From positions 1-56,728 of the forward strand of contig CAYLYQ010000008.1 of assembly GCA_964388105.1 (NCBI GenBank): a stretch of DNA of 56,728 nucleotides. The letters run 5' to 3'. Shown in pieces: positions 1 through 56,728 of this stretch (position 1 is the first letter of the stretch; the number at the start of each line of letters is the position of its first letter). Source of the stretch: an uncultured Acidimicrobiaceae bacterium. GTDB taxonomy: Bacteria > Actinomycetota > Acidimicrobiia > Spongiisociales > ZC4RG35. The notes under the pieces were generated by a model. The model was not told where the DNA came from and searched no databases. It saw only the letters and a list, made by a program, of their open reading frames with translations. Both the position numbers and the translations under genes were made by a program.

Positions 1-206
1 CGATCCGAATCGGGGTTGCCGCAGTCCGTCTGCTCCCAGAGCCGAAGCATCCGCTCCTGCCGTGGCACCGAGCCGAAAGACTCCCTCGGTGCCAGCTTGT
101 ATCGCTGGCATTGGCACACGTGTCCGTTGCCCCGGTCGCCGAAGACGAGTTGGAGGTCCTCACACGAGGCCTCGTTGGCCGGGACGATCCTCAGTTCGTC
201 GGTCAA
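1..206 (-). CDS. possible GNAT-type acetyltransferase, first 68 codons only (gene runs off left edge)
   Basis: Not in the ORF track. Hand translation of the minus strand from TTG at 206 gives (M)TDELRIVPANEASCEDLQLVFGDRGNGHVCQCQRYKLAPRESFGSVPRQERMLRLWEQTDCGNPDSD, open to the window edge. The TTG overlaps the TGA of the upstream gene (TTGA). The family call is only a recalled N-terminal resemblance. Confidence 0.4.
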   Translation of the reverse strand, partial: MTDELRIVPANEASCEDLQLVFGDRGNGHVCQCQRYKLAPRESFGSVPRQERMLRLWEQTDCGNPDSD

Positions 207-1102
207 TCGACACCCGCCCAACGGAGGACTCGCATGGCTCGCAGAGTGTTCCATGGGCTGGCGCTGTCGTCGTCCTGGAATCGGAGGTTGAACTCACCCT
301 CGTCCGGGTTCTCCACGGCCCAACGCCCGTCGGTCCCGCGTTTCGACGCCACCAGTTCCACGGCCTCGTCGATCCTGGGGTCGGGTGCCGACCCGGAAGA
401 CCGGAGGTGGTCGAGTCCCCGAAGCACGTCGTACTCGTACCGATTGGGGTAGGCGAAGCGGAGCCAGGCCTGTTCTGGAACTTCGCCGGTGGAGAGGCGC
501 CGCATCATGCCGCGGGCGAGCAGGTACTCCTCACCCCGGGCGCGAGCCGCCGCGACCTCGGAGCCGCCGTGAGCCCGCTGATACTCGAGCAGGCCTTCGA
601 GGACGCAGATCGTGGAGCCGAATGCCCCGCGCGTCGACCCGTTCTCCTGCTCACAGTTCCAGCCGCCGTCTGCCATCTGCTCGCCGAGAAGTCGGTCGAC
701 GATCCCGGACACGTCCTTACCGAAGTAGGCGCCGATGGCGACCGCCATGCCGTTGATGCATGGCTCGACTTCGCCGTCGAAGAAGCGCTCCCCTTGGTGC
801 TCCCACCGGCTGTTCGCCTCGACGAGGTCGACGGCGCGCGTCGCCTCCGGGCTCTGGGGGTCGAGGCCGAGGTCCCGCAGGAGGCTCAGGGTCCAGGAGG
901 TTGACGTGAACAGCGGGAAGTAGGTGCCCCCGCCCCACTGCCCGTCGTGGTCCTGGAGGGCGAGAAGCTCCGCACCCCAGCCTTCGGTCGCCACCCGGGT
1001 GCGCTCGGCACTCCACATGGGCTCCGCCTCGTCACCCAGGTCGCGCATCACCTGCCAACGGATCGACGGATCCGATTCGAGCAGCCATTCCATGGTCTCC
1101 AT
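203..1102 (-). CDS. prenyltransferase / squalene-cyclase-repeat (terpenoid cyclase fold) protein
   Basis: Repeated QW-like motifs DGQWGGG, DGGWNCE, DGRWAVE. The start is trimmed to ATG 1102, preceded by GGAAGGAGG with a 6-nt spacer. The 83-aa upstream extension in the track is Arg/Pro-rich junk. Confidence 0.75.
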   Translation of the reverse strand: METMEWLLESDPSIRWQVMRDLGDEAEPMWSAERTRVATEGWGAELLALQDHDGQWGGGTYFPLFTSTSWTLSLLRDLGLDPQSPEATRAVDLVEANSRWEHQGERFFDGEVEPCINGMAVAIGAYFGKDVSGIVDRLLGEQMADGGWNCEQENGSTRGAFGSTICVLEGLLEYQRAHGGSEVAAARARGEEYLLARGMMRRLSTGEVPEQAWLRFAYPNRYEYDVLRGLDHLRSSGSAPDPRIDEAVELVASKRGTDGRWAVENPDEGEFNLRFQDDDSASPWNTLRAMRVLRWAGVD

Positions 1103-1154
1103 CGAGTACCTCCTTCCGGAGACTCTCCCTGGAGAACAGGACAGGAGTTGTCCG

Positions 1155-1655
1155 CTAGTTGCAGTTCTCCTGCACCCAGGACTCGATGTTCTCGGTCGCC
1201 GCGGTGAGGGCTTCCTCGTCCACGCTCTCCATGGCGGCCTGCAACGCCGCCAGTTGCTCGGGGGTGGGTGTTGCGCCTGGGGTGAAGTCGAACTCCTCCA
1301 TGGCCCGGTAGAAGTCTCCCAACTCCTCGGCCATGATCCGGAAGTCGTCACGGATCACCTCTGGAGCGGCCTCGGCCAGAGCATCGAGTTGTGCGGCGAC
1401 CATCCCGAAGTCGCTGGTGCCTCCCGTGAATGCCTGGCCGTAGTTCTCCATCGCCTCGGCCATCGCCTCGCTGGCCTGGAGGCACTCTGCAGAAGGCATG
1501 CCGTTGCCGTTGCCGGCCTCAGTGGTGGTGGCCTCGGGAGTCGTGGTCGTCGCCTGCGGCTGGGTCGTAGTCGTGTCGTCGGCTGATCCCCCGCCACATG
1601 CGGCGAGCAGGGCCAGAACGACGACCAGAGATGAGAATTTGCGACCCGTCTTCAC
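1155..1655 (-). CDS. secreted lipoprotein, unknown function
   Basis: GTG start at 1655. Signal peptide with lipobox LLAAC, Thr-rich linker, acidic helical C-terminal domain. Confidence 0.65.
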   Translation of the reverse strand: MKTGRKFSSLVVVLALLAACGGGSADDTTTTQPQATTTTPEATTTEAGNGNGMPSAECLQASEAMAEAMENYGQAFTGGTSDFGMVAAQLDALAEAAPEVIRDDFRIMAEELGDFYRAMEEFDFTPGATPTPEQLAALQAAMESVDEEALTAATENIESWVQENCN

Positions 1656-1707
1656 CGAAGACCCCCTTGTTGTGCGTGGCGCGGAGCGTATCACTCGCCT
1701 GGCCCAA

Positions 1708-2145
1708 CTATCTCGGCTCGATGACCACCAGCGGTATGCGCCGAACGGTCTTCTCCTGGTAGTCGTCGTACGCCGGCCAGATCCCGGCCATCTGCTCCCA
1801 GAGGAAGGGCCGTTCGTCGTCGGTGGCATCCCGCGCCATGGCCTCGAGGGTCTCGGCTCGGACCTGGATCCCGACCTCGGGGTTCGCCTTCAGGTTCAAG
1901 TACCACATGGGGTGTCTGGGGTGGCCTCCCTTGGATGCGACCACCACGAAGGCGTCTCCCATCCGGCCGTAGATGAGGGCCGACCGGCGCAGCTTGCCGG
2001 TCTTCCTGCCCCGCGTGATCAGCAACAGGGTCGGGACGCCGTCCCGCCACATGTGGCCCTTTTCGCCCCCGCTCTCCACGTACTCCTGGATGTGGTCGGC
2101 CACCCAGCCCGACGGCGAGTCGTAGATCTTCTCCTGCTCCAACAT
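1708..2145 (-). CDS. deazaflavin (F420)-dependent nitroreductase-family oxidoreductase
   Basis: Typical DDN-family pattern: LLLITRGRKTGKLRRSALIYG...VVVASKGG..HPMWYLNLKANPEV. Confidence 0.8.
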   Translation of the reverse strand: MLEQEKIYDSPSGWVADHIQEYVESGGEKGHMWRDGVPTLLLITRGRKTGKLRRSALIYGRMGDAFVVVASKGGHPRHPMWYLNLKANPEVGIQVRAETLEAMARDATDDERPFLWEQMAGIWPAYDDYQEKTVRRIPLVVIEPR

Positions 2146-2189
2146 GACCGTGAGACCCTAGGAGGAGTCCGGAGCCAACCGGGAAGTGG

Positions 2190-2621
2190 TCAGCCGGTGG
2201 GCGTCGCCGAGATGGCGTACGAGCCGGGTGGAAGCCCGTTGGTGCCGGTGATGGTGACGATGCTCCGACCGAACGGCCACAGGGCCAGACCGGTCATCTT
2301 GAGCACGGCCACCCCGAGGGGGATCCCGATGAGCGTGATGCACAGGAGCAGGCCGATGACGACGTGCAAGAGGGCCAGCCACCACCCGACCAGGATCACC
2401 CAGAGCAGATTCCCGATCGCCGAGACCGCGGCGTTTGCGCCCGGATCAGGGACCGCCGCCCGGCCGAACGGCCAGATGGCGAATCCGGCGAGCTTGAACA
2501 ACTGGACTCCGAACGGGATCCCGATCACCGTGAGGCAGAGGACGAAACCCGTCACGGCGTAGACCAAGGCCAGCTCGATGCCGGCGATCAGCAGCCAGAT
2601 GATGTTGAGGATCACCCTCAT
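2190..2621 (-). CDS. YccF-domain inner membrane protein
   Basis: Two internal repeats of the YccF signature (IGIPFGVQLFKLAGFAIWPFGR and IGIPLGVAVLKMTGLALWPFGR). Confidence 0.8.
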   Translation of the reverse strand: MRVILNIIWLLIAGIELALVYAVTGFVLCLTVIGIPFGVQLFKLAGFAIWPFGRAAVPDPGANAAVSAIGNLLWVILVGWWLALLHVVIGLLLCITLIGIPLGVAVLKMTGLALWPFGRSIVTITGTNGLPPGSYAISATPTG

Positions 2622-2632
2622 CGAGGGTGAGG

Positions 2633-3376
2633 TTACAGGCGGCCGGCCTCGATTATCCGCTGCAGGAACTGTCGAGTTCGCGGGTGCTCCGGGTCGGAGA
2701 AGACCCGTGCCGGAGGTCCCTCCTCGAGGATGCGGGCCTGGTCGAGGAAGTACACCCGGTCGGCGACCTCACGGGCGAATCCCATCTCGTGGGTGACGAT
2801 GATCATCGTCATCCCCTCTTCCTTCAGCCCGCGGATCACAGACAAGACCCCTCCCACCAGCTCCGGGTCCAAGGCGGCGGTGATCTCGTCGAGAAGGAGG
2901 ACCTCGGGGTCGTTGACCAACGCCCGGACGATGGCGACGCGCTGCTGCTGGCCCGACGACAGCTTGTCCGGGTAGGACTCGGCGAGGTCGGCGATCCCCA
3001 GTGTGGCCAGCACCTCTCGCGCCCGTGACTCTGCCTCGTCGCGATCGAGGCCGTGCACCTTGCGCGGCGCCAGGGTGACGTTGTCCAGCACGGTCAGGTG
3101 CGGGAACAGGTTGTACGACTGGAACACGATCCCCACGCGCTTCGGGATCTCGTTTCCCCCCAACGCCGGGTCCTCGATCGACACGCCGTCGAGGAGGATC
3201 TTCCCGTAGTCGAAGGGGACCAGACGGTTGATGCAGCGGAGCACGGTTGACTTGCCCGATCCTGACGGTCCGATGAGCACGACCACCTCGTGCTCGTCCA
3301 CACCCATGTTGATGCCGTGGAGGACGAGCTTGTCCCCGTAGTACTTGGTCAGGTCCTGGATCTCGACCCGGCGCAT
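2633..3376 (-). CDS. polar amino-acid ABC transporter ATP-binding protein
   Basis: Walker A GPSGSGKST, signature LSSGQQQRV, Walker B LLLDE. ATG at 3376 overlaps the permease stop (ATGA). The 262-aa N-terminal extension in the track is rejected. Confidence 0.9.
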   Translation of the reverse strand: MRRVEIQDLTKYYGDKLVLHGINMGVDEHEVVVLIGPSGSGKSTVLRCINRLVPFDYGKILLDGVSIEDPALGGNEIPKRVGIVFQSYNLFPHLTVLDNVTLAPRKVHGLDRDEAESRAREVLATLGIADLAESYPDKLSSGQQQRVAIVRALVNDPEVLLLDEITAALDPELVGGVLSVIRGLKEEGMTMIIVTHEMGFAREVADRVYFLDQARILEEGPPARVFSDPEHPRTRQFLQRIIEAGRL

Positions 3377-4233
3377 CACATCGTCCTCTGCAGTCGCCGT
3401 TCCTGGTCGCGACGGGTCACCCAGTCCGCGAGCCGGGCCATCGGGATGCTGGCGAGGAGGAACAGCAATGCGGCACCGATGAGGCTGGAGAAGTTGAAGG
3501 TCTCCGCGGTGTAGATGCGGGCCTCCCTGACCGCATCCCGGACTCCGATGATCGACAGCAGGGCCACGTCCTTCTGCAGGGCCACGGCGAGGTTGAGCAG
3601 GGCGGGAAACACGTTGCGCACCGCCTGCGGGAGGATGGCGTGGCGGAGGGTCTGCCACTGCGACAGCCCGAGTGCTTTGGCCGCGGCGCGCTGGGAGTCG
3701 TGTACCGCCTCGATGCCGGAGCGATACACCTCGGTGGTGTAGGCCACGTAGCTGGCGACGAGCGCCACGGTTCCCCAGAACAGGCTGCTGTTCGGCACCC
3801 CGGGCAACTGGAGAGCCGGGACCCCGAGCCCGAGGAGCAGGACGAGGAGGAGCGCGGGCAGCCCCCGGAGCAGGTCGATGTAGACCACGGTGAACACCCG
3901 GAAAGGGGCGAACAGCGGCCCCCGCAGCGATCGCAACGCGGCGAAGACGAGCGAGATCAGCATGATCAGGATCATGGAGATGACCCAGACGCGCATGTTG
4001 ACCCAGAACCCGCGCATGACCTGAGGGAACGACTCCCGGATGGCCTCGAGGGAGAAGAACTGCCGGCGGAGGGCGGGCCATTGTTCCGCCGAGGTGATCC
4101 ACCACGCGACGAGGCCGAACACGACTCCGGTGCTGACGACGCTCGTCAGCACCGGAGTCCAACGCTCTCTGGGCGTCACCCGCTGGCGAGCCGGCGGCGG
4201 TGGCGCCGGCACGCTGCGGTCAGGATCGGTCAT
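3376..4233 (-). CDS. amino-acid ABC transporter permease (HisM/GlnP type)
   Basis: Multi-TM protein with an EAA-like loop AAKALGLSQWQTLRHAILPQA. The start is taken as ATG 4233, which overlaps the SBP stop (ATGA); 4272 is an alternative. Confidence 0.85.
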   Translation of the reverse strand: MTDPDRSVPAPPPPARQRVTPRERWTPVLTSVVSTGVVFGLVAWWITSAEQWPALRRQFFSLEAIRESFPQVMRGFWVNMRVWVISMILIMLISLVFAALRSLRGPLFAPFRVFTVVYIDLLRGLPALLLVLLLGLGVPALQLPGVPNSSLFWGTVALVASYVAYTTEVYRSGIEAVHDSQRAAAKALGLSQWQTLRHAILPQAVRNVFPALLNLAVALQKDVALLSIIGVRDAVREARIYTAETFNFSSLIGAALLFLLASIPMARLADWVTRRDQERRLQRTM

Positions 4234-5078
4234 TCGGTCAGGCGCGGGATCTCGCCCCCATCGGCGAGCCACTCGGTCGCCAGCTCGTCGAGCGTGCCGG
4301 CTGAATCCAGGGCAGCGAGGGCGTCGTTGACGCAGGACACGAACCCGTTGCCCTTCTCGAACAGCATGCCCAGGCCGTCTTCCCCTTCCGAGTCGGGGAG
4401 GATCGCGGCGATGGTCGCGTCCGGGACCTGGACGGCCGTGGCAAACAGGGCGGTCGGAAGTCCCACGACGGTCGCGTCGATCTGCTTGCCCTCCATGGCG
4501 AGGAACACGTCGGCCAACTCGTCGAACACGTCGACGTCCGTGGCGCCGATCTTGTCCTCGATGTAGGCGAGGTCGGTCGTGCCGATCATCGCCCCGTAGT
4601 TGAGGCCCTGGATGTCGGCGAGGGTGGCGGGCTCGCCGTCGAGGCTGTCGGGGAACGCGACCAGCGCCTTCTCCTCCACGTAATAGGGGTCGGAGAAGTC
4701 GAACACTTCGGCCCTCTCGGGAGTGATCGAGAACTGCTGGATGTTGAAGTCGTAGGCCTTGTCGCCCGTGACGAGGGCCTCGTCGAAGGTGGTCCGGACC
4801 CAGACGACGTCCTCACGCGCGAAGCCGAGTTCCTCGGCCACGGCGTACACGATCGAGTTCTCGAACCCCTCGCCGCCGGCCGGGTCGTCGTCGAGCATCC
4901 ATGGCGGGAACACGACGTCGCCGGTGGCAACGGTCAGTTTGCCCGACTCGTGCAGAGCAGGGTGCTCCGGCCCGCAGTCGCCCCCGGCAGCGGTGGTGGT
5001 TGATCCGTCCGCTCCGTTGGTGCAGGCGGCCAGGGCCAAAGCACCGAGAGCGAGCAGGAAGGTGAGCCTCTTGAACAC
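4230..5078 (-). CDS. amino-acid ABC transporter substrate-binding lipoprotein
   Basis: GTG 5078 lies 6 nt after GGAGGAG. Lipobox LALAAC. Type 3 SBP-like sequence. The track's upstream extension runs antisense through tRNA-Ala. Confidence 0.85.
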   Translation of the reverse strand: MFKRLTFLLALGALALAACTNGADGSTTTAAGGDCGPEHPALHESGKLTVATGDVVFPPWMLDDDPAGGEGFENSIVYAVAEELGFAREDVVWVRTTFDEALVTGDKAYDFNIQQFSITPERAEVFDFSDPYYVEEKALVAFPDSLDGEPATLADIQGLNYGAMIGTTDLAYIEDKIGATDVDVFDELADVFLAMEGKQIDATVVGLPTALFATAVQVPDATIAAILPDSEGEDGLGMLFEKGNGFVSCVNDALAALDSAGTLDELATEWLADGGEIPRLTE

Positions 5079-5168
5079 TGGTGTCTCCTCCTTGAGAGGC
5101 GGGATGATATCCATGGCCGCGGAATGGCCGATGGGTGGTTTTCCCGCCCCGGTACCATTGAGGTGTCC

Positions 5169-5241
5169 GGGGACGTAGCTCAGCTGGAAGAGCACCGGCT
5201 TTGCAAGCCGGGGGTCGTGGGTTCGAGTCCCATCGTCTCCA
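5169..5241 (+). tRNA. tRNA-Ala (anticodon UGC)
   Basis: Cloverleaf folded by hand. Acceptor GGGGACG/CGTCTCC with G3:U70, anticodon stem ccggc/gccgg, loop ttTGCaa, T-loop GGTTCGAGTCC. CCA is not encoded. Confidence 0.9.
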
Positions 5242-5263
5242 CCGGCCGCGAAAGAGGAGTGAC

Positions 5264-6442
5264 ATGCGCAACGCCGTGATCGTGGACGCCGTCCGGACCC
5301 CTGTGGGTCGGCGCAACGGGGTGCTCAGGGACATCCACGCCGTCGACCTCGCCGCCATCCCCCTTCAAGCCATCGTCGAGCGCAACGACCTCGATCCGGG
5401 CCTCGTCGACGACGTGATCATGGGAAACGTGGGCCAGGTCGGCGAGCAGGCCTACAACGTCGGCCGCAACGCGCTGCTGGCGGCCGGATTCCCCGAATCG
5501 GTACCTGGTGTCACCATCGACCGTCAGTGCGGCTCTTCCCAACAGGCGGTCCACTTCGCCGCCCAGGCCGTGATGTCGGGGGTCCAGGACATCGTCGTCG
5601 CCGCCGGTGTGGAGTCGATGACTCGGGTTCCGATGGGCTCGTCGGTCCAGAACGGCCCTGGCCTCCCATTCGGCACTCGCATGATGGAGCGCTACGCCAA
5701 CGGCCTCGTCCCCCAGGGGATCTCTGCCGAGATGATCGCGGAGAAGTGGGGCATCTCGAGGGAGGAGATGGACCAGATCTCGCTCGATTCGCACCAGCGG
5801 GCGGCGCGAGCCACCGAGGAGGGGCGATTCGAGACCCAGATCGTGCCCGTGGAGGTCACCGATGAAGCTGGGAAGACCAGGCTCGTCACCCGCGACGAGG
5901 GCATCCGGCCGGACACGAGTATCGAGAAGCTGGCTTCGCTGCAGCCCGCGTTCCAGGTCGACGGCAAGGTCACCGCCGGCAACTCTTCCCAGATCTCCGA
6001 CGGCGCTGCCGCCATCCTGGTGATGGGCGAGGATGTGGCCGAACGCCTCGGCTACCGGCCGCGGGCGGTGGTCCGGACCATGACCATGGCAGGCGTCGAT
6101 CCCGTGATCATGCTCACCGGCCCGATCCCGGCGACGGAGAAGGCTTTGGTGCGATCAGGCCTGTCCATCGACGACATCGACCTGTTCGAGGTCAACGAGG
6201 CGTTCGCCTCGGTGATCGCCGCCTGGCGGATGGAGTACGGCGGCACGGACCCGATGGCCCTGTGGGAGCGCACCAACGTCAACGGGGGAGCGATCGCCCT
6301 CGGCCACCCGCTCGGTGGCTCGGGCGCGAGGGTGATGACGACCTTGCTCCATGAACTGGAGCGGACCGGCGGCCGGTACGGGCTGCAGACCATGTGTGAG
6401 GGCGGTGGCATGGCCAACGCCACGATCTTGGAGCGTCTTTGA
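5264..6442 (+). CDS. acetyl-CoA C-acyltransferase (thiolase)
   Basis: Active-site context DRQCGSSQQA. C-terminal NVNGGAIALGHPLG and CEGGGMANA motifs. ATG 5264 lies after AGAGGAG. Confidence 0.9.
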   Translation: MRNAVIVDAVRTPVGRRNGVLRDIHAVDLAAIPLQAIVERNDLDPGLVDDVIMGNVGQVGEQAYNVGRNALLAAGFPESVPGVTIDRQCGSSQQAVHFAAQAVMSGVQDIVVAAGVESMTRVPMGSSVQNGPGLPFGTRMMERYANGLVPQGISAEMIAEKWGISREEMDQISLDSHQRAARATEEGRFETQIVPVEVTDEAGKTRLVTRDEGIRPDTSIEKLASLQPAFQVDGKVTAGNSSQISDGAAAILVMGEDVAERLGYRPRAVVRTMTMAGVDPVIMLTGPIPATEKALVRSGLSIDDIDLFEVNEAFASVIAAWRMEYGGTDPMALWERTNVNGGAIALGHPLGGSGARVMTTLLHELERTGGRYGLQTMCEGGGMANATILERL

Positions 6443-6518
6443 CCTTCTGGCTCGCTTCGCTCGCGCCCCCTCACCCCTTCGGGGCACTCCCCCATGCTTA
6501 CGCACGGGGGAGAAATCT

Positions 6519-6773
6519 ATGATGACCTTTCCGGAGGTTCTGGTTGCGCTGGGGATCGGTGCCGTTGTCTGGGTCGTGTCCGTGGCCTTGATCCGGATGC
6601 TCTCCACCAAGCCGCCTGAGATCGACCCTTCGGACGTGGTCGTCGCCGATCAGGACTACCGCTGCACGGTCTGCGGTGCCGAGCTCACCATGAGGATGGT
6701 CAATGTGGCCGAGGACAAGGCGCCCAAGCACTGCCGGGAGGAGATGGTCCCGGTCTGGCGACCGCAGGGCTAA
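6519..6773 (+). CDS. small membrane-anchored protein with CxxC...HC zinc-ribbon-like tail
   Basis: ATG 6519 lies after GGGGGAG. One N-terminal TM helix, then YRCTVCGAEL...PKHCREE. The upstream part of the track ORF overlaps the thiolase. Confidence 0.55.
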   Translation: MMTFPEVLVALGIGAVVWVVSVALIRMLSTKPPEIDPSDVVVADQDYRCTVCGAELTMRMVNVAEDKAPKHCREEMVPVWRPQG

Positions 6774-6834
6774 TCACACCTGTGTAGTTATCCACTGACT
6801 TGCCCACAGGCTGTCGATAAATCACACCCGTGTA
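6772..6834. promoter_or_regulatory. two 15-nt direct repeats (AATCACACC[T/C]GTGTA) plus a third related palindrome, upstream of crgA
   Basis: Repeats at 6772-6786 and 6820-6834 match at 14 of 15 positions. Each contains ACAC-NN-GTGT. ACAG-G-CTGT sits at 6806-6814. The stretch is locally AT-rich. A possible TGACTT-N16-TAAATC promoter lies at 6796-6823. Confidence 0.35.
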
Positions 6835-6879
6835 AGTCATTTCCCTCGGCTGGAGGCGTTTCGCTAGCCTCGGCAACGC

Positions 6880-7116
6880 ATGCCTGAGTCGAAGCGTCGC
6901 AAGCCGAAGAGCCGGCCGATGTCACCGGCCGCCGAGGCGGCAGCCAAGGCCAAAGAACCAAGCCCCACCTGGTATGTCGCGGTCATGGCAGGCCTGATGG
7001 TGCTCGGGGTGATCCTCGTGCTGGTTCGGTTCGTGTTTCAGCTCGACCAGCTGGTCATGTTCGGCGGGCTGGTGGCGATCGCCATCGGCTTCGCCATGAC
7101 CACCAACTACCGCTGA
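6880..7116 (+). CDS. crgA: cell division protein CrgA
   Basis: 78 aa, basic N-terminus MPESKRRKPKSR, two TM helices, and the conserved position next to pknB. Confidence 0.85.
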   Translation: MPESKRRKPKSRPMSPAAEAAAKAKEPSPTWYVAVMAGLMVLGVILVLVRFVFQLDQLVMFGGLVAIAIGFAMTTNYR

Positions 7117-7118
7117 CG

Positions 7119-9041
7119 CTACGGCGCCGGGATGGTCGTGGTCGTCGGCGGGATGGTCGTGGTCGACGGCGGCGCCTGATACTGGCCCAGGGTGATCGTC
7201 ACGGTGCTTCCCTTGTTCACGGTCAGCCCCGCAGTCGGAACCTGATTGACCACGACGCCGTCCTGAGCAGGATCAACCACGGGCTGGCGGGCGGCCGAGA
7301 CGTTGAGGCTCAACCCCAGCGCTTCGACTGCCTGTCTCGCCTGGTTCTCGGTCATGCCGAGGAGGTTGGGCACCTGCACGGGCGCCGGGCCCTGCGAGAC
7401 CACGACCAGAACCGTGTCGCCGATCACTCCCTCGGTCCCCGCGACGGGGTCGGTGCGAATGACGAGCCCCTCGGCCACCGTCTCCGAGTACTCGTCCTGC
7501 GGCCTGACCAGCAGACCCAGGCTGTTCAGCTCGGCGGTGGCATCACGCTCCGAGTCGCCGACCACGTCGGGAATCACCACGGTCTCGGGGCCGCTGGAGA
7601 CCACGAGGTTGATGGGTGCCCCGCTCCCGACCCGAACCCCGGCCGGGGGGTTCTGCTCCAAAACCACACCAGGCTGGAAATCGGCGTCGGGCCGATCGGT
7701 CACCTGCCCCTCGGTGAGCCCGGCGGCTTCGATCATCTGCCGCGCCGTCTCCAGAGGTTGTCCGACAACGGGTGGCACCGGTACTTCCGCAGGACCGGAG
7801 GACACGTAGACGGTGACGATCGAGCCGACCTCCGCCGGCTCCTCGGCGGCGGGGTCGGTGCGGATGACGATTCCCGCCTCGATCTCGTCGTTGGTCTCGG
7901 GGACCAGGTTGCCGACGAGATCTTCGGCTCGCAGAGCCTGCAAGGCGGCCTCCTGGGTCATCCCGGTCAGGTCCGGGACCGGAACCGTGTCCTCTCCGGA
8001 ACCGCCGGTCGCCTGGAAGAGGATGAAGAGCAGGATCCCCAGCGCGGCCAGGAGGCCGAAGGCGGTGATGATGAAGGGGAGCTGGGAGGGGGGCTCCTCC
8101 TCGATCTGCCGGTAGACCTCGTCGGGAAGCGCCGTCGGCGGCGGGACAGTGGGCAGCACCTTGGTGCGGTCTTCTCCGCCCACCACCGCCGGGACCAAGA
8201 CCTCGGCTTCGACCGGCTCGCCCTTGAGCAGGGCGAGCAGGTCCTGTCGCATCTCCTCCGCCGACTGATAACGGGCCGAAGGGTCTTTGCGCAGGGCCTT
8301 CATCACCACCGTGTCCAGGTCTGGCCCAACATCGGGATTGAGCGACGACGGCACCGGCGCCTCGGCGGACACGTGCTGGAAGGCGACTGACATCGGGCTG
8401 TCACCCAGGAATGGCGGCCGGCCGGTGAGCATCTCGTAGAGGACCACGCCGAGCGCGTACACGTCGCTGCGCCCGTCGGCAGGGGCTCCCTGGGCCTGCT
8501 CCGGGCTGAAGTAGGTGGCGGTGCCGATCACCGCTCCGGTGCGGGTGAGCTCCTGGCTGTCGTCCCAAGCCCGGGCGATCCCGAAGTCGGTCACCTTCAC
8601 CGTCCCGTCGCGAGCGAGGAGGATGTTTCCGGGCTTGACATCGCGGTGGACCAACCCGGCACGATGGGCCACCGAGAGAGCTGCGGCGGTCTCGGAGGCG
8701 ATCTCGATGGCGCGCCGGGGGAGGAGGGCACCCTCCGACTTGAGGACGTCGCGCAGCGATCGGCCCTCGACTATCTCCATGACGATGAAGTAGGTGTTCT
8801 GAGCTTGCCCCCAGTCGTAGATCCCGACGATGTTGGGGTGGCTGAGATTGGCGGCGGCCTGTGCCTCACGCCGGAAACGCTTCACGAACGCCTCGTCCGA
8901 CGAGTACTGGGAGTGGAGCACCTTGATGGCGACACGCCGGTTGAGAAGGGTGTCCTGTCCCTCGTAGACGTCCGCCATTCCCCCGCGGGCGAGGTGGGAC
9001 GTGATGTGGTAGCGCTCGGTCAGCGCCGTGGGGGTCTGCAT
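7119..9041 (-). CDS. pknB: Ser/Thr protein kinase with four PASTA domains
   Basis: Hanks kinase motifs (VAIK, HRDVKPGN, DFG, SPEQ), a single TM helix, and four PASTA repeats starting VPVPDLTG, VPVPPVVG, VVIPDVVG, VQVPNLLG. Confidence 0.95.
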   Translation of the reverse strand: MQTPTALTERYHITSHLARGGMADVYEGQDTLLNRRVAIKVLHSQYSSDEAFVKRFRREAQAAANLSHPNIVGIYDWGQAQNTYFIVMEIVEGRSLRDVLKSEGALLPRRAIEIASETAAALSVAHRAGLVHRDVKPGNILLARDGTVKVTDFGIARAWDDSQELTRTGAVIGTATYFSPEQAQGAPADGRSDVYALGVVLYEMLTGRPPFLGDSPMSVAFQHVSAEAPVPSSLNPDVGPDLDTVVMKALRKDPSARYQSAEEMRQDLLALLKGEPVEAEVLVPAVVGGEDRTKVLPTVPPPTALPDEVYRQIEEEPPSQLPFIITAFGLLAALGILLFILFQATGGSGEDTVPVPDLTGMTQEAALQALRAEDLVGNLVPETNDEIEAGIVIRTDPAAEEPAEVGSIVTVYVSSGPAEVPVPPVVGQPLETARQMIEAAGLTEGQVTDRPDADFQPGVVLEQNPPAGVRVGSGAPINLVVSSGPETVVIPDVVGDSERDATAELNSLGLLVRPQDEYSETVAEGLVIRTDPVAGTEGVIGDTVLVVVSQGPAPVQVPNLLGMTENQARQAVEALGLSLNVSAARQPVVDPAQDGVVVNQVPTAGLTVNKGSTVTITLGQYQAPPSTTTIPPTTTTIPAP

Positions 9042-9077
9042 GCGGTCAGGCGATTGTAGGAAGTGTGACGTTTCAAC

Positions 9078-10532
9078 TCAGCGGGTGGTTTCAATCCAGG
9101 CCTCCACGAGGCGGGCGGCGATCGGGGCTGCGAGTCTGCCCCCGGTGGCGTCGGGGCCGGTCTGCTGGTTGCCCTGGACCAGGACGGCGAACGCGATCTG
9201 GGGGTCTTCGGCCGGGGCGAACCCGATGAACCAGGCGTTGGCGAAGCCGCCGATGCCGGTTGCCGTGCCCGTCTTGCCTGCCACCTGGACACCCGAGACC
9301 GCGGCACCGGTCCCCGTGCCGTCGGTGACCACCTGGGTCATCAACTCACGCAGTGTGGCGGCCGTCTCCGACGACATGGCGCGCCCGATTGGCGCCGACT
9401 CCGCCTCCTCGACGGTCACACCGTCGGCGTCGAACACGCGTCGCACCAGGTACGGCGTGACCGCCACCCCGTCGTTGGCCACGGTCGCCGCAACCATCGC
9501 CATGTGCAACGGCGCGGCACGCACGTCGCGTTCCCCGATGCCGCTCTGGCCCAGAGCCGCCGGGTCGATGGCGAGCTCCTCGGTCCGCCATGTGGCCTGC
9601 GGGATCGTCCACGGGAAGTCGATGGCCGAGTTCCAGCCCATGCCTTCGGCGGTGAGACCGATGTTGGCCGCCCCCGTCTGGATGGCGAGGTCGGCGAAGA
9701 TGGTGTTGCAGCTGCGGACGAACGCACGGCGCAGCTGAACCGAGTTGCCATCACCGCAGGCTCGGCCGCTGAAGTTGGAGATGGTCGCCGTCGACCCGGG
9801 CAGCTGGAACTGGACCGGGTCGGCGAACACGGTGCTCGGACCGGCGACGTCGGTGTCCATCGCCGCTGCGGCTACGACGGTCTTGAAGGTTGATCCGGGG
9901 GCGAAGAGCTCCCGGGTGGCGCGGTCGCTCAACGGGGCGGAAGGGTCGACGATCAATTCCTCCCAGTTGGCCGCGGCCTCGTCGCTGGCCAGCAGCGCGG
10001 GATCGAACGACGGGTTGGAGTACGAAGCCAGCACCGCTCCGGTGGCCGGGTCCAGTGCCACCACCGCGCCCGCGTAGTCGGCCAGCCCTTCTGCGGCGGC
10101 GCGTTGCAGCCGCGCGTCCACGGTTATCTCGAGGTTCCGGGGCCGGAGGTCCGCACCGAAGATGGCGGCGATGATGTCGCTGATGGTGAGGTCCCGTCGC
10201 GACCGGAGCTGGCTGGAGTAGGCAGCCTCCAGCCCGGACTCGCCGACGAGGAACGAGGAGTACCCCACCACGTGAGCGAAGGACTCCCCCTCCGGATACT
10301 CGCGCACGAAGTCCCGGCTTTCCTCTTCCTGCACCGACCGGGCGACCACAGTCCCGTCTGCGGTGACAATGATGCCGCGCTCCTTGCCTCGAGCCGTCAG
10401 AGCCGGCCGGGGGTTCCTGGGATCGAGCTTGAGCTCGTCGGCGCGGACCACCTGCACCCAGGTGACGGCGAAGAGGAGGGCGCCGAAGGCGATGAACAGA
10501 CCGACCGCCAGGCGGCGTATGGGACCGTTCAT
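9078..10532 (-). CDS. pbpA: class B penicillin-binding protein (peptidoglycan D,D-transpeptidase)
   Basis: N-terminal TM helix. Transpeptidase motifs STFK, SCN and KTGTA. Synteny with rodA and pknB. Confidence 0.9.
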   Translation of the reverse strand: MNGPIRRLAVGLFIAFGALLFAVTWVQVVRADELKLDPRNPRPALTARGKERGIIVTADGTVVARSVQEEESRDFVREYPEGESFAHVVGYSSFLVGESGLEAAYSSQLRSRRDLTISDIIAAIFGADLRPRNLEITVDARLQRAAAEGLADYAGAVVALDPATGAVLASYSNPSFDPALLASDEAAANWEELIVDPSAPLSDRATRELFAPGSTFKTVVAAAAMDTDVAGPSTVFADPVQFQLPGSTATISNFSGRACGDGNSVQLRRAFVRSCNTIFADLAIQTGAANIGLTAEGMGWNSAIDFPWTIPQATWRTEELAIDPAALGQSGIGERDVRAAPLHMAMVAATVANDGVAVTPYLVRRVFDADGVTVEEAESAPIGRAMSSETAATLRELMTQVVTDGTGTGAAVSGVQVAGKTGTATGIGGFANAWFIGFAPAEDPQIAFAVLVQGNQQTGPDATGGRLAAPIAARLVEAWIETTR

Positions 10533-11824
10533 GTCGCTTCCTCATGGCTGATCCGGAGCAGGAGGGCGATCAGGATGAGGTTGCCCACCAGGGCCGAGCC
10601 GCCGTACGACATGAACGGGAGCGTGATGCCCGTGAGGGGCACGAGCCGGAGAACGCCCCCGACGATGAGAAACACCTGGACACCGAGCGTGAGGATGAGG
10701 CCGGCCGCGAGCAGCTTGCGGAAGGTGTCGCGACTGCGAAACGCGATGCCGAGGCCCACGGCCACCAGCAGCCCGTACAGGGCCAGGACCACCACCGACC
10801 CGGCGAACCCCAACTCCTCGCCCACGGCGGCAAAGATGAAGTCGGTGGCGGCGTTGGGGATGAGGTCGGGCCGGCCCAGACCGGGACCGGCCCCGGCGAG
10901 GCTGCCCGAAGCCAGGGCGAAGGCCCCCTGGGCGATCTGGTAGCCCTCGTCCGCGTAGTTCTCGAACGGCCAAAGCCATGCGACGACACGGCGCTGGACG
11001 TGGTCGAAGGTGAAGTAGGCCGCGATCCCGGCCAGCACCGTGAGCAGGCCGCCGGTGACGAGATAACCCGAAGTGCTCGTGGCGGCATACAGCAAGAGGA
11101 CGAAGCCGGCGAACAGCAGGATCGAGGCGCCCAGGTCCCGCTGCGAGATGAGGATGAGGACGCTGGCGCCCCAGGCGACGAGCAAGGGGATCAACTGGCG
11201 GGGCTCCGGGAAGCGGAACGGCCCGATGCGGCGGTGCGCCTCGCGCAAGGCCCTCTGGTGATCGGCCAGGTAGCCGGCGATGAAGATGACCATCCCCAGC
11301 TTGGCGAGCTCGCCCGGCTGGAACCCGATGGTCAGGAAACCGAGATCGAGGGTGACCCAGAGCCTCGATCCGCCCTGCTCCAGTCCCCGGAGCGGGAAGC
11401 CCCATCCGCTGGGCAGCATCGGCAGGAGGAGCAAGCCGACGGAGACCAGCAGGATCAGGTTCCGGTAGCGGCGCAAGAGAGACGTGCCGCCGCGGGACAA
11501 GAGCCACAGCACGAGCGATGCCAGCGCCGCACCGATCAGGATCCACCACCGCTGCAGGCCGGCGCGCTGCGTGGAGAGCGAGTAGATGGACATGAAGCCG
11601 ATTCCCGTGATCGCCACGACCAGGGGGAGGAGGAGCGGGCTGGCCTTCGGCGCCCACGAACGCGCCGCCAGGGACATGCCGCCGAACGCGATGACGAACA
11701 CGAGGAAGGTCACGCCCACCTGGACGTCGACGCCATCGTCGCGGGCGAAGTTGACCAGGGTGACTCCCAATGAGGCCAGGGCGGAGGCGGTGACGATGCT
11801 GGCCAGTTCGGCCCTACGGGTCAT
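10529..11824 (-). CDS. rodA: SEDS family peptidoglycan polymerase RodA/FtsW
   Basis: About 10 TM helices. C-terminal signature GVLRLVPLTGITLPFMSYGGSAL. 4-nt overlap with pbpA. Confidence 0.9.
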   Translation of the reverse strand: MTRRAELASIVTASALASLGVTLVNFARDDGVDVQVGVTFLVFVIAFGGMSLAARSWAPKASPLLLPLVVAITGIGFMSIYSLSTQRAGLQRWWILIGAALASLVLWLLSRGGTSLLRRYRNLILLVSVGLLLLPMLPSGWGFPLRGLEQGGSRLWVTLDLGFLTIGFQPGELAKLGMVIFIAGYLADHQRALREAHRRIGPFRFPEPRQLIPLLVAWGASVLILISQRDLGASILLFAGFVLLLYAATSTSGYLVTGGLLTVLAGIAAYFTFDHVQRRVVAWLWPFENYADEGYQIAQGAFALASGSLAGAGPGLGRPDLIPNAATDFIFAAVGEELGFAGSVVVLALYGLLVAVGLGIAFRSRDTFRKLLAAGLILTLGVQVFLIVGGVLRLVPLTGITLPFMSYGGSALVGNLILIALLLRISHEEAT

Positions 11825-11825
11825 G

Positions 11826-12533
11826 TCAGTCCTGGACGTCGATGACGATCACCGAGATGTTGTCGATACCGCCGGCGGCGTTGGCCAGGTCGATGAGATT
11901 CCACGCCGCCTCTTCGACGCCTCTCTCGGAGAGGATCTCGGCGATCTTCGAATCGGAGATCATCTCGGTGAGCCCGTCAGAGCACAAGAGGATTCGGTCG
12001 CCGGCCTGCAACGACACTTCGACCTCGTCGACGTTGACGAATCGGGTGAGGCCCAGAGTTCGGGTCAGCATGTGCCGCTGCGGGTGGCTCGAGGCCTCTT
12101 CGGGTGCGATGCGGCCGCTGGCGACGTACTCGGCGGCGACGGTGTGGTCCTGGGTCACCTGGCGCAGCTCGCCTTCGCGACGCAGGTAGGCCCGGCTGTC
12201 CCCGACATGGGCGAACCGTGCGACGCCTTCGGGGTCGAGCGCAACCAGGGTCATCGTGGTGCCCATGCCCTCGAGGCTGGGCTCGCGGGCCACCTCCTCA
12301 CGGATGGCGCGGTTGCCCGCGGCCACCCGGTCCGAAGGCGAGAGGTCCACGGCCGCGGCGGCGTTGACGGCCAGACGCGACGCCACCTCGCCGGCGACGT
12401 GCCCGCCCATGCCGTCGGCGACCATGAGCGTGACCGGGCCGTCGGCCTCTCCGGCCGAGTCCGGGAACAGTGCGTCTTCGTTGTTCTGCCTCACCATCCC
12501 CTGATGGCTGGCAGCCGACCAGATGAACCTCAT
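11826..12533 (-). CDS. pstP: PP2C-family Ser/Thr phosphatase (catalytic domain only)
   Basis: ATG 12533 overlaps the fhaB stop (ATGA). Motifs RQNNEDA, DGMGGH, LLCSDGL, GGIDNISVIV. The product is 235 aa with no TM or extracellular region. Confidence 0.85.
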   Translation of the reverse strand: MRFIWSAASHQGMVRQNNEDALFPDSAGEADGPVTLMVADGMGGHVAGEVASRLAVNAAAAVDLSPSDRVAAGNRAIREEVAREPSLEGMGTTMTLVALDPEGVARFAHVGDSRAYLRREGELRQVTQDHTVAAEYVASGRIAPEEASSHPQRHMLTRTLGLTRFVNVDEVEVSLQAGDRILLCSDGLTEMISDSKIAEILSERGVEEAAWNLIDLANAAGGIDNISVIVIDVQD

Positions 12534-12940
12534 CTGACCTCCATGACGGTCTTGCCCACCTGAATCGTGTCGCCGCGGCGGAGTTGCAGGGGTGCCGTGA
12601 CCCGGCGCCCGTTGACGTAGGTGCCGTTGGTGCTTCCCAAATCGTGAAGCGTGATCCCGTTCTCCGCCGCCACCAAACGCATGTGGAAGTCGGAAGCGTA
12701 GGGGTCGCCGAGGACAACATCCGCCTCGTCGGAGCGGCCCATCACCAGGACGTTGCTCACCTCCACCTCCTGTCCGGCGTTGGTGTCGGACCGCACGAAG
12801 AGGATCCGCCGACCCTCGCGCCGTGGCCGTCGCACCGAGATCCCCAGGTGGGACCCGATGGCTCGGGCGATCTGCCACACGAACAAGTACACGAGGCCGA
12901 GGAAGATGATGCGGAGCAGAGCGAGGATCAGATCAGGCAT
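12530..12940 (-). CDS. fhaB: FHA-domain protein FhaB/FipA type (TM + FHA)
   Basis: ATG 12940. N-terminal TM helix, then an FHA core GRS...SDFHMRL...DLGSTNGTYVNG. Confidence 0.85.
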   Translation of the reverse strand: MPDLILALLRIIFLGLVYLFVWQIARAIGSHLGISVRRPRREGRRILFVRSDTNAGQEVEVSNVLVMGRSDEADVVLGDPYASDFHMRLVAAENGITLHDLGSTNGTYVNGRRVTAPLQLRRGDTIQVGKTVMEVR

Positions 12941-13589
12941 CGCGTTCCTCCATCCACCGGAACGGCTGGCCGGCGAAGGCCACGGTCGAGCCCGACTGCA
13001 GCGCGACCGGTTCGTCGTGCACGGGCACGCCGTCCACCGTCGTCCCGTTGGCCGAGCCGAGGTCGACGATGAAAGCCTTGCCCCCTTCGCGCCAGATGAG
13101 GGCATGGCGCCGACTCACCGACTGAACGCCGATCCTGACGTCGGCGGGCTCGGTCCTCCCGACCGTCGCCCGGTTGTGCCCCACGCCGATGGTGCCGCTG
13201 TCCGAGATCAGCTTCCCCCACACGGCCAGACGCCCCGGTACCACTTCGGCGTGACACGAGATCGATCCGGCGGCGACCAGGTCGGAACCCTGCACTCGCA
13301 CCCGGACCGGGCCCTCCAGGCGCAGCCCCTGTTCCGCCGTGTACCGACCGAGCTCGGCCGTCAGCCTGGCCTCCAGGTCCTCGGGATTGCCGTCGAGGTC
13401 TCGTTTGTTGACCAGAAGGGTGTAGTTGTTCGCCGTGGCCGGGCCGGTGTCGTGCTCGAAACGTGCGAAATCGGCCTCGCGGGCCAGCCGGCCGGCGATT
13501 TCGGCCGGGTGGAGACGGCCGGAGAACACGCGACCGGCACCTTCGAGGAGCCGTTCGAGGCGTCGCTCCAGGCCGCGAACCACGTTCAT
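12933..13589 (-). CDS. fhaA: FHA-domain protein FhaA type (DUF3662-like N-terminus + FHA)
   Basis: ATG 13589. N-terminus MNVVRGLERRLERLLEG. C-terminal FHA VGR...VSRRHALI...DLGSANGTTVDG. The track extension runs antisense through tRNA-Leu. Confidence 0.85.
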   Translation of the reverse strand: MNVVRGLERRLERLLEGAGRVFSGRLHPAEIAGRLAREADFARFEHDTGPATANNYTLLVNKRDLDGNPEDLEARLTAELGRYTAEQGLRLEGPVRVRVQGSDLVAAGSISCHAEVVPGRLAVWGKLISDSGTIGVGHNRATVGRTEPADVRIGVQSVSRRHALIWREGGKAFIVDLGSANGTTVDGVPVHDEPVALQSGSTVAFAGQPFRWMEERDA

Positions 13590-13669
13590 TCTCGGCAGGT
13601 TACGGCCTCGTCGGGAATGGGCGACTACCAGAACCACCTGGCTGACGGTACGATTTGCGGCGAATCCCC

Positions 13670-13753
<84 letters not shown>

Positions 13754-13794
13754 CGTTGACCTTCGACATTCCATCCCGCCCACGCCGGCGCCTG

Positions 13795-14754
13795 GTGGGA
13801 CGGCTAGTTCTGCCGCTCATCGTCGTCGGCGTCATCGTTCTCGGGATCGTCGTCACCGCTTCAGGGGCTGAGACCAGGGCCCAGATCGACTACCTGACGA
13901 GTCTGCGCGACGGGGCAGGGGACATCTCGGACGGCGGGTCTGCCCTCTCCGCAGTGACCACCCGCCTCAGCACGATCAGCCGCGTCGAGTTCACGACCGC
14001 GATGGACGGGATCGTGGCCGATCTGGCGGACGCCGCAGCCGTCGCCGACGAAGAGCCGCCCACGGCAGCGGTGCTCCCGGTCCGTGCCCTCTACCGGCAG
14101 TCAATCACCGCCTGGCAGGAGGGTGTCGCGGGGCTGTCAGCGGGCCTCCTCCATGCGGCCGACAATCCACAGGACAACGCCGCGATCGATGAAGTCGTGG
14201 CCGGGCTGGCCCTCTTGCGAGCCGGGGATGCCCTGTGGGCCCGCTTGCTGGAGGACATGGAGCGGGACGACATGCCCGCGCCGATGACGCCTTTCCCCGA
14301 GATCGTGATGTCGCCGGCCACCGGTCCGCACCTCACCGTCGGGTTGATCCTCGTGGACAGCGCCCGATCCGACCAGAACACGCTCGGCCTGAGGCCGGGG
14401 CTGCGGGTGAGCTCGCTCGTGGCGGACCCCGAGTGGCAGGTCGACGCCAACGACCAGGCGGTCGTGCCGATCTCGGAACAGGTCACCTTCTCGGTTGTGG
14501 TGTCCAACGTGGGCAACATCGACAGCGAGGTCGAGCAGTTGATCCTCGTGCTCGAAGGGGGCCCGGAGACGGTGGAGATGGTGGCGACGATCGACCCCCT
14601 CGCCCCCGAGCGTCAGGTGACCCTGGTCTTCGACCCGATCGAAGTCGTGCCCGGCTTGGTCTATCAGGTGACGGCGTCGATCGTGGTGGACTCGCCCGAT
14701 GTCGATCTCGAGGACAACCTGATCCAGGTTCAGTTCCGGGTCGGCGACGACTGA
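13795..14754 (+). CDS. membrane-anchored hypothetical protein with an Ig/CARDB-like C-terminal region
   Basis: One TM helix (LVLPLIVVGVIVLGIVVTA), an Ala-rich helical middle, and C-terminal beta-strand patterns VTFSVVVSNVGN...VTLVFDP...YQVTASIVVD. The start is uncertain (GTG 13795 or TTG 13756). The track's 5' part overlaps tRNA-Leu. Confidence 0.55.
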   Translation: MGRLVLPLIVVGVIVLGIVVTASGAETRAQIDYLTSLRDGAGDISDGGSALSAVTTRLSTISRVEFTTAMDGIVADLADAAAVADEEPPTAAVLPVRALYRQSITAWQEGVAGLSAGLLHAADNPQDNAAIDEVVAGLALLRAGDALWARLLEDMERDDMPAPMTPFPEIVMSPATGPHLTVGLILVDSARSDQNTLGLRPGLRVSSLVADPEWQVDANDQAVVPISEQVTFSVVVSNVGNIDSEVEQLILVLEGGPETVEMVATIDPLAPERQVTLVFDPIEVVPGLVYQVTASIVVDSPDVDLEDNLIQVQFRVGDD

Positions 14755-14774
14755 GCCTTACCATCGCCTGACAA

Positions 14775-16022
14775 ATGCTCGATCCCCGTCTTCTCCGTGA
14801 CGATCCCGCGGCCATACGCCGCTCTCTCGATCGTCGCGGTTCGAAGCTGGATCTCGACCCCCTGGTGGAGCTGGAAGGCCGCCATCGGGCCGCACTGCGC
14901 GAGGCCGAAGCGCTGAGGGCTGCGCAGAAGGAGGCTGGGCGGGAGATCGCCACCCTCGGGCCCGAGGACAAAGAGAAGGCCATCGCAGCGGTCGCCGACC
15001 TGGCGGACAAGGTGAAGGAGAAGACGGCCGAGGCCGATCGGCTCGGAGCGGAGTTCCGACTTGCCTGGCTGGAGGTGCCCAACCTCGTCGCCGACGACGC
15101 CGCCGACGGGTTCACCGAGGAGGACTCCGTCGAGATCCGCCGTCACGGTGACATCCTCAGCGAGGGCACCGACCATGCCTCATTGGGCTCCCGGCTCGAC
15201 ATCATCGACACCGAACGCGCCGCCAAGGTCTCCGGCTCCCGGTTCGGATACCTGAAGGGCAAGGGAGCCATGCTGGAGTTCTCCCTGGTCCGGTGGGCCA
15301 TGGATCACCTCGTCTCGGAGGGGTTCACGCCGATGATCCCGCCCGTGCTCGTCAAGGAAGCTGCCCTCGAGGGCACCGGCTTCTTCCCCGAGGCGAGAGA
15401 GCAGGTCTACGAGGTCCCCAAGGACGAGCTGTTCCTGGTGGGGACGGCGGAGGTGCCTCTCGCCGCCTATCACATGGACGAGATCCTCGATCCCGCCGAC
15501 CTGCCGCTTCGATACGCCGGCTTCTCCACCTGCTTTCGCCGCGAGGCGGGGACGTACGGCAAGGACACCGCCGGCATCTTCCGGGTTCACCAGTTCGACA
15601 AGGTCGAGATGTTCGTTTTCGCCCGCCCCGAGGAATCGGTCGAGATGCACGATCGGATGCTGGCCATCGAGGAGAAGCTGGTGCAGGAGCTGGAGGTGCC
15701 CTACCGCGTCGTCAACATCGCGGCGGGTGACCTCGGGGCTTCCGCAGCGAAGAAGTACGACATCGAGGCGTGGTTTCCCGGCGAGGGCCGTTACCGGGAA
15801 GTCACCTCGTGCTCGAATACCACCGACTTCCAGGCGCGCCGCCTGAGGGTCCGGATCCGCGGCGAAGGCTCCAACGAAGTGGCCCACACCCTGAACGGGA
15901 CCGCTTGCGCGGTCGGCCGGACGATTCTGGCGATCCTGGAGAACCACCAGCAGATGGACGGCTCGGTGCGTATCCCGAAGGCCTTGGTCCCGTACACCGG
16001 ATTCGACTCCATCGAACCGTGA
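14775..16022 (+). CDS. serS: serine--tRNA ligase
   Basis: N-terminal coiled-coil arm. Class II motifs (FRREAG, GTACAVGRTILAILENHQ). Confidence 0.95.
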   Translation: MLDPRLLRDDPAAIRRSLDRRGSKLDLDPLVELEGRHRAALREAEALRAAQKEAGREIATLGPEDKEKAIAAVADLADKVKEKTAEADRLGAEFRLAWLEVPNLVADDAADGFTEEDSVEIRRHGDILSEGTDHASLGSRLDIIDTERAAKVSGSRFGYLKGKGAMLEFSLVRWAMDHLVSEGFTPMIPPVLVKEAALEGTGFFPEAREQVYEVPKDELFLVGTAEVPLAAYHMDEILDPADLPLRYAGFSTCFRREAGTYGKDTAGIFRVHQFDKVEMFVFARPEESVEMHDRMLAIEEKLVQELEVPYRVVNIAAGDLGASAAKKYDIEAWFPGEGRYREVTSCSNTTDFQARRLRVRIRGEGSNEVAHTLNGTACAVGRTILAILENHQQMDGSVRIPKALVPYTGFDSIEP

Positions 16023-16645
16023 CGCAGCCCGACCGGGTCTTCGCCAAGATCGCCCGCCGCTACGACCGCCTCAACGCCATCCTCTCGCTGGGTAGGGAGC
16101 GCGCCTGGCGCCAGACCGGAGTCGACATGCTCGGCCCTGGCGTGGTCCTCGACCTGGGGTGCGGCACCGGGGCCACCGACTTCGGGGACCGTCCCGTGGT
16201 GGGCCTCGACCCCGTGCCTGAGATGCTGGCGCTGAGCCCAGTCCCCGCCCGGGTCGTCGGGTACGGGGAGAAGCTCCCCTTCGCTGACGGGGCCTTCGCC
16301 GGGGTGTTCTCCGCCTACGTCTTCCGCAACCTCACTTCGGTGACCGTCACCCTCGAAGAGATCGCGCGTGTGCTGGAGCCGGGAGGCGTGGCGGTGATCA
16401 TCGACCTCGGACGGCCCAAGAACGCCTGGCTGCGGATGCTCCACCGGCTGAGCACGGCCATCGTGCTTCCGCTGGTGGGGCTGTTGTTCGCCGGTGCGCC
16501 CGGGGAGTACTGGTACCTCCACCGCAGCCTCGACTCGCTGCCGCAACCGGAAGACATGTTCGCCGACGGCCCTCTGGTGCTGGAGGAGGTCTGGAGGTCG
16601 GGTCTCTTCGGATTCGTCTACGGCGTCCGCCTCCGCAAGCAATAG
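16019..16645 (+). CDS. class I SAM-dependent methyltransferase (UbiE/MenG-like)
   Basis: GTG 16019 overlaps the serS stop (GTGA). SAM motif VLDLGCGTG. UbiE-like N-terminus FAKIARRYDRLNAILSLG. Confidence 0.75.
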   Translation: MTQPDRVFAKIARRYDRLNAILSLGRERAWRQTGVDMLGPGVVLDLGCGTGATDFGDRPVVGLDPVPEMLALSPVPARVVGYGEKLPFADGAFAGVFSAYVFRNLTSVTVTLEEIARVLEPGGVAVIIDLGRPKNAWLRMLHRLSTAIVLPLVGLLFAGAPGEYWYLHRSLDSLPQPEDMFADGPLVLEEVWRSGLFGFVYGVRLRKQ

Positions 16646-16823
16646 GACTTGTCCCCTCACGAGTGGCGGAGACATCCTGGGGTATTGGGTACCCTGACAC
16701 CGATCGTGTAGGCGGGGCGCTAGGGGTGCCCTGAACCCGAAACCCTCTTCACGCGGGGCCGAATTCCCCGCCCGAGGGACACGACGCGCCGGGGGCTTCA
16801 TCGCTCCTGACGGCGGAAACGAG

Positions 16824-16935
16824 GTGCTGACGGCAGGGTCCTCGGCGGCGGAGCGCCGCGAACCGGGTCAGGTCCGGAAGGAAGCAGCCCTAAGTGGTCC
16901 GCTCCGGGTGCCAGGGACAGCCCTGCCCGAGCTCA
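16824..16935 (+). ncRNA. ffs: signal recognition particle RNA (small/4.5S type)
   Basis: Near-exact conserved helix-8 core GGGTCAGGTCCGGAAGGAAGCAGCCCTAAG (16864-16893). Flanking complementary arms are GGAGCG/CGCTCC and GGCAGGG (16832-38)/CCCTGCC (16921-27). The ends are approximate. Confidence 0.8.
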
Positions 16936-17019
16936 CGCCCGTCGTTGACGGCGTCCACCGTGTCTCGACGGCGGGGTCACGATCAAGTCGCCTTTCAGAA
17001 CCGTTACCGTCGGTCGGTC

Positions 17020-18198
17020 ATGTCGTCCCGGCGCTTTGGAGAGACTTTCCCGCGGCTCTTCGCCGCAGCTCTCTTTCAGGAGCTCTGCTTCGCGTTCCTG
17101 ATCCACGTCCCGGGGTACTTCTCCAACCTGGGCGCCTCCGAAGGTCGGATCGGCCTCCTCTACTCGGTGACGGCCGTCGCGTCGCTCATGTTCCGCCCCC
17201 TCCTCGGCCGAATCCTCGACCTCACCCACCGCCGCACCGTCATCCTGATCTCGGGCGCCGCCAACGCCGTGGTCGTCCTGGTGCTGGCCACCACCGAGAC
17301 CTGGGGCCCCTACCTCTGGGCGCTGTTCCTGGTCCAGCGGGTTCTCCAACTGGCCATGTTCACGACGATCCTCACCTACGCGGCGGACTCGATCCCCGTC
17401 GTGACCCGGACCCAGGGGCTGGCCATCTACGGCCTGTCGGGCCTGATTCCCATCGCCACCGGCGGATTCTTCGGCGACGTGGTCATCGACGGCTTCGGCT
17501 ACCCGGGCCTGTTCGTGGCGGCGGCGGTCTGCATGGTCGTCTCCTGGTCGATCTTCTGGACCCTCCCCGTGCTTCCGATCCGCAAGCCGGAGCCGCGCCG
17601 CGGGTTCTGGGCGGCTTTCGCCCAGCGCAACCTGTTGCCGCTCTGGTTCGCCACGCTGATGTTCGCCATCGGCATGGAGGCGGTCTTCACGTTCACCCGC
17701 ACTTTCGTCCTCGACCGGGGGGTGGGAACCACGGGCATCTTCTTCGCCGCGTACGGCGCCATCGCCGCCATCACCCGAATCATCGGGGGGCGGCTCTACG
17801 ACGTGATCCCGCACCGCCCGTTGCTGGTCGGATCATTGGCCCTCTACGGCCTCGGACTCGGCGTCATGTCCGTGGCCAATCACGCGGCGCTGCTCGTCCT
17901 GGCGGCGGGCATGGCAGGCATGGCTCACGGTGCGGCCTTCCCGCTCCTCTCGTCGGAGGTGGTCAACCGGGCCCGGGAATCGGAACGGGGGTCGGCGGTG
18001 GCCATCTTCACCTCGCTCTTCGATGTCGCCCTGCTGGTCGGCGCGCCGCTGGTGGGGCTGATGATCGACATGTCCAGCTATCTCCTGGCCTTCTCGGTCA
18101 CCGGGGTGAGCCTGGTGGTCGGGAGTGTCCTCTACCTGGGATGGGACCGGAGGATGGTCGCCGGCCAGCTAGCGATGGCGGGCAAAGAAGCCGGCTAG
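17020..18198 (+). CDS. MFS transporter
   Basis: About 12 TM helices. MFS loop motif FRPLLGRILDLTHRR. ATG 17020. The overlapping 476-aa ORF in another frame is rejected. Confidence 0.8.
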   Translation: MSSRRFGETFPRLFAAALFQELCFAFLIHVPGYFSNLGASEGRIGLLYSVTAVASLMFRPLLGRILDLTHRRTVILISGAANAVVVLVLATTETWGPYLWALFLVQRVLQLAMFTTILTYAADSIPVVTRTQGLAIYGLSGLIPIATGGFFGDVVIDGFGYPGLFVAAAVCMVVSWSIFWTLPVLPIRKPEPRRGFWAAFAQRNLLPLWFATLMFAIGMEAVFTFTRTFVLDRGVGTTGIFFAAYGAIAAITRIIGGRLYDVIPHRPLLVGSLALYGLGLGVMSVANHAALLVLAAGMAGMAHGAAFPLLSSEVVNRARESERGSAVAIFTSLFDVALLVGAPLVGLMIDMSSYLLAFSVTGVSLVVGSVLYLGWDRRMVAGQLAMAGKEAG

Positions 18199-18639
18199 GA
18201 GCTCCGCCGACTCCTCGGCGAAGAGGCCCTGGGTCATCTCGACCCGATGATTGAGGCGCTTGTCCTGAGGGATGTTGTACAGCGACCAGGCGCCGCCCGC
18301 CTTGAGGTCGGCGGCCCCGTACACGATCCGGTCGAGACGCGCCCACACCGCAGCTCCCGAGCACATGACGCACGGCTCCAGGGTCACGACCAGGGTGTGG
18401 CCGGTCAGCCGCCAGTCCCGAATCTCCCGCGCCCGGGCTGAGATGACGAGCATCTCGGCGTGGGCCACGGGATCGGAGAGCTCTTCACGACGGTTGCGAT
18501 CTCCCGCGACGATGTCTCCGGCACTGTCCATGAGGACGGCGCCCACCGGGACGTCGCCCGCGTCGCTCGCCTCCCGGGCGAGCACGAGGGCTTGCTCCAT
18601 GGCGCCGGCATAGGCATCTGTGGATATGGGTTGGTTCAT
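18169..18639 (-). CDS. tadA: tRNA adenosine(34) deaminase
   Basis: CDA motifs HAEM and PCVMCSGA. ATG 18639. The track extension runs antisense through the tRNA-Ser genes. Confidence 0.9.
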   Translation of the reverse strand: MNQPISTDAYAGAMEQALVLAREASDAGDVPVGAVLMDSAGDIVAGDRNRREELSDPVAHAEMLVISARAREIRDWRLTGHTLVVTLEPCVMCSGAAVWARLDRIVYGAADLKAGGAWSLYNIPQDKRLNHRVEMTQGLFAEESAELLAGFFARHR

Positions 18640-18701
18640 GAGGGGCCGGTATCCTTGCTGGTCCCGTACAGGGTACGGGCGCGGAGTACGGAGTACTCCA
18701 T

Positions 18702-18792
18702 GGAGGGATCGCATAGTCCGGTCTAGTGCGCGGCACTGGAAATGCCGTTGGGGGTTTACGCTCCCTCGAGGGTTCAAATCCCTCTCCCTCCG
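18702..18792 (+). tRNA. tRNA-Ser (anticodon GGA)
   Basis: Acceptor GGAGGGA/TCCCTCC, anticodon loop ctGGAaa, long variable arm, T-arm GAGGGTTCAAATCCCTC. Confidence 0.9.
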
Positions 18793-18823
18793 CGAAGCGG
18801 GGCCTGTTTGGCCCTTGTCCCCT

Positions 18824-18913
18824 GGAGGGGTCGCATAGTCCGGTCTAGTGCGCGGCACTCGAAATGCCGTAGGGGGTTGCACCTCCTCGTGGGTTCGAAT
18901 CCCACCCCCTCCG
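18824..18913 (+). tRNA. tRNA-Ser (anticodon CGA)
   Basis: Acceptor GGAGGGG/CCCCTCC, anticodon loop ctCGAaa, long variable arm, T-arm GTGGGTTCGAATCCCAC. Confidence 0.9.
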
Positions 18914-18932
18914 CTCGACTCCTCGACATCGA

Positions 18933-19020
18933 GGAGGGGTGTCCGAGTGGTCTAAGGAGACGGTCTTGAAAACCGTTGGGCCCTTCACGGGTCTCCTGGG
19001 TTCGAATCCCAGCCCCTCCG
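18933..19020 (+). tRNA. tRNA-Ser (anticodon UGA)
   Basis: Acceptor GGAGGGG/CCCCTCC, anticodon loop ctTGAaa, long variable arm, T-arm CTGGGTTCGAATCCCAG. Confidence 0.9.
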
Positions 19021-19074
19021 CTCCCGGCCAATAGCGTCTCCTCGCCTCGCCTCCCGGATGTACCGTGACCCGCG

Positions 19075-20142
19075 GTGACGAGACTGAGGGATCTGGGGGT
19101 GAGTATCGGCCGGCTGCCGCCTGGCCCGCTCAACGCCATCACTGACGTGCCAGGGGTGAAGGTCGGCCACGCCACGGTGACGAGCGACGAGCCGGCGGTG
19201 CTGAGGACGGGTGTGACCATGGTCATCCCTGCCGACGACGTCTGGTCGAACCACATGTTCGCCGCCTGGCACAACTTCAGCGGCAACGGAGAGATGACCG
19301 GCACACCTTGGATCGACGAGTCGGGATTGCTCGGCTCGCCGATCGGGATCACGAACACCTTCCAGGTGGGTCTGGTCCGCGACTTCCTGGTGAAGAAGGC
19401 CGTCGAGCTGGACGTGGAGGCCGCATTCCATCTACCTGTCGTCGCCGAGACCTGGGACGGCTGGCTCAGCGAGATCGAGAAGTTCGGGGTGACCGAATTG
19501 GACGCCCGGGAGGCGTACGACTCGGCGTCGGGCGGTCCCGTTGCCGAGGGCTGCGTCGGCGGGGGCACCGGCATGATCTGCCACGAGTTCAAGGGGGGGA
19601 TCGGCACCTCGTCCCGAGTGGTCGCCTCCGATCCGAGGACGTTCACGGTGGGGGTGCTGGTGCAGGCGAACTATGGGCGGCGTGAGGATCTCCGCGTCGA
19701 TGGCGTGCCCGTGGGGTCCGTCATCGGCAAAGACCGGGTGCCGTCGGCGTGGGACGAGCCCCCCAACGGCGGCTCGATCATCGTGGTGGTCGCCACGGAT
19801 GCACCACTCCTGCCCGTCCAGTGTCGACGGGTGGCGAAGAGGGTGGCCGTCGGACTTGGCCGGGTGGGCGGCTACGGCCACGACTCGAGCGGTGACCTGT
19901 TCTTGGTGTTCTCGACCGGGAATCGCCTGCCGGCCAAAGCGCCGGGGCCCCACATGGTCTCCGCGCTGTCATCGAACGAGATGGATCCGATCTTCCACGC
20001 CGCGGCCGATGCCACCGAAGAGGCCATCCTCAATGCTCTTTGCGCCGCGGAGACCACGACGGGCAGGCTGGGTCGAGTCGCTCATGCCATCCCGTACGAC
20101 CTACTCGTCGACGCTCTGTCGGCGACCGGTGGCTCTCGCTGA
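19075..20142 (+). CDS. P1 (DmpA/BapA, formerly S58) family aminopeptidase
   Basis: N-terminus RLPPGPLNAITDVPGVKVGH. Autoprocessing-type site PNGGSIIVVVATDAPL. GTG start. Confidence 0.8.
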   Translation: MTRLRDLGVSIGRLPPGPLNAITDVPGVKVGHATVTSDEPAVLRTGVTMVIPADDVWSNHMFAAWHNFSGNGEMTGTPWIDESGLLGSPIGITNTFQVGLVRDFLVKKAVELDVEAAFHLPVVAETWDGWLSEIEKFGVTELDAREAYDSASGGPVAEGCVGGGTGMICHEFKGGIGTSSRVVASDPRTFTVGVLVQANYGRREDLRVDGVPVGSVIGKDRVPSAWDEPPNGGSIIVVVATDAPLLPVQCRRVAKRVAVGLGRVGGYGHDSSGDLFLVFSTGNRLPAKAPGPHMVSALSSNEMDPIFHAAADATEEAILNALCAAETTTGRLGRVAHAIPYDLLVDALSATGGSR

Positions 20143-20198
20143 TCGTCGTCGAGAGCCGTACGCTGTACCTGTCACGGGTCGCCTGATCCCGAGACGCT

Positions 20199-20292
<94 letters not shown>

Positions 20293-20349
20293 CCAGCATC
20301 GGTCGAACCGGGCGCGTAAGGTTCCTGTGAGCCGACAACGGGAGGCGAC

Positions 20350-20829
20350 ATGGGGGCTTCACCCGCACGCCAGGACGATTCGGTCCTCGGAGCGTTCATC
20401 GCATGGGCTGCTTGCGGCCTGCTGTGGTTCTTCTCCTACCTGGGAGCCTTTTCGGTAGGAGGCGTGATCTTGATACCGGCGGTCCTTCTCACGGTCCTGT
20501 TGGCCACGAAGGCGATGCCCACTCGCTGGCGTCCCGTGGTCTGGGTCGCCTTCGGCGCGTGGGTGGTTTGGTGGCTCTTGGTCGTGGCCGGGCCGGCCAG
20601 GGTCTCCGCCGATTGGATGCTCGGTGCCGGGGTCGGGTTCTTGCTCCTCGCCCTCGGCTCCCTCCCCGGCTCCCTGGGCTTGCCGTTCGGAGCCGGGGTG
20701 ACGGCCTTCTTTGCCGGTCTCGGGTTGGAAACGGGCACGGCCATGACCTGGATCGGGCTGGCGGTGGCCGTCGCCGCTCTCGTCGTCTGGCTGATGCGCC
20801 GTCCTCGGACGTTGGAGACGACGAGCTAG
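20350..20829 (+). CDS. hypothetical membrane protein (about 5 TM helices)
   Basis: Hydrophobic, Trp-rich helices. No recognisable motif. Confidence 0.55.
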   Translation: MGASPARQDDSVLGAFIAWAACGLLWFFSYLGAFSVGGVILIPAVLLTVLLATKAMPTRWRPVVWVAFGAWVVWWLLVVAGPARVSADWMLGAGVGFLLLALGSLPGSLGLPFGAGVTAFFAGLGLETGTAMTWIGLAVAVAALVVWLMRRPRTLETTS

Positions 20830-22490
20830 CCCACCGAGCTGATCCACTCCTCGACGGTGTCACTGAGCAGAGGCAACGGCATCGCGCCGTGCGTGAGCAT
20901 CTGGTCGTGGAACCCCTTGATGTCGAACCGGGCTCCGAGGGACTCCTCGGCGTGACGGCGGAGGCGGGAGATCTCCAACTGGCCGATCTTGTACGACACC
21001 GCCTGGCCTGCCATCCCGATGTAACGGTCGATCTCCTGGGCGATGGTGAGCTGCCCGATCGGCGTCCATTCGCTGAGGAAGTCGATGGCCTGCTGTCGCG
21101 TCCAACCGAGGGCGTGCATCCCCGTGTCGGTGACCAGCCGGCCGGCGCGCCAGGCATCGGCGCTGATCATTCCCAGACGGTCGGTGGGACCGCTGTACAA
21201 GCCCATCTCGTCGGCGAGGCGCTCCGAGTAGAGGCCCCACCCCTCGGTGTGCGCGAACACCGCGGCGTACCGACGGAAGGTGGGTATCCCTTCCAGCTCC
21301 GCGGCCAGGGAACGGTCGAAGTGGTGTCCAGGCACCGCCTCGTGGAAATGAATGGACTCGTACTCGAACCGGTCCCTTTCCTCGGGGCGGTAGGTGTTGA
21401 GGAAGTAGGTGCCGGGCCGGGAGCGGTCGATGGGTGGCATCAGGTAATAGGCGGGGGGCATGGCCGGCGCCTGTGCGGCCGGGACGGGGACCACGTTGCA
21501 GACGGTCTCGGGCCGCGCCCCGAACCAGTCGTCGACGGCGGCCCAGGCTCGGTCGATGGCGGAGCGGGCGTGCTCCAGCATCTCCTCCTCGGAGCCGAAG
21601 CGCAGGGAAGGGTCGGAATGGAGCCGCTCGAACACCTCGTCCTTCGATGCCGCCCCGAACGCGTCCCGGCCGATCTCGACCCACTCGGCGGCGTTTATCT
21701 CGGTTGCCCAGAGTTGGCCGGTGGCGTGAATCTCCTGAGGTGTGATGTCCAACTGCGTGTACTTCTTCAGCAATGCGGCATAGATCTCTTCCCCTCCCTC
21801 CATCCACACCAACCCGCACCTGTCGTCGGATCGGGCGAGCGGTGCCACATAGGTCCGGATGCCATCGGCGTACGCCGCGACGGCGGGACGGATGACATCG
21901 GTGACGAGGGCCTCCGCCTTCTGACGCCAATCGGAGCCGTCGCCGGGGACCTTCAGCGCAAGGAACGGATCGGTGTCGAGCGGTGATCCCACATAAGAGT
22001 CGAGCTGACCGAGGACGCGATTGACGGGAGCCAAGGCCGGGGTCATTCCCGCCGCCACGTTGGTCCGGTGGAAGTCGAGCGCGCCTTCTAGATACTCCGG
22101 CACGCTCTCATACCGCCTCAGAAGCAGGTCGGCCTGGACGGCCTCAACCACTGTGTTCTGGCGGGTGTCGCCGAGGATCCGGGTGTGCGGGCCGAGAAAA
22201 GGGTCGATCGGAGCGACCAGGTACCGGGTGTGGATCTCCGCCGCCAGCGTCGACGCCTCGTAGATCAGCAGTTCCCTCGTGATCCGCTCCTGAGTGCTGA
22301 GGTCGGAGGTGTTGAGCCGTCGGGCTGCTTCGGCCAGGCCGGCGAACTTCGATTCGATCTCGCCGAGCCAATCGCCGTCGAACCGGCGCAGTCGGTCGTC
22401 GTAGTCGTGGACCCCGGCCACCGTGGCGGTCGTGGGCGAGTACTCGTTACGTGTGTCCCAGTAGCGGTCGGCGAGGTCGCTCAGCGTCAT
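20826..22490 (-). CDS. DUF885-family (metallopeptidase-like) protein
   Basis: HEXXH-type site HFHEAVPGHH and overall DUF885-like sequence. ATG 22490. The upstream extension is rejected. Confidence 0.75.
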   Translation of the reverse strand: MTLSDLADRYWDTRNEYSPTTATVAGVHDYDDRLRRFDGDWLGEIESKFAGLAEAARRLNTSDLSTQERITRELLIYEASTLAAEIHTRYLVAPIDPFLGPHTRILGDTRQNTVVEAVQADLLLRRYESVPEYLEGALDFHRTNVAAGMTPALAPVNRVLGQLDSYVGSPLDTDPFLALKVPGDGSDWRQKAEALVTDVIRPAVAAYADGIRTYVAPLARSDDRCGLVWMEGGEEIYAALLKKYTQLDITPQEIHATGQLWATEINAAEWVEIGRDAFGAASKDEVFERLHSDPSLRFGSEEEMLEHARSAIDRAWAAVDDWFGARPETVCNVVPVPAAQAPAMPPAYYLMPPIDRSRPGTYFLNTYRPEERDRFEYESIHFHEAVPGHHFDRSLAAELEGIPTFRRYAAVFAHTEGWGLYSERLADEMGLYSGPTDRLGMISADAWRAGRLVTDTGMHALGWTRQQAIDFLSEWTPIGQLTIAQEIDRYIGMAGQAVSYKIGQLEISRLRRHAEESLGARFDIKGFHDQMLTHGAMPLPLLSDTVEEWISSVG

Positions 22491-22509
22491 GACGCGACCG
22501 TACCCGGCG

Positions 22510-23184
22510 CTACCCGTCGCTGGGGACGAATCGATAGCCCATGCCCCGCACCGTCTCGATGCGCTCCTTGCCCAGTTTGCGACGCAGGTAGCCGACGTAA
22601 ACGTCGACCACGTTCGAGCTTGGGTCGAAGTCGTACCCCCACACATGGGAGAGGAGTTGTTGGCGGGACAACACCTGGCCGGGGTGGCGCAGGAAGGTCT
22701 CCAGCATCGTGTACTCCTTGGCCGACAGCTCCATCTCCTTGTCGCCGACCCGGGCTCGACGGGTGCGGATGTCGATGGCGACGTCGCCCGACTCGATGAC
22801 GTTGGTGTCCTGAGCCTCTGACGACTGGTCCCGAAGGCGGATCTTGACCCGGGCGAGCAGTTCCTCGAACCGGAACGGCTTGGTGACGTAGTCGTCCGCC
22901 CCGCCTTCCAGCCCGGCCACGGTGTCGGTGACCCCGGTTCGGGCGGTGAGGATGATGACGGGCAGCCTCTCGCCGCGCCCGCGGATCTCTGCGAGGACCT
23001 CGTGGCCGTCGCGGCGCGGGAGCCCGAGGTCGAGTATCACCAGGTCGAAGTCCTCGTCCCGGGCGGCGTGGGCGGCGGTCAGGCCGTCTTCCACGACCAG
23101 CGTCGTGTATCCGGCGGCCTTGAGGCCCTTTTCCAGGAAGGATGCGATGCCCGGCTCGTCCTCGGCGATCAGGATTCGGGCCAC
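22510..23184 (-). CDS. OmpR-family response regulator
   Basis: Receiver domain (DLVILDLGLP, KPF) plus a winged-helix output domain (LSAKEYTMLETFLRHPGQVLSRQQLLSHVWG). Confidence 0.9.
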   Translation of the reverse strand: MARILIAEDEPGIASFLEKGLKAAGYTTLVVEDGLTAAHAARDEDFDLVILDLGLPRRDGHEVLAEIRGRGERLPVIILTARTGVTDTVAGLEGGADDYVTKPFRFEELLARVKIRLRDQSSEAQDTNVIESGDVAIDIRTRRARVGDKEMELSAKEYTMLETFLRHPGQVLSRQQLLSHVWGYDFDPSSNVVDVYVGYLRRKLGKERIETVRGMGYRFVPSDG

Positions 23185-24605
23185 GAGCTCTCCTCGATGG
23201 GGGCCGCGGGCAGGTTGAGGGTGAATCTCGTCCTTCCCGGCCGGGATTCGAGATCGATGGTCCCGCCGTGGCCCTCGACGATCGCGCGGACGATGGACAG
23301 GCCGAGGCCCGCCCCGGACGTCGTGCGGCGTGAACCCGACCCCCGATAGAACCTCTCGAACAAGTGCTCTGTGACCTCCTCCGGCACGCCCGGACCGTCG
23401 TCCTCCACCCAGATTCGCACGCGCGACCCGTCCAAGGTGCCGCCCATGGTCACCGAGACGTCGTCGCCCCCATGCTCGACAGAGTTGCGGACGAGGTTGG
23501 TGACGGCCTGCGTGAGTCGCTGGGGGTCGCCGACGAACACCCCGGGATCGGCCACGACGACCCGCACTTCGCGCCCGATGAGACCGGTGACCTTGACCTT
23601 CATATCGCCCATGAAGTCGGCGAGGTCGATCGGGTGGGCCTCCACGAACTCCGGGGTGTCCGATCGGGCCAGGATGAGCAAGTCGTCGACGATCCGCGAC
23701 ATGCGGTCGAGCTCGCTGTTGACGATCTCCATTGCATGCTTCCGCTCCTCGGGGTCGTCTCCCGCCAGCTCCAGCTGCCCGCGGATCACGGTGATGGGCG
23801 TGCGGAGCTCGTGCCCGGCGTCATCCACGAAGCGGCGCTGAGTGGCGAACGACTCCTCGAGACGATCGAGCATCTCGTTGAAGGTGCTGGCGAGGCGGCC
23901 GATCTCGTTGTCGCTGTCCACCGGGATGCGCTGGCTGAGGTCGGTCTCGCTGATGTTCAACGCAGCGTCGGTGACGAGGCGCACGGGCCGGAGCACGTCG
24001 CCTGCCGCGATCCAGGCGACGACCGAGGCAAGCACGAAGATCGACCCCAGGACGATCGCTGCGGCTCGAACCATCGAGTTTGCCGCGGCCTGGCGATCCG
24101 CGAGGTAGAAGCCGGCAACGAAGACCCCGCCCGGGTTTCCCGCTTGGTCGAGCAGGGGAACCGCCACGTAACGAAGTGGCCCGTTCTCGGTGTCGACCTG
24201 GTCTCGTATGGGCGCGTCGACTGCGGTCCAGACATCGATCATGTCCGCCGGGATCGGCATGTTGCGCGGACCGGCACGGTGGGGAGCGCCGTCGATGAAA
24301 GTGACCATGATCTCCCCGGCGAGGGGGACGTTGCGGTCGAAATAGACGTCCAGGATGGCCTCGATATCACCGGCGAACGCCTCCCCCGTCTCCGGGTTGA
24401 TCCCGCCCGCGAGGGAGCGGAGCTCCTCGGTCTCCTGATCGAGGAGCGCGTCGGCGTCGCTCACCACCTGGCCGAGGAGGTAGGTCCGCTGGATGAGAAG
24501 CGCCGCGACCAGTGCGAACGCGAGGAGGATCAGGTACCAGCCGAGGATGCGCCAGCGTGCGGAACGGGCGCGGCGTCTGGGCTCGGTGGCGGGTTCGATG
24601 ATCAT
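23169..24605 (-). CDS. sensor histidine kinase (2 TM, periplasmic loop, HAMP, HisKA, HATPase)
   Basis: H-box DAGHELRTPIT, N-box NLVRNSVEH, G-boxes DDGPGV and GAGLGLSIV. 16-nt overlap with the regulator gene. Confidence 0.9.
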   Translation of the reverse strand: MIIEPATEPRRRARSARWRILGWYLILLAFALVAALLIQRTYLLGQVVSDADALLDQETEELRSLAGGINPETGEAFAGDIEAILDVYFDRNVPLAGEIMVTFIDGAPHRAGPRNMPIPADMIDVWTAVDAPIRDQVDTENGPLRYVAVPLLDQAGNPGGVFVAGFYLADRQAAANSMVRAAAIVLGSIFVLASVVAWIAAGDVLRPVRLVTDAALNISETDLSQRIPVDSDNEIGRLASTFNEMLDRLEESFATQRRFVDDAGHELRTPITVIRGQLELAGDDPEERKHAMEIVNSELDRMSRIVDDLLILARSDTPEFVEAHPIDLADFMGDMKVKVTGLIGREVRVVVADPGVFVGDPQRLTQAVTNLVRNSVEHGGDDVSVTMGGTLDGSRVRIWVEDDGPGVPEEVTEHLFERFYRGSGSRRTTSGAGLGLSIVRAIVEGHGGTIDLESRPGRTRFTLNLPAAPIEESSWPES

Positions 24606-24618
24606 GGAGCGTAGAAAG

Positions 24619-24642
24619 GAGGGCCGCCCTAGAGCGGCCCTC
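24619..24642 (-). terminator. candidate intrinsic terminator after the heptose operon
   Basis: A 9-bp GC stem GAGGGCCGC/GCGGCCCTC with a 6-nt loop lies 32 nt after the stop at 24674. On the minus strand it is followed by CTTTCTAC, a weak U-tract. Confidence 0.45.
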
Positions 24643-24673
24643 GAGGCCGAAGCGTCCAGTTCAGGGAGATGAT

Positions 24674-25969
24674 CTATGAAGCCCTGACCGGTGGGCAGAC
24701 CCGGGTCTGCTCCTGCCAGAGGCGATCGACCAACCGCCCCTCTGGAAGCTCGACGTCATCGAAGGTCAACAGCGAGTCCTTGCTTACGGCCCGTGTGAGG
24801 CGGGCCCCCTCCGCGAGTCCCATGGGAAGCAGACCCTCCTCGGCGACCTGGCTGGCGTTGGCGCACTGACCGTAGGTCATGTAGAAGCCGATCCCGTCGA
24901 TCACCTCGCCGGCCTCGAGGTCCTTCTTGGCGGTCGCCACGACATCGACCACATGTCCCACGTCCGGAGTCACCGTGGGGTCATGGTGGTCGACTGCCCG
25001 CGCGATCGATCTCGGTGCCTCCAGGTGGCACAGGTGATAAGGGGTGTAGAAGAGATAGAGCGGGCCGTCTCCGAGCTTGTACAGCTCCAGCCATCTCCGT
25101 TGGAAGGGCTCGTCGGTGGTGCCCAGGCAGAAGACCCCGGGTGCGGGTTCGGCACCCACCAGGTAATCGACCAAACCCACTTCCAAGAGCTCGTCGACGT
25201 CGTAGAGCGACGCGGCCTCGGACACATGGTTCGCCTCGTACCCGTAGAGGCCGACCCTGCCGGCCCTCAATCCGGTGGCGTTGGCAACCAATGACATCTC
25301 GAAGCTCATCTTGGTCCCGTCGGCAAAGCTCGCCGCCATGTTCGGGGTGAGGCCTTTTCGAGTCGCAAAGTCGATTTGGGTCGTGTAGTTCCGATACGGG
25401 TCGTGGAGCCCCTTCAGGTTGCCGAGCAGGACGGGTCGCACCCCCAGCGACGAGGTGAAGTGGTACAAGTTCATCATCACTCCGGGTTGGTCCCCCTCGG
25501 AGTCGGTCAGGATGACGCCGGCATCGTCGGCGTAGCGCTTGAGGATGGGGCCGACGGTTCCCTGCATCTCGGCGTTCATCGTCACCAGGTGCTTGCTCTC
25601 CTCGATGGCCCGCATCGCGATATGGCAGCCGAACTCCACCGCGCCTGTGACTTCCCAGACGACGTCGATGCCTGCGGCTCCGCATGCCATCTCGGCGTCG
25701 GCCGTCACTGCGGGCTGGCCATCCTGGATGGCGGCGTCCAACTGCTCGAGGTCGGTGACGAGGCGAGGGTTGTCCACTCCTGCTTCGGCATAGACGCTGA
25801 CGGCGTTCTCGGCGGTGCGATTGGCTATCACCGAGATCTCCATTCCGGGTACGTGCCTGGTGACCTGATAGGCGAGCGCACGGCCCATGGCACCCGCACC
25901 CACGAGGAGGATCTTTATGGGGTCGCCTTCCTCCTCCCGGCGTCGCAGGGCGCGATCGACGAGTGTCAT
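24674..25969 (-). CDS. NAD(P)-binding oxidoreductase with C-terminal SAF domain (homoserine-dehydrogenase-like, COG4091 type)
   Basis: Rossmann motif ILLVGAGAMGRA. C-terminal SAF-like segment DLEAGEVIDGIGFYMTYG. ATG 25969 overlaps the upstream stop (ATGA). Confidence 0.7.
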   Translation of the reverse strand: MTLVDRALRRREEEGDPIKILLVGAGAMGRALAYQVTRHVPGMEISVIANRTAENAVSVYAEAGVDNPRLVTDLEQLDAAIQDGQPAVTADAEMACGAAGIDVVWEVTGAVEFGCHIAMRAIEESKHLVTMNAEMQGTVGPILKRYADDAGVILTDSEGDQPGVMMNLYHFTSSLGVRPVLLGNLKGLHDPYRNYTTQIDFATRKGLTPNMAASFADGTKMSFEMSLVANATGLRAGRVGLYGYEANHVSEAASLYDVDELLEVGLVDYLVGAEPAPGVFCLGTTDEPFQRRWLELYKLGDGPLYLFYTPYHLCHLEAPRSIARAVDHHDPTVTPDVGHVVDVVATAKKDLEAGEVIDGIGFYMTYGQCANASQVAEEGLLPMGLAEGARLTRAVSKDSLLTFDDVELPEGRLVDRLWQEQTRVCPPVRAS

Positions 25970-26532
25970 CAACGCACCCCCGGCCCGAGGGGGACGGCCA
26001 TTGCGTCGGTGAAGGGAGCCCACGACCTGTCCTTCTCACTCACGACTGTCACCTCAAAGGGCCAGTCGATCTCGAACGCGGGATCGTCATAGCGAAACCC
26101 TCTGCCATGCTCGGGCGAGTAGGGCGCGGTCACCTGATAGGTGAGCTCGGTGTCGTCTTCGAGCGCCTGAAAGCCCTGGGCGAACCCCTCCGGGACGAAG
26201 AGCATTCGGTAATCCCCGGCGCGAAGGGTGGTGCTGTACGCCTGGCGGTAGGTCGGGGATCCCTGCCTGATGTCGATGATGGTGTCGAAGATGGCGCCCC
26301 TGGTGACGCGAAAGAGCTTCGACTCGGCCATCGGGGGAACTTGCCAATGCATGCCCCGCAGCGACCCGGCCCGGCGGCTGAGGATGATGTTGATCTGTGA
26401 GACCGAGCCCGGGAGCGACCTCTCGTTGAATTGCGACGCATCCCAGACCCGTGCGTTGAAGCCCCTCTCGTCCTCGACGGGCTCGATCTGGATCTCGAAC
26501 GCACCCCCGAGTGGCAGCGGTATGAACTCCAC
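25969..26532 (-). CDS. RmlC-like cupin sugar-nucleotide 3,5-epimerase
   Basis: GTG 26532 lies 5 nt after the hddA stop. RmlC-like motifs DERGFN, LRGMHWQ, GAIFDTIIDIR, FVPEGFAQGF. Confidence 0.8.
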   Translation of the reverse strand: MEFIPLPLGGAFEIQIEPVEDERGFNARVWDASQFNERSLPGSVSQINIILSRRAGSLRGMHWQVPPMAESKLFRVTRGAIFDTIIDIRQGSPTYRQAYSTTLRAGDYRMLFVPEGFAQGFQALEDDTELTYQVTAPYSPEHGRGFRYDDPAFEIDWPFEVTVVSEKDRSWAPFTDAMAVPLGPGVR

Positions 26533-26537
26533 TGAGA

Positions 26538-27557
26538 TCAGATGTTGAAGGGAATCGCAACCTGCGACCCGTTGGACTCGTAAGCGACTGGCATCTCTAT
26601 CAACGGGGACAGAGCGTTGCGGACAGCCCGGCGCGCCTTCCGGGGGACGATGAGCATCAAGAATCCGCCGCCGCCCGCCCCGCACAGCTTGCCTCCCAGC
26701 GCCCCTGCGTTGATCGCGGCCTCGTACCAGGCGTCGATCTGCGAGTTGCTGATCCGGCTGGCCAACTTGCGCTTCAACGTCCATCCCTCGTCGAGGATCG
26801 CAGCCAGCTTTTCGACGTCGAACTCGCTGGTCTCCATCAGCCGGCCCAGGTCGTGTGCCTGGTCACGCATCCTGACGAGGATGTCCATCCGATCCTCGAC
26901 GTTCTGCTGTTGCTCCTCGAGGACACCGGACGCGTCCCGTTGGTGGCCTGTCCAGAACATCATCATCGAGTCGAAGAGGCTGTCGAGGTTGTGATTCACA
27001 TGTGATTTGTGCTCGACGGACACGATGCCCTGTGAGTTGAAGGTGAACAGGTTGAGACCGCCGAACGCAGCCGCATACTGGTCCTGCTTGCCGATCGGCT
27101 CGGACAGGATGTCGATCTCGACATGGCTCGCCTCCTCGGCGAGCTGGCCAGGGGACACGCGCTGCCCCTTGAGCATGTGCAGCGCGTTGAGGAGCCCCAC
27201 ACAGAAGGCGCTCGAGCCCCCCAGGCCGGTCGAGGCGGGCACGTCGCCGACCGTCGAGATGAAGATCGGCGGCTCGATGTCGAGGAGTCGGAGGCACTCC
27301 CGAGCGATGTTGTTCTCGATCTCATCGATCGTGTTCACCTCCTCGCTGCGCGAGTAGTTGATCCGGATCGGCTCGAAGAAGAGCTCGGAGTGCGGCTTCA
27401 CCTGGACGTAGACGTACCGGTTGATGGTGGTGGACACGACAGCGCCGGGGTGCTGGCTGAAGAAGGCCGGTAGGTCTGTGCCGCCTCCGGCGAAACTGAC
27501 TCGCAGAGGTGTGCGCGAGATGATGGTTCCCGGCCCCCCGAGACTTGCCTTAGCCAT
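26538..27557 (-). CDS. hddA: GHMP-family D-glycero-alpha-D-manno-heptose 7-phosphate kinase
   Basis: N-terminus RTPLRVSFAGGGTDLP. GHMP motif PASTGLGGSSAF. C-terminal KLCGAGGGGFL. Confidence 0.8.
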   Translation of the reverse strand: MAKASLGGPGTIISRTPLRVSFAGGGTDLPAFFSQHPGAVVSTTINRYVYVQVKPHSELFFEPIRINYSRSEEVNTIDEIENNIARECLRLLDIEPPIFISTVGDVPASTGLGGSSAFCVGLLNALHMLKGQRVSPGQLAEEASHVEIDILSEPIGKQDQYAAAFGGLNLFTFNSQGIVSVEHKSHVNHNLDSLFDSMMMFWTGHQRDASGVLEEQQQNVEDRMDILVRMRDQAHDLGRLMETSEFDVEKLAAILDEGWTLKRKLASRISNSQIDAWYEAAINAGALGGKLCGAGGGGFLMLIVPRKARRAVRNALSPLIEMPVAYESNGSQVAIPFNI

Positions 27558-27999
27558 GCTTCAGGCTCCAGTCGTACGGGATGTCGTTGTCGATCGGGTC
27601 GATGCGGTCCATCTCGTCGGGATCGTGCGGGATGGTGGCGGCATTGGCGAGGATCACCATCTTGTCGCCGTAGGCCTTGTAGCCATTGGCGATGCCAGGT
27701 GGGATCTGCACCAGCACGTAGTTGTCTTCGCCCATGAACACCTCTTGAAGGACACCCTTGGTCGGCGAGTCCTCTCTGAGGTCGTACATGACGAGCTTGG
27801 CCCGACCGCTGATGACAGCGTTGTTGACGAACATCGTCTTGTGTATGTGCCATGCCTTGACCGCACCGGGCCAGGCGCAGGAGAAGTAGATCTCTCCGAA
27901 GCCCAAGAAATGCTCATCGGTCGCCTTGAGCATGTGCATGATCTTCCCGCGCTCGTCGACGATCTGTCGAAGCGGCACGACCTTCACCCCATCGATCAT
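27550..27999 (-). CDS. small RmlC/WxcM-like cupin (putative sugar-nucleotide epimerase/isomerase)
   Basis: Start taken as ATG 27999 (GAGGGGGGA plus 7 nt); GTG 28020 is an alternative. Cupin pattern DERGKIMHML...VKAWHIHK...IPPGIANGY. Confidence 0.7.
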   Translation of the reverse strand: MIDGVKVVPLRQIVDERGKIMHMLKATDEHFLGFGEIYFSCAWPGAVKAWHIHKTMFVNNAVISGRAKLVMYDLREDSPTKGVLQEVFMGEDNYVLVQIPPGIANGYKAYGDKMVILANAATIPHDPDEMDRIDPIDNDIPYDWSLKHG

Positions 28000-28022
28000 T
28001 TCGATGTCCCCCCTCGCCACCC

Positions 28023-29054
28023 CTACCGCCAGCGAAGCTTATCGTCGAGTGCCCCTGATGCCAATAGGTGATTGAGCCATCTGAGGCGGACGAACTTCTT
28101 GCCTTCCATCTCGCTCCCGGCGAGTGCGATGGCCTTGAAGTCCGCGGCGAGCTGCTTGGCGCCCTCGGTTGGGCTCCACTTCCAGTGAAAATCGGGGAAG
28201 GTCCTTGCGAACTTGGAGAAGTCGGCCCGATACGTGCGCTGATCCGCGCTGGCTTCCGATCGGACCTCTACCTCAGCCCCCTCGACGACTCCGGCGGCGA
28301 TGTGGGCCAGGTCGATCACGCGGAGGTTGAACTCGTCGGCCCCGTTGTTGAAGGCCTCGTTGCTGATCAATTCGATCGGGGCTTCGAGCACGTGGTGGAA
28401 GCTCCTGGCCACGTCCTCCACGTGGACAACCGGGCGCCACGGGCTCCCGTCGCTGAGCACCACGACCTTGCCGGTGGTGACGGCCTGGGCGACGAGGTTG
28501 TTCAAGACCGTGTCGAGCCGCATCCGGGGTGACAGCCCGTAGACGGTCCCATTCCTGAGGTAGGTGGGATGGAACGAGGAATCGGCGAGAGCCCGCAACG
28601 CCTCTTCTCCGGTGACCTTGGAGCGGGCATATGCCGTCTCGGGCGCGAGCGGCGCAGTCTCATCGACGGTCTCGAGCGAGCTCATCCCGTACATGATGCA
28701 AGAGGACGAGAAGAGGAACCTCCGCACGGAGGCCGCCTTCGCCATACTGGCCAGCCTGACGGTCGCCTTGTGATTGATGTCCTCGGTCCAGTCCTCGTCG
28801 AGGTTGCCGATCGGGTCATTGGAGAGGGCGGCAAGATGGATGACCGCGTAGAGGTCGGAGAGGTCGCTCCTCTCGACGTCGCGAATGTCCTTGGCCAACT
28901 CCTCGACGGCCAGGTCATCCTCCACCGCAGTGCATTCGTTGAAGTACCCGGTGTCGAGACCCACGATCTGGTATCCCTGGCCGGCGAGGTAGGGCGTCAT
29001 CACCGAGCCGATGTAGCCGCGGTGACCGGTGATGAGCACGGGTCTTGCACTCAT
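28023..29054 (-). CDS. extended-SDR NAD-dependent epimerase/reductase (GalE-like, not a 4,6-dehydratase)
   Basis: Glycine motif ITGHRGYIGS. Catalytic SSSCIMYG and YARSK. No acidic residue at the dehydratase Glu position. Confidence 0.75.
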   Translation of the reverse strand: MSARPVLITGHRGYIGSVMTPYLAGQGYQIVGLDTGYFNECTAVEDDLAVEELAKDIRDVERSDLSDLYAVIHLAALSNDPIGNLDEDWTEDINHKATVRLASMAKAASVRRFLFSSSCIMYGMSSLETVDETAPLAPETAYARSKVTGEEALRALADSSFHPTYLRNGTVYGLSPRMRLDTVLNNLVAQAVTTGKVVVLSDGSPWRPVVHVEDVARSFHHVLEAPIELISNEAFNNGADEFNLRVIDLAHIAAGVVEGAEVEVRSEASADQRTYRADFSKFARTFPDFHWKWSPTEGAKQLAADFKAIALAGSEMEGKKFVRLRWLNHLLASGALDDKLRWR

Positions 29055-30269
29055 CTAAAGCGCCTCGTCCTTGAGCTCGCCATCGAGGAGGAGCTCGACG
29101 GCGTCTATGAGCGGAAACTGCTCGGTCACCAGCGCCCCGCGGCCGTCGATCGCGCGGGCGGCCTCGAGGTCCCTGGTGTCGTCCCCGATGAAGAAGGTGC
29201 GGGTGAGATCGAGGTCGAAATCCCTCTGAGCCTCCGCCAGGAGCCCTGGTCGGGGCTTGCGACAGAAGCATCCTTCATCCCAGTCATGGCGGCAGGCGTA
29301 GAAACCGTCGATCCTCCCGCCCGCCTGGGCTGCGGTGTACATCATGTAACCGGTTACCTCGTCGAGGTCGAGATCGGTCATTTTACCCCTCGCCACCCCG
29401 GCCTGATTCGAGACCACGATCGTGCGCCATCCCGCTCGGTTCAGTCGCTCCAGGGCCTCGAGCGACCCCGGGATCCATCGAAAATCCCTGGCGCTGGTCA
29501 CATACTCGGCCCGGGGAGGCCGCTCGTTGAGCACCCCGTCACGGTCGAGGATCACCGTGGGCACCCTGGCGAAGAACCGATGGGTCAGGGGCAGCCGCCG
29601 CAAGTTCCCGACGCTGTAGTAGCGATGCTCGGACCAATAGGCGGCGAGCTCGCGATCTTCGGCAAGAGGTTGGTACACGGCCACTTCGAACAGGTCTTCG
29701 GGTCGCTCCTCGAGTAGAGGCATCGCGGTGGCTTTGTCGATGATGGCGTAGGAGATCTCGACCCCGCTCAGGCCCTCCGTCTGCCGGGCACGATCGAAGA
29801 CGGTCACCAGGTCGTCCTCCACCTTCACCGACGACGTCGTGTACCCGTCGCGATTCGCATACACGACGACCTGGCAAGGCTTGCCAAGAGTGAGGTACTG
29901 GTCCCACATCCGTTCGAAGGACATCGGCCAGTAGTTGTCGCAATAGAGGAGGAGGAACTTGTCATCGAGGAGGTCGGCGGCATCGATGACGCGGTGCGCG
30001 GTGAGCGCCTCCGCCGGCGTCACCCGGTATGTGATGGAGGCCCCGAACCTCGAACCGTCGCCCAACTCAGAGATGAAGGCGTCAGGCTGCCATCCCAGCA
30101 GGAGCAGCACTTCGGTGAATCCCTGATCCACGAGCATCTCGATCACATAGGCGATGAAGGTCCGGTCGTGAAAGGGGATCAGGGCCTTGGGCACGTCATC
30201 GCTCAAGGGGCGAAGGCGCGTGCCCATGCCACCGGCCAGGATGACGGCCTGGGTTGGTCTCGAACTCAC
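29055..30269 (-). CDS. bifunctional heptose-1-phosphate nucleotidyltransferase (HddC-like) / heptose 1,7-bisphosphate phosphatase (GmhB-like)
   Basis: GTG 30269 overlaps the gmhA stop (GTGA). N-terminal ILAGGMGTRLRPLS. C-terminal HAD motifs DRDGVLN, SNQ, GDD, and the GmhB zinc motif CRH...CFCRKP. Confidence 0.8.
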   Translation of the reverse strand: MSSRPTQAVILAGGMGTRLRPLSDDVPKALIPFHDRTFIAYVIEMLVDQGFTEVLLLLGWQPDAFISELGDGSRFGASITYRVTPAEALTAHRVIDAADLLDDKFLLLYCDNYWPMSFERMWDQYLTLGKPCQVVVYANRDGYTTSSVKVEDDLVTVFDRARQTEGLSGVEISYAIIDKATAMPLLEERPEDLFEVAVYQPLAEDRELAAYWSEHRYYSVGNLRRLPLTHRFFARVPTVILDRDGVLNERPPRAEYVTSARDFRWIPGSLEALERLNRAGWRTIVVSNQAGVARGKMTDLDLDEVTGYMMYTAAQAGGRIDGFYACRHDWDEGCFCRKPRPGLLAEAQRDFDLDLTRTFFIGDDTRDLEAARAIDGRGALVTEQFPLIDAVELLLDGELKDEAL

Positions 30270-30862
30270 GTGGTGGATCGGTCCTCGATCAAGCAGGTGG
30301 TGATGATGTCGGTCAGGACCGAATGAGCGCTCTCGACAGGGCCGTAGAGCCCCGACGGGCTCTCCACGAAGACCTTGATGTCGACCTGTTCCTTGAGGGC
30401 GCCTCCGTCGAAGCCGAGGAGTGCGAGTGTGGTGACGCCGTTGGCCGTCGCCCATTTGGCGGCATTGACCAGGTTCGGGCTCGAACCGCTACAGGAGATG
30501 AGCACGAGGAGGTCTCCGGGCTCGGCGAGGTTCTCCAACTGGCCACTGAACACCCTTTCGTACCCCTCGTCATTGGCGAGGGCGGTCAGCCAGGAGACGT
30601 TGTCGGAGAGGCAGACGACCTTCAGTGGCGGCGTCCCGTTGGTCTTGGTGGCCTTGCCGAGGTCGTTCACGAAATGCGTGGCGGTGGCGGCAGAACCGCC
30701 GTTCCCGGCGACGAAGATGCGCCTACCCTCGTCGCGGGCGGTGCGGAGCGCATTCGTCGCGGAGAGGATCTCGTCGACCGCGACACCGTCGAGAAGCTCG
30801 CGCAGCGTCGTCAAATAGCGATGTGTGACGTCAGCGACGTCTGCAATAGATACGGTAGACAC
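30266..30862 (-). CDS. gmhA: SIS-domain sedoheptulose-7-phosphate isomerase
   Basis: GmhA signature FVAGNGGSAATATHF plus LISCSGSSPN. Confidence 0.85.
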   Translation of the reverse strand: MSTVSIADVADVTHRYLTTLRELLDGVAVDEILSATNALRTARDEGRRIFVAGNGGSAATATHFVNDLGKATKTNGTPPLKVVCLSDNVSWLTALANDEGYERVFSGQLENLAEPGDLLVLISCSGSSPNLVNAAKWATANGVTTLALLGFDGGALKEQVDIKVFVESPSGLYGPVESAHSVLTDIITTCLIEDRSTT

Positions 30863-31077
30863 CCGTCACCCCCGACTCCCCACTATCCGTCTGAGGCGAG
30901 ATGCTACCACGGGCCTCCTCTTCGTCGACAAGGGGAGGATCGACGCTCGCCGCTCTTCGCCCCGAATGACCGTGCCTAAGGTACCGCTGTTGTGAAATCG
31001 GATCGGACCCCCCGTAGCACCTCGCTCGATCCGACTCCCAGCCGTCCGGCAGCGCACCTCGCACTGCGAGGAGACAC
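30863..31077. promoter_or_regulatory. divergent promoter region between gmhA operon and GMC oxidoreductase
   Basis: A 215-bp non-coding gap between divergent starts. Hairpin CCTCGC-ACT-GCGAGG (31057-31071) overlaps the GAGGAG Shine-Dalgarno of the GMC gene. Confidence 0.35.
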
Positions 31078-32676
31078 GTGCTGACGGACGCCCGTTCCCT
31101 CCAGGCCGGGGCCGTTGTCGAGTCCGAGATTTGCGTCGTCGGTGCCGGGCCGGCCGGAATCGCGCTGAGCAACGAGCTCGATGCCGCAGGCAAGACGGTC
31201 ACACTCGTGGAGGCCGGCGGGCTGGGGCGTCGCGACTCCCCAAGAGAGCTGGCGGTAGGTGAGAGCGTCGGCGAGAGCTACTTCCCGTTGCACAAGACCT
31301 TCGTGCACGGCTTCGGCGGCACCTCGAATCACTGGTTCGAAGGGGAGGGTTTCCGCACCCGACCCCTCGACCCGATCGACTTCCAACGACGTGCTGCGGT
31401 TCCTCACTCGGGATGGCCGTTCGGCCACGAAGAACTCGAGCCGTACTACGCCCGCGCCCAGCGATTCCTCGGCGTCGGGGAACATCCTTACGAGGTCTCA
31501 GGCTGGGAGGAGCTTGACGGGGCAATGCTGGACCTCGATCCCGCGATCCTCCAGTCCGTCGCGTTCTTGGTGATCCCGGGCACCGGGGTGGCGCACTACC
31601 TGGCCCAGGTCGAAGCTTCCCAGAGCTTGCGCCTGGTCTACAACGCCCACGCCGCGAGGCTGGACACGACCGATGGCGGCGATCGCGTCACCGAATTGGT
31701 GGCGCGGGTCCCCGGAGGGAGCGAGGTCAGGGTTCGCGCCGGGAAGTACGTCCTGGCATGTGGCGGGTTCGGGAACGCGAAGCTGCTCCTGTTGAGCACG
31801 GGACATGACCCTGCCGGCCTCGGCAATGGGTCGGACGTCGTAGGGCGCTACTTCATGGAGCACATCGGGCTGAGGGGCGGCAGGGTCGAGCCCACTTCGG
31901 CCAGTCCCCTGAAGAACCCCACGAGCCCCTATTTCGCGGTTCACGGGCAGCCCCTTTCCGTGCACACACTGCTCAGCCTCGCCCCCGAGGTCCTGGAGTC
32001 GGAAGGGCTTCTCAACGGGACGTTCTTCTTCGAGAGGATGCCGATGAGCCGCACGACGCAGGCGGTGCGTTCGTTCGTCGTCCTGCGGCGGGCGATCAAT
32101 TGGCGTCCTCTGCCTCGCGACCTCGGTGCGCATTTCGTGAGAGCCCTCTCCGGGATCCCTTCGATTGTCAACACGGCGGTGTATGAGGCCACCGGGAGGG
32201 GGACAGCCGACGGCATTCAGATGATGGCGATGGCGGAGCAGGCACCCAATCCTGACTCCAGGGTCACCCTGAGCGACAAGGAGAACTCGCTCGGGATCCC
32301 CCGTGTGAGGCTGAATTGGCGGCCCACCAGCCAGGACATTTCGTCGATCCTCAGGAGCGAGGCCATCATCGCCGAAGCGTTGCGAGACGCCGGGATCGCG
32401 CGGGTGCATGACCCGCTGAGCTCCGAGGACGTGAAATGGCATATGTCGGGCCAGTGGCACCACCTGGGAACCACGAGGATGGGCCTGACCCCGGATGAGA
32501 GCGTCGTAGATCCCGACTCCAGGGTTCACGGGATCGACAATCTGTGGGTGACCGGGGGATCCGTGTTCCCCACGGGGGGTTATGCCAATCCGACGCTGAC
32601 CTTGATCGCATTGGCATTGCGCCTCGCCGACAGCCTCAACAGGGGCTCACCGGTGGCGGTCTCAGAAGGTCAGTAG
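31078..32676 (+). CDS. GMC-family FAD-dependent oxidoreductase
   Basis: FAD motif VVGAGPAGIALSNEL...LVEAG. C-terminal GMC region HHLGTTRMG and GGSVFPTGGYANPTLT. GTG start 6 nt after GAGGAG. Confidence 0.8.
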   Translation: MLTDARSLQAGAVVESEICVVGAGPAGIALSNELDAAGKTVTLVEAGGLGRRDSPRELAVGESVGESYFPLHKTFVHGFGGTSNHWFEGEGFRTRPLDPIDFQRRAAVPHSGWPFGHEELEPYYARAQRFLGVGEHPYEVSGWEELDGAMLDLDPAILQSVAFLVIPGTGVAHYLAQVEASQSLRLVYNAHAARLDTTDGGDRVTELVARVPGGSEVRVRAGKYVLACGGFGNAKLLLLSTGHDPAGLGNGSDVVGRYFMEHIGLRGGRVEPTSASPLKNPTSPYFAVHGQPLSVHTLLSLAPEVLESEGLLNGTFFFERMPMSRTTQAVRSFVVLRRAINWRPLPRDLGAHFVRALSGIPSIVNTAVYEATGRGTADGIQMMAMAEQAPNPDSRVTLSDKENSLGIPRVRLNWRPTSQDISSILRSEAIIAEALRDAGIARVHDPLSSEDVKWHMSGQWHHLGTTRMGLTPDESVVDPDSRVHGIDNLWVTGGSVFPTGGYANPTLTLIALALRLADSLNRGSPVAVSEGQ

Positions 32677-34944
32677 ACGGAGCACCGCCCGCACCGGAAG
32701 CCAACGCAGCGACCATCCTGCGTTCCGGACGTTCTCGTCCCCGAAGAGCCCCATCACCCGTTTGGCGCCGCGGCGGTCGAGCTCTCGAAGTCTCCGCCAA
32801 GCTCCCGCCAGGACGAACTGGTGGAAGAGCGCTGCTTTGCGCCGGCGCAACTCGGAGTCGGTCAGGAGACCGGTGCGCGAGGCGCGCTCGAATATCACTT
32901 CGAGTCGCGAGATCGTCTCGGCCCGAAACATGCCTTCGGTGAGGGCTCCGGAGTGGATCGTGTAATTGGCCGAGATCTGAGGCAGGCACAGCACGCCGTA
33001 ACTTGCGAATAGACGGACCCACATGTCCAGATCCGTGGGGTTCTTCAGGTCCGCGTCGAACTGGCCCACCGCCTCGTAGGCGGCTCGCCGGGCGACCAAT
33101 CCGGGGAAGCGGACCCAGGAGGAATCCGTGAGAACGCGGCGCAGAGCCTCGACAGGGTCGAGCCTGGTCGGCCGAAGGAATCGCTGTGTCTTCTTCGTCT
33201 TCCCCGACCCGTCGACCACCCTGACCCCGAAGAGCAGGACCATGTCGTCCGGATGAGTGTCGTAGATCCCCTGCAAGATCGGTAACGCGCCCTCGGCCAG
33301 GGAGTCGTCGTCGTGGAGGATCAGGAGCCAAGTCCCCCTTCCCAGCTCGAGGCAGAGGTTGAAATTCTCCTCGGCGGTGACAGCGGGGTCGTTGTGCACA
33401 TACCTCGTTGGACCGTTCCACCTGGCGAACAACTCGTCGAGTGTGGTCAGGGTCTTGGGTGAGGCGGAGTTGTCGCTGACCACCAGCTCCACTGTCCCGT
33501 CGGGGGGATGGGGTGCGTCGATGACGGAACGCAGGCAGGCCTCGAGGAAGTCAGGCCGCTCGTATGTGGGGATGCAGATGCTCAGGAGGGGTGTCCCTGG
33601 AGGCGCGTCGACTGTGCCGGAGGAATGGCGAACCGGCTCCGGTGGGCGGTCGAGCTCATTGCGTTCACTTGGGCCCGCTTCCTTCGACCCATCCCTGAAG
33701 AGGCGGCGCGCGGAGAGCCCCAACGAGACGCTCCTCGCCAGCCAGCCGGCTCCCCAAGCGATTGGCAATGTGAACGCCTGCCAAACCGGGGCGAAGGCGC
33801 CGGTGAGGATCTCCATGCCGGCACCGGTCGCCTCACTGGCAGCGATGTGCCTCTGTCGCTGGCCACCGAGCAGCTCAGATCTCCAGGGCAGGGCCGTGTT
33901 GTAGAGGATGGTCCCGATGATGGCGATCGCCACCAGCCCGTTGACTGCATAGGCGTTGGGCAGCAGTTCCACCAGCGGGTTGAGCGACCAATTGAATCCG
34001 ACGAGGGGGAGGTAGAGAAGCCCGCCGATCAAGCTGATGATCCAGAATTGCTTCCTCGCCACCCGAGCCTTCTGATGGTCTACCGTCATCCCGGCTTCGA
34101 TCGAGCGAGGACCGATCACCGCGATCAAGCCCAGACCCAGGATCGCGACGGGTCGGGCCACGACTCGCGCTCCCTCCGCGTACCCGAGGATCTCGGCCCC
34201 CACCAAGGCGTTGGCAATCACAGCGACGAGGAAGTCGGCACCAACGAAGCTCAGGTTGGCGACGAGCAGCCAGCGGCCCATCGTCGTGAGCTCCAACCAG
34301 GCGGGGGCCTCCAGGGTCTCACCCGAGCGTCGTCGCAATGGAAACGTCAGAAGCAGGGCAGATACCGAAGACATGAACAGTCCGATGGCCAGCGATCCGA
34401 ATGGGACCCATGCCGGAGTGGCCGTCCTGTGGAGGATGAAGACCCCTATCACGGTGCCGATGACAGCGACTGTCGAGGTGATCGCGGCGCTCCACGACGA
34501 GTTGCTGATGTGGAACATCTTCCGCCAGTGCTCCTGGAGCGGGGCGAGCACCGTTATGGCGGCGCCGGTCAGCGTCAAGGCCCAGATGTCCTCGCTCGGG
34601 ACGTCTCTGACCAGTGCGGCCGAAGCGAGGATGCCCACCGCTCCAAGTATCGAGATCAGCAGGCCTCGCCTGACGCTCGAGTCGAGGATCTGGATCCGGG
34701 AAGGCTCGGGTCGGGCCACAGCCAGGACCTCAGAGGGAGTGAAGACCAGCTCGGAGGGAATGGACCGGGCAAAGTTCCAGGCGGTGAATACGACCACGTA
34801 GGCGCCGAGCAGGGTGGCGTCGAACACTCTCACCGCATACAGGCCAATGATCAGGGTGGCGATCGCCGACAGGGCGGTGTCGATCTGACCCGCCGAGACG
34901 GTCTTGATCGTCTGTGGTCTCATGCCGCCGCGGCGCGCCTGCAC
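32662..34944 (-). CDS. fusion protein: Wzx/MOP-type polysaccharide flippase-like N-terminal domain + family 2 glycosyltransferase C-terminal domain
   Basis: About 440 aa with 12-14 predicted TM helices. Then a linker, then GT2 motifs SICIPTYERPDFLEACLRSV, VSDN and ILHDDD. The start is GTG 34944 or ATG 34923. Confidence 0.7.
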   Translation of the reverse strand: MQARRGGMRPQTIKTVSAGQIDTALSAIATLIIGLYAVRVFDATLLGAYVVVFTAWNFARSIPSELVFTPSEVLAVARPEPSRIQILDSSVRRGLLISILGAVGILASAALVRDVPSEDIWALTLTGAAITVLAPLQEHWRKMFHISNSSWSAAITSTVAVIGTVIGVFILHRTATPAWVPFGSLAIGLFMSSVSALLLTFPLRRRSGETLEAPAWLELTTMGRWLLVANLSFVGADFLVAVIANALVGAEILGYAEGARVVARPVAILGLGLIAVIGPRSIEAGMTVDHQKARVARKQFWIISLIGGLLYLPLVGFNWSLNPLVELLPNAYAVNGLVAIAIIGTILYNTALPWRSELLGGQRQRHIAASEATGAGMEILTGAFAPVWQAFTLPIAWGAGWLARSVSLGLSARRLFRDGSKEAGPSERNELDRPPEPVRHSSGTVDAPPGTPLLSICIPTYERPDFLEACLRSVIDAPHPPDGTVELVVSDNSASPKTLTTLDELFARWNGPTRYVHNDPAVTAEENFNLCLELGRGTWLLILHDDDSLAEGALPILQGIYDTHPDDMVLLFGVRVVDGSGKTKKTQRFLRPTRLDPVEALRRVLTDSSWVRFPGLVARRAAYEAVGQFDADLKNPTDLDMWVRLFASYGVLCLPQISANYTIHSGALTEGMFRAETISRLEVIFERASRTGLLTDSELRRRKAALFHQFVLAGAWRRLRELDRRGAKRVMGLFGDENVRNAGWSLRWLPVRAVLRLLTF

Positions 34945-35153
34945 TTTCCTGCTGGTCGTGACTGACTACCCGCCCGCACCGATTCCGTTCTCTCCTCCAT
35001 GTTTCGCATCGCAGTTAACCCGATGGAAGTCAATACGTCGCATGATCGACGGTGGGGGCACACCCGGTGGGATCTAGCGGACCCGGATTGGCTGCATGCG
35101 ACCCAGGTCAGGTGTCACTGATGCCGGGGATCCGGAGCTGCTGCGCCTTGGTT

Positions 35154-35516
35154 TCAGGGGGTGTCGACGCTGGCACTCTGCGGGCTCTCCGGGGTCGTGG
35201 GCGACTCCGGAGTCGTGGGCGACTCGGGGGTGTCCGGCGTGTTCGGCGTCACCGCACTTGCGGTTGCCGTTCTGAGCGAGTCGAACGGCGAGTCGTGAGT
35301 TGGGTCCAGGGGCCCGAACGAGACTCCTGGGATGCCGGGGGCGGTGGTCGTGGTCACCTGCGTGATCTCGGTGCGATCGCTGAGGTTGATGGAATCGGGA
35401 TTCGATCCGTTACTGCCTGGCTGGGCTATCGCCAGTCCGGTGATCCCGATGGCGGAGACCGCGGTCACCGCCGTGACGACCTTCCAGTTCCTCTTGACTT
35501 GGTCCTTGAGCTGCAT
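35154..35516 (-). CDS. secreted/anchored acidic protein with TPESPT repeats (paralog 1)
   Basis: 120 aa. N-terminal hydrophobic signal WKVVTAVTAVSAIGITGLAIA. Conserved blocks DSINLSDRTEITQVTT and DSPFDSL. Repeat tail. Clear paralogy with the next gene. Confidence 0.7.
   Translation of the reverse strand: MQLKDQVKRNWKVVTAVTAVSAIGITGLAIAQPGSNGSNPDSINLSDRTEITQVTTTTAPGIPGVSFGPLDPTHDSPFDSLRTATASAVTPNTPDTPESPTTPESPTTPESPQSASVDTP
35178..35249 (-). repeat. in-frame 18-nt tandem repeats encoding TP(D/E)SPT units
   Basis: The unit gactccgg(a/g)gtcgtgggc recurs about 3-4 times and encodes TPNTPDTPESPTTPESPTTPESPQ. Confidence 0.8.
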
Positions 35517-35543
35517 CGTCCGCTCCTACTGGGCTCTCGTCGT

Positions 35544-35978
35544 TCAGGGAGAGTCGACGCTGGCGCTGTCCGGAGAGTCAACCGAATCCGGCGAGCTCGG
35601 CGAGTCGGGCGTGTTCGGTGAGTCCGGGGTGTTCGGGCTGTCCGGCGAGTCCGGGGTGTTAGGCGACTTGGGTGAGTCGGGGGTGTTCGGCGAGTTCGGG
35701 CTGACCGTGTTCACGCTGGCGGTCGCCGTGTTGAGCGAGTCGAACGGCGAGTCGTTCGTGGGATCGAGATCACCGAAGGTGACTCCGGGAATCTGCGGGG
35801 AGGTGGTGGCCGTGGTCACCTGTGTGATCTCGGTGCGGTCGTTCAGGTTGATCGAGTCCACATCCTTGGCGTCAGACCCAGGGGCTGCAGCCGCAAGGCC
35901 GCTGATACCGATGGCCGAAACTGCGGTGGCCGCTGCCACGACCTTCCAGTTCTTCGTGATTTGTTCCTTGAGTTGCAT
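35544..35978 (-). CDS. secreted/anchored acidic protein with NTPDSP repeats (paralog 2)
   Basis: 144 aa. Same N-terminus (MQLKEQITKNWKVV...) and the same conserved blocks as paralog 1. Longer repeat tail. Both end in SASVD(T/S)P. Confidence 0.7.
   Translation of the reverse strand: MQLKEQITKNWKVVAAATAVSAIGISGLAAAAPGSDAKDVDSINLNDRTEITQVTTATTSPQIPGVTFGDLDPTNDSPFDSLNTATASVNTVSPNSPNTPDSPKSPNTPDSPDSPNTPDSPNTPDSPSSPDSVDSPDSASVDSP
35571..35702 (-). repeat. in-frame degenerate 9/18-nt tandem repeats encoding (N/D/K/S)(T)PDSP units
   Basis: The unit gagtccggggtgttcgg and variants encode SPNSPNTPDSPKSPNTPDSPDSPNTPDSPNTPDSPSSPDSVDSP. Confidence 0.8.
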
Positions 35979-36035
35979 CGTCTTTCTCCTTCTCTGGTGA
36001 GACTTCTGAGAGAAGGATCCCGGATGCGGGTGAAA

Positions 36036-37271
36036 TCATTCTGAGAAGGGCATGAGAGTCTTCTCATCTACCCGACGTGCACTTTCGGCCCACAGCTCGG
36101 CAATGGCGACCCTCACCGCGACCTCTTCGGGCCAGTTCGGCGACTGCACTCGAAACGGCCCGGTCGAGAGCATGAAGGCCATCGCGGCTGCACGGCGTCG
36201 CAGGTCGACGGGGTCGACCACCGTGTCCCAGATGCGGAGCAATGTGTTGCCGTAAGCCTTGATCCGCTCGGGCTGGGGGCTCATCGGTCCCCAGACCGAG
36301 AGGTGGGCGAGCATCGTCGCCGGGTCGTCTCCGGCGCGCCCCAGGCCGTAGGTGTCGATGTCGATGATCCCGACGATGTTGCCGCCCTCGACCATGAGCT
36401 GCGATTCGTAGTAGTCGCCGTGAACCGGGCGGTCGGCGGGGAGGGTCTCGCTCCCGATCCCGCCGGACAACGCCTCCAAGCGACCGTCCAGCTCCGGACA
36501 GAGTGCCGACACCATCGGGATCATGTCCTGGGCTCGGTCGAGGGGGGAAGGCGTGGGCTCGAGGCCTTCGGGGTGGGGGAGGTCGGCCACCATCGCGGCC
36601 ACGGCTTCGGGATCCGGGACGGCGGCTTCGGGATTGGACATCGCCTGTCTCAGTGTCATTCCTGGCATCGCCTGGAGCACGACGAGACCGAGCCGGTCGT
36701 CGAAGCCCAGGCTGGCGGGCACGTTGAGCACCTGGGAGAGCGTTTGGTGCGTCCGGTGGAGCCGCTCGATCGCCCTGGGTCGGACCACCTTGAAGAACAC
36801 CCGCTCCTGGGAGCCGCGCACCTCGACCACTGCCCTTCGGCCGGGACGGTACGCCCGCAGGTGCGTGGTGGCCGGGCCCGGGGCCCCTCCCAAGCTGACG
36901 AGTACCTGCTCCGCCGATTCGGCGTTCATTGCAGACGGCAGTGCCGGGAGAGCCGGATCGTGGGGAAACCGCCAGATGCCGACCCGTCCGCCCTCGTCGT
37001 CCTCCACGAGCATCGCCCCTTCGGGGATCCGGCCTGCGGCCGCGATGAAGGCCTGTTGACCGTCCAACGGGCCCCCGGACACGCTGACCTCGTAGCGCAC
37101 CGTGATGCTGCGCCCGGGTGACCATGAGACCTGGTTGATGGTGGTCGAGGAGATCTCACCATCCAGGGCCGACACTGCCGCCTCGAGCGGGGGTGGGGGG
37201 GATGCACCCAGGAGTGTGGCCACCTCCGGGAGCCGGGGGTCGGTCAGCGCGGCCGTCCTCGGATGGGTCAA
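36036..37271 (-). CDS. aminoglycoside-phosphotransferase-fold (APH/choline-kinase-like) kinase
   Basis: Brenner-type motif VHGDYYESQLM and IIDIDT. A TTG start at 37271 lies 3 nt after the secDF stop, so the start is uncertain. Confidence 0.65.
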   Translation of the reverse strand: MTHPRTAALTDPRLPEVATLLGASPPPPLEAAVSALDGEISSTTINQVSWSPGRSITVRYEVSVSGGPLDGQQAFIAAAGRIPEGAMLVEDDEGGRVGIWRFPHDPALPALPSAMNAESAEQVLVSLGGAPGPATTHLRAYRPGRRAVVEVRGSQERVFFKVVRPRAIERLHRTHQTLSQVLNVPASLGFDDRLGLVVLQAMPGMTLRQAMSNPEAAVPDPEAVAAMVADLPHPEGLEPTPSPLDRAQDMIPMVSALCPELDGRLEALSGGIGSETLPADRPVHGDYYESQLMVEGGNIVGIIDIDTYGLGRAGDDPATMLAHLSVWGPMSPQPERIKAYGNTLLRIWDTVVDPVDLRRRAAAMAFMLSTGPFRVQSPNWPEEVAVRVAIAELWAESARRVDEKTLMPFSE

Positions 37272-37274
37272 AGG

Positions 37275-39539
37275 TCAGCCCCGATAGACCTTCGGTGTCT
37301 CCCGCCGTGTGTCGACAGGCTCGACGACAGGTGCGGGGAAGCGCGTCTCCAGGGCCAGGTAGATGGGTGAGGCCGTGAAGACCGACGAGTAGGTCCCGAG
37401 CAGCGTGCCGATGATCAGCGCCAGGGCGAAGTCGGCGAGGGTGTCGCCACCGAGGACCCAGAGCGCGACCAGGACGAAGAGTGCGCCCATGCCGGTGTTG
37501 ATCGTGCGGGGGATCGTCTGCAAGGACGAGTCGTTGACCACATCGACGAGTGCGTCGTCGGGTCGGAGCTTCCGCTGCTCCCTGATCCGGTCGAAGATCA
37601 CCACCGAGTCGTTGACCGAGTATCCGATGACCGTGAGGAGGCCGGCGAGGAAGACCCCGTCGAAGGTCTTGCCCATCCAGGCGAACAGCCCGAACAGAAT
37701 CGCCACGTCGTGGAACATGGCCGCCACCGCCGCCAGCCCCATCGTCCACCGGAAGCGGATCGCCAGGTAGATGAGCTGGACCAGCAGGGCGATGCCAAGG
37801 GCGATGAGGGCCTTGTTGCGGAGCTCCGCACCCACCGTCGGGCCGACGAACTGGGAACGGACGCGCTCCGCCCCTGGCGACTGCTCCGCGACCGCGGCGT
37901 CGACCGCCTCCTGCTGGGCCTGGTCGAGGCGCTCGGTGCGGATCAGGAGGTTGCCCTGACCGGAGGTCTGGACCACCGCGCGGGGCAGGCCGATGGCGGT
38001 CATCTCCTCGCGCATCGAGTCGACGTCCACCGGGGAGGAGGTCTGGTACTCGAGGAGCAAGCCTCCGGAGAACTCGACGCCGAGCTGCGTGCCGCGGGCC
38101 AGGGGGCCGGCCAATGCCAACAGCACCGCCACGACTGCGATCCCGATCAGGAGCCGGGTGCGGCCCACGAGGTTGGGCTTCCTCTCCGCGAGCCAATGAC
38201 GGAACCTCTTCCCGACATGGAGCCCGAGCAACCCGGGTTTGGATGAGATGGCCTCGCTGCGGGTCATCAGGTCGACGAGGACCCGGGTGAAGACCAGGGC
38301 GGTGAACATCGAGACGAGGACACCGATGGACAGGGTGACACCAAAGCCTCGGATCGAGCCGCTGGCGAAGAAGAACAGAAGGATCGCGGCCAGGAGGGTG
38401 GTGACGTTGGAGTCGGCGATGGCCGTCCAGGCGCGTTTGAACCCGGCGAACGCGGCGTCGCGGACCGTCGCTCCGGTCTCGTACTCCTCTTTGATCCGCT
38501 CGTAGATGAGGACGTTGGCGTCGACCGCCATGCCCACTGCCAAGACGAAACCGGCGATCCCAGGCAGGGTGATGGTGGCGCCCATCAGCAGCAGGACACC
38601 CGCGGTGATCGCGGCATAGGCGATCAGGGAGATCGCGGCAGTCACGCCGAGCAGGCGGTAGTAGAGGATCATGTAGAGCAGGGTCAGCCCGGCGCCGATG
38701 AGGGCGGCGTCGATGCTCTGGGCGATGGCGGCCTCGCCGAGGGTGGGCCCGATCGTCCCCTGTTCCACGATGTCGATCGGCACCGGGAGAGCACCGGCTT
38801 GGAGCAGGAGGGCCAGCTCGGTGGCAGCTTCCTGGTCGAAGCTGCCTGTGATGACGGTGGTCCCGCCCACGATCCCGATGTCGCAGGACACGTCCAGAGC
38901 AACGCCGGGGCTGGAGATGACCTGCTGGTCCAAGAGGATGGCGATCCGCCGCTGGGCGGATCCGGGCGGCTGGCAGGCAGCGGCGCCGGTCAACTCGGCC
39001 CAGGCGTCCGACCCTTCGCCCCGGAACGTGATCTGGACCATCCACTGGCCCGCCTGGCTGAACAGCGGGATGGCGTCGCTGACATCGGCGCCGGTCAGCT
39101 CGGTGCCGCCGATTGCGATGTTGTTTCCGTCCTCGTCGGGCACGACGGTCGTGTCCTCAGGCCCCTCCTCGACACCGGGAGCCAGCGCGGCCAGGACGGG
39201 ATGGAAGGTGAGCTCCGCAGTGCGCCCGATCGTCTCGATTGCCTCTTCCGGATCTCCGACGCCGGGCAGCTCGACGATGATCCGGCGGTCTCCCGACGCC
39301 TGGATGTTGGGCTCGGTGGTTCCCATGGCGTCGATCCTGCGGCGGAGGACTTCCACGGTGCGCTGGACCACGTCGGCGTCGACGGTGATCGTGTCGGTGT
39401 CGCGAGCCTCGTAGACGATCTGCGTCCCGCCGCGGAGGTCGAGGCCGAGCTTCGGTTGGGTGGTTGCGATGAGGTAGGCAGAAGCGGCGATCACGGTGAT
39501 CGAGACGAACAGGCGCCAGCCGAAACCCTTGGACAACAT
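37275..39539 (-). CDS. secDF: fused protein translocase subunits SecD-SecF
   Basis: ATG 39539 lies after GAGG. SecD periplasmic domain plus 6 TM helices, followed by SecF-like LGVEFSGG and a second 6-TM bundle. Confidence 0.9.
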   Translation of the reverse strand: MLSKGFGWRLFVSITVIAASAYLIATTQPKLGLDLRGGTQIVYEARDTDTITVDADVVQRTVEVLRRRIDAMGTTEPNIQASGDRRIIVELPGVGDPEEAIETIGRTAELTFHPVLAALAPGVEEGPEDTTVVPDEDGNNIAIGGTELTGADVSDAIPLFSQAGQWMVQITFRGEGSDAWAELTGAAACQPPGSAQRRIAILLDQQVISSPGVALDVSCDIGIVGGTTVITGSFDQEAATELALLLQAGALPVPIDIVEQGTIGPTLGEAAIAQSIDAALIGAGLTLLYMILYYRLLGVTAAISLIAYAAITAGVLLLMGATITLPGIAGFVLAVGMAVDANVLIYERIKEEYETGATVRDAAFAGFKRAWTAIADSNVTTLLAAILLFFFASGSIRGFGVTLSIGVLVSMFTALVFTRVLVDLMTRSEAISSKPGLLGLHVGKRFRHWLAERKPNLVGRTRLLIGIAVVAVLLALAGPLARGTQLGVEFSGGLLLEYQTSSPVDVDSMREEMTAIGLPRAVVQTSGQGNLLIRTERLDQAQQEAVDAAVAEQSPGAERVRSQFVGPTVGAELRNKALIALGIALLVQLIYLAIRFRWTMGLAAVAAMFHDVAILFGLFAWMGKTFDGVFLAGLLTVIGYSVNDSVVIFDRIREQRKLRPDDALVDVVNDSSLQTIPRTINTGMGALFVLVALWVLGGDTLADFALALIIGTLLGTYSSVFTASPIYLALETRFPAPVVEPVDTRRETPKVYRG

Positions 39540-39680
39540 CACACAACCTCTGTGGTCAGCCAGTTGACGATAACCGGGTGTAGTTCTATTGGATTTGCCG
39601 CGGTCGGTAAGCAACCCTCAGGACTTCGCCCCCACTCTTACGGGAGGGGCGCGCGAGAGGCGCAAGGTATCTTCCGCATC

Positions 39681-41795
39681 GTGACCATCACCGCAGAGGG
39701 GACACGCCCGGGCCTGGCTTCGGTCACCGGGATCGGCCTGGTGGCGGGAACCATGGAGGTGGCCGTCGCGCTCTCCTTCGCAGCGCTCCTCTTTGCCGGC
39801 ATGGGTCCCGCTGCTTATGCCCGGGGGGCGGGCTTCATCCTGTTGGGATCCATGATCTCCAACCTCATCGTGAGCCGGTGGTCGTCGCTCCCCGGGGCAC
39901 TCGTCGTTCCCCAGGACACCTCCACCGCGATTCTGGCCACCGCTGCCGCCCCGCTCCTCGCCGGTCACGGCCCCGACATGCAGTTCTCCACGATGTTGGT
40001 TTACGCCGCGGCCGCGGCCGCCCTCACGGGGGCGGTCATGCTCTTCATCGGCCTGGCCCGTCAAGGCAGCCTGATTCGGTTCATCCCGCTGCCGGTGATC
40101 GGTGGCTTCCTGGCCGGAACCGGGTACTTACTGGTGGTCGGCGGAGCCGACGTGATCACTTCAGGTTTCGACTTCTCCGCGAGCTCCGTGGTCGCCCTGA
40201 TCGGAGGATCACTTTTCGGCCTGGGCATGCTGCTCGTCCTCAGAAGGTGGCCGCGCCCGGGCCTCGTGCCGGGAAGCGTTGCCGTCGGCGCCGTCCTCTT
40301 CTTCCTGATCCTCCTGGTCACAGGGACCTCCATTGACGAAGCCCGGTCATTGGGTCTGCTGATGGAGTCGGTGCGGACCAGCATCGGCCTCCCCCTCGAT
40401 GAGCTCCGCTCCGCCGACTGGTCGATCCTGGCGGACGGGTGGGGTGGCCTCGTCACCGTGCCTTTGGTGGCCACGCTCGGCATGCTCCTCAACGTCAACG
40501 CGCTGGAGATGATCGGAGGCCACGACGCCAACCTCGATCGTGAGCTTCGGATGGTGGGGACCGCCAACCTGGCCGGCGTCACGACCGGCACGCCAGCCGT
40601 GTATCACACGCTCGGCATCACCGCCCTCGGCTACCGCGTCGGCGTGCGGAGCCGTTTGGTCCCGATCATCGTGGCTCTCGCCTGTCTGGCGGCGGCCGGG
40701 ATCGGTGGGCCGATTCTCGCCGCGTTCCCGATGCCCGTCGTCGGCGGTCTGCTCATCTTCCTGGGACTGGGCTTCATCACCGACTGGTTCGTCGACCGCA
40801 GGAGGCAGATGACGGGACCGGAGGTCCTGCTGATGGCAACCATCGTCTTCGCCGTGGCCACCCTCGGGTTCCTGGCGGCGGTGGGCCTCGGGATGCTCGC
40901 GTCGGTGATCATCTTCGCCATCCGCTACGCCGGGATCGATCCTGTTCGCCACCACGGTTCCGGAAGCGAGATGCGCAGCACCGTCGATCGTCCCCGAGCC
41001 GCCGAGCAGGTGCTGGCCGCCGCCGCCGACCGAATCCTGGTGGTCCAACTCCACGGCTTTCTCTTCTTCGGAACGGCCAAGATGGCGGTGGAGCGCGTTG
41101 CGGACCTGTTGAGCCAGCGCAGCCCGGTTGAAGTCCTGGTCGTCGATCTGGAGAGGGTCACCGGCGCCGACGCCACCGGCGTGTCGGCGATCCTGAAGCT
41201 GGGAGCGCTGGCGCAGCGCCAGGGGGCCGAATTCGTCCTGTCCTCCATTCCCGTCTCATTGCAGGTGGAGCTTGCCGCGGGCATGGCGCCGGAGGCCGGC
41301 GTTGCAGCCGACCTCGACCATGCATTGGAGATCGCCGAAGAGATCGTGATCGGCGACACCACGGATCCCGACTCGTGCACCCTCGACGAGGTGTTCGGGA
41401 TGGAGGTTTGGGAGCAAGTCCGGCCCTACCTGGAGCGCATCCGGGTTGGCGCCGGCGATGTGGTGATTCGTGTGGGTGAGAAGAGTTCTGGCGTCCTCAT
41501 GGTCGAGGAGGGGAGGTTGATCACCGAGATCGCAACGGATCGCGGCTACCGGAGGGTCCGGTCGTCCGGGCCCGGTGCCATCGTCGGCGAGATGTCGATC
41601 TATCGCACCGGTGGAAGGTCGGCCCGGGTCGCCGCGATCGAGCCGACGGTGCTGCTGTCACTCGACGATGAGGCGTTTGCAGCTATCGAGGCGGATGATC
41701 CGGCACTGGCGATCCGCCTCCACAGGGTGCTGGCAGCAGTGATGGCGGAGAGGGTCGCCCTCGGCAACATGGCGGTGGCGACCCTCCTCCGTTAG
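39681..41795 (+). CDS. SulP-family anion transporter with STAS and cyclic-nucleotide-binding domains
   Basis: Polytopic SulP core, a STAS-like segment (ILVVQLHGFLFFGTA...VVDLERVTGADATG), and a C-terminal cNMP-binding pattern GAIVGEMSIY...RSARVAA. The start is uncertain (GTG 39681 or ATG 39753). The track's 5' 880 nt is antisense to secDF. Confidence 0.75.
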   Translation: MTITAEGTRPGLASVTGIGLVAGTMEVAVALSFAALLFAGMGPAAYARGAGFILLGSMISNLIVSRWSSLPGALVVPQDTSTAILATAAAPLLAGHGPDMQFSTMLVYAAAAAALTGAVMLFIGLARQGSLIRFIPLPVIGGFLAGTGYLLVVGGADVITSGFDFSASSVVALIGGSLFGLGMLLVLRRWPRPGLVPGSVAVGAVLFFLILLVTGTSIDEARSLGLLMESVRTSIGLPLDELRSADWSILADGWGGLVTVPLVATLGMLLNVNALEMIGGHDANLDRELRMVGTANLAGVTTGTPAVYHTLGITALGYRVGVRSRLVPIIVALACLAAAGIGGPILAAFPMPVVGGLLIFLGLGFITDWFVDRRRQMTGPEVLLMATIVFAVATLGFLAAVGLGMLASVIIFAIRYAGIDPVRHHGSGSEMRSTVDRPRAAEQVLAAAADRILVVQLHGFLFFGTAKMAVERVADLLSQRSPVEVLVVDLERVTGADATGVSAILKLGALAQRQGAEFVLSSIPVSLQVELAAGMAPEAGVAADLDHALEIAEEIVIGDTTDPDSCTLDEVFGMEVWEQVRPYLERIRVGAGDVVIRVGEKSSGVLMVEEGRLITEIATDRGYRRVRSSGPGAIVGEMSIYRTGGRSARVAAIEPTVLLSLDDEAFAAIEADDPALAIRLHRVLAAVMAERVALGNMAVATLLR

Positions 41796-41796
41796 C

Positions 41797-42177
41797 TCAT
41801 CTGCGCCGCAACTCGTCCCGGATCTCGGTGAGAAGGGCAACTTCCTCCGAAGGGGCGGCTTCCTCGATCGCCTCTTCCTTGGCGTAACGCGCCCGCATGG
41901 CGTTGGCGGGCTTCACGACGAAGAAGAACAGCGCGAGGGCGACCAACAGGAACGCAATCACGGCGTTGAGGAACGATCCGTAGCGGATCTCCGACGTCCC
42001 GATCGACACCGTGAGAGCCGAGAAGTCGGGTTGGCCCGCCACCGCGGCAATGAGCGGTGTGATCACGTCTGAGACCAGAGAGGTCATCACCGTTGCGAAC
42101 GCGGCGCCGAGGACGAAACCGACCGCGACATCGAGGAGGCTTCCCTTGAGGGCGAACTCCCTGAACTCCTTGAGCAA
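41797..42177 (-). CDS. mscL: large-conductance mechanosensitive channel
   Basis: Canonical N-terminus MLKEFREFALKGSLLDVAVGFVLGAAF, two TM helices, 126 aa. Confidence 0.95.
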   Translation of the reverse strand: MLKEFREFALKGSLLDVAVGFVLGAAFATVMTSLVSDVITPLIAAVAGQPDFSALTVSIGTSEIRYGSFLNAVIAFLLVALALFFFVVKPANAMRARYAKEEAIEEAAPSEEVALLTEIRDELRRR

Positions 42178-42257
42178 CTCGTCTCCTTTCGGCTTATGCC
42201 GCCGACACTAGCCTCGGCCGCCACCCGGCGATCGGTGCCAGGCAAGGAGGTGGAGGC

Positions 42258-43451
42258 GTGTCGGTTTCCCGGCGGTCGGACGCGGTCGAAGGTCGGGTGG
42301 CGATCTCTCACCGCGTCGCCTCGGCGTCGTTCCGAGTGGCCGGTGTGTTCGGATTGATCGCCGTGACCTGGGCGTTCGTGGTCCTCGTTCGCGGCGGGAG
42401 TTGGTGGGGCCCGCTCCATTCCTTCCTCGTGGGCACGGTCCTCTTCGCCATCGCAGGCGCGTCGCAGATGTTCACCATCACCTGGGCTGCGGCCCCTCCG
42501 CCCCCTGATGCGGTGTCGAGGGCGCAACGCTGGGTCAGCGCCGCCGGGGTGGTCCTCGTGTTGTGGGGCGTCGCCACCAGCACCGCGTGGGCAGGTGGCA
42601 TCGGCGCCGTCACGGTCATCGCCGGGCTCGGGCTCCTCGCCTACTCGCTGGTCTCCGCCATCCGCCGCAGCCTGCTCCGGCGTTTCGACCTCGCGTCCCG
42701 CTTCTACCTGATAGCCATCGCCTGCGGGCTGATCGGGGTCGGTCTGGGGGGGATCATGGCCACCGAGATGGCCGGGTTCCGTTTCACCGACATCCGCACC
42801 GCTCATGCCAGGCTCAACCTCGTCGGGCTGGCCGGCCTCACGATTGCGGGGACGTTGCCCACGATCATGCCGACATTCGTGCCCAGCCGCGCCGTGTCGG
42901 GGAAGGAGGCCGTGGTGGCCTTGTGGGCGGCAGCGGCCTCGGCGGTTGCGATGGCGTCGGGCGCTCTGGCGGGCGGGGTCGCCATCGGTGTCGGTGTCAT
43001 GTTGGCGGGCCTTGCGCTGGGATTGATCCTCGGCGGCATCCTGGTCCGGCTGGGTGCCAAAGCACTCAAGGGGAGGATCCCGTATCTCCAGGTTGCGATC
43101 GGTGTGTGCTGGCTCGTCGTCTGGGCATTCCTCGACGGCATCGCCCTGGCCCGCGGCGAGACGGCGATGCCGTTCACCGGTTGGACCGCGGCCGCGGCCC
43201 TGGCTGGAGTGGGACAGGTGCTCCTCGGCTCTCTGGCCTACCTGGTCCCCGTGCTGGTGGGCCCGCCTCCACGCCTGGGCCGCAACCTCGCCCGCATGAA
43301 GGGGCATCCCTGGCTGCCGCTGCTGGCTGCAAACACAGGCGGGGTCGCCTTGGTGGCCGGGACTGAAGCCGTCGCAGTCGTGGCCTTGGCCGTTTGGGTG
43401 TTGGACTTCGCAATCAGACTGGCGCGGTTGGAGTGGAAGGACCGCGGATGA
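42258..43451 (+). CDS. hypothetical polytopic membrane protein (about 10-12 TM helices)
   Basis: GTG start after AAGGAGGTGGAGG. Hydrophobic throughout. The stop overlaps the next start (ATGA). Confidence 0.6.
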   Translation: MSVSRRSDAVEGRVAISHRVASASFRVAGVFGLIAVTWAFVVLVRGGSWWGPLHSFLVGTVLFAIAGASQMFTITWAAAPPPPDAVSRAQRWVSAAGVVLVLWGVATSTAWAGGIGAVTVIAGLGLLAYSLVSAIRRSLLRRFDLASRFYLIAIACGLIGVGLGGIMATEMAGFRFTDIRTAHARLNLVGLAGLTIAGTLPTIMPTFVPSRAVSGKEAVVALWAAAASAVAMASGALAGGVAIGVGVMLAGLALGLILGGILVRLGAKALKGRIPYLQVAIGVCWLVVWAFLDGIALARGETAMPFTGWTAAAALAGVGQVLLGSLAYLVPVLVGPPPRLGRNLARMKGHPWLPLLAANTGGVALVAGTEAVAVVALAVWVLDFAIRLARLEWKDRG

Positions 43452-44776
43452 TCTTCGACGACGGCAATCGGGAGGTTCCGGGGGGAGTCGGGGGACCCGA
43501 GCGGGTCATCATCGTGGGGGCCGGAGCGGCCGGACTGACCGCGGCCAACGCGTTGCGCAGCGCGGGGGTCGAGTGCATCGTCCTCGAGGCGCGGAAGCGA
43601 ATCGGAGGGCGTGTCGACAGTGTCGCCATCGGGGGCACGAAGGTCGACTTGGGGGCGGCCTGGATCCATCATCCCGACGGAAACCCGCTCTCACGCGTCG
43701 CCGAGGCCGCCGGGGTGCCCCGGGTCGACGGGGACTTCAGGCCGGGCGCCGTCTTCTTCGATCCGGCCGACGGGTCTCTGATCCGCCCGTCCAGGGCCGA
43801 GGTCGATGCCCTCGTATCCGGATTCTTCTCCGGGATCGACGGGCTGGGCCTGGGTGCCGATGCCACCGTCGAGGAGGCTGTATCGGCCTACCTGTCGGGG
43901 CGGGAACACCAGCCTTGGGCCCTCAACGTGTTGCGGACGATGGCCGAGGCGGAAGGGTCGGCCGCCATGGCAGAGATGGCGATCGGTGGCTTCCCACCCT
44001 CGACCCTCGAGTACGGGGGATCGTCTCTGGGCGACTTCCCGGTCGGGGGCTATGCCGCGGTCCTGGCGGCGCTGGCGGCAGGCACCGAGGTTCGCACCGG
44101 TGCCGTGGTGACCGCCATAACCCACGGTGCCCACGGTGTCGAAGTGACGCTGGCTGACGGGACCATCGAACGAGGCAGCCACGCCCTGGTGACCGTTCCG
44201 CTCGGAGTGCTGCAGGCAGGGACGATCCGGTTCGAGCCTGGCCTGGGAACGGAGAAGGAGTCCGTCATCGCTCGTCTCGGATTCGGTCGATTCGAGAAGG
44301 TCGTCCTCGCCTTCGACGAGCCGGTGGGGGTCGGCCAGCCACATCTCTACCCGCTCGGAGCCGACGAGTTCCGCGTGGTGATGGCCATGGAGCGCTTCAC
44401 CGGCAGGCCGGTGGTGGTGGCGACCGCGTTCGGCAGCTCGGCCGGCCTCCTCGTCGATGGCTCCGACGAGGAGGTGGTCGGCCACCTGATGGACCACCTG
44501 CGCGCCGGGTGGGGCCCGGTCCCCGACCCGGTCGAGGTCGCCCGATCCGGATGGGCAAGGGACCCCTTCTCCCGCGGGGCCTACACCTTCGTCCCGCCGG
44601 GCTCCAGACGGGCAGATCTCGACCTGCTCGGTCAGCCCGTGGGAGGCAGGTTGCTGTTCGCCGGCGAAGCCACCGGCTCGGCTCGTGTCGGCTATCTCGA
44701 CGGTGCTTTCAGCACGGCGGTGCGAGAGGCGAAGCGCCTCCTCGGCGTGCCCGCAGTCGAGCTCGAGATCGGATAG
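43448..44776 (+). CDS. FAD-dependent amine-oxidase-family oxidoreductase
   Basis: Dinucleotide motif VIIVGAGAAGLTAANAL...VLEARKRIGGR. C-terminal LLFAGEAT. Confidence 0.8.
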   Translation: MIFDDGNREVPGGVGGPERVIIVGAGAAGLTAANALRSAGVECIVLEARKRIGGRVDSVAIGGTKVDLGAAWIHHPDGNPLSRVAEAAGVPRVDGDFRPGAVFFDPADGSLIRPSRAEVDALVSGFFSGIDGLGLGADATVEEAVSAYLSGREHQPWALNVLRTMAEAEGSAAMAEMAIGGFPPSTLEYGGSSLGDFPVGGYAAVLAALAAGTEVRTGAVVTAITHGAHGVEVTLADGTIERGSHALVTVPLGVLQAGTIRFEPGLGTEKESVIARLGFGRFEKVVLAFDEPVGVGQPHLYPLGADEFRVVMAMERFTGRPVVVATAFGSSAGLLVDGSDEEVVGHLMDHLRAGWGPVPDPVEVARSGWARDPFSRGAYTFVPPGSRRADLDLLGQPVGGRLLFAGEATGSARVGYLDGAFSTAVREAKRLLGVPAVELEIG

Positions 44777-44778
44777 AG

Positions 44779-45402
44779 GTGGAGTTGCCGCCTCCGCGCC
44801 CGGCGACCAGGTTCGTCTGGGCGGTGGTGCCCCGGCTGGTCAGATCGGTCGGCGCGGTCGCGTGGCGACTGGAGATCGACGCCGGTCCCGGGTTTCCCCC
44901 GCCGCCGTTCGTCATCGCGGCGAACCACTACTCGTTCCTCGACCCGTTCCTGATCGGGGCGGCATGGCGCCGGAGGGTGAGTTTCATCGGGCTCCATGAC
45001 CTCTACGGCAACTACAGGCTGGTCGACTGGGGACTGGAGGCCTTCGAGACCATCCCCGTCCGGCGGGGCGTCGTTCCGGTGGGCACGGTCCGCCAAGCGC
45101 TCCGACACTTGACCTCCGGAGGGGCCGTGGGGGTGTTTCCCGAGGGCACCCGCCACTGGACTTTCGAGCCGGAGAAGGCTCGACCCGGAGCCGCGTGGCT
45201 GGCCGCCAGGTCAGGTGCTCCGCTGGTGCCGGTCGCCATCGCCGGCAGTGAAGATGTCCTGGGGGTGGACAACCGCCTCCGGCGAGGCCGGATCAGACTC
45301 ACGGTCGGTCCGACGCTGAGAGCGGCCGGAACCGATCGGCCCGCGGTCGATGACCTGACTCGTCGATGGGCCGATTGGGTCGGTGGCGCCCTGAAGGGCT
45401 GA
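44779..45402 (+). CDS. lysophospholipid (1-acyl-sn-glycerol-3-phosphate) acyltransferase family protein
   Basis: HX4D motif NHYSFLD and FPEGTR block. A GTG start 3 nt after the previous stop, so the start is uncertain. Confidence 0.75.
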   Translation: MELPPPRPATRFVWAVVPRLVRSVGAVAWRLEIDAGPGFPPPPFVIAANHYSFLDPFLIGAAWRRRVSFIGLHDLYGNYRLVDWGLEAFETIPVRRGVVPVGTVRQALRHLTSGGAVGVFPEGTRHWTFEPEKARPGAAWLAARSGAPLVPVAIAGSEDVLGVDNRLRRGRIRLTVGPTLRAAGTDRPAVDDLTRRWADWVGGALKG

Positions 45403-45514
45403 AGCTCCGGCTACCTCTGGCCCGTGTGCCTGGCTGCCGCCGAGGACTTCGCCTCTCTCGGATAGCCCAATAGAATCAGCGCGTTACCCCCGCTTTTCTC
45501 TTTCTCAGGAGCCC

Positions 45515-48052
45515 TTGGTGACCCGTATCGTCTCGTTGTTCGCGGCCGCTGTGCGCCGCTTTCCCTGGGTTGTGGTCATTGCGTTTGTCGCGATCACCGC
45601 CGCCATCGCCCCGTTGTCCGCCGACATGGTGGTCTCCACCGGCAACGAAGGGTTTGCTCCCGACAACCCCGAGATCAAGGCGCTCGAGCGGGCCACCGAG
45701 CTTTTCGGAACCGAGCAGGAGGCGGTGCTCCAGGTGGTGATCCGCCAGCCCGGAGGCGACGTGATCTCAGCGGAGGGACTGAGAGCTGCGCGGGCGGTCG
45801 AGGAGGCGATCCGCGCCACCGCCGGTCCGGCGCTCGCCGACACCCCCGTCCGCCCCGGAGTGGTCTCCTTCCTCGGCCCGGTCGTCCAGGCCGCTGAGGC
45901 CCAGGGCATCCCGCTCGATCAGCTCGATGACGCCGCCGTCGACCAGATGTACTCCGGCGCGTTGTCTCAGATGCCTTCGGAACAAGCCGGCTTTGTCACT
46001 TCCCTGCTTGCTCAGGAGGGCGACGCTGCCTCGGCGCAGGCCCCAGCCGCCTTGATCATCGCCTTCTTCAAGTCGGACAGCGACGCCAGCCCCACCGAGG
46101 CTATGGACGCCCAGATCGAGCTGGAGGCACAGATCGCAGACGCTCTGGAGGCAATCGATACCGACCTCGAGATCCGGCCGTTCAGCTTCAACCTGCTGTT
46201 CGGTGAAGTCGACTCCTTCACAGAAGAGATCGGCCGGCTGTTCGCCTTCGCCGGCCTCATCATCGTGGGCATCCTGCTGTTCGTCTATTGGACCAAGCCG
46301 AGGGGGGGCTACAGCGTCGGCAGGAGCATCCGCCGCACGATTGCCGACACCGCTCTGACGATGCTCACCATCTTCATGGCGATCGGGCTCATGCAGGGCA
46401 CCGGGGTTCTGTTGGAGCGCGCCGGGCTCATCGCCGCCTTTTCGGCCCCGACCCAGATCGTTCCGATCCTGATGATCGGTCTCGGGGTCGACTACGGGAT
46501 CCACCTGATCAGCCGGTATCGCGAAGAGGTGGGGGAGGGGCTGACGGCAGACGACGGGATGGGCATGTCGATCGGGACCTCGGGAGTGGCCCTGGTGCTG
46601 GCCACACTCACCACCGCCCTCGGCTTTCTCACCAACGTCACCAGCCCGGTGCCCGCCCTGGCGGACTTCGGCATCCTGGCCGCGGTCGGGATCCTCTATT
46701 CCTTCCTGCTCATGATGCTCTTCGTCCCCTCGGTGCGGCTTCTCCTCGATCGGAGGGCTGAGCGAGACGGAGGGCTGCCCACCGAGGCCTTCGGGCAGCA
46801 ACAAGACCGGCTTCTTCCCCAGCTGGTGGGCAAGACGGCTGTGGTCGCCGAGCGATTCCCGGTGATCGCCCTCACCCTCGCCCTCGGGTTCGGTGCCCTC
46901 GGCTTGTACGGCTTCACCCAACTCGAGACCCGGTTCAGCTTCACGGACTTCCTGCCCGAGGACGCCCCGGGCCTGGCCACGCTCGACATCCTCTCCACCG
47001 AGTTCGGTGGAGGGTTCGGTGAGCAGACCCAGATCCTCATCGAGGCCCCGGACGGAGCCAGCCTGGCCTCGGCGGAGTTCCACAACCTCATGATCGACGC
47101 CACTGCTGCTCTTGCCACGGTCGAGTCGGTGTCGACCTTCCCGACCGATGCCGGTCCCGTTGCCAACGTGACCTCGCCGATCTCGGTGCTGCAGCAGATG
47201 TTCATCGGGGGCCCTGACTCGGTCGATCCGAGGATCCTCGGGGCCATGGAGGAACTGGGGATCGGCCCGGATCTCAAGGCCCCGGCCGGAGCCGATGTGA
47301 CTCCGCTGTTCGACGCCATCGAATCCGTGGCCCCTGGACAGCTGGCTGCGGTGCAGCACAGAGATGGGGATCGGGTCGACGCCGTGCTGTTCGATGTCAG
47401 GACCACCGCCGGCGAGGGCGAGGTGGCCCAACTGCGCCAAGACCTCGAGGCAGTCCTGGCTCCGTTGGAGAGTGCAGGCGCCTCATCCATCGCCACCAGC
47501 CAGAACATCATCTCCGACGTGGTGGTCAACGCCCTGACCGCGTCCCAGAGCTCATCGCTCATCATCACCCTGGCCGCCGCCACGGCGGTGTTGATGGTCT
47601 TCTTCTGGGTGAGGAATCGACGGCCCTTCCTCGGCGTGTTGACGATGCTGCCGGTGGTGCTCGTCGTGCTGTGGACCTACGGTCTGATGTATGCGGCCGG
47701 GATCCCGTTCGGGCCCGTGACGGCCACGCTGGCCGCCTTGGCCATCGGGATCGGGGTGCCCTTCACCATCCATATCGCCCGTCGGTTCGAGGAAGACCGC
47801 CTCGAATACGACGACATCGAGGAGGCCATCCGCTCAACCACGACTCACACGGGTGGTGCTCTCGCCGGGTCGGCGTTCACGACCATGGCCGGCTTCGGGA
47901 TACTGGTGACGTCTTCGTTGACCCCCTTCAAACAGATGGGTCAGGTGACCACCTTCGCCATCGGGTTGGCGCTGATCGCGGCCATCGGAGTGCTGCCTTC
48001 GATGTTGGTGCTGTGGGAGCGTTGGCATCGCGGTCGGGGCCACTCGGTCTAG
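45515..48052 (+). CDS. MMPL/RND-superfamily membrane transporter
   Basis: Two 6-TM bundles, each followed or preceded by a large extracytoplasmic loop. Conserved GLGVDYGIH and GIGVPFTIH. The start is TTG 45515 or GTG 45518, after AGGAG. Confidence 0.85.
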   Translation: MVTRIVSLFAAAVRRFPWVVVIAFVAITAAIAPLSADMVVSTGNEGFAPDNPEIKALERATELFGTEQEAVLQVVIRQPGGDVISAEGLRAARAVEEAIRATAGPALADTPVRPGVVSFLGPVVQAAEAQGIPLDQLDDAAVDQMYSGALSQMPSEQAGFVTSLLAQEGDAASAQAPAALIIAFFKSDSDASPTEAMDAQIELEAQIADALEAIDTDLEIRPFSFNLLFGEVDSFTEEIGRLFAFAGLIIVGILLFVYWTKPRGGYSVGRSIRRTIADTALTMLTIFMAIGLMQGTGVLLERAGLIAAFSAPTQIVPILMIGLGVDYGIHLISRYREEVGEGLTADDGMGMSIGTSGVALVLATLTTALGFLTNVTSPVPALADFGILAAVGILYSFLLMMLFVPSVRLLLDRRAERDGGLPTEAFGQQQDRLLPQLVGKTAVVAERFPVIALTLALGFGALGLYGFTQLETRFSFTDFLPEDAPGLATLDILSTEFGGGFGEQTQILIEAPDGASLASAEFHNLMIDATAALATVESVSTFPTDAGPVANVTSPISVLQQMFIGGPDSVDPRILGAMEELGIGPDLKAPAGADVTPLFDAIESVAPGQLAAVQHRDGDRVDAVLFDVRTTAGEGEVAQLRQDLEAVLAPLESAGASSIATSQNIISDVVVNALTASQSSSLIITLAAATAVLMVFFWVRNRRPFLGVLTMLPVVLVVLWTYGLMYAAGIPFGPVTATLAALAIGIGVPFTIHIARRFEEDRLEYDDIEEAIRSTTTHTGGALAGSAFTTMAGFGILVTSSLTPFKQMGQVTTFAIGLALIAAIGVLPSMLVLWERWHRGRGHSV

Positions 48053-48122
48053 GCCCGAAGAGCCCTACCAGCTCGCCAAAACGAGAGACTCCTACGCGGT
48101 TCTCACTCCCGGCGCCCGATCC

Positions 48123-49070
48123 TCATCGCATCGCGGCCGTGACGGCCGTGGGTTGCCCGGCTGAGTCCGCCGGGACCGATGCGACCGCGGCGGCCTTCGT
48201 CTCCAGCGGGGACCAGTCGATGATGAGGATCCCGGCCAGCACCAGCGCGGTCTGATAGGTGCTCATGAGCCCGATTCCACCAGCAACGAGGAGCAGCACA
48301 CCGGCGGCAGCGAGTCCCTGACGGTCGGCGAGGGCGGAGGTGAACGTGATTGCCAACGCCCCCGCGGCTAGGGCATACCCGAGGCCGGGCAGCCAGCCGG
48401 GGACGCCCAGGTTCCACAGCATCAGGACCGATAGTGTCGACCCGGCGCCGACCATGGCGCCGCCGACGAGGACCGCCACGATTCCGCCGGCGACGATGGC
48501 GCCGGACCGGGGGGCGGATCGAAGCAGGAGCGGGCTGGTCACTCCAGCGACGATCAGCGCGATCTCAGCTGCCAGGATGAAGAGATCGACCTGGCGCCCG
48601 CTGAGACCGCCGCCAGAGCCCTGCCCCAAGACCGCGACACCGGCCATCACCGTTCCGACGACGAACAGTCCCAGTGGCAGCGTCTGGAGCCCGCGCCACA
48701 CGGTTGCGGTGATGATCACGATGATCGCGATCGACGACCAACCCACCGTCTCCTGGCTGAGGAGACCCAGCCTGCCGGCCCCCGCGAGCACCAGGAACAA
48801 CAGGGTCCCGCCACCGCTCAGCCAGCCGCGGGCGTCGCGACGGCGAAGGCTGCGGTGCGCCAGCATGCACAGTGTCGCCACGAGCAGCACGGCCGCCAGG
48901 TAGTAGCTGTACCTTCCCACCTCGGCCACCGCCCGGATGGGTGTCTCGTAGCTGCCCAGGCCGGGGATGTGGACGAGGGTGCGCGTAGCTGTGCGCAGCA
49001 ACACGAACTCGACGAGGACTGCGGCCGCCAGCACCAGAGGCAGGAACTTCGACTCAGGTTCGCGCGGCAT
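48123..49070 (-). CDS. hypothetical polytopic membrane protein, last gene of the molybdoenzyme operon
   Basis: ATG 49070 lies after GGGAGGGAAG and overlaps the gamma gene by 17 nt. About 8-9 TM helices and only two His residues. The track's 200-aa extension is rejected. Confidence 0.6.
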   Translation of the reverse strand: MPREPESKFLPLVLAAAVLVEFVLLRTATRTLVHIPGLGSYETPIRAVAEVGRYSYYLAAVLLVATLCMLAHRSLRRRDARGWLSGGGTLLFLVLAGAGRLGLLSQETVGWSSIAIIVIITATVWRGLQTLPLGLFVVGTVMAGVAVLGQGSGGGLSGRQVDLFILAAEIALIVAGVTSPLLLRSAPRSGAIVAGGIVAVLVGGAMVGAGSTLSVLMLWNLGVPGWLPGLGYALAAGALAITFTSALADRQGLAAAGVLLLVAGGIGLMSTYQTALVLAGILIIDWSPLETKAAAVASVPADSAGQPTAVTAAMR

Positions 49071-50049
49071 CTTCCCTCCCGCGACGACCAACCTGGCGCC
49101 ACACCACCACGAACAGGGCCACGATGAGGAGGACGAAGCCGAGACCGAACCAGGACGCCGGGTTCGACGGCGTGTACGCGGGCCAGTCGTCAGTGGCGGG
49201 TACCGCACGGCGCGGGGGTCCTTCGTTGGTGATCCTGAGCTGGGTGAAGGCGGACAGTGACTTGATGCCGTCGCGTTCTCTCTTGTTGCCGTCCCACATC
49301 GCGAAGGCGACATCGATGGGCTGATCTGCCGCGAAGGCCGGTTGCAGTTCTCCCGCGGGCTGGAAGGGTCTCGTGTAGACCACCATCCAGCGGTTGCCCG
49401 AGTACACCCCATTGCCTTGGAGCGTCCCGAAGTCGACCGCGTCCAGGGTCCCGAAGCCGCCTGCGACGAGGTTGTGCACCGGGGACCGTGCCTGCTGGGA
49501 GAGCGGGTTGCCCGCAGCCCGGGCCGGGAAGTAGAGGTCGTCGGTCTCCGGGTAGAGGTCGACGTAGCCGTCGGATCCCAAGGCGGGTGCCTCTTCCTGC
49601 TGATCCCCCCGCCAATGCCAGATGTTGACCGCCTGATCGGCTTGCCCCATGCAGATGAATGGGACCGCACTTCCCGCCTCTGCCGGGAACTGGATGGCAG
49701 CGGAGTCCGTGAACGCCTCGTACCGGTCGGAAAGCCGGTTCGGCGTCGGATCCACCCACTCCAACATCACGTACAGGTTCTCGTCCCAATGGACAGCCCG
49801 GACCGCCACGCTCCCGACCGCTCCGCCTCCCATCGGCGGGGTCACCTGCTGGTTCGTCGTGGGCAGCACCACCGGGAGGATCGACTGCCACTCGGGTGCC
49901 GAACCGTCCAACCCGGGTGCCTCGGTGACGCGCCACGCGCCGATCCTCTGGGTCTGGGCCATGGCCGGGTTGGCGTCGCCGATGCGCAGGATGCCGGCCA
50001 CCAGCGCCAGGACCAGGATCACAGCGCCTTTGGCGAGGACGGATCTCAT
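49054..50049 (-). CDS. EB_dh-type (ethylbenzene dehydrogenase gamma-like) heme-b subunit with C-terminal TM anchor
   Basis: ATG 50049 overlaps the delta stop (ATGA). Sec signal ending AMA-QT. EB_dh-like blocks VRAVHWDENLYVMLEW, AAIQFP, NIWHW, VAFAMWDG. C-terminal helix WFGLGFVLLIVALFVVVW. Confidence 0.75.
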   Translation of the reverse strand: MRSVLAKGAVILVLALVAGILRIGDANPAMAQTQRIGAWRVTEAPGLDGSAPEWQSILPVVLPTTNQQVTPPMGGGAVGSVAVRAVHWDENLYVMLEWVDPTPNRLSDRYEAFTDSAAIQFPAEAGSAVPFICMGQADQAVNIWHWRGDQQEEAPALGSDGYVDLYPETDDLYFPARAAGNPLSQQARSPVHNLVAGGFGTLDAVDFGTLQGNGVYSGNRWMVVYTRPFQPAGELQPAFAADQPIDVAFAMWDGNKRERDGIKSLSAFTQLRITNEGPPRRAVPATDDWPAYTPSNPASWFGLGFVLLIVALFVVVWRQVGRRGREDAART

Positions 50050-50789
50050 CCGATGACCTGTTCGCCCGGGGCGGGGCAAGGGCCACAGAGGCCATCATCC
50101 GGGGGCTCCTGGGGAAGGGGCTCATCGACCACCTCGACGGGCACCACACCTGATGCTGAAGCGTCGGCCTCGACCCACTCCGCCAGAAGGAGCCCGAGAT
50201 GGCGATACCAGGGGCTCGCCGTGACCGCGGCGGCCCGCCGCCCGAAAGCTGGAGCCCAGCATCCGAGGTGATCGCTCAGGAAGAGGGAAGCCGTTTCCCG
50301 ACAGATGTCGCTGTCGTCGATGCGGCCATCCTCCAGGGCGAGGACCTGCTTGCGGGCGAGAACCGCCATGAACTCGAGCTCGACGGTGATGTGATCGAGT
50401 TGCTCCCTGGCGCTTCCACCGGCACGGAGCCCGTGGGCGCGATAGAAGCCGGCGATGTCGGCGAGGATCGTCGTTTGCTGGAAGATGCCGTCCCCGCGGT
50501 AAGCGGTCTCGTTGCCCGGTGCGTCCTGAGAGGTGATCGGGGGGAAGAGGGCCATGTGGTCTTCTCGAGCCCGGTACGGGTCGGTGGGAACTTGGGCTGC
50601 GAGATCTCTCACCAGAGCGGACAGGCGGCTCGGGAGCTCCAGTCCCAGGGCTCCCGGGATCAGGGTCCTTGCGAGCAGGGCCAGCGTCGCCGGCGTGGGC
50701 AGGGCGAAGCCGGTGGCCAAAAGCGCGTACACCGTCGCACGCCCTGCCGCTTCGACGGTCTCTTCGTGGATCAGGGTGGCGCTGGTCAT
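50046..50789 (-). CDS. TorD/NarJ-family molybdoenzyme maturation chaperone (delta)
   Basis: TorD-like pattern (YALLATGFALP...DHITVELEFMAVLA) and its position between beta and gamma, as in ser/ddh/clr ABDC operons. Confidence 0.75.
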   Translation of the reverse strand: MTSATLIHEETVEAAGRATVYALLATGFALPTPATLALLARTLIPGALGLELPSRLSALVRDLAAQVPTDPYRAREDHMALFPPITSQDAPGNETAYRGDGIFQQTTILADIAGFYRAHGLRAGGSAREQLDHITVELEFMAVLARKQVLALEDGRIDDSDICRETASLFLSDHLGCWAPAFGRRAAAVTASPWYRHLGLLLAEWVEADASASGVVPVEVVDEPLPQEPPDDGLCGPCPAPGEQVIG

Positions 50790-52012
50790 ATCGAGTTCAA
50801 CTTCAGGGGTCGGGTGTGGAGGGGCTCCTCCACACGAATCCGGACGATCTCATGTCCGTCGGCGTCGAACCCGATGGCCGTGTCGTTGAAGATCTCGTAG
50901 CCCTCCCCGCCGACCTGGACCTCCCCGACCCTCTCGCCTTCCTCGATGTCGAAGGAGAAGATGATCTGCTGGGAGGCCCGGAAGAGCTGGAGGACGGCCA
51001 GAAGGGTTCGAGACGGCCGGGTGTATCGCTCGATGGCGTGGTCGACGCCAGGGCCGAACATCTGGCGGAGGTAGTCACGGGGAACCCATCGGGGCGGGAT
51101 GTAGTAGATGTTGGGTTGGGTGCCGAACTGCGGATATAGCGGGAGCGCCACCTTCTCCTCGTGGACCAGGTAGTACAGGGGGTGGTTGGGATCCCTCGTC
51201 CAAGTGCCGTCGGCCTCGACGGAGACCAGCCCTTGCATCCGGATCTTCCCGACGCATGCGGTCATGCATCTCGTTTCCATGGGGTGCCCGTCGGTGAGGG
51301 GGTCGGTTCCTTCCACTCTCGGGTAGCAACCGATGCACTTCTCCGAAGTCCCGGTCGTGGGCCGGTACATGGACTTCTTGTACGGGCATGCCTCGACACA
51401 CTTGCGATAACCGCGGCACCGCTCCTGGTCGATGAGGACGATCCCGTCCTCGGGCCGCTTGTAGATGGCGTTGCGGGGGCAGGCTGCGAGACACGCGGGA
51501 TAGGTGCAGTGGTTGCAGATGCGGGCCAGATAGAAGAACCAGCCCTCATGCTCGGGAAGGCTCGTCCCTTTCGCGGACCAACCAGTGCCGTGGTCTTCGA
51601 AGCGGTTGGGCCCCTTCCACTCGTCGTCGGTGGGTAGGTAGCCGACCGCCCGTTCCTCGGGCGCGGCGGCCTCGAAGATCGTCTTCCCCTCGAACCGGCC
51701 GTATGGAGCATCCGTCGACAGGTCGGAATCGTCCCACACCTGCCCGCCCGGGTTGGCCTGTTCCAGGAGCTCCAGGGTCTTCACGTCCCAGTGCCGGGGG
51801 TAGCCGCCGTACGGTTTGGTCTCGACGTTGTTCCACCACATCAGCTCCTGACCCGGCGAGAAGGTCCAGGTGGAGCGGCAGGCCATCGTGCAGGTCTGGC
51901 AGGCGATGCACCGGTTGATGTTGAACACCGCGGCGAACTGTCGTTTGGCGCCACCGCCCTCGAACCGGTACTCCATGTCCCGTCCGAGTTGCCAGTTGTA
52001 TGCCGTCGTCAT
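50786..52012 (-). CDS. 4Fe-4S iron-sulfur beta subunit of a type II DMSO-reductase-family enzyme (NarH-like)
   Basis: Cys clusters CIACQTCTMAC, CNHCTYPACLAACP, CRGYRKCVEACP, CIGC...CMTAC. NarH-like N-terminus NWQLGR. Confidence 0.9.
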   Translation of the reverse strand: MTTAYNWQLGRDMEYRFEGGGAKRQFAAVFNINRCIACQTCTMACRSTWTFSPGQELMWWNNVETKPYGGYPRHWDVKTLELLEQANPGGQVWDDSDLSTDAPYGRFEGKTIFEAAAPEERAVGYLPTDDEWKGPNRFEDHGTGWSAKGTSLPEHEGWFFYLARICNHCTYPACLAACPRNAIYKRPEDGIVLIDQERCRGYRKCVEACPYKKSMYRPTTGTSEKCIGCYPRVEGTDPLTDGHPMETRCMTACVGKIRMQGLVSVEADGTWTRDPNHPLYYLVHEEKVALPLYPQFGTQPNIYYIPPRWVPRDYLRQMFGPGVDHAIERYTRPSRTLLAVLQLFRASQQIIFSFDIEEGERVGEVQVGGEGYEIFNDTAIGFDADGHEIVRIRVEEPLHTRPLKLNSI

Positions 52013-52260
52013 GGCCTGACTCCGAAGACGCCCGTGATCAGCTCCTGGACGAAGTCCACGCCCCTGCGGCGGTAGATCTTGTTGGGCATTCCGAAGGCCG
52101 GCGAGATGAACAACTCGAGGATCTCGCTGGCGGCGAAGCCGTTGAGTGCGTACTCCTCGATGAGGCAGCGGGCCGTCTCCCGGTCGGTCTCTTCGTCGAC
52201 ATGTCGTGCACGGGGGACCCCGACGAGTTCGTAGGGATCGCCGGACTCGAGGTGCTTCAT
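52009..52260 (-). CDS. 83-aa hypothetical protein encoded between alpha and beta subunits
   Basis: MKHLESGDPYELVGVPRARHVDEETDRETARCLIEEYALNGFAASEILELFISPAFGMPNKIYRRRGVDFVQELITGVFGVRP. ATGA overlaps at both ends (52257-60 and 52009-12). It exactly fills the alpha-beta gap. Confidence 0.65.
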   Translation of the reverse strand: MKHLESGDPYELVGVPRARHVDEETDRETARCLIEEYALNGFAASEILELFISPAFGMPNKIYRRRGVDFVQELITGVFGVRP

Positions 52261-55200
52261 CTGCGGGCCCCCTTGATGGTGACTATCTGGCCGGCGAGGT
52301 AGTTCTGCATGAATCGGTCTTCGCCCCCGGGGCTCCTGCCCGTGGTGGCACCGGACCACACGCCGTTCCCTCCCAGGCCCCCGGCCTCGGCTTTGGTGAT
52401 GCGGACGACGGTCTCCTTGGGGACCGTGTTGATGGCGTGGTTGTCGACGTCGAACCCGAAGACGAACCCCATTCCCGCCGCACGCTTGTGGAACAGCGAG
52501 TCGGTCTGGTGCAACGGCGGCGCCCATCCCCGGGTCAGCGACTGCTGGCTGCCGTGTCGGAAGCTCGACTGGTACCCGGTGTCGGCCAGCGCCCGGCCGT
52601 CGGGCCTTTGCTTCGCCGCGGCGATGGTGCGCGGAGTGGCCATGTAGAAGGCGTGTTTGATCATGGTGACGCCCGGCGGGTAGCTGGGGTTGTAGCTGAC
52701 CCGGGCCATGAGTCGGGCCGCCTCGTAGAAGGGGTCATCCTCGCTGGCCCCGACGTACGGCCGGTCGGCGGGATTGGCGTCGATCCAAACCCAGTCACCG
52801 TTCTCGAGGCCGAGGCCGCGGGCGTCGACGGGATTGAGGTGGAGCTGAGCGTCGCCCACCCCCGGCATCCGCTTCTCGGTGCGCTGGGGGTCGCCGAAGT
52901 TGGAGTTCCAGATCCAGTGCCAATCGGTCACCGCCCACGAGGAGTGCACCGAGTGGCGCGACTTGGGCGTGAGGCACAGATAGCGGTATCCCTGATCGAA
53001 CAGCGGGTTCGTGGTGCGGCGCACCTCCGACCAGGGCATCTTGATGTTGCGCACCTGGCGCCGGTCGGCGTCCATGTCGTCGATGTCGATCCCGTAGTCG
53101 TTGGGGCGGATCCAGGGGCTCGTGGAGACGATGACGTTGGGGGCGTAGGGAGTCGCCTCCACAGCCTCGCGGTGCACGATCAGGTTCTCGCCGAAGTCGA
53201 TCGCCTCGGGGAGATCGCAGTAGGCGTTGAGGCGGCCGGTGTCGGTGTAGAAGGGGAGGCTGTCCTCTATCTGCTCCCAGAACGGGATGCGGGGGTACGT
53301 GCGGTACTGCATCAGAGCCCCGCCGGGCTCGCCGTAGCGCCCACCCATGATGTCCTCGACGGTGTAACCCTCCGTGGTGAAGGACGCCTTGAGGACCCGG
53401 TCGAGGTACACCTCCGGCCGCCCCTCGCTGGCGAACTGGAAGAAGTCTGCGAATCGGCGCTCACCGGTGAGGCCGGTCAGCGCTCTCGCCACTCCGGCGA
53501 AGATGGCGATGTCGTCGCGGCTGTCGTGGATGGGCTCGATCCCGCCCTTCCAGAGCTGGAGGAACGGATTCGAGCACGACCCGCCCATCTCCAGGGTCTC
53601 GAACTCGAGCCAGCTGTTGGCGGGGAGGATGACGTCCGCGAACTCGGCCGACCCGGTCCACTCGATCTGCTGGTCGACGATCATGTCGACCTTCGGGTTG
53701 GTGTGTTTGATCAGGTGGTAGGCCCATTTGGCCTGGTTGATCAGGTTGGCGTTGTTGTACCAGAGCAGCTTGGTGGGGGTGGGCATGTGGCTGCGGCCGG
53801 TGAACACCTTCCGTCCCTCGGAAGGGGTGTCCACCACCAGCGGCCGGTCGCCATATCCCCAGTACGAGGTCTCCTCACCGTGGAGGTAGTGGTGGGTGTC
53901 GGCGAAGTCGTAAGTGTCGTTCTCACCCATCAGCGGCCGGAAGGGGTTCTCGTTGACGTAGCCGCCGACGCCCGGGCCGAACCACGGGGCGGCGTGGAAG
54001 ATGCCCCCCTTGTAGTTGCCGGCCCAGGTGCTCACCCCGGCGCCCGGGATCCCGATCTGGCCCGTGAGCATCGAGACCAGATAGGTGGCCCGGTTGTGGA
54101 GGGTGGCGTGGAAGTAGTGGTTGACGCCCTCGCCCACCTGGATCGACATGGGCCGGATCGTGGCCACGTCCTCGAGGAGCTGGCGGAGCAGGTCCGGTGG
54201 TGAGCCGGTGATGTCGGCCACCGTGTCCAGGTCGTAGTCGGCCAGGTGGTCGCGGTAGAGGTTCAGGGCCGTGGCCGCCTCCACTTCCGTGCCGTCAGCC
54301 AGCGTGACTGTGCCCCGCCAGTCCACGACCGGGTCGATGCCCGCCTCGAGCAGGCGGTCCCCCACGTGCTCGCGGTGGATGGGGCGCACCCGGCCGCTCG
54401 CGTCCCAGACCACCCGGTCGCCGATGACCTCGTACTGCTCCGGTGTCATGCCGTGGAGGGCGAAGCTGGGGGCTCCGGGATCGAGCATCGGCTGATGCCC
54501 GGCGAAGACGTCGTCGGCGCGCAGGCGGGTCAGGGTGTCCAGCCTGATCAGGAGCGGGAGGTCGGTGAACCGCTTGACGAAGTCGACGTCGTATCCGCCG
54601 CTCTCGATGAGCTCTTTGGCGAGGTACAGGAAGATCGCCGTGTCCGACAGGCCCGCCCTGACCGGGATCCAGTAGTCCGACTTGGTCGACTGCGGCCCGT
54701 ACTCGGGGACGATCGAGACGATCTTGCCGCCCCGTTCCATGATCTCGTGGAACCAGTGGCTCTCCGGCATCTTGTTCTCGACGAGGTTCTTTCCCACCTG
54801 GATGAGCAGCCGGCTGTAGCGCAGGTCGTTGAAGTCGACTTCGGAGGTCTGGAGGCCGGTGACGAAGGGAAACCCGGGCGCTTGGTCCCCGCGCCAGGTG
54901 TATTCAGACCAGTCCCGCGCCCCAACTGCCTCCTCGGGGCCCACGCCCCGAACCGCAGCATCGAGAAGGGCGAGCATGTTGGCGAAGCGGAACAGTCCGA
55001 ACTTCCCTGCCACTCCGTGGACGGGGAGCGAGGAGCCGAACTTCATCGTTCGCACACCTGACTCCTCCCAGAACTCGAGCATCTCCGGCTCGTAGCCGTC
55101 CCGGTCGAGCAGGCGCCGGCGGCCTTCCTCACCCGAATAGGTATCGGCAATCGCCCGGAGGCCTCTGGCGACGTAGTCGTCGACCTCGTCCCAGGTGAGG

Positions 55201-55763
55201 CGGAGGAAGGTGTCGTTCCCCCGGTCGTCGAAGCGATAGCGAGTCCGCAACGCGGGATCGTCTGACAAGGGGGGGAAACCGTCGTCGGCCCATTGTTTCC
55301 ATCCCCGTCGCACCATCGGGCCCCGAAGCCGGTATGGCCCGTAGACCCTGCGGTGGAGGGTGTACCCCTTCAGGCATCCTCTCGGGTTCCAGTGGGCAGT
55401 CGAGGAATTGCCCTGAGGGTCCCGGTAGTTTCCACCGTCGTAGTTCTGCTCGAGGCGGATGACGACGCCGTTGCGGGTGAAGGCGCGGAGCCGGCACATG
55501 TGGGTGTCGTTGGGAGCGCAGATCACGCTGAAGCTCCCGTCGTACGCGTACTGGTCGCGATAGATGTCTTCCCATCCGCGGTTCGGATAGGTCAAGAGAG
55601 GGTTATCGACTCCGGGGAATGCTTCGAGGGCGAAGAGCTCCAGGTCGAGGATGCCACTGAGCGCTGCCAGCCCGGCCCCTCCCGCCAGTTTGATGAACCG
55701 ACGACGCGTGATTCCCGACGCTTCTGCCACTCGATCCGCTGGCTGGATCTGCTCGGGGCCCAT
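52257..55763 (-). CDS. Tat-exported molybdopterin (bis-MGD) catalytic alpha subunit, type II DMSO-reductase family, substrate unknown
   Basis: Twin-arginine signal ITRRRFIKLAGGAGLAAL. N-terminal Fe-S motif CAPNDTHMC...NPRGC. About 1170 aa, NarG/EbdA-sized. ATG 55763 is preferred; TTG 55808 lies inside the upstream terminator hairpin. Confidence 0.85.
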   Translation of the reverse strand: MGPEQIQPADRVAEASGITRRRFIKLAGGAGLAALSGILDLELFALEAFPGVDNPLLTYPNRGWEDIYRDQYAYDGSFSVICAPNDTHMCRLRAFTRNGVVIRLEQNYDGGNYRDPQGNSSTAHWNPRGCLKGYTLHRRVYGPYRLRGPMVRRGWKQWADDGFPPLSDDPALRTRYRFDDRGNDTFLRLTWDEVDDYVARGLRAIADTYSGEEGRRRLLDRDGYEPEMLEFWEESGVRTMKFGSSLPVHGVAGKFGLFRFANMLALLDAAVRGVGPEEAVGARDWSEYTWRGDQAPGFPFVTGLQTSEVDFNDLRYSRLLIQVGKNLVENKMPESHWFHEIMERGGKIVSIVPEYGPQSTKSDYWIPVRAGLSDTAIFLYLAKELIESGGYDVDFVKRFTDLPLLIRLDTLTRLRADDVFAGHQPMLDPGAPSFALHGMTPEQYEVIGDRVVWDASGRVRPIHREHVGDRLLEAGIDPVVDWRGTVTLADGTEVEAATALNLYRDHLADYDLDTVADITGSPPDLLRQLLEDVATIRPMSIQVGEGVNHYFHATLHNRATYLVSMLTGQIGIPGAGVSTWAGNYKGGIFHAAPWFGPGVGGYVNENPFRPLMGENDTYDFADTHHYLHGEETSYWGYGDRPLVVDTPSEGRKVFTGRSHMPTPTKLLWYNNANLINQAKWAYHLIKHTNPKVDMIVDQQIEWTGSAEFADVILPANSWLEFETLEMGGSCSNPFLQLWKGGIEPIHDSRDDIAIFAGVARALTGLTGERRFADFFQFASEGRPEVYLDRVLKASFTTEGYTVEDIMGGRYGEPGGALMQYRTYPRIPFWEQIEDSLPFYTDTGRLNAYCDLPEAIDFGENLIVHREAVEATPYAPNVIVSTSPWIRPNDYGIDIDDMDADRRQVRNIKMPWSEVRRTTNPLFDQGYRYLCLTPKSRHSVHSSWAVTDWHWIWNSNFGDPQRTEKRMPGVGDAQLHLNPVDARGLGLENGDWVWIDANPADRPYVGASEDDPFYEAARLMARVSYNPSYPPGVTMIKHAFYMATPRTIAAAKQRPDGRALADTGYQSSFRHGSQQSLTRGWAPPLHQTDSLFHKRAAGMGFVFGFDVDNHAINTVPKETVVRITKAEAGGLGGNGVWSGATTGRSPGGEDRFMQNYLAGQIVTIKGARR

Positions 55764-55805
55764 TGAATTCGTAGCAAATCGGGCAGAACGCGTGCCAAAT
55801 AGGGC

Positions 55806-55846
55806 CAAAAGTCCCGAAGCTCAGACCAACCCTTCGAGACTTCGGG
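55806..55846 (-). terminator. candidate intrinsic terminator of the upstream minus-strand gene
   Basis: Stem CCCGAAG/CTTCGGG (55813-19 / 55840-46) with an extra 3-bp extension. On the minus strand it is followed by ACTTTTGG. Confidence 0.45.
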
Positions 55847-55855
55847 CGGTCCAGT

Positions 55856-56728
55856 TCAGGGGGCGTCGTGGATCTCGAAGTCCAAAGACCCGGCCTCCTG
55901 GCCGACGACGATCAGTCGTCCCTCCGACACGGCCGCGGTCGTGGCCCACGCCGGCAGTTCGAGGGACTCTGTGTGCCAACTGGATCCGTCCCAACGAAGG
56001 ATGCGAGTCGAAGGCGTGCCGGGTACCAGGACCAGCGCCTGGTCGCCGGTGACCAGGCGGGGCCCCGCGGTGATCCGGTATCCGTCGCCTGACTCGAGGA
56101 GTGTGTCCGGGGCCGAATCGGGGCCGTTCGAGGCGAGTATTCGTGCCTGGCCGGTGGACCCGTCGAACCAGACCACTTCGTCGCCGATTGCCACCGGGCC
56201 GGCGACCGGGCAGGCGTTGATCTCCCAGACCGGTGGTGACACTGCGACCGGGTCGGTGCCGGGATTGATCTGATACGGGTCTCGATAACCGTCGTCGGTC
56301 GTGTTCCGGAAGGTGACGGTGACCTGACCATTCCGGATCTGGATGTGGGACCGGCAGCAGCCGCACACGGTTGGAGTCTGGCTCTCGGTGAGGTTCGTCT
56401 CCAGGTGCTGGTCGCCGGACAGAGTGCCCATGTACAGCTCGGCGGGCTCTTCGGCGTTCTCGGGAGCGTCCCTCGGGTCGATCCAGACGGCGTGCAGGGT
56501 CTCCCCGTCGTATGCGATCACCGGGAGCACTTGCATCCCCCGAGGCTCGAGGTTTAGGCGGATGGGGTCGGAGAACGACGCGCTGCCGTCCTCGGAGGCG
56601 GCGGCGAAGACGTCCATGTCCAATGAGGTCCAGGAGATGCCGATCAGACCCTCCGGGCTCACGGCAATGGACGGCCGGAACTCGTCGAGCGGCACATCGG
56701 TGGCGTCGTCGGTGATGAGGACGGGCTC
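55856..56728 (-). CDS. hypothetical secreted beta-propeller-like protein, C-terminal part (gene runs off right edge)
   Basis: The frame stays open to the window edge (EPVLITDDATDVPLDEF...). It has repetitive beta-strand/Trp-Asp patterns (VWIDPRD, VVWFDGS, ILRWDGSSW) and a CGCC motif. No confident family. Confidence 0.5.
   Translation of the reverse strand, partial: EPVLITDDATDVPLDEFRPSIAVSPEGLIGISWTSLDMDVFAAASEDGSASFSDPIRLNLEPRGMQVLPVIAYDGETLHAVWIDPRDAPENAEEPAELYMGTLSGDQHLETNLTESQTPTVCGCCRSHIQIRNGQVTVTFRNTTDDGYRDPYQINPGTDPVAVSPPVWEINACPVAGPVAIGDEVVWFDGSTGQARILASNGPDSAPDTLLESGDGYRITAGPRLVTGDQALVLVPGTPSTRILRWDGSSWHTESLELPAWATTAAVSEGRLIVVGQEAGSLDFEIHDAP

Follow-up and report, generated by a model that had tools for sequence, protein, structure and literature searches.

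Cj1427, the GDP-heptose C4-dehydrogenase of Campylobacter jejuni, is a ping-pong dehydrogenase that converts alpha-ketoglutarate to L-2-hydroxyglutarate (PMC10680097), and in the septacidin pathway the heptose 4'-oxidase SepI is a GMC-family FAD enzyme (PMC9978623). DXR-II, represented by Brucella abortus DRL, anchors its substrate through Lys191, Lys193 and Thr229; the DLO1 and DLO2 families of DXR-II-like oxidoreductases (DLO) are without an assigned function, and four DLO representatives failed to complement a DXR-deficient mutant (PMC3847144). Our analysis concerns a stretch of 56,728 nucleotides (the window) from an uncultured Acidimicrobiaceae bacterium. It contains an operon that, on balance, probably builds NDP-D-glycero-D-manno-heptose and inverts its ring stereocentres without deoxygenation, with a short-chain dehydrogenase/reductase (SDR) as the oxidising enzyme, cupins as the epimerases and a DLO as the C4 reductase. 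The overall logic, in which C4 is oxidised, cupins act as epimerases and C4 is then reduced to leave a non-deoxy heptose, was already put forward in the initial annotation and remains the best-supported reading; the roles that it gave to the SDR and to the SAF-domain enzyme (the DLO) are swapped here.

Organization of the heptose operon

Seven translationally coupled genes lie on the minus strand in the order GmhA, HddC-GmhB fusion, SDR, small cupin, HddA-like kinase, RmlC-like cupin and DLO. The first encodes a GmhA-like sedoheptulose-7-phosphate isomerase of 198 aa (30266..30862; SIS_2 PF13580, 69 bits), and its stop is overlapped by the GTG start of the second (GTGA), which encodes a 404-aa fusion of an HddC-like nucleotidyltransferase and a GmhB-like heptose-1,7-bisphosphate phosphatase (29055..30269, counted from this GTG at 30269; NTP_transferase and HAD-IIIA domains). 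The ATG of the SDR gene (28023..29054) abuts the stop of the fusion gene; the small-cupin gene overlaps by 8 nt the gene for a GHMP kinase, an HddA-like heptose-7-phosphate kinase of 339 aa (26538..27557; GHMP_kinases_N and GHMP_kinases_C); and the ATG of the DLO gene (24674..25969), the last of the operon, overlaps the stop of the larger cupin gene (25969..26532) in TGATG. Translational coupling also ties the cupin-DLO pair to the heptose genes. All four tailoring genes of the initial annotation (the SDR, the two cupins and the SAF-domain enzyme) are present on this strand at the coordinates that it gave; the kinase gene also falls within the range that it covered, and is missing from its title.

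All four heptose-activation domains are encoded, and in each case the expected family is the best or a near-best match with a score below the NCBIfam equivalog cut-off: gmhA/phosphoheptose isomerase models are the top matches of GmhA (95-98 bits), the GmhB domain of the fusion scores 150 bits against a cut-off of 178, and HddA is the top match of the kinase (146 bits against 600). The block formed by the heptose genes, the SDR and the small cupin is very common in metagenomes, where, across 80 loci, SDR, small cupin and kinase almost always form a contiguous run. Of 32 related metagenome loci, 23 have gmhA at the same place in the operon, and of 39 related loci, 38 have the fusion gene ahead of the SDR. 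The small cupin is the next gene after the SDR in 58 of 62 cases, and the kinase comes after the small cupin in 61 of 65.

Divergent from the operon is a gene for a GMC-family FAD oxidoreductase (31078..32676, plus strand; GMC_oxred_C, 91 bits), a possible accessory oxidase, homologues of which (31-36% identity) also lie near DLO genes in L003, L005, L025, L027, L123 and L124. Beyond it, a 760-aa fusion of a membrane protein with a GT2 glycosyltransferase (32662..34944, minus strand; Glycos_transf_2 at residues 455-618) may, judging by position only, be a user of the product. Elsewhere the genome encodes a canonical DXR (DXR-I) and, on contig C7, outside the operon, an L-2-hydroxyglutarate oxidase (484 bits); a whole-genome search returned no RmlB or RmlD above cut-off, no RfbF and no second Cj1427-like SDR.

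The SDR and the two cupins

The SDR (343 aa; PF01370, 150 bits) carries the motifs GHRGYIG, SSSCIMYG (SSSC) and YARSK, which correspond to the Gly-rich NAD site and catalytic set of extended SDRs. Its closest solved homologue in a single-sequence search is 6VO6/6VO8 (E 1e-23), which the entry titles confirm to be Cj1427. A profile of 23 SDR orthologues compared with solved structures gives 172 bits for 6VO6 (E 2e-49), 107 bits for the next structure, 6WJB, and at most 80 bits for dehydratases. The SDR and Cj1427 also have the motif SPRM-R-L/F-D in common, at an identity of just 27-30%. The structural model (pLDDT 92) has a Z of 35.5 to 6VO6, a measure that fails to set Cj1427 apart from GalE-type epimerases (33-35), and the top NCBIfam match is galE (81 bits).

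The initial annotation had stated that the operon lacks a dehydratase. The family models agree with it and do not place the SDR among the 4,6-dehydratases: it scores 40 bits against a cut-off of 365 for the dTDP-type dehydratases (TIGR01181), 24 against 278 for the CDP-type (TIGR02622) and 18 against 415 for the GDP-type (TIGR01472), and it has Cys-Ile (within SSSCIMYG) in place of the dehydratase Asp-Glu pair. The same annotation took the SDR for the C4 reductase. This assignment is not supported: among characterised proteins a C4-dehydrogenase is by far the nearest to the SDR, about 30 loci have an L-2-hydroxyglutarate oxidase gene beside its orthologue, and it also occurs in many loci that lack the SAF-domain enzyme. 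Homology and gene context together suggest that the SDR is an NDP-heptose C4-dehydrogenase.

The small cupin, a divergent RmlC-like protein (PF00908, 47 bits), is either 149 aa (27550..27999, ATG at 27999) or 156 aa (27550-28020, GTG) in length, and the shorter form matches nearly all listed homologues. Its top PDB match is 3EJK, a protein without an assigned function, and there are weak matches to GDP-4-keto-heptose 3-epimerases and to the Cap5F cupin domain. In a MAFFT alignment with larger cupins its His is aligned (WHIH), and the Tyr and Lys of those cupins are not. It may act as a 4-keto epimerase or, because the RmlC-type Tyr and Lys are missing in the alignment, it may be no epimerase.

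The 187-aa cupin (GTG start; PF00908, 181 bits) is closer to RmlC, scoring 143 bits with the rmlC model TIGR01221, slightly below the cut-off of 155.75, and matching RmlC in the PDB at E 3e-34. It has His, Lys, Tyr and Asp at the positions that we take to be catalytic in RmlC. Since no RmlB or RmlD is encoded in the genome, this cupin is more plausibly RmlC-like in mechanism than a member of a rhamnose pathway, and is proposed to be a C3/C5 (or C5) epimerase of an NDP-4-keto sugar.

The DXR-II-like oxidoreductase and its cassettes

The last enzyme of the operon (431 aa; PF21135, 156 bits; SAF, 31 bits) combines Rossmann, DRL_cat and SAF domains in a homoserine-dehydrogenase/DXR-like fold, which is not that of an SDR. 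It matches Brucella abortus DRL (PDB 3UPL) at E 4e-63 and 33-40% identity, and its model superimposes on DRL over 420 residues with a Z of 48.2 and an rmsd of 2.1 A, confirming the DRL fold. At the three substrate-anchor positions Lys191 is kept, Lys193 is replaced by Leu and Thr229 by Met, and the 25 aligned orthologues have K, L/M and I/M, respectively. With Met at position 229 and Tyr at position 250 it agrees, in a comparison by description, with the published traits of DLO1 (a hydrophobic 229 and a non-His 250), and its close relatives include Gloeobacterales loci. DLO is extraordinarily conserved, with a mean column identity of 74% across phyla. Also, two residues track the precursor type, with NAE-x-Q and KGLH in same-strand heptose operons and NAELD and KGLQ in CDP-hexose cassettes; the KGLH/KGLQ site lies in the loop that anchors a substrate analogue in Brucella DRL. 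Our literature search found no paper tying DLO or L-2-hydroxyglutarate oxidase (LhgO) to sugar nucleotides, in keeping with the earlier remark that the SAF-domain class, now recognised as DLO, had not been linked to heptose chemistry. None of the present results hinted at an unrelated substrate, the case in which the initial annotation would have been wrong about this enzyme.

SDR, RmlC-like cupin and DLO form a recurrent set, seen in about 40 loci that span seven phyla and usually accompanied by a glucose-1-phosphate cytidylyltransferase and an L-2-hydroxyglutarate oxidase. Clustering of the open reading frames of 55 loci with DLO relatives recovered DLO from 53 loci, the RmlC-like cupin from 42, the SDR from 41, a transferase of 257 aa from 32 and a flavoprotein of about 404 aa from 31; the transferase is the cytidylyltransferase (468 bits, cut-off 300) and the flavoprotein the oxidase (628 bits, cut-off 299). 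The RmlC-like cupin lies directly upstream of DLO in about 42 of 49 informative loci. In most split cassettes (L008, L009, L010, L027, L031 and L046) the oxidase remains with the SDR and the cupin with DLO; in three Bacteroidota loci the oxidase is beside DLO and not the SDR, and in four cyanobacterial loci (L038, L040-L042) DLO occurs without SDR or cupin. The oxidase gene is also found in the heptose locus L125; neither the operon studied here nor the syntenic Rhodobacterales loci contain it. The oxidase of these cassettes would recycle the by-product of a Cj1427-type reaction.

In 37 metagenome loci the contig extends far enough past the kinase to show what follows: an NDP-sugar C-methyltransferase, of a family acting on 4-keto sugars, in 19, and an RmlC-like cupin in nine, seven of which also carry DLO. 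No locus of the 37 combines methyltransferase and RmlC-like cupin. The complete seven-gene order is identical in L003, L005 and L006, and L002 and L004, which are shorter contigs, follow it for the genes that they contain. L072, L078 and L085 have the same seven genes plus an extra gap of about 0.9 kb, and L077 and L087 agree as far as their contigs reach. The operon is a mosaic of a very common five-gene heptose/SDR/small-cupin block and a cupin-DLO pair that elsewhere ends CDP-glucose-fed cassettes.

In two loci, L125 and L116, the position after L-2-hydroxyglutarate oxidase and cupin, where DLO would be expected, is taken by a second PF01370 SDR. These displacement cases, synteny and elimination point to DLO as the C4-ketoreductase, that is, as a functional analogue, not a family member, of the SDR-type C4-reductases (Cj1428/MlghC, RmlD). 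The initial annotation had seen in it an unusual C4 dehydrogenase, a step that the SDR fits better: the SDR is Cj1427-like, lies beside L-2-hydroxyglutarate oxidase and often occurs without the SAF-domain enzyme, which is therefore more likely the ketoreductase.

Proposed pathway and comparison with known systems

Homology at the domain level predicts that GmhA isomerises sedoheptulose-7-phosphate, that the HddA-like kinase and the GmhB domain would yield heptose-1-phosphate, and that the HddC-like domain would activate it, GDP being the assumed nucleotide. The SDR would then oxidise C4 to give NDP-4-keto-heptose, and, as in Cj1427, the oxidant of its bound NADH is probably alpha-ketoglutarate, which would become L-2-hydroxyglutarate; the oxidase encoded on contig C7 could recycle the latter. 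The small cupin and the RmlC-like cupin are proposed to act on the 4-keto intermediate as epimerases at C3 and/or C5, and DLO, by elimination and context, to reduce C4 with NAD(P)H; it would thus stand in for the SDR-type C4-reductases without being homologous to them. The product offered to a glycosyltransferase may be an L-configured or otherwise epimerised D-glycero-heptose.

We consider it unlikely that the roles are those originally annotated, with DLO (or, in a variant of that view, the neighbouring GMC flavoenzyme) as C4 oxidase and the SDR as C4 reductase or GalE-like epimerase. The SDR does have GalE-like motifs, galE as best NCBIfam match (81 bits) and a structural Z that is blind to Cj1427 versus GalE, but its family profile favours Cj1427 by 65 bits over every other solved SDR and its usual neighbour is L-2-hydroxyglutarate oxidase. 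Moreover, in at least 30 amply flanked loci the SDR/small-cupin block occurs without DLO or GMC and is followed by the C-methyltransferase, which requires a 4-keto sugar. The GMC gene adjoins the operon and is near DLO in six loci, and the GMC enzyme SepI oxidises a heptose 4'-OH; however, only some DLO loci have a GMC gene nearby, and the substrate of SepI is an adenine-linked heptose and not an NDP-sugar (PMC9978623). It is rather improbable that DLO is a DXR-like reductoisomerase, rearranging an NDP-4-keto sugar (by alpha-ketol or retro-aldol/aldol chemistry) and then reducing it to a branched-chain or ring-contracted sugar. Its sole solved relative, Brucella DRL (Z 48.2), performs such a rearrangement and reduction, there is precedent for 4-keto sugars whose ring contracts once an RmlC-like step has taken place (dihydrostreptose, apiose), and the conservation of DLO is above what is usual for simple reductases. 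However, two of three DXR-II substrate anchors are lost, the four DLO representatives did not rescue a DXR-deficient mutant (PMC3847144), and an ordinary SDR takes the place of DLO in L116 and L125. If DLO did rearrange its substrate, the operon and the widespread CDP-glucose cassettes of cyanobacteria and other phyla would make such sugars by a previously undescribed route.

That the cupin-DLO pair is unrelated to heptose, acting on another sugar or a non-sugar substrate and lying downstream by chance insertion, is very improbable. Most heptose blocks lack the pair, which is otherwise found in CDP-glucose cassettes, and the cyanobacterial loci have DLO without SDR or cupin. Yet its start and stop codons overlap those of the upstream genes, the seven-gene set recurs in L003, L005, L006, L072, L078 and L085, with L002, L004, L077 and L087 in agreement as far as they reach, the genome offers no RfbF, RmlB, RmlD or further Cj1427-like SDR that could supply the pair with substrate, and DLO residues differ systematically between same-strand heptose operons and hexose cassettes. 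The fold and the 33-40% identity to Brucella DRL would also suit a functional DXR-II making methylerythritol phosphate; with Leu for Lys193 and Met for Thr229, a canonical DXR in the same genome, the gene within sugar operons in about 40 loci and no complementation by the DLO representatives tested earlier (PMC3847144), this is extremely improbable.

Read as a heptose-remodelling operon with DLO as the C4 reductase, the locus resembles the septacidin L-heptosamine pathway (SepI, SepJ, SepA and SepG) in 4-oxidation followed by C5 and C3 epimerisation, in the use of non-canonical enzyme families and in the nearby GMC oxidoreductase. In contrast, the substrate of the Sep enzymes is a heptose linked to adenine, their pathway finishes with transamination and includes no DLO, and the Sep epimerases are TIM-barrel and VOC proteins instead of cupins (PMC9978623).

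The Campylobacter capsule pathway, like the operon, starts from an HddA/HddC-type activated heptose, has no 4,6-dehydratase, and proceeds from a Cj1427-related SDR to RmlC-fold cupins, so that C4 oxidation, epimerisation and C4 reduction give a non-deoxy product. Unlike it, the operon has a DXR-II-like protein, not an SDR, as its proposed reductase, two dissimilar cupins instead of one and fused HddC and GmhB, and its host is a high-GC, 2.2-Mb uncultured bacterium. The relatives' cassettes, moreover, carry L-2-hydroxyglutarate oxidase, which to our knowledge has not been reported in Campylobacter clusters.

The CDP-glucose cassettes (RfbF, SDR, RmlC-like cupin and DLO) share the RmlA/B/C/D layout of activation, 4-keto formation, 3,5-epimerisation and reduction. 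Unlike the dTDP-L-rhamnose pathway, they imply an external oxidant (alpha-ketoglutarate) and a recycling oxidase, and their last enzyme is not an RmlD homologue; since the 4-keto sugar would arise by dehydrogenation and not 4,6-dehydration, O6 would be retained. Finally, DLO is like Brucella abortus DRL/DXR-II (3UPL, 3UPY) in its three-domain fold, its DRL_cat plus SAF architecture and Lys191, and unlike it in the replacement of Lys193 and Thr229 and in being encoded in sugar-nucleotide operons and not among isoprenoid genes. This uncharacterised relative of an isoprenoid-pathway enzyme recurs in comparable sugar cassettes from many bacterial phyla.

Organization and setting of the heptose operon

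The operon comprises seven genes arranged head to tail on the minus strand, from 30862 to 24674. Based on Pfam and NCBIfam domains, these are: a gmhA-like gene (30266-30862); a fusion of an HddC-like nucleotidyltransferase and a GmhB-like phosphatase (29055-30269); an extended SDR (28023-29054); a small cupin (27550-27999, or to 28020 with a GTG start); an HddA-like GHMP kinase (26538-27557); a large, RmlC-like cupin (25969-26532); and a 431-aa DXR-II-like oxidoreductase, or DLO (24674-25969). Each stop codon overlaps or adjoins the start codon that follows, which makes this a single translationally coupled operon; promoter and terminator scans gave no signal above shuffled sequences. The tailoring genes are as the initial annotation described them, including the SSSCIMYG and YARSK motifs of the SDR, and the genes it listed are all present, the HddA-like kinase being its sole omission within the range. 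Its remark that a dehydratase is absent also holds, as no NCBIfam 4,6-dehydratase model comes near cut-off in the operon.

The genome assembly (2.2 Mb, 123 contigs, 93% complete) contains no PF00908 genes other than the two cupins of the operon. A housekeeping RmlC role for the large cupin was rejected because neither RmlB nor RmlD is found over cut-off in the genome. RfbF and a second SDR resembling Cj1427, the Campylobacter jejuni dehydrogenase (see below), were likewise not found in the genome, which leaves the cupin-DLO pair without any other visible feeder. The genome's only L-2-hydroxyglutarate (L-2-HG) oxidase over cut-off (484 bits; contig C7:36941-38101, locus L058) adjoins a 3-hydroxyisobutyrate-dehydrogenase-like gene and a short-chain reductase, not sugar genes.

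The operon appears to be an accessory island that was acquired, since the small cupin was found in none of 40 related genomes, only 1 of 11 congeners has a homologue of DLO (51% identity), and GC content is 62-64% within the operon (window 26000-30000) versus 66-69% in the flanks. The GC dip is real but small, and the absence of the small cupin from relatives is the stronger sign of foreign origin.

Divergent from gmhA is a GMC-family FAD oxidoreductase (31078-32676, plus strand), which belongs to the same superfamily as SepI, the FAD-dependent GMC heptose 4'-oxidase of septacidin biosynthesis (PMC9978623). Homologues (31-36% identity) occur near DLO genes in L003, L005, L025, L027, L123 and L124, and none was found in heptose loci that lack DLO. 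This protein may serve as an additional or alternative oxidase, or as a stand-in for the L-2-HG oxidase missing from the operon. A 760-aa protein on the minus strand (32662-34944), whose amino-terminal half is hydrophobic and has no Pfam match and which carries a GT2 domain at residues 455-618, may use the operon product. Just beyond it are two adjacent minus-strand ORFs of 120 and 144 aa (35154-35978) with Pro/Ser/Thr/Asp-rich repeats; neither has a Pfam match, and they are possible glycosylation targets.

Distribution of the cassette and of the heptose block

Neighborhoods of close DLO relatives (55 loci, 49-68% identity) were rebuilt by ORF clustering and tblastn. These loci span Cyanobacteria, Alphaproteobacteria, Gemmatimonadota, Chloroflexota, Bacteroidota, Verrucomicrobiota, Gammaproteobacteria and Actinomycetota. 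ORF clustering places the DLO family in 53 of the 55 loci, the RmlC-like cupin family in 42, the SDR family in 41, a 257-aa nucleotidyltransferase family in 32 (NCBIfam glucose-1-phosphate cytidylyltransferase; 468 bits, cut-off 300) and a flavoprotein family of about 404 aa in 31 (NCBIfam L-2-HG oxidase; 628 bits, cut-off 299). The usual gene order is transferase, oxidase, SDR, cupin and DLO, and the cassettes sit in polysaccharide clusters alongside Wzz, Bac_transf and glycosyltransferase genes. The five-gene cassette, as in Anabaena azotica FACHB-119 (L009:2394-11314) and in L011, L013, L015, L016, L024, L029, L050 (Chryseolinea sp. H1M3-3) and others, recurs in such clusters in Cyanobacteria, Bacteroidota, Chloroflexota, Verrucomicrobiota and Gemmatimonadota; its predicted product is a non-deoxy CDP-L-hexose, of which we found no description. 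In most split cassettes (L008, L009, L010, L027, L031, L046) the oxidase remains beside the SDR, and the cupin beside DLO. The full seven-gene order is also present in three Rhodobacterales loci (L003, L005, L006), of which L006 comes from a cultured organism, Oceanibium sediminis O448. Two shorter contigs, L002 from a Nitriliruptoria MAG and L004 from Geminicoccaceae, keep this order over the captured part; the closest relative of the operon is the one in L002.

In Aphanocapsa lilacina, one SDR-cupin pair is followed by two tandem DLO paralogues (L030:9917-12794), which share 55% and 51% identity with the window protein. In Nodosilinea and Leptolyngbya (L038, L040, L041, L042), the 10 kb on each side of DLO homologues with 52% identity contain none of the SDR, cupin, transferase and oxidase genes, and this sub-group may have another partner or substrate.

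The heptose block also occurs as a separate module. Homologues of the small cupin number more than 5,600, with 78-99% identity among the 120 matches listed. In a set of 80 metagenome loci, the SDR is directly upstream of the small cupin in 58/62, the kinase directly downstream in 61/65, and the HddC-GmhB fusion upstream in 38/39. Thirty-seven loci extend far enough past the kinase to be judged. An NDP-sugar C-methyltransferase (PF08421 + PF08484) follows in 19 of these (L070:7132-14781, L062, L067, L068 and 15 more), often succeeded by a DUF4910/DUF2172/HTH_47 protein and a classical short-chain reductase; this combination suggests a C-methylated heptose. An RmlC-like cupin follows in nine, seven of them also with DLO, and the two modules occur together in none of the 37. 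Enzymes of this C-methyltransferase family use 4-keto sugars as substrates; thus, the SDR appears to supply a 4-keto-heptose hub that is finished by alternative modules.

Proposed roles of the SDR, the cupins and DLO

The best match of the SDR among solved structures is 6VO6/6VO8 (E 1e-23), which, according to the entry titles, is Cj1427, an NAD-dependent dehydrogenase, with NADH and GDP-D-glycero-D-manno-heptose. Against solved structures, a profile of 23 SDR orthologues scores Cj1427 at 172 bits, compared to 107 for the next structure and at most 80 for dehydratases. It is the sequence profile alone that separates them, since fold comparison is undiscriminating (Z 35.5 for Cj1427 versus 33-35 for about 50 other SDRs). 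Cj1427 carries out the C4 oxidation of GDP-heptose, and its tightly bound cofactor is regenerated by conversion of alpha-ketoglutarate to L-2-HG (PMC10680097). The L-2-HG oxidase beside the Cj1427-like SDR in the cassettes would act on the exact by-product of that chemistry, which is the strongest indirect support for the mechanism. The initial prediction of C4 oxidation, epimerization and C4 reduction to a non-deoxy sugar is largely supported, but with two roles exchanged: the SDR, then taken for the C4 reductase, is the likely dehydrogenase, and the SAF-domain enzyme (DLO) the likely reductase. The small cupin lacks the RmlC-type Tyr and Lys in the alignment; it may be a C3 epimerase, another epimerase or a keto-isomerase.

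DLO contains the Pfam DRL_cat and SAF domains and aligns over its whole length with Brucella abortus DRL, a DXR-II (E 4e-63). Its AlphaFold model (pLDDT 87) matches 3UPL with a Z of 48.2 over 420 residues, and the next matches (DXR-I, homoserine and inositol dehydrogenases) reach at most 18. Lys191, Lys193 and Thr229 anchor the substrate analogue in Brucella DRL, and DLO families were separated from DXR-II in 2013 with no function assigned (PMC3847144). In the window protein Lys193 is replaced by Leu and Thr229 by Met, replacements that are kept across 25 orthologues; its residue pattern, as far as the alignment goes, fits the DLO families. Given the loss of these two anchors and a canonical DXR in the genome, a DXR-II function was rejected.

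Kinship with DXR-II raises the alternative that DLO performs a DXR-like rearrangement of an NDP-4-keto sugar, which we consider improbable. Apart from DLO, the cassette has no conserved NAD(P) enzyme left for the final reduction. Also, L125 and L116 have a second PF01370 SDR at the DLO position, after an L-2-HG oxidase (scoring 545 bits in L125) and a cupin; these cases, only two in number, resemble non-orthologous displacement and speak for a ketoreductase role of DLO. Substrate-loop residues that track the precursor type suggest that the sugar nucleotide itself is the ligand of DLO: the protein in same-strand heptose operons has NAE-x-Q-GT (Leu in L077) and GN(L/M/I)KGLHD, and in CDP-glucose cassettes NAELDGT and GNIKGLQD, the KGL(H/Q) motif being the counterpart of the Brucella K191-G-K193-N loop. 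The exception is L123/L124, where the cupin-DLO pair is inverted beside the heptose block and has hexose-type residues.

In literature with few subscription journals covered, we found no paper tying DLO/DRL_cat proteins or L-2-HG oxidase to sugar nucleotides, and none reporting a DXR-II-like enzyme as the reductase, the L-2-HG oxidase link or the wide distribution of heptose- and CDP-glucose-fed cassettes. The cassette context gives the DLO families a concrete, testable role in the final reduction to non-deoxy, stereo-inverted sugars. If true, CDP-glucose cassettes in many cyanobacteria, Bacteroidota, Chloroflexota and others predict unrecognized L-hexoses in polysaccharides, and the enzymes could be a source for making rare heptoses and hexoses.

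The pathway logic is already known from Campylobacter. Our analysis suggests that the alpha-ketoglutarate-coupled C4-dehydrogenase chemistry of Campylobacter capsules is widespread in environmental bacteria, with its own by-product-recycling enzyme. The cassette would activate the sugar, oxidize C4, epimerize and then reduce, with DLO doing the last step, and is in this respect a non-deoxy analogue of RmlA-D with the same four-step layout.

Follow-up and report, generated by a model that had tools for sequence, protein, structure and literature searches.

The window, a contig of 56.7 kb from an uncultured Acidimicrobiia bacterium, carries a stretch of genes predicted to act on heptose and other glycan precursors, lying between a two-component system and an APH-family kinase-like gene (Table 1). 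A sequence-only reading had proposed that this stretch encodes a heptose-based system for surface glycan synthesis or protein O-glycosylation, with four components: an activated-heptose pathway with a tailoring set, a sugar-type GMC oxidase, a flippase-GT2 fusion, and two secreted proteins with S/T-P tails. All four were recovered between position 35978 (the start of small protein 1) and position 24674 (the stop of the DXR-II-like oxidoreductase gene).

Table 1 Features of the glycan island and its borders.
Feature	Position	Strand	Remarks
Response regulator	22510-23184	-	Pfam and sequence; histidine-kinase side of insertion site
Histidine kinase	23169-24605	-	Pfam and sequence; border of insertion site
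Inserted glycan island	24576..35153	.	~10.5 kb
DXR-II-like oxidoreductase, DLO type (DRL_cat + SAF)	24674..25969	-	DRL_cat 9.4e-46; last operon gene
RmlC-like NDP-4-keto-sugar 3,5-epimerase	25969..26532	-	dTDP_sugar_isom 5.3e-53; GTG start at 26532
HddA-type GHMP kinase	26538..27557	-	NCBIfam HddA 1.5e-42
Small cupin, RmlC/CapF C-terminal type	27550..28020	-	dTDP_sugar_isom 2.5e-12; PDB 3EJK 1.6e-28
SDR NDP-sugar oxidoreductase or epimerase	28023..29054	-	Pfam Epimerase 1.1e-43
HddC-like sugar-1-phosphate nucleotidyltransferase + GmhB-type heptose-1,7-bisphosphate 7-phosphatase fusion	29055..30269	-	Bifunctional
GmhA-like sedoheptulose-7-phosphate isomerase (SIS domain)	30266..30862	-	Pfam SIS_2 7.5e-19; operon gene 1
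Cytoplasmic GMC flavoprotein, sugar-oxidising clade	31078..32676	+	GMC_oxred_C 1.1e-25; divergent from heptose operon
Predicted Wzx-fold MOP flippase (residues 1 to ~430) + GT2 (~446-758) fusion	32662..34944	-	760 aa, one ORF
Small secreted acidic S/T-P-tailed protein 2	35154..35516	-	120 aa; family alignment A1; backbone gene, outside island
Small secreted acidic S/T-P-tailed protein 1	35544..35978	-	144 aa; backbone gene, outside island
APH-family kinase-like protein	36036..37271	-	Pfam APH 7.2e-09; border of insertion site

Heptose operon and GMC flavoprotein

Seven tightly packed minus-strand genes, whose start and stop codons overlap or abut, encode, in order, GmhA, the nucleotidyltransferase-GmhB fusion, the SDR, the cupin, the HddA-type kinase, the RmlC-like epimerase and the DXR-II-like oxidoreductase. 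All four activation functions for heptose are present (4/4) together with tailoring genes, and these homologies support the earlier claim of a complete activated-heptose pathway with putative tailoring enzymes, predicted to be of the GHMP-kinase type (alpha-anomer, GDP-type). Every NCBIfam match in the island fell below its equivalog cut-off (the GmhA-like protein matched gmhA at 5.8e-28, with 98 bits against a cut-off of 209), and the operon proteins are therefore divergent family members. The nucleotidyltransferase-GmhB fusion, whose real start is a GTG at 30269 overlapping the GmhA stop, matched NTP_transferase (8.5e-19), the HAD phosphatase GmhB (PRK08942, 4.8e-44) and HddC (3.1e-14), while the top solved relatives of the GHMP kinase were all heptose kinases (PDB 3K85, 4.2e-41; WcbL 4USK, 1.7e-36; 4N3O, 8.9e-33).

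The formation of a 4-keto GDP-heptose, its C3/C5 epimerisation and its C4 reduction are established in C. jejuni (PMC10680097), and the tailoring genes at this locus encode candidates for comparable steps. The SDR (top PDB match 6VO6, 1.4e-23) contains GxxGxxG and YxxxK motifs and is a candidate C4 dehydrogenase or transient-oxidation epimerase. The small cupin, which weakly matches the GDP-4-keto-heptose 3-epimerases 8DCL/8DAK and Cap5F, is a candidate C3 or C5 epimerase, and the RmlC-like protein matches RmlC entries (~1e-34) and 6NDR (2.4e-22). The DXR-II-like oxidoreductase aligns with Brucella DRL (3UPL, 3.9e-63), with Met and Tyr at the places of T229 and H250, the signature residues of DXR-II; as the operon has only one SDR, the putative role of this enzyme as a keto-sugar reductase is purely inferred. 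The divergently transcribed GMC flavoprotein, in which no signal peptide was seen, fits the sugar-type oxidase first proposed: every one of its top solved relatives is a sugar-oxidising enzyme (FAD-glucose dehydrogenase 6A2U, 8.8e-28; fructose dehydrogenase 7W2J; LivQ 7DVE; glycoside 3-oxidase 7QF8; pyranose oxidases).

The operon order recurs in 10 genomes from several phyla, within ordinary polysaccharide loci (L011-L020). All seven genes are found in L012 and L020, six in L016-L019, and core genes in L011 and L013-L015; the GmhA-like gene is syntenic in L012 and L015-L020, a fusion-sized nucleotidyltransferase-GmhB gene occurs in 10/10 loci, and the DXR-II-like gene adjoins the RmlC-like gene in every case. 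Identities were 56-65% for the SDR across syntenic loci and 77-81% for the cupin (L011-L015 and L020). The surroundings of these cassettes include three GT4 genes, a Bac_transf priming enzyme and a GMC gene in L012 (the latter 41% identical to ours and in the equivalent divergent position), Wzy_C, a GMC gene and a glycosyltransferase in L019, and a GT2 and an ABC-2 transporter in L015. This placement of the cassette's relatives in polysaccharide loci bears on whether the operon might instead supply the sugar of a secondary metabolite that contains heptose, as septacidin- and hygromycin B-type compounds of actinomycetes do. The host is actinobacterial and heptose-derived natural products exist (PMC9978623), but the genes that usually mark such clusters, for scaffold biosynthesis, resistance or regulation, are absent from the locus, which has a Wzx-fold flippase instead, making this explanation extremely improbable.

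Insertion site and small secreted proteins

Homology to relatives with an empty site (L010 and L093) ends at window position 24575 on the histidine-kinase side and at ~35199, in the tail of the second small protein. GC content of the island was 64.0%, compared to 66.3-68.0% in all other segments of equal size along the contig, and mean GC3 was 0.835 versus 0.869 (Mann-Whitney p=0.002); flanking repeats, an integrase and an adjacent tRNA were sought at the island and not found. The region from ~24576 to 35153 is thus a lower-GC insertion splitting a conserved block of APH-like kinase, small secreted protein(s), histidine kinase and response regulator. This block is uninterrupted, and free of glycan genes, in L010, L093, L095, L007 and L008/L009. 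In three close relatives (L010, L093 and L095) the small-protein gene(s) directly precede the histidine kinase, followed by the response regulator as also in L007, and the more distant L007 and L008 share this arrangement. The APH-like protein neighbours the small proteins in the close relatives at 81% (L010), 76% (L093) and 62% (L095) identity; synteny at SecDF is common to L093 and L095, and in L095 it reaches serS and pknB.

The two small proteins are paralogues with an N-terminal signal-like helix, an invariant AxA motif and an acidic [ST]P-rich tail. Small protein 1 contains 17 [ST]P sites (15/17 within its last 59 residues) compared to a maximum of 13 in 5000 shuffles, and small protein 2 contains 10 compared to a shuffle mean of 5.4 (sd 1.7), bearing out the S/T-P tails described earlier. 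Such tails could be acceptors if the island heptosylated the two adjacent secreted proteins, either directly or via a lipid-linked heptose; the small-protein genes adjoin the island in the same orientation, their products combine this enrichment with signal-peptide-like N-termini, and heptose-containing S-layer O-glycans are known from Gram-positive bacteria (PMC2943079). However, the adjacency is lineage-specific. The family occurs in 8 other loci, with glycan genes in 0/8: six (L007, L008, L009, L010, L093 and L095) have it beside the APH-like kinase and two-component system, and the distant L005/L006 retain only the small-protein/APH pair, next to an ECF sigma factor. Conversely, small-protein genes accompany none of the ten syntenic heptose cassettes (0/10) and none of the seven loci (five distinct lineages) with homologues of the Wzx-like domain, so that heptose genes, fusion and repeat proteins were never co-localised in the relatives examined. 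Relatives without the island have these S/T-P tails all the same, and the ORFs searched across the contig include neither an O-oligosaccharyltransferase of the Wzy_C type nor a PMT/GT-C enzyme nor a heptosyltransferase. Since the conserved block is contiguous without glycan genes in relatives, the S/T-P-tailed proteins are older backbone genes unrelated to the glycan system. The proposed link from donor pathway and transporter to these acceptors did not hold, leaving protein O-heptosylation unsupported and, in our view, very unlikely; a heptose-containing surface glycan, the other half of the original proposal, is consistent with the gene content.

Flippase-GT2 fusion and assembly genes

The C-terminal domain of the fusion is a GT2 glycosyltransferase (Pfam GT2, 1.6e-17, at residues ~450-650). 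Residues 1-435 gave no significant Pfam match, and a high-confidence AF2 model of this part (pLDDT 89.6, pTM 0.87) predicts 12 helices in a MOP fold whose best structural match (Foldseek) is WzxE 9G9N (TMq 0.71, TMt 0.74), followed by MurJ and MATE transporters. The modelled domain thus has the fold of a Wzx flippase, in agreement with the fusion first described. Two independent SRA assemblies besides this one contain an identical 760-aa ORF, indicating that the fusion is not an assembly artefact. Stand-alone proteins of 431 aa encoded in Acidimicrobiia EPS loci share 54-59% identity with the Wzx part, and other members of this Wzx-like family have independently fused to GT4 domains. In the seven homologous loci we fetched, the Wzx-like gene lies near Wzy_C, WecG, a BY-kinase-like protein and GT2, with no other flippase candidate visible.

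Stand-alone GT2 proteins are 40-49% identical to the GT2 part. The gene for its nearest stand-alone homologue (50%) directly follows that for a Bac_transf priming phosphoglycosyltransferase, suggesting that the GT2 probably uses a polyprenyl-diphosphate sugar. Its nearest solved relatives, PglI and TarP, act on lipid-linked or polymeric acceptors.

Pfam searches of the whole 56.7 kb, covering coding-like ORFs of ~200 aa or longer and some shorter ones, returned no Wzy polymerase, ligase (including LCP-type) or oligosaccharyltransferase, as had been noted for the smaller stretch, and neither island nor contig encodes a priming transferase, chain-length regulator or second glycosyltransferase. 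The sequence at hand does not allow the pathway to be completed. Polyprenyl-phosphate sugars are widely used together with GT-C enzymes in Actinobacteria; with the island's sole glycosyltransferase domain joined to a transporter and no priming or polymerising enzyme close by, the GT2 might place heptose on polyprenyl phosphate for the fused transporter to flip, and a GT-C enzyme encoded elsewhere might then, on the outer side of the membrane, decorate a protein or a polysaccharide. Against this Gtr-like route, the transporter is predicted to be a 12-helix Wzx-fold protein with homologues in Wzy-type loci rather than a small GtrA-type protein, the GT2 resembles PglI, TarP, WcaA and EpsE-type enzymes and not ArnC, GtrB or DPM1, its nearest homologue follows a priming gene, and the contig has no GT-C gene. 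The fusion as loader of a single-sugar lipid carrier, raised in the sequence-only reading, is hence possible but less likely, and we consider the Gtr-like route as a whole unlikely.

The absence from the contig of several steps that any complete pathway needs, and the mosaic character of an island whose modules differ in their nearest relatives, might also indicate a decaying fragment of a polysaccharide locus that has lost glycan production. We find this quite unlikely: none of the nine ORFs is disrupted and all have strong coding GC3, neighbouring genes are coupled translationally through their start and stop codons, the 760-aa ORF is unchanged across three independent assemblies, and dependence on genes at other genomic sites is common for glycan loci (PMC2943079).

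Proposed pathway

Starting from sedoheptulose-7-phosphate, the seven-gene operon would yield a heptose activated with a nucleotide, most likely GDP, through isomerisation by GmhA, anomeric phosphorylation by the HddA-type kinase, 7-dephosphorylation by the GmhB domain and activation by the fused nucleotidyltransferase. Tailoring would proceed via a keto intermediate: in the order we infer, the SDR would oxidise the sugar, the cupin and RmlC-like proteins would epimerise it and the DXR-II-like enzyme would reduce it, with a possible additional oxidation by the GMC flavoprotein. At the cytoplasmic face, the GT2 domain would transfer a sugar, presumably the operon's heptose, to a polyprenyl-diphosphate-linked oligosaccharide, and the fused Wzx-fold domain would flip the product; initiation, polymerisation and attachment would be provided from other parts of the genome.

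Our analysis suggests that this 10.5-kb island was horizontally acquired by the uncultured Acidimicrobiia bacterium, most likely for a surface polysaccharide. On balance we favour, with moderate confidence, a cassette whose enzymes attach a tailored heptose to a lipid-linked glycan and whose transporter flips the product, so that the resulting polymer would be a heptose-containing surface or extracellular polysaccharide and not a glycoprotein.

The island and its insertion site

All genes that the sequence-only reading had recognised at 24674-35978 were confirmed (see Table), and the [ST]P-rich tails of the two small secreted proteins are real, with 17 sites in the first (shuffle maximum 13) and 10 in the second (shuffle mean 5.4). 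That reading had joined the heptose genes, the transporter and the small proteins, by position alone, as donor pathway, flippase and putative acceptors of one candidate new system. By alignment, the small proteins belong to a genuine family, which shares an MQxKxQ..NWKVV N-terminus, a hydrophobic helix ending in an invariant AxA motif, a DSPFDS motif and an acidic S/T/P/D-rich tail. We compared the neighbours of these genes in every relative whose context was readable. In L007, L008/L009 and L010, they lie between an APH-like kinase gene on one side and genes for a HAMP/HisKA histidine kinase and a response regulator on the other; in the distant locus L005, the small protein keeps its APH-like neighbour and adjoins an ECF sigma factor. 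This block (window 22510-24605 and 35154-37271; L007, L008, L010, L093 and L095; distantly L005 and L006) carries one or two small proteins each time, and its histidine kinase has an extracytoplasmic loop of ~135 aa.

The corresponding site is empty in L010, L093 and L095, where the histidine kinase gene directly follows the last small-protein gene (gap of ~140 bp in L010). Identity to the window is 81% for the APH-like kinase, 74% for the histidine kinase and 87% for the response regulator of L010, and 79%, 76% and 72% for SecDF, the APH-like kinase and the histidine kinase of L093; L095, a 505-kb contig, is syntenic from a thiolase gene through pknB, serS, DUF885, the response regulator and the histidine kinase to the APH-like kinase and SecDF. 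Nucleotide homology between the window and the empty sites ends at 24575 and ~35199, and the window lineage therefore carries an insertion of ~10.5 kb, which separates the gene for the second small protein from that for the histidine kinase. Since five lineages lack it, gain in the window lineage is the parsimonious interpretation; the same lineage was found in two SRA assemblies (L091 and L092), and SRR15237800 and SRR24881069 contain an identical island. As in a genomic island, absence from the orthologous site in close relatives is accompanied by deviating base composition: island GC is 64.0%, against at least 66.3% in every equal-sized window elsewhere in the contig, and its GC3 is lower than that of the rest of the contig (p = 0.002). 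Mobility signatures were absent, with no direct or inverted repeats, tRNA genes or recombinases at the island borders (the nearest tRNA is 4.3 kb away) and no integrase or recombinase gene within the island. A promoter and terminator consensus scan gave counts no higher than in shuffled sequence.

The proposed link between donor pathway, transporter and acceptors did not survive this comparison. In eight other loci the small-protein family never adjoins glycan genes, the site is empty in three close relatives, and the survey of co-occurrence in relatives, which the earlier reading had itself suggested, showed that the association of the two gene sets is not conserved. Because relatives without the island keep the block and have unchanged tails, the adjacency behind the protein O-glycosylation idea merely reflects where the island happened to insert. 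That these neighbours are O-heptosylated, for which their position and their [ST]P sites might speak, is thus very improbable; an O-oligosaccharyltransferase with a Wzy_C domain is the defining feature of OTase-dependent O-glycosylation (PMC2943079), and no contig ORF scanned matched Wzy_C, as an OTase of the PglL/PilO/WsaB type would.

The rest of the contig (56,728 bp, 67% GC) includes a typical actinobacterial pknB-pbpA-rodA-pstP-fhaA block, serS, SecDF, MscL and a Nar-like oxidoreductase, and the nearest named relatives of its seryl-tRNA synthetase are Acidimicrobiia MAGs (78–86% identity). The serS gene is followed by a large SRP RNA and four tRNA-Ser genes with anticodons GGA, CGA, TGA and GCT (14775-16022, 16704-16982 and 18702-20291), so that the synthetase gene and the genes of its Ser isoacceptor tRNAs are clustered. 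A minus-strand operon at 49054-55808, resembling a type II DMSO-reductase-family enzyme (1183-aa molybdopterin subunit, 4Fe-4S subunit, NarJ-like chaperone and EB_dh haem subunit), looks like an ethylbenzene-dehydrogenase or Nar-like complex.

Table. Coordinates of the island genes and the adjoining small-protein genes, with the matches behind each assignment
Feature	Position	Strand	Support
DRL_cat/SAF oxidoreductase	24674-25969	-	DRL_cat and SAF domains; Brucella DRL 3UPL, 3.9e-63
RmlC-like epimerase (large cupin)	25969-26532	-	RmlC PDB entries
HddA-type GHMP kinase	26538-27557	-	top NCBIfam HddA, 1.5e-42; PDB 3K85, 4USK (WcbL), 4N3O
Small cupin	27550-28020	-	3EJK; weaker, GDP-4-keto-heptose 3-epimerases and Cap5F cupin domain
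SDR	28023-29054	-	best solved relative 6VO6
Nucleotidyltransferase fused to GmhB, 404 aa	29055-30269	-	GmhB 4.8e-44; NTP_transferase 8.5e-19; HddC model 3.1e-14
GmhA-like, SIS fold	30266-30862	-	SIS_2 7.5e-19; gmhA TIGR00441 5.8e-28, 98 bits against a 209-bit cut-off
GMC flavoprotein, divergently transcribed	31078-32676	+	matches only sugar-oxidising family members (solved structures)
Wzx-like + GT2 fusion, 760 aa	32662-34944	-	fold and homology
Second small protein (paralogue)	35154-35516	-	
First small protein (paralogue)	35544-35978	-	

A divergent heptose operon and its spread

The seven heptose genes form an operon on the minus strand, in which the start and stop codons of neighbouring genes abut or overlap. 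It encodes a sedoheptulose-7-phosphate isomerase (GmhA), a heptose-7-phosphate kinase of the GHMP family (HddA/WcbL) and not of the ribokinase type (HldE) used for ADP-heptose, and both a GmhB HAD-IIIA 7-phosphatase and a heptose-1-phosphate nucleotidyltransferase in one fused protein, the nucleotidyltransferase domain scoring comparably with MurU, AglF, RmlA and HddC models; a GDP-linked heptose is the candidate product. All NCBIfam scores of the operon proteins fall below equivalog cut-offs, so these proteins are divergent. The structure closest to the SDR (6VO6) we take to be that of Cj1427, the GDP-heptose C4-dehydrogenase of C. jejuni. The capsule pathway of that organism uses GmhA, HddA, GmhB and HddC, followed by Cj1427 or a 4,6-dehydratase, C3/C5 epimerases and C4 reductases (PMC10680097). 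Shared with it are the four activation functions, the GHMP-type kinase, cupin/RmlC-type epimerases, the SDR and clustering in a glycan locus. Unlike the C. jejuni pathway, ours has its nucleotidyltransferase and phosphatase fused, contains one SDR only and no recognisable SDR C4-reductase, is accompanied by a DLO-type oxidoreductase and a GMC flavoprotein, and belongs to a monoderm-lineage actinobacterium; sequence similarity between the two is low.

The DLO-type oxidoreductase aligns over its full length to Brucella DXR-II (DRL) and has the same DRL_cat and SAF domains. Gly121, Thr229 and His250 (Brucella numbering) form a signature of DXR-II enzymes (PMC3847144). Aligned with 3UPL, the window protein retains Gly121 but has Met in place of Thr229 and Tyr in place of His250; with two of the three checked positions changed, we therefore group the protein with the DLO clades (PMC3847144) and not with MEP-pathway enzymes. 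A literature search found no functional follow-up on DLO1/DLO2. Unlike DXR-II, the protein is encoded in a sugar operon, where its gene is translationally coupled to the RmlC-like gene. The two genes are either both present or both absent in each cassette locus, and they recur as a pair in the non-heptose sugar cassette of L001. In NDP-sugar cassettes of both kinds, the DLO-type gene always adjoins the RmlC-like gene (the window, L001 16029-17339, L012 ~11555 and L016-L020). This pairing suggests that the DLO-type protein may be a reductase or reductoisomerase of NDP-keto-sugars, which would place the DLO clades in a functional context for the first time. In the C. jejuni scheme, 4-keto formation is followed by C3/C5 epimerisation and then by C4 reduction (PMC10680097); by analogy, we infer that the DLO-type protein may reduce the epimerised keto-heptose.

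A kinase scan covering one genome per species, with 80 loci annotated by tblastn, placed the operon in a wider family of cassettes. The best HddA match among GTDB representatives is 66% identical. All seven genes occur in the same order in an Actinomycetes MAG (L012), where a GMC orthologue (41% identical) is again placed divergently, and in an Acidimicrobiaceae MAG (L020). Six genes, without the small cupin, are found in Roseiarcus, Pleomorphomonas, Mesorhizobium sp. M1312 and Bradyrhizobium viridifuturi SEMIA 690 (L016-L019). The loci from Verrucomicrobiota and Gemmatimonadota (L011, L013-L015) share the core genes for nucleotidyltransferase-GmhB, SDR, cupin and kinase. Its patchy occurrence across phyla, at 45–81% identity, indicates that the cassette, a conserved and mobile component of polysaccharide loci, has spread horizontally. 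The genes around it are of ordinary glycan types: a DUF4012 gene, a Bac_transf priming enzyme and three GT4 genes in L012; Wzy_C, a methyltransferase, a glycosyltransferase-like gene and a further GMC gene in L019; and a DAO flavoprotein, a GT2 and an ABC-2 transporter in L015. With such neighbours, the supply of a sugar for a natural product is an extremely improbable use of the cassette. The syntenic cassette loci contained no small proteins and no homologue of the Wzx-like domain, and three cassette loci gave only weak matches (24–26% identity) that map to the GT2 domain.

A flavoprotein oxidoreductase gene adjoins the cassette in 6 of the 10 syntenic loci as well as in the window. It is of the GMC type in the window, L012 (4658-6322), L019 (3886-5547) and L016 (~3950-5536), with a weak match in L017, and of the DAO type in L015 (11080-12384) and L011 (~13827-14885). 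The cassette-adjacent flavoprotein may be part of sugar tailoring.

A Wzx-like flippase fused to a glycosyltransferase

The first ~430 residues of the 760-aa protein are 54–59% identical to stand-alone Acidimicrobiia proteins of ~431 aa. This domain has no significant Pfam match of its own (distant family members have weak matches only), and a profile of its family matched no PDB sequence even at E=10; since support for a flippase at the sequence level was weak or absent, a fold search was needed. An AlphaFold (AF2) model built from twelve homologues (pLDDT 89.6, pTM 0.87) has twelve long helices, and Foldseek matched it only to MOP-superfamily transporters, with the best TM-score for the lipid III flippase WzxE (9G9N, 0.71/0.74), followed by MurJ and MATE, in keeping with a 12-helix Wzx flippase. 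The stand-alone homologue lies in one conserved locus, represented by seven fetched loci from five distinct lineages (L001-L004 and L096-L098), none of which contains another flippase candidate. The WzxE-like fold and this sole candidacy support the flippase assignment well. The locus is an Acidimicrobiia EPS locus (L001 3279-12230, L003 1-8831, L096 575-9355; also L002 and L004) with the order Wzy_C, two NosD/beta-helix proteins, WecG-type transferase, BY-kinase-like protein, Wzx-like, GT2 and a variable NDP-sugar cassette, often with two C-methyltransferases, and in L001-L004 it adjoins groES/groEL/tsaD.

The GT2 domain of the fusion occupies the position of the GT2 gene that follows the flippase in these loci, and a tblastn alignment ran in frame across the stop between the relatives' two genes. 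We considered fusion by loss of that stop codon and rejected it; the partner GT2s are only 23–25% identical to the fusion GT2 over 100–140 residues, and it is position that is conserved, not orthology. The true relatives of the domain are stand-alone GT2 proteins of 315–370 aa (40–50% identity), the closest of which (50%) is encoded immediately after a Bac_transf priming-transferase gene (L099 1059-2726). That Bac_transf is 62% identical to the priming transferase of L012 (14086-14808), the locus with the closest copy of the heptose cassette, which loosely ties this GT2 family to loci of the heptose type. Among solved structures, PglI and TarP come nearest to the domain, and model matches include WcaA and EpsE. 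The Bac_transf neighbour and the likeness to PglI and TarP point to a GT2 that acts in the cytoplasm on a lipid-diphosphate-linked or polymeric acceptor, a location that fits the N-in/C-in topology expected of a 12-helix Wzx and with which the loop charge distribution is weakly consistent.

A polyprenyl-phosphate-heptose route like that of Gtr-type O-antigen glucosylation (GtrA flippase, GtrB GT2, GtrC GT-C) would likewise join a GT2 and a flippase in a small, mobile, serotype-modifying unit acting on a glycan made elsewhere. Such a route is nonetheless improbable here: the transporter has a 12-helix Wzx fold in place of a small GtrA flippase, the GT2 differs from the GtrB/ArnC type, the contig has no GT-C gene, and the unit has its own seven-gene donor pathway.

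The flippase-GT2 fusion named in the sequence-only reading holds, on the WzxE-like fold of the model, GT2 homology and an ORF identical in three assemblies, which excludes a frameshift artefact. The 150 best matches in a set of 1.84 billion representative proteins included no other Wzx-GT2 fusion, and a literature search found no description of Wzx-glycosyltransferase fusions. Other C-terminal fusions occur in the Wzx-like family: P0159 (877 aa) and P0228 (852 aa) are fused to GT4, and of P0235 (1010 aa) and P0213 (1086 aa), one carries a GINT1_N/GH43-like and the other a thymidylate-kinase-like plus APH-like extension. Fusion of the flippase to an enzyme has thus arisen repeatedly and independently in the family.

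Assembly of the glycan and relation to known systems

No priming transferase, polymerase, chain-length regulator or ligase is encoded in the island or anywhere in the 56.7-kb contig, which agrees, across the ORFs scanned, with the earlier observation that an oligosaccharyltransferase, a ligase and Wzy are missing; Wzy, a chain-length regulator and a priming transferase are all present in relatives' loci. The only unannotated polytopic protein near the island (42258-43451 (+), 397 aa, ~10 hydrophobic segments) overlaps the start of an amine-oxidase gene and has no Pfam match even at E=1. It was rejected as a hidden Wzy, being 76% identical in L093, which lacks the island, and is thus a backbone gene.

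Since the assembly genes are absent from the contig, the island must draw on other parts of the genome. Its three modules, which differ in their nearest relatives (the Wzx-like domain, the GT2 domain, and the GMC gene with the heptose operon), form a mosaic that would provide a transferase, a flippase and a tailored NDP-heptose. The obvious candidate partner is a complete EPS locus of the Wzy type, which relatives carry near groEL. Wzx flippases are selective for their repeat unit. Such selectivity would account for the joint travel, and here the fusion, of a flippase and the transferase that modifies its unit. We consider it probable that the island is such an acquired cassette, plugged into polysaccharide synthesis; that it is an orphan, non-functional fragment, a mosaic lacking the assembly genes, is improbable too, and seems to us a shade less credible than the Gtr-like route. 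In this account, we are surest of the insertion and of the small proteins not belonging to the island, and next of the heptose pathway; the type of polymer and the substrates of the transferase are the least certain.

The groEL-adjacent Acidimicrobiia EPS locus (L001-L004 and L096) resembles the island in its Wzx-like domain, in a GT2 placed directly after the flippase and in an adjoining variable NDP-sugar cassette with SDR, RmlC-like and DLO homologues. In contrast to that locus, the island has flippase and GT2 in one polypeptide, a non-orthologous GT2 and a different chromosomal site, and is without Wzy_C, WecG, BY-kinase-like and beta-helix genes. With the heptose glycan of Aneurinibacillus thermoaerophilus (PMC2943079), it shares NDP-heptose genes in a Gram-positive glycan locus, GC below that of the genome and dependence on genes elsewhere. 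However, an O-oligosaccharyltransferase of the Wzy_C type (WsaB/WsfB), several glycosyltransferases and, in most cases, an ABC transporter belong to the slg clusters (PMC2943079); none of these is present here, and the candidate acceptors here are not S-layer proteins and have no conserved linkage to the island.

Wzx-dependent assembly and low-GC glycan islands are standard. GDP-heptose pathways are known from C. jejuni capsules (PMC10680097) and S-layer glycans (PMC2943079), and their genes from mycobacteria (PMC7705670). The candidate new system therefore gives way to a known type of pathway with unusual components, and no new class of protein glycosylation is indicated. The unusual components are the nucleotidyltransferase-GmhB fusion, the DLO-type oxidoreductase and flavoprotein in the tailoring set, and the covalent Wzx-GT2 fusion.

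A further reading, which we put forward tentatively and think rather doubtful, is that the conserved cassette makes an undescribed heptose derivative by a non-Campylobacter tailoring route, in which the DLO-type protein would act as an NDP-keto-heptose reductase or reductoisomerase, the GMC flavoprotein would perform an oxidation, and the covalent Wzx-GT fusion would physically link the last transfer to flipping of the corresponding lipid-linked unit. We know of no function for the DXR-II-like family outside isoprenoid synthesis; if true, this undescribed heptose-tailoring chemistry would give the DLO family its first. The DLO clades gain a testable biochemical context, in which they would act on NDP-keto-sugars with an RmlC-like epimerase as partner, and the presence of the cassette in cultured rhizobia (Mesorhizobium sp. 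M1312 and Bradyrhizobium viridifuturi SEMIA 690) makes experiments feasible. In the acquired-cassette model, a donor-sugar operon, a matching glycosyltransferase and a matching flippase would move as one island and plug into resident machinery, and would exemplify the spread of surface-glycan diversity among uncultured Acidimicrobiia.
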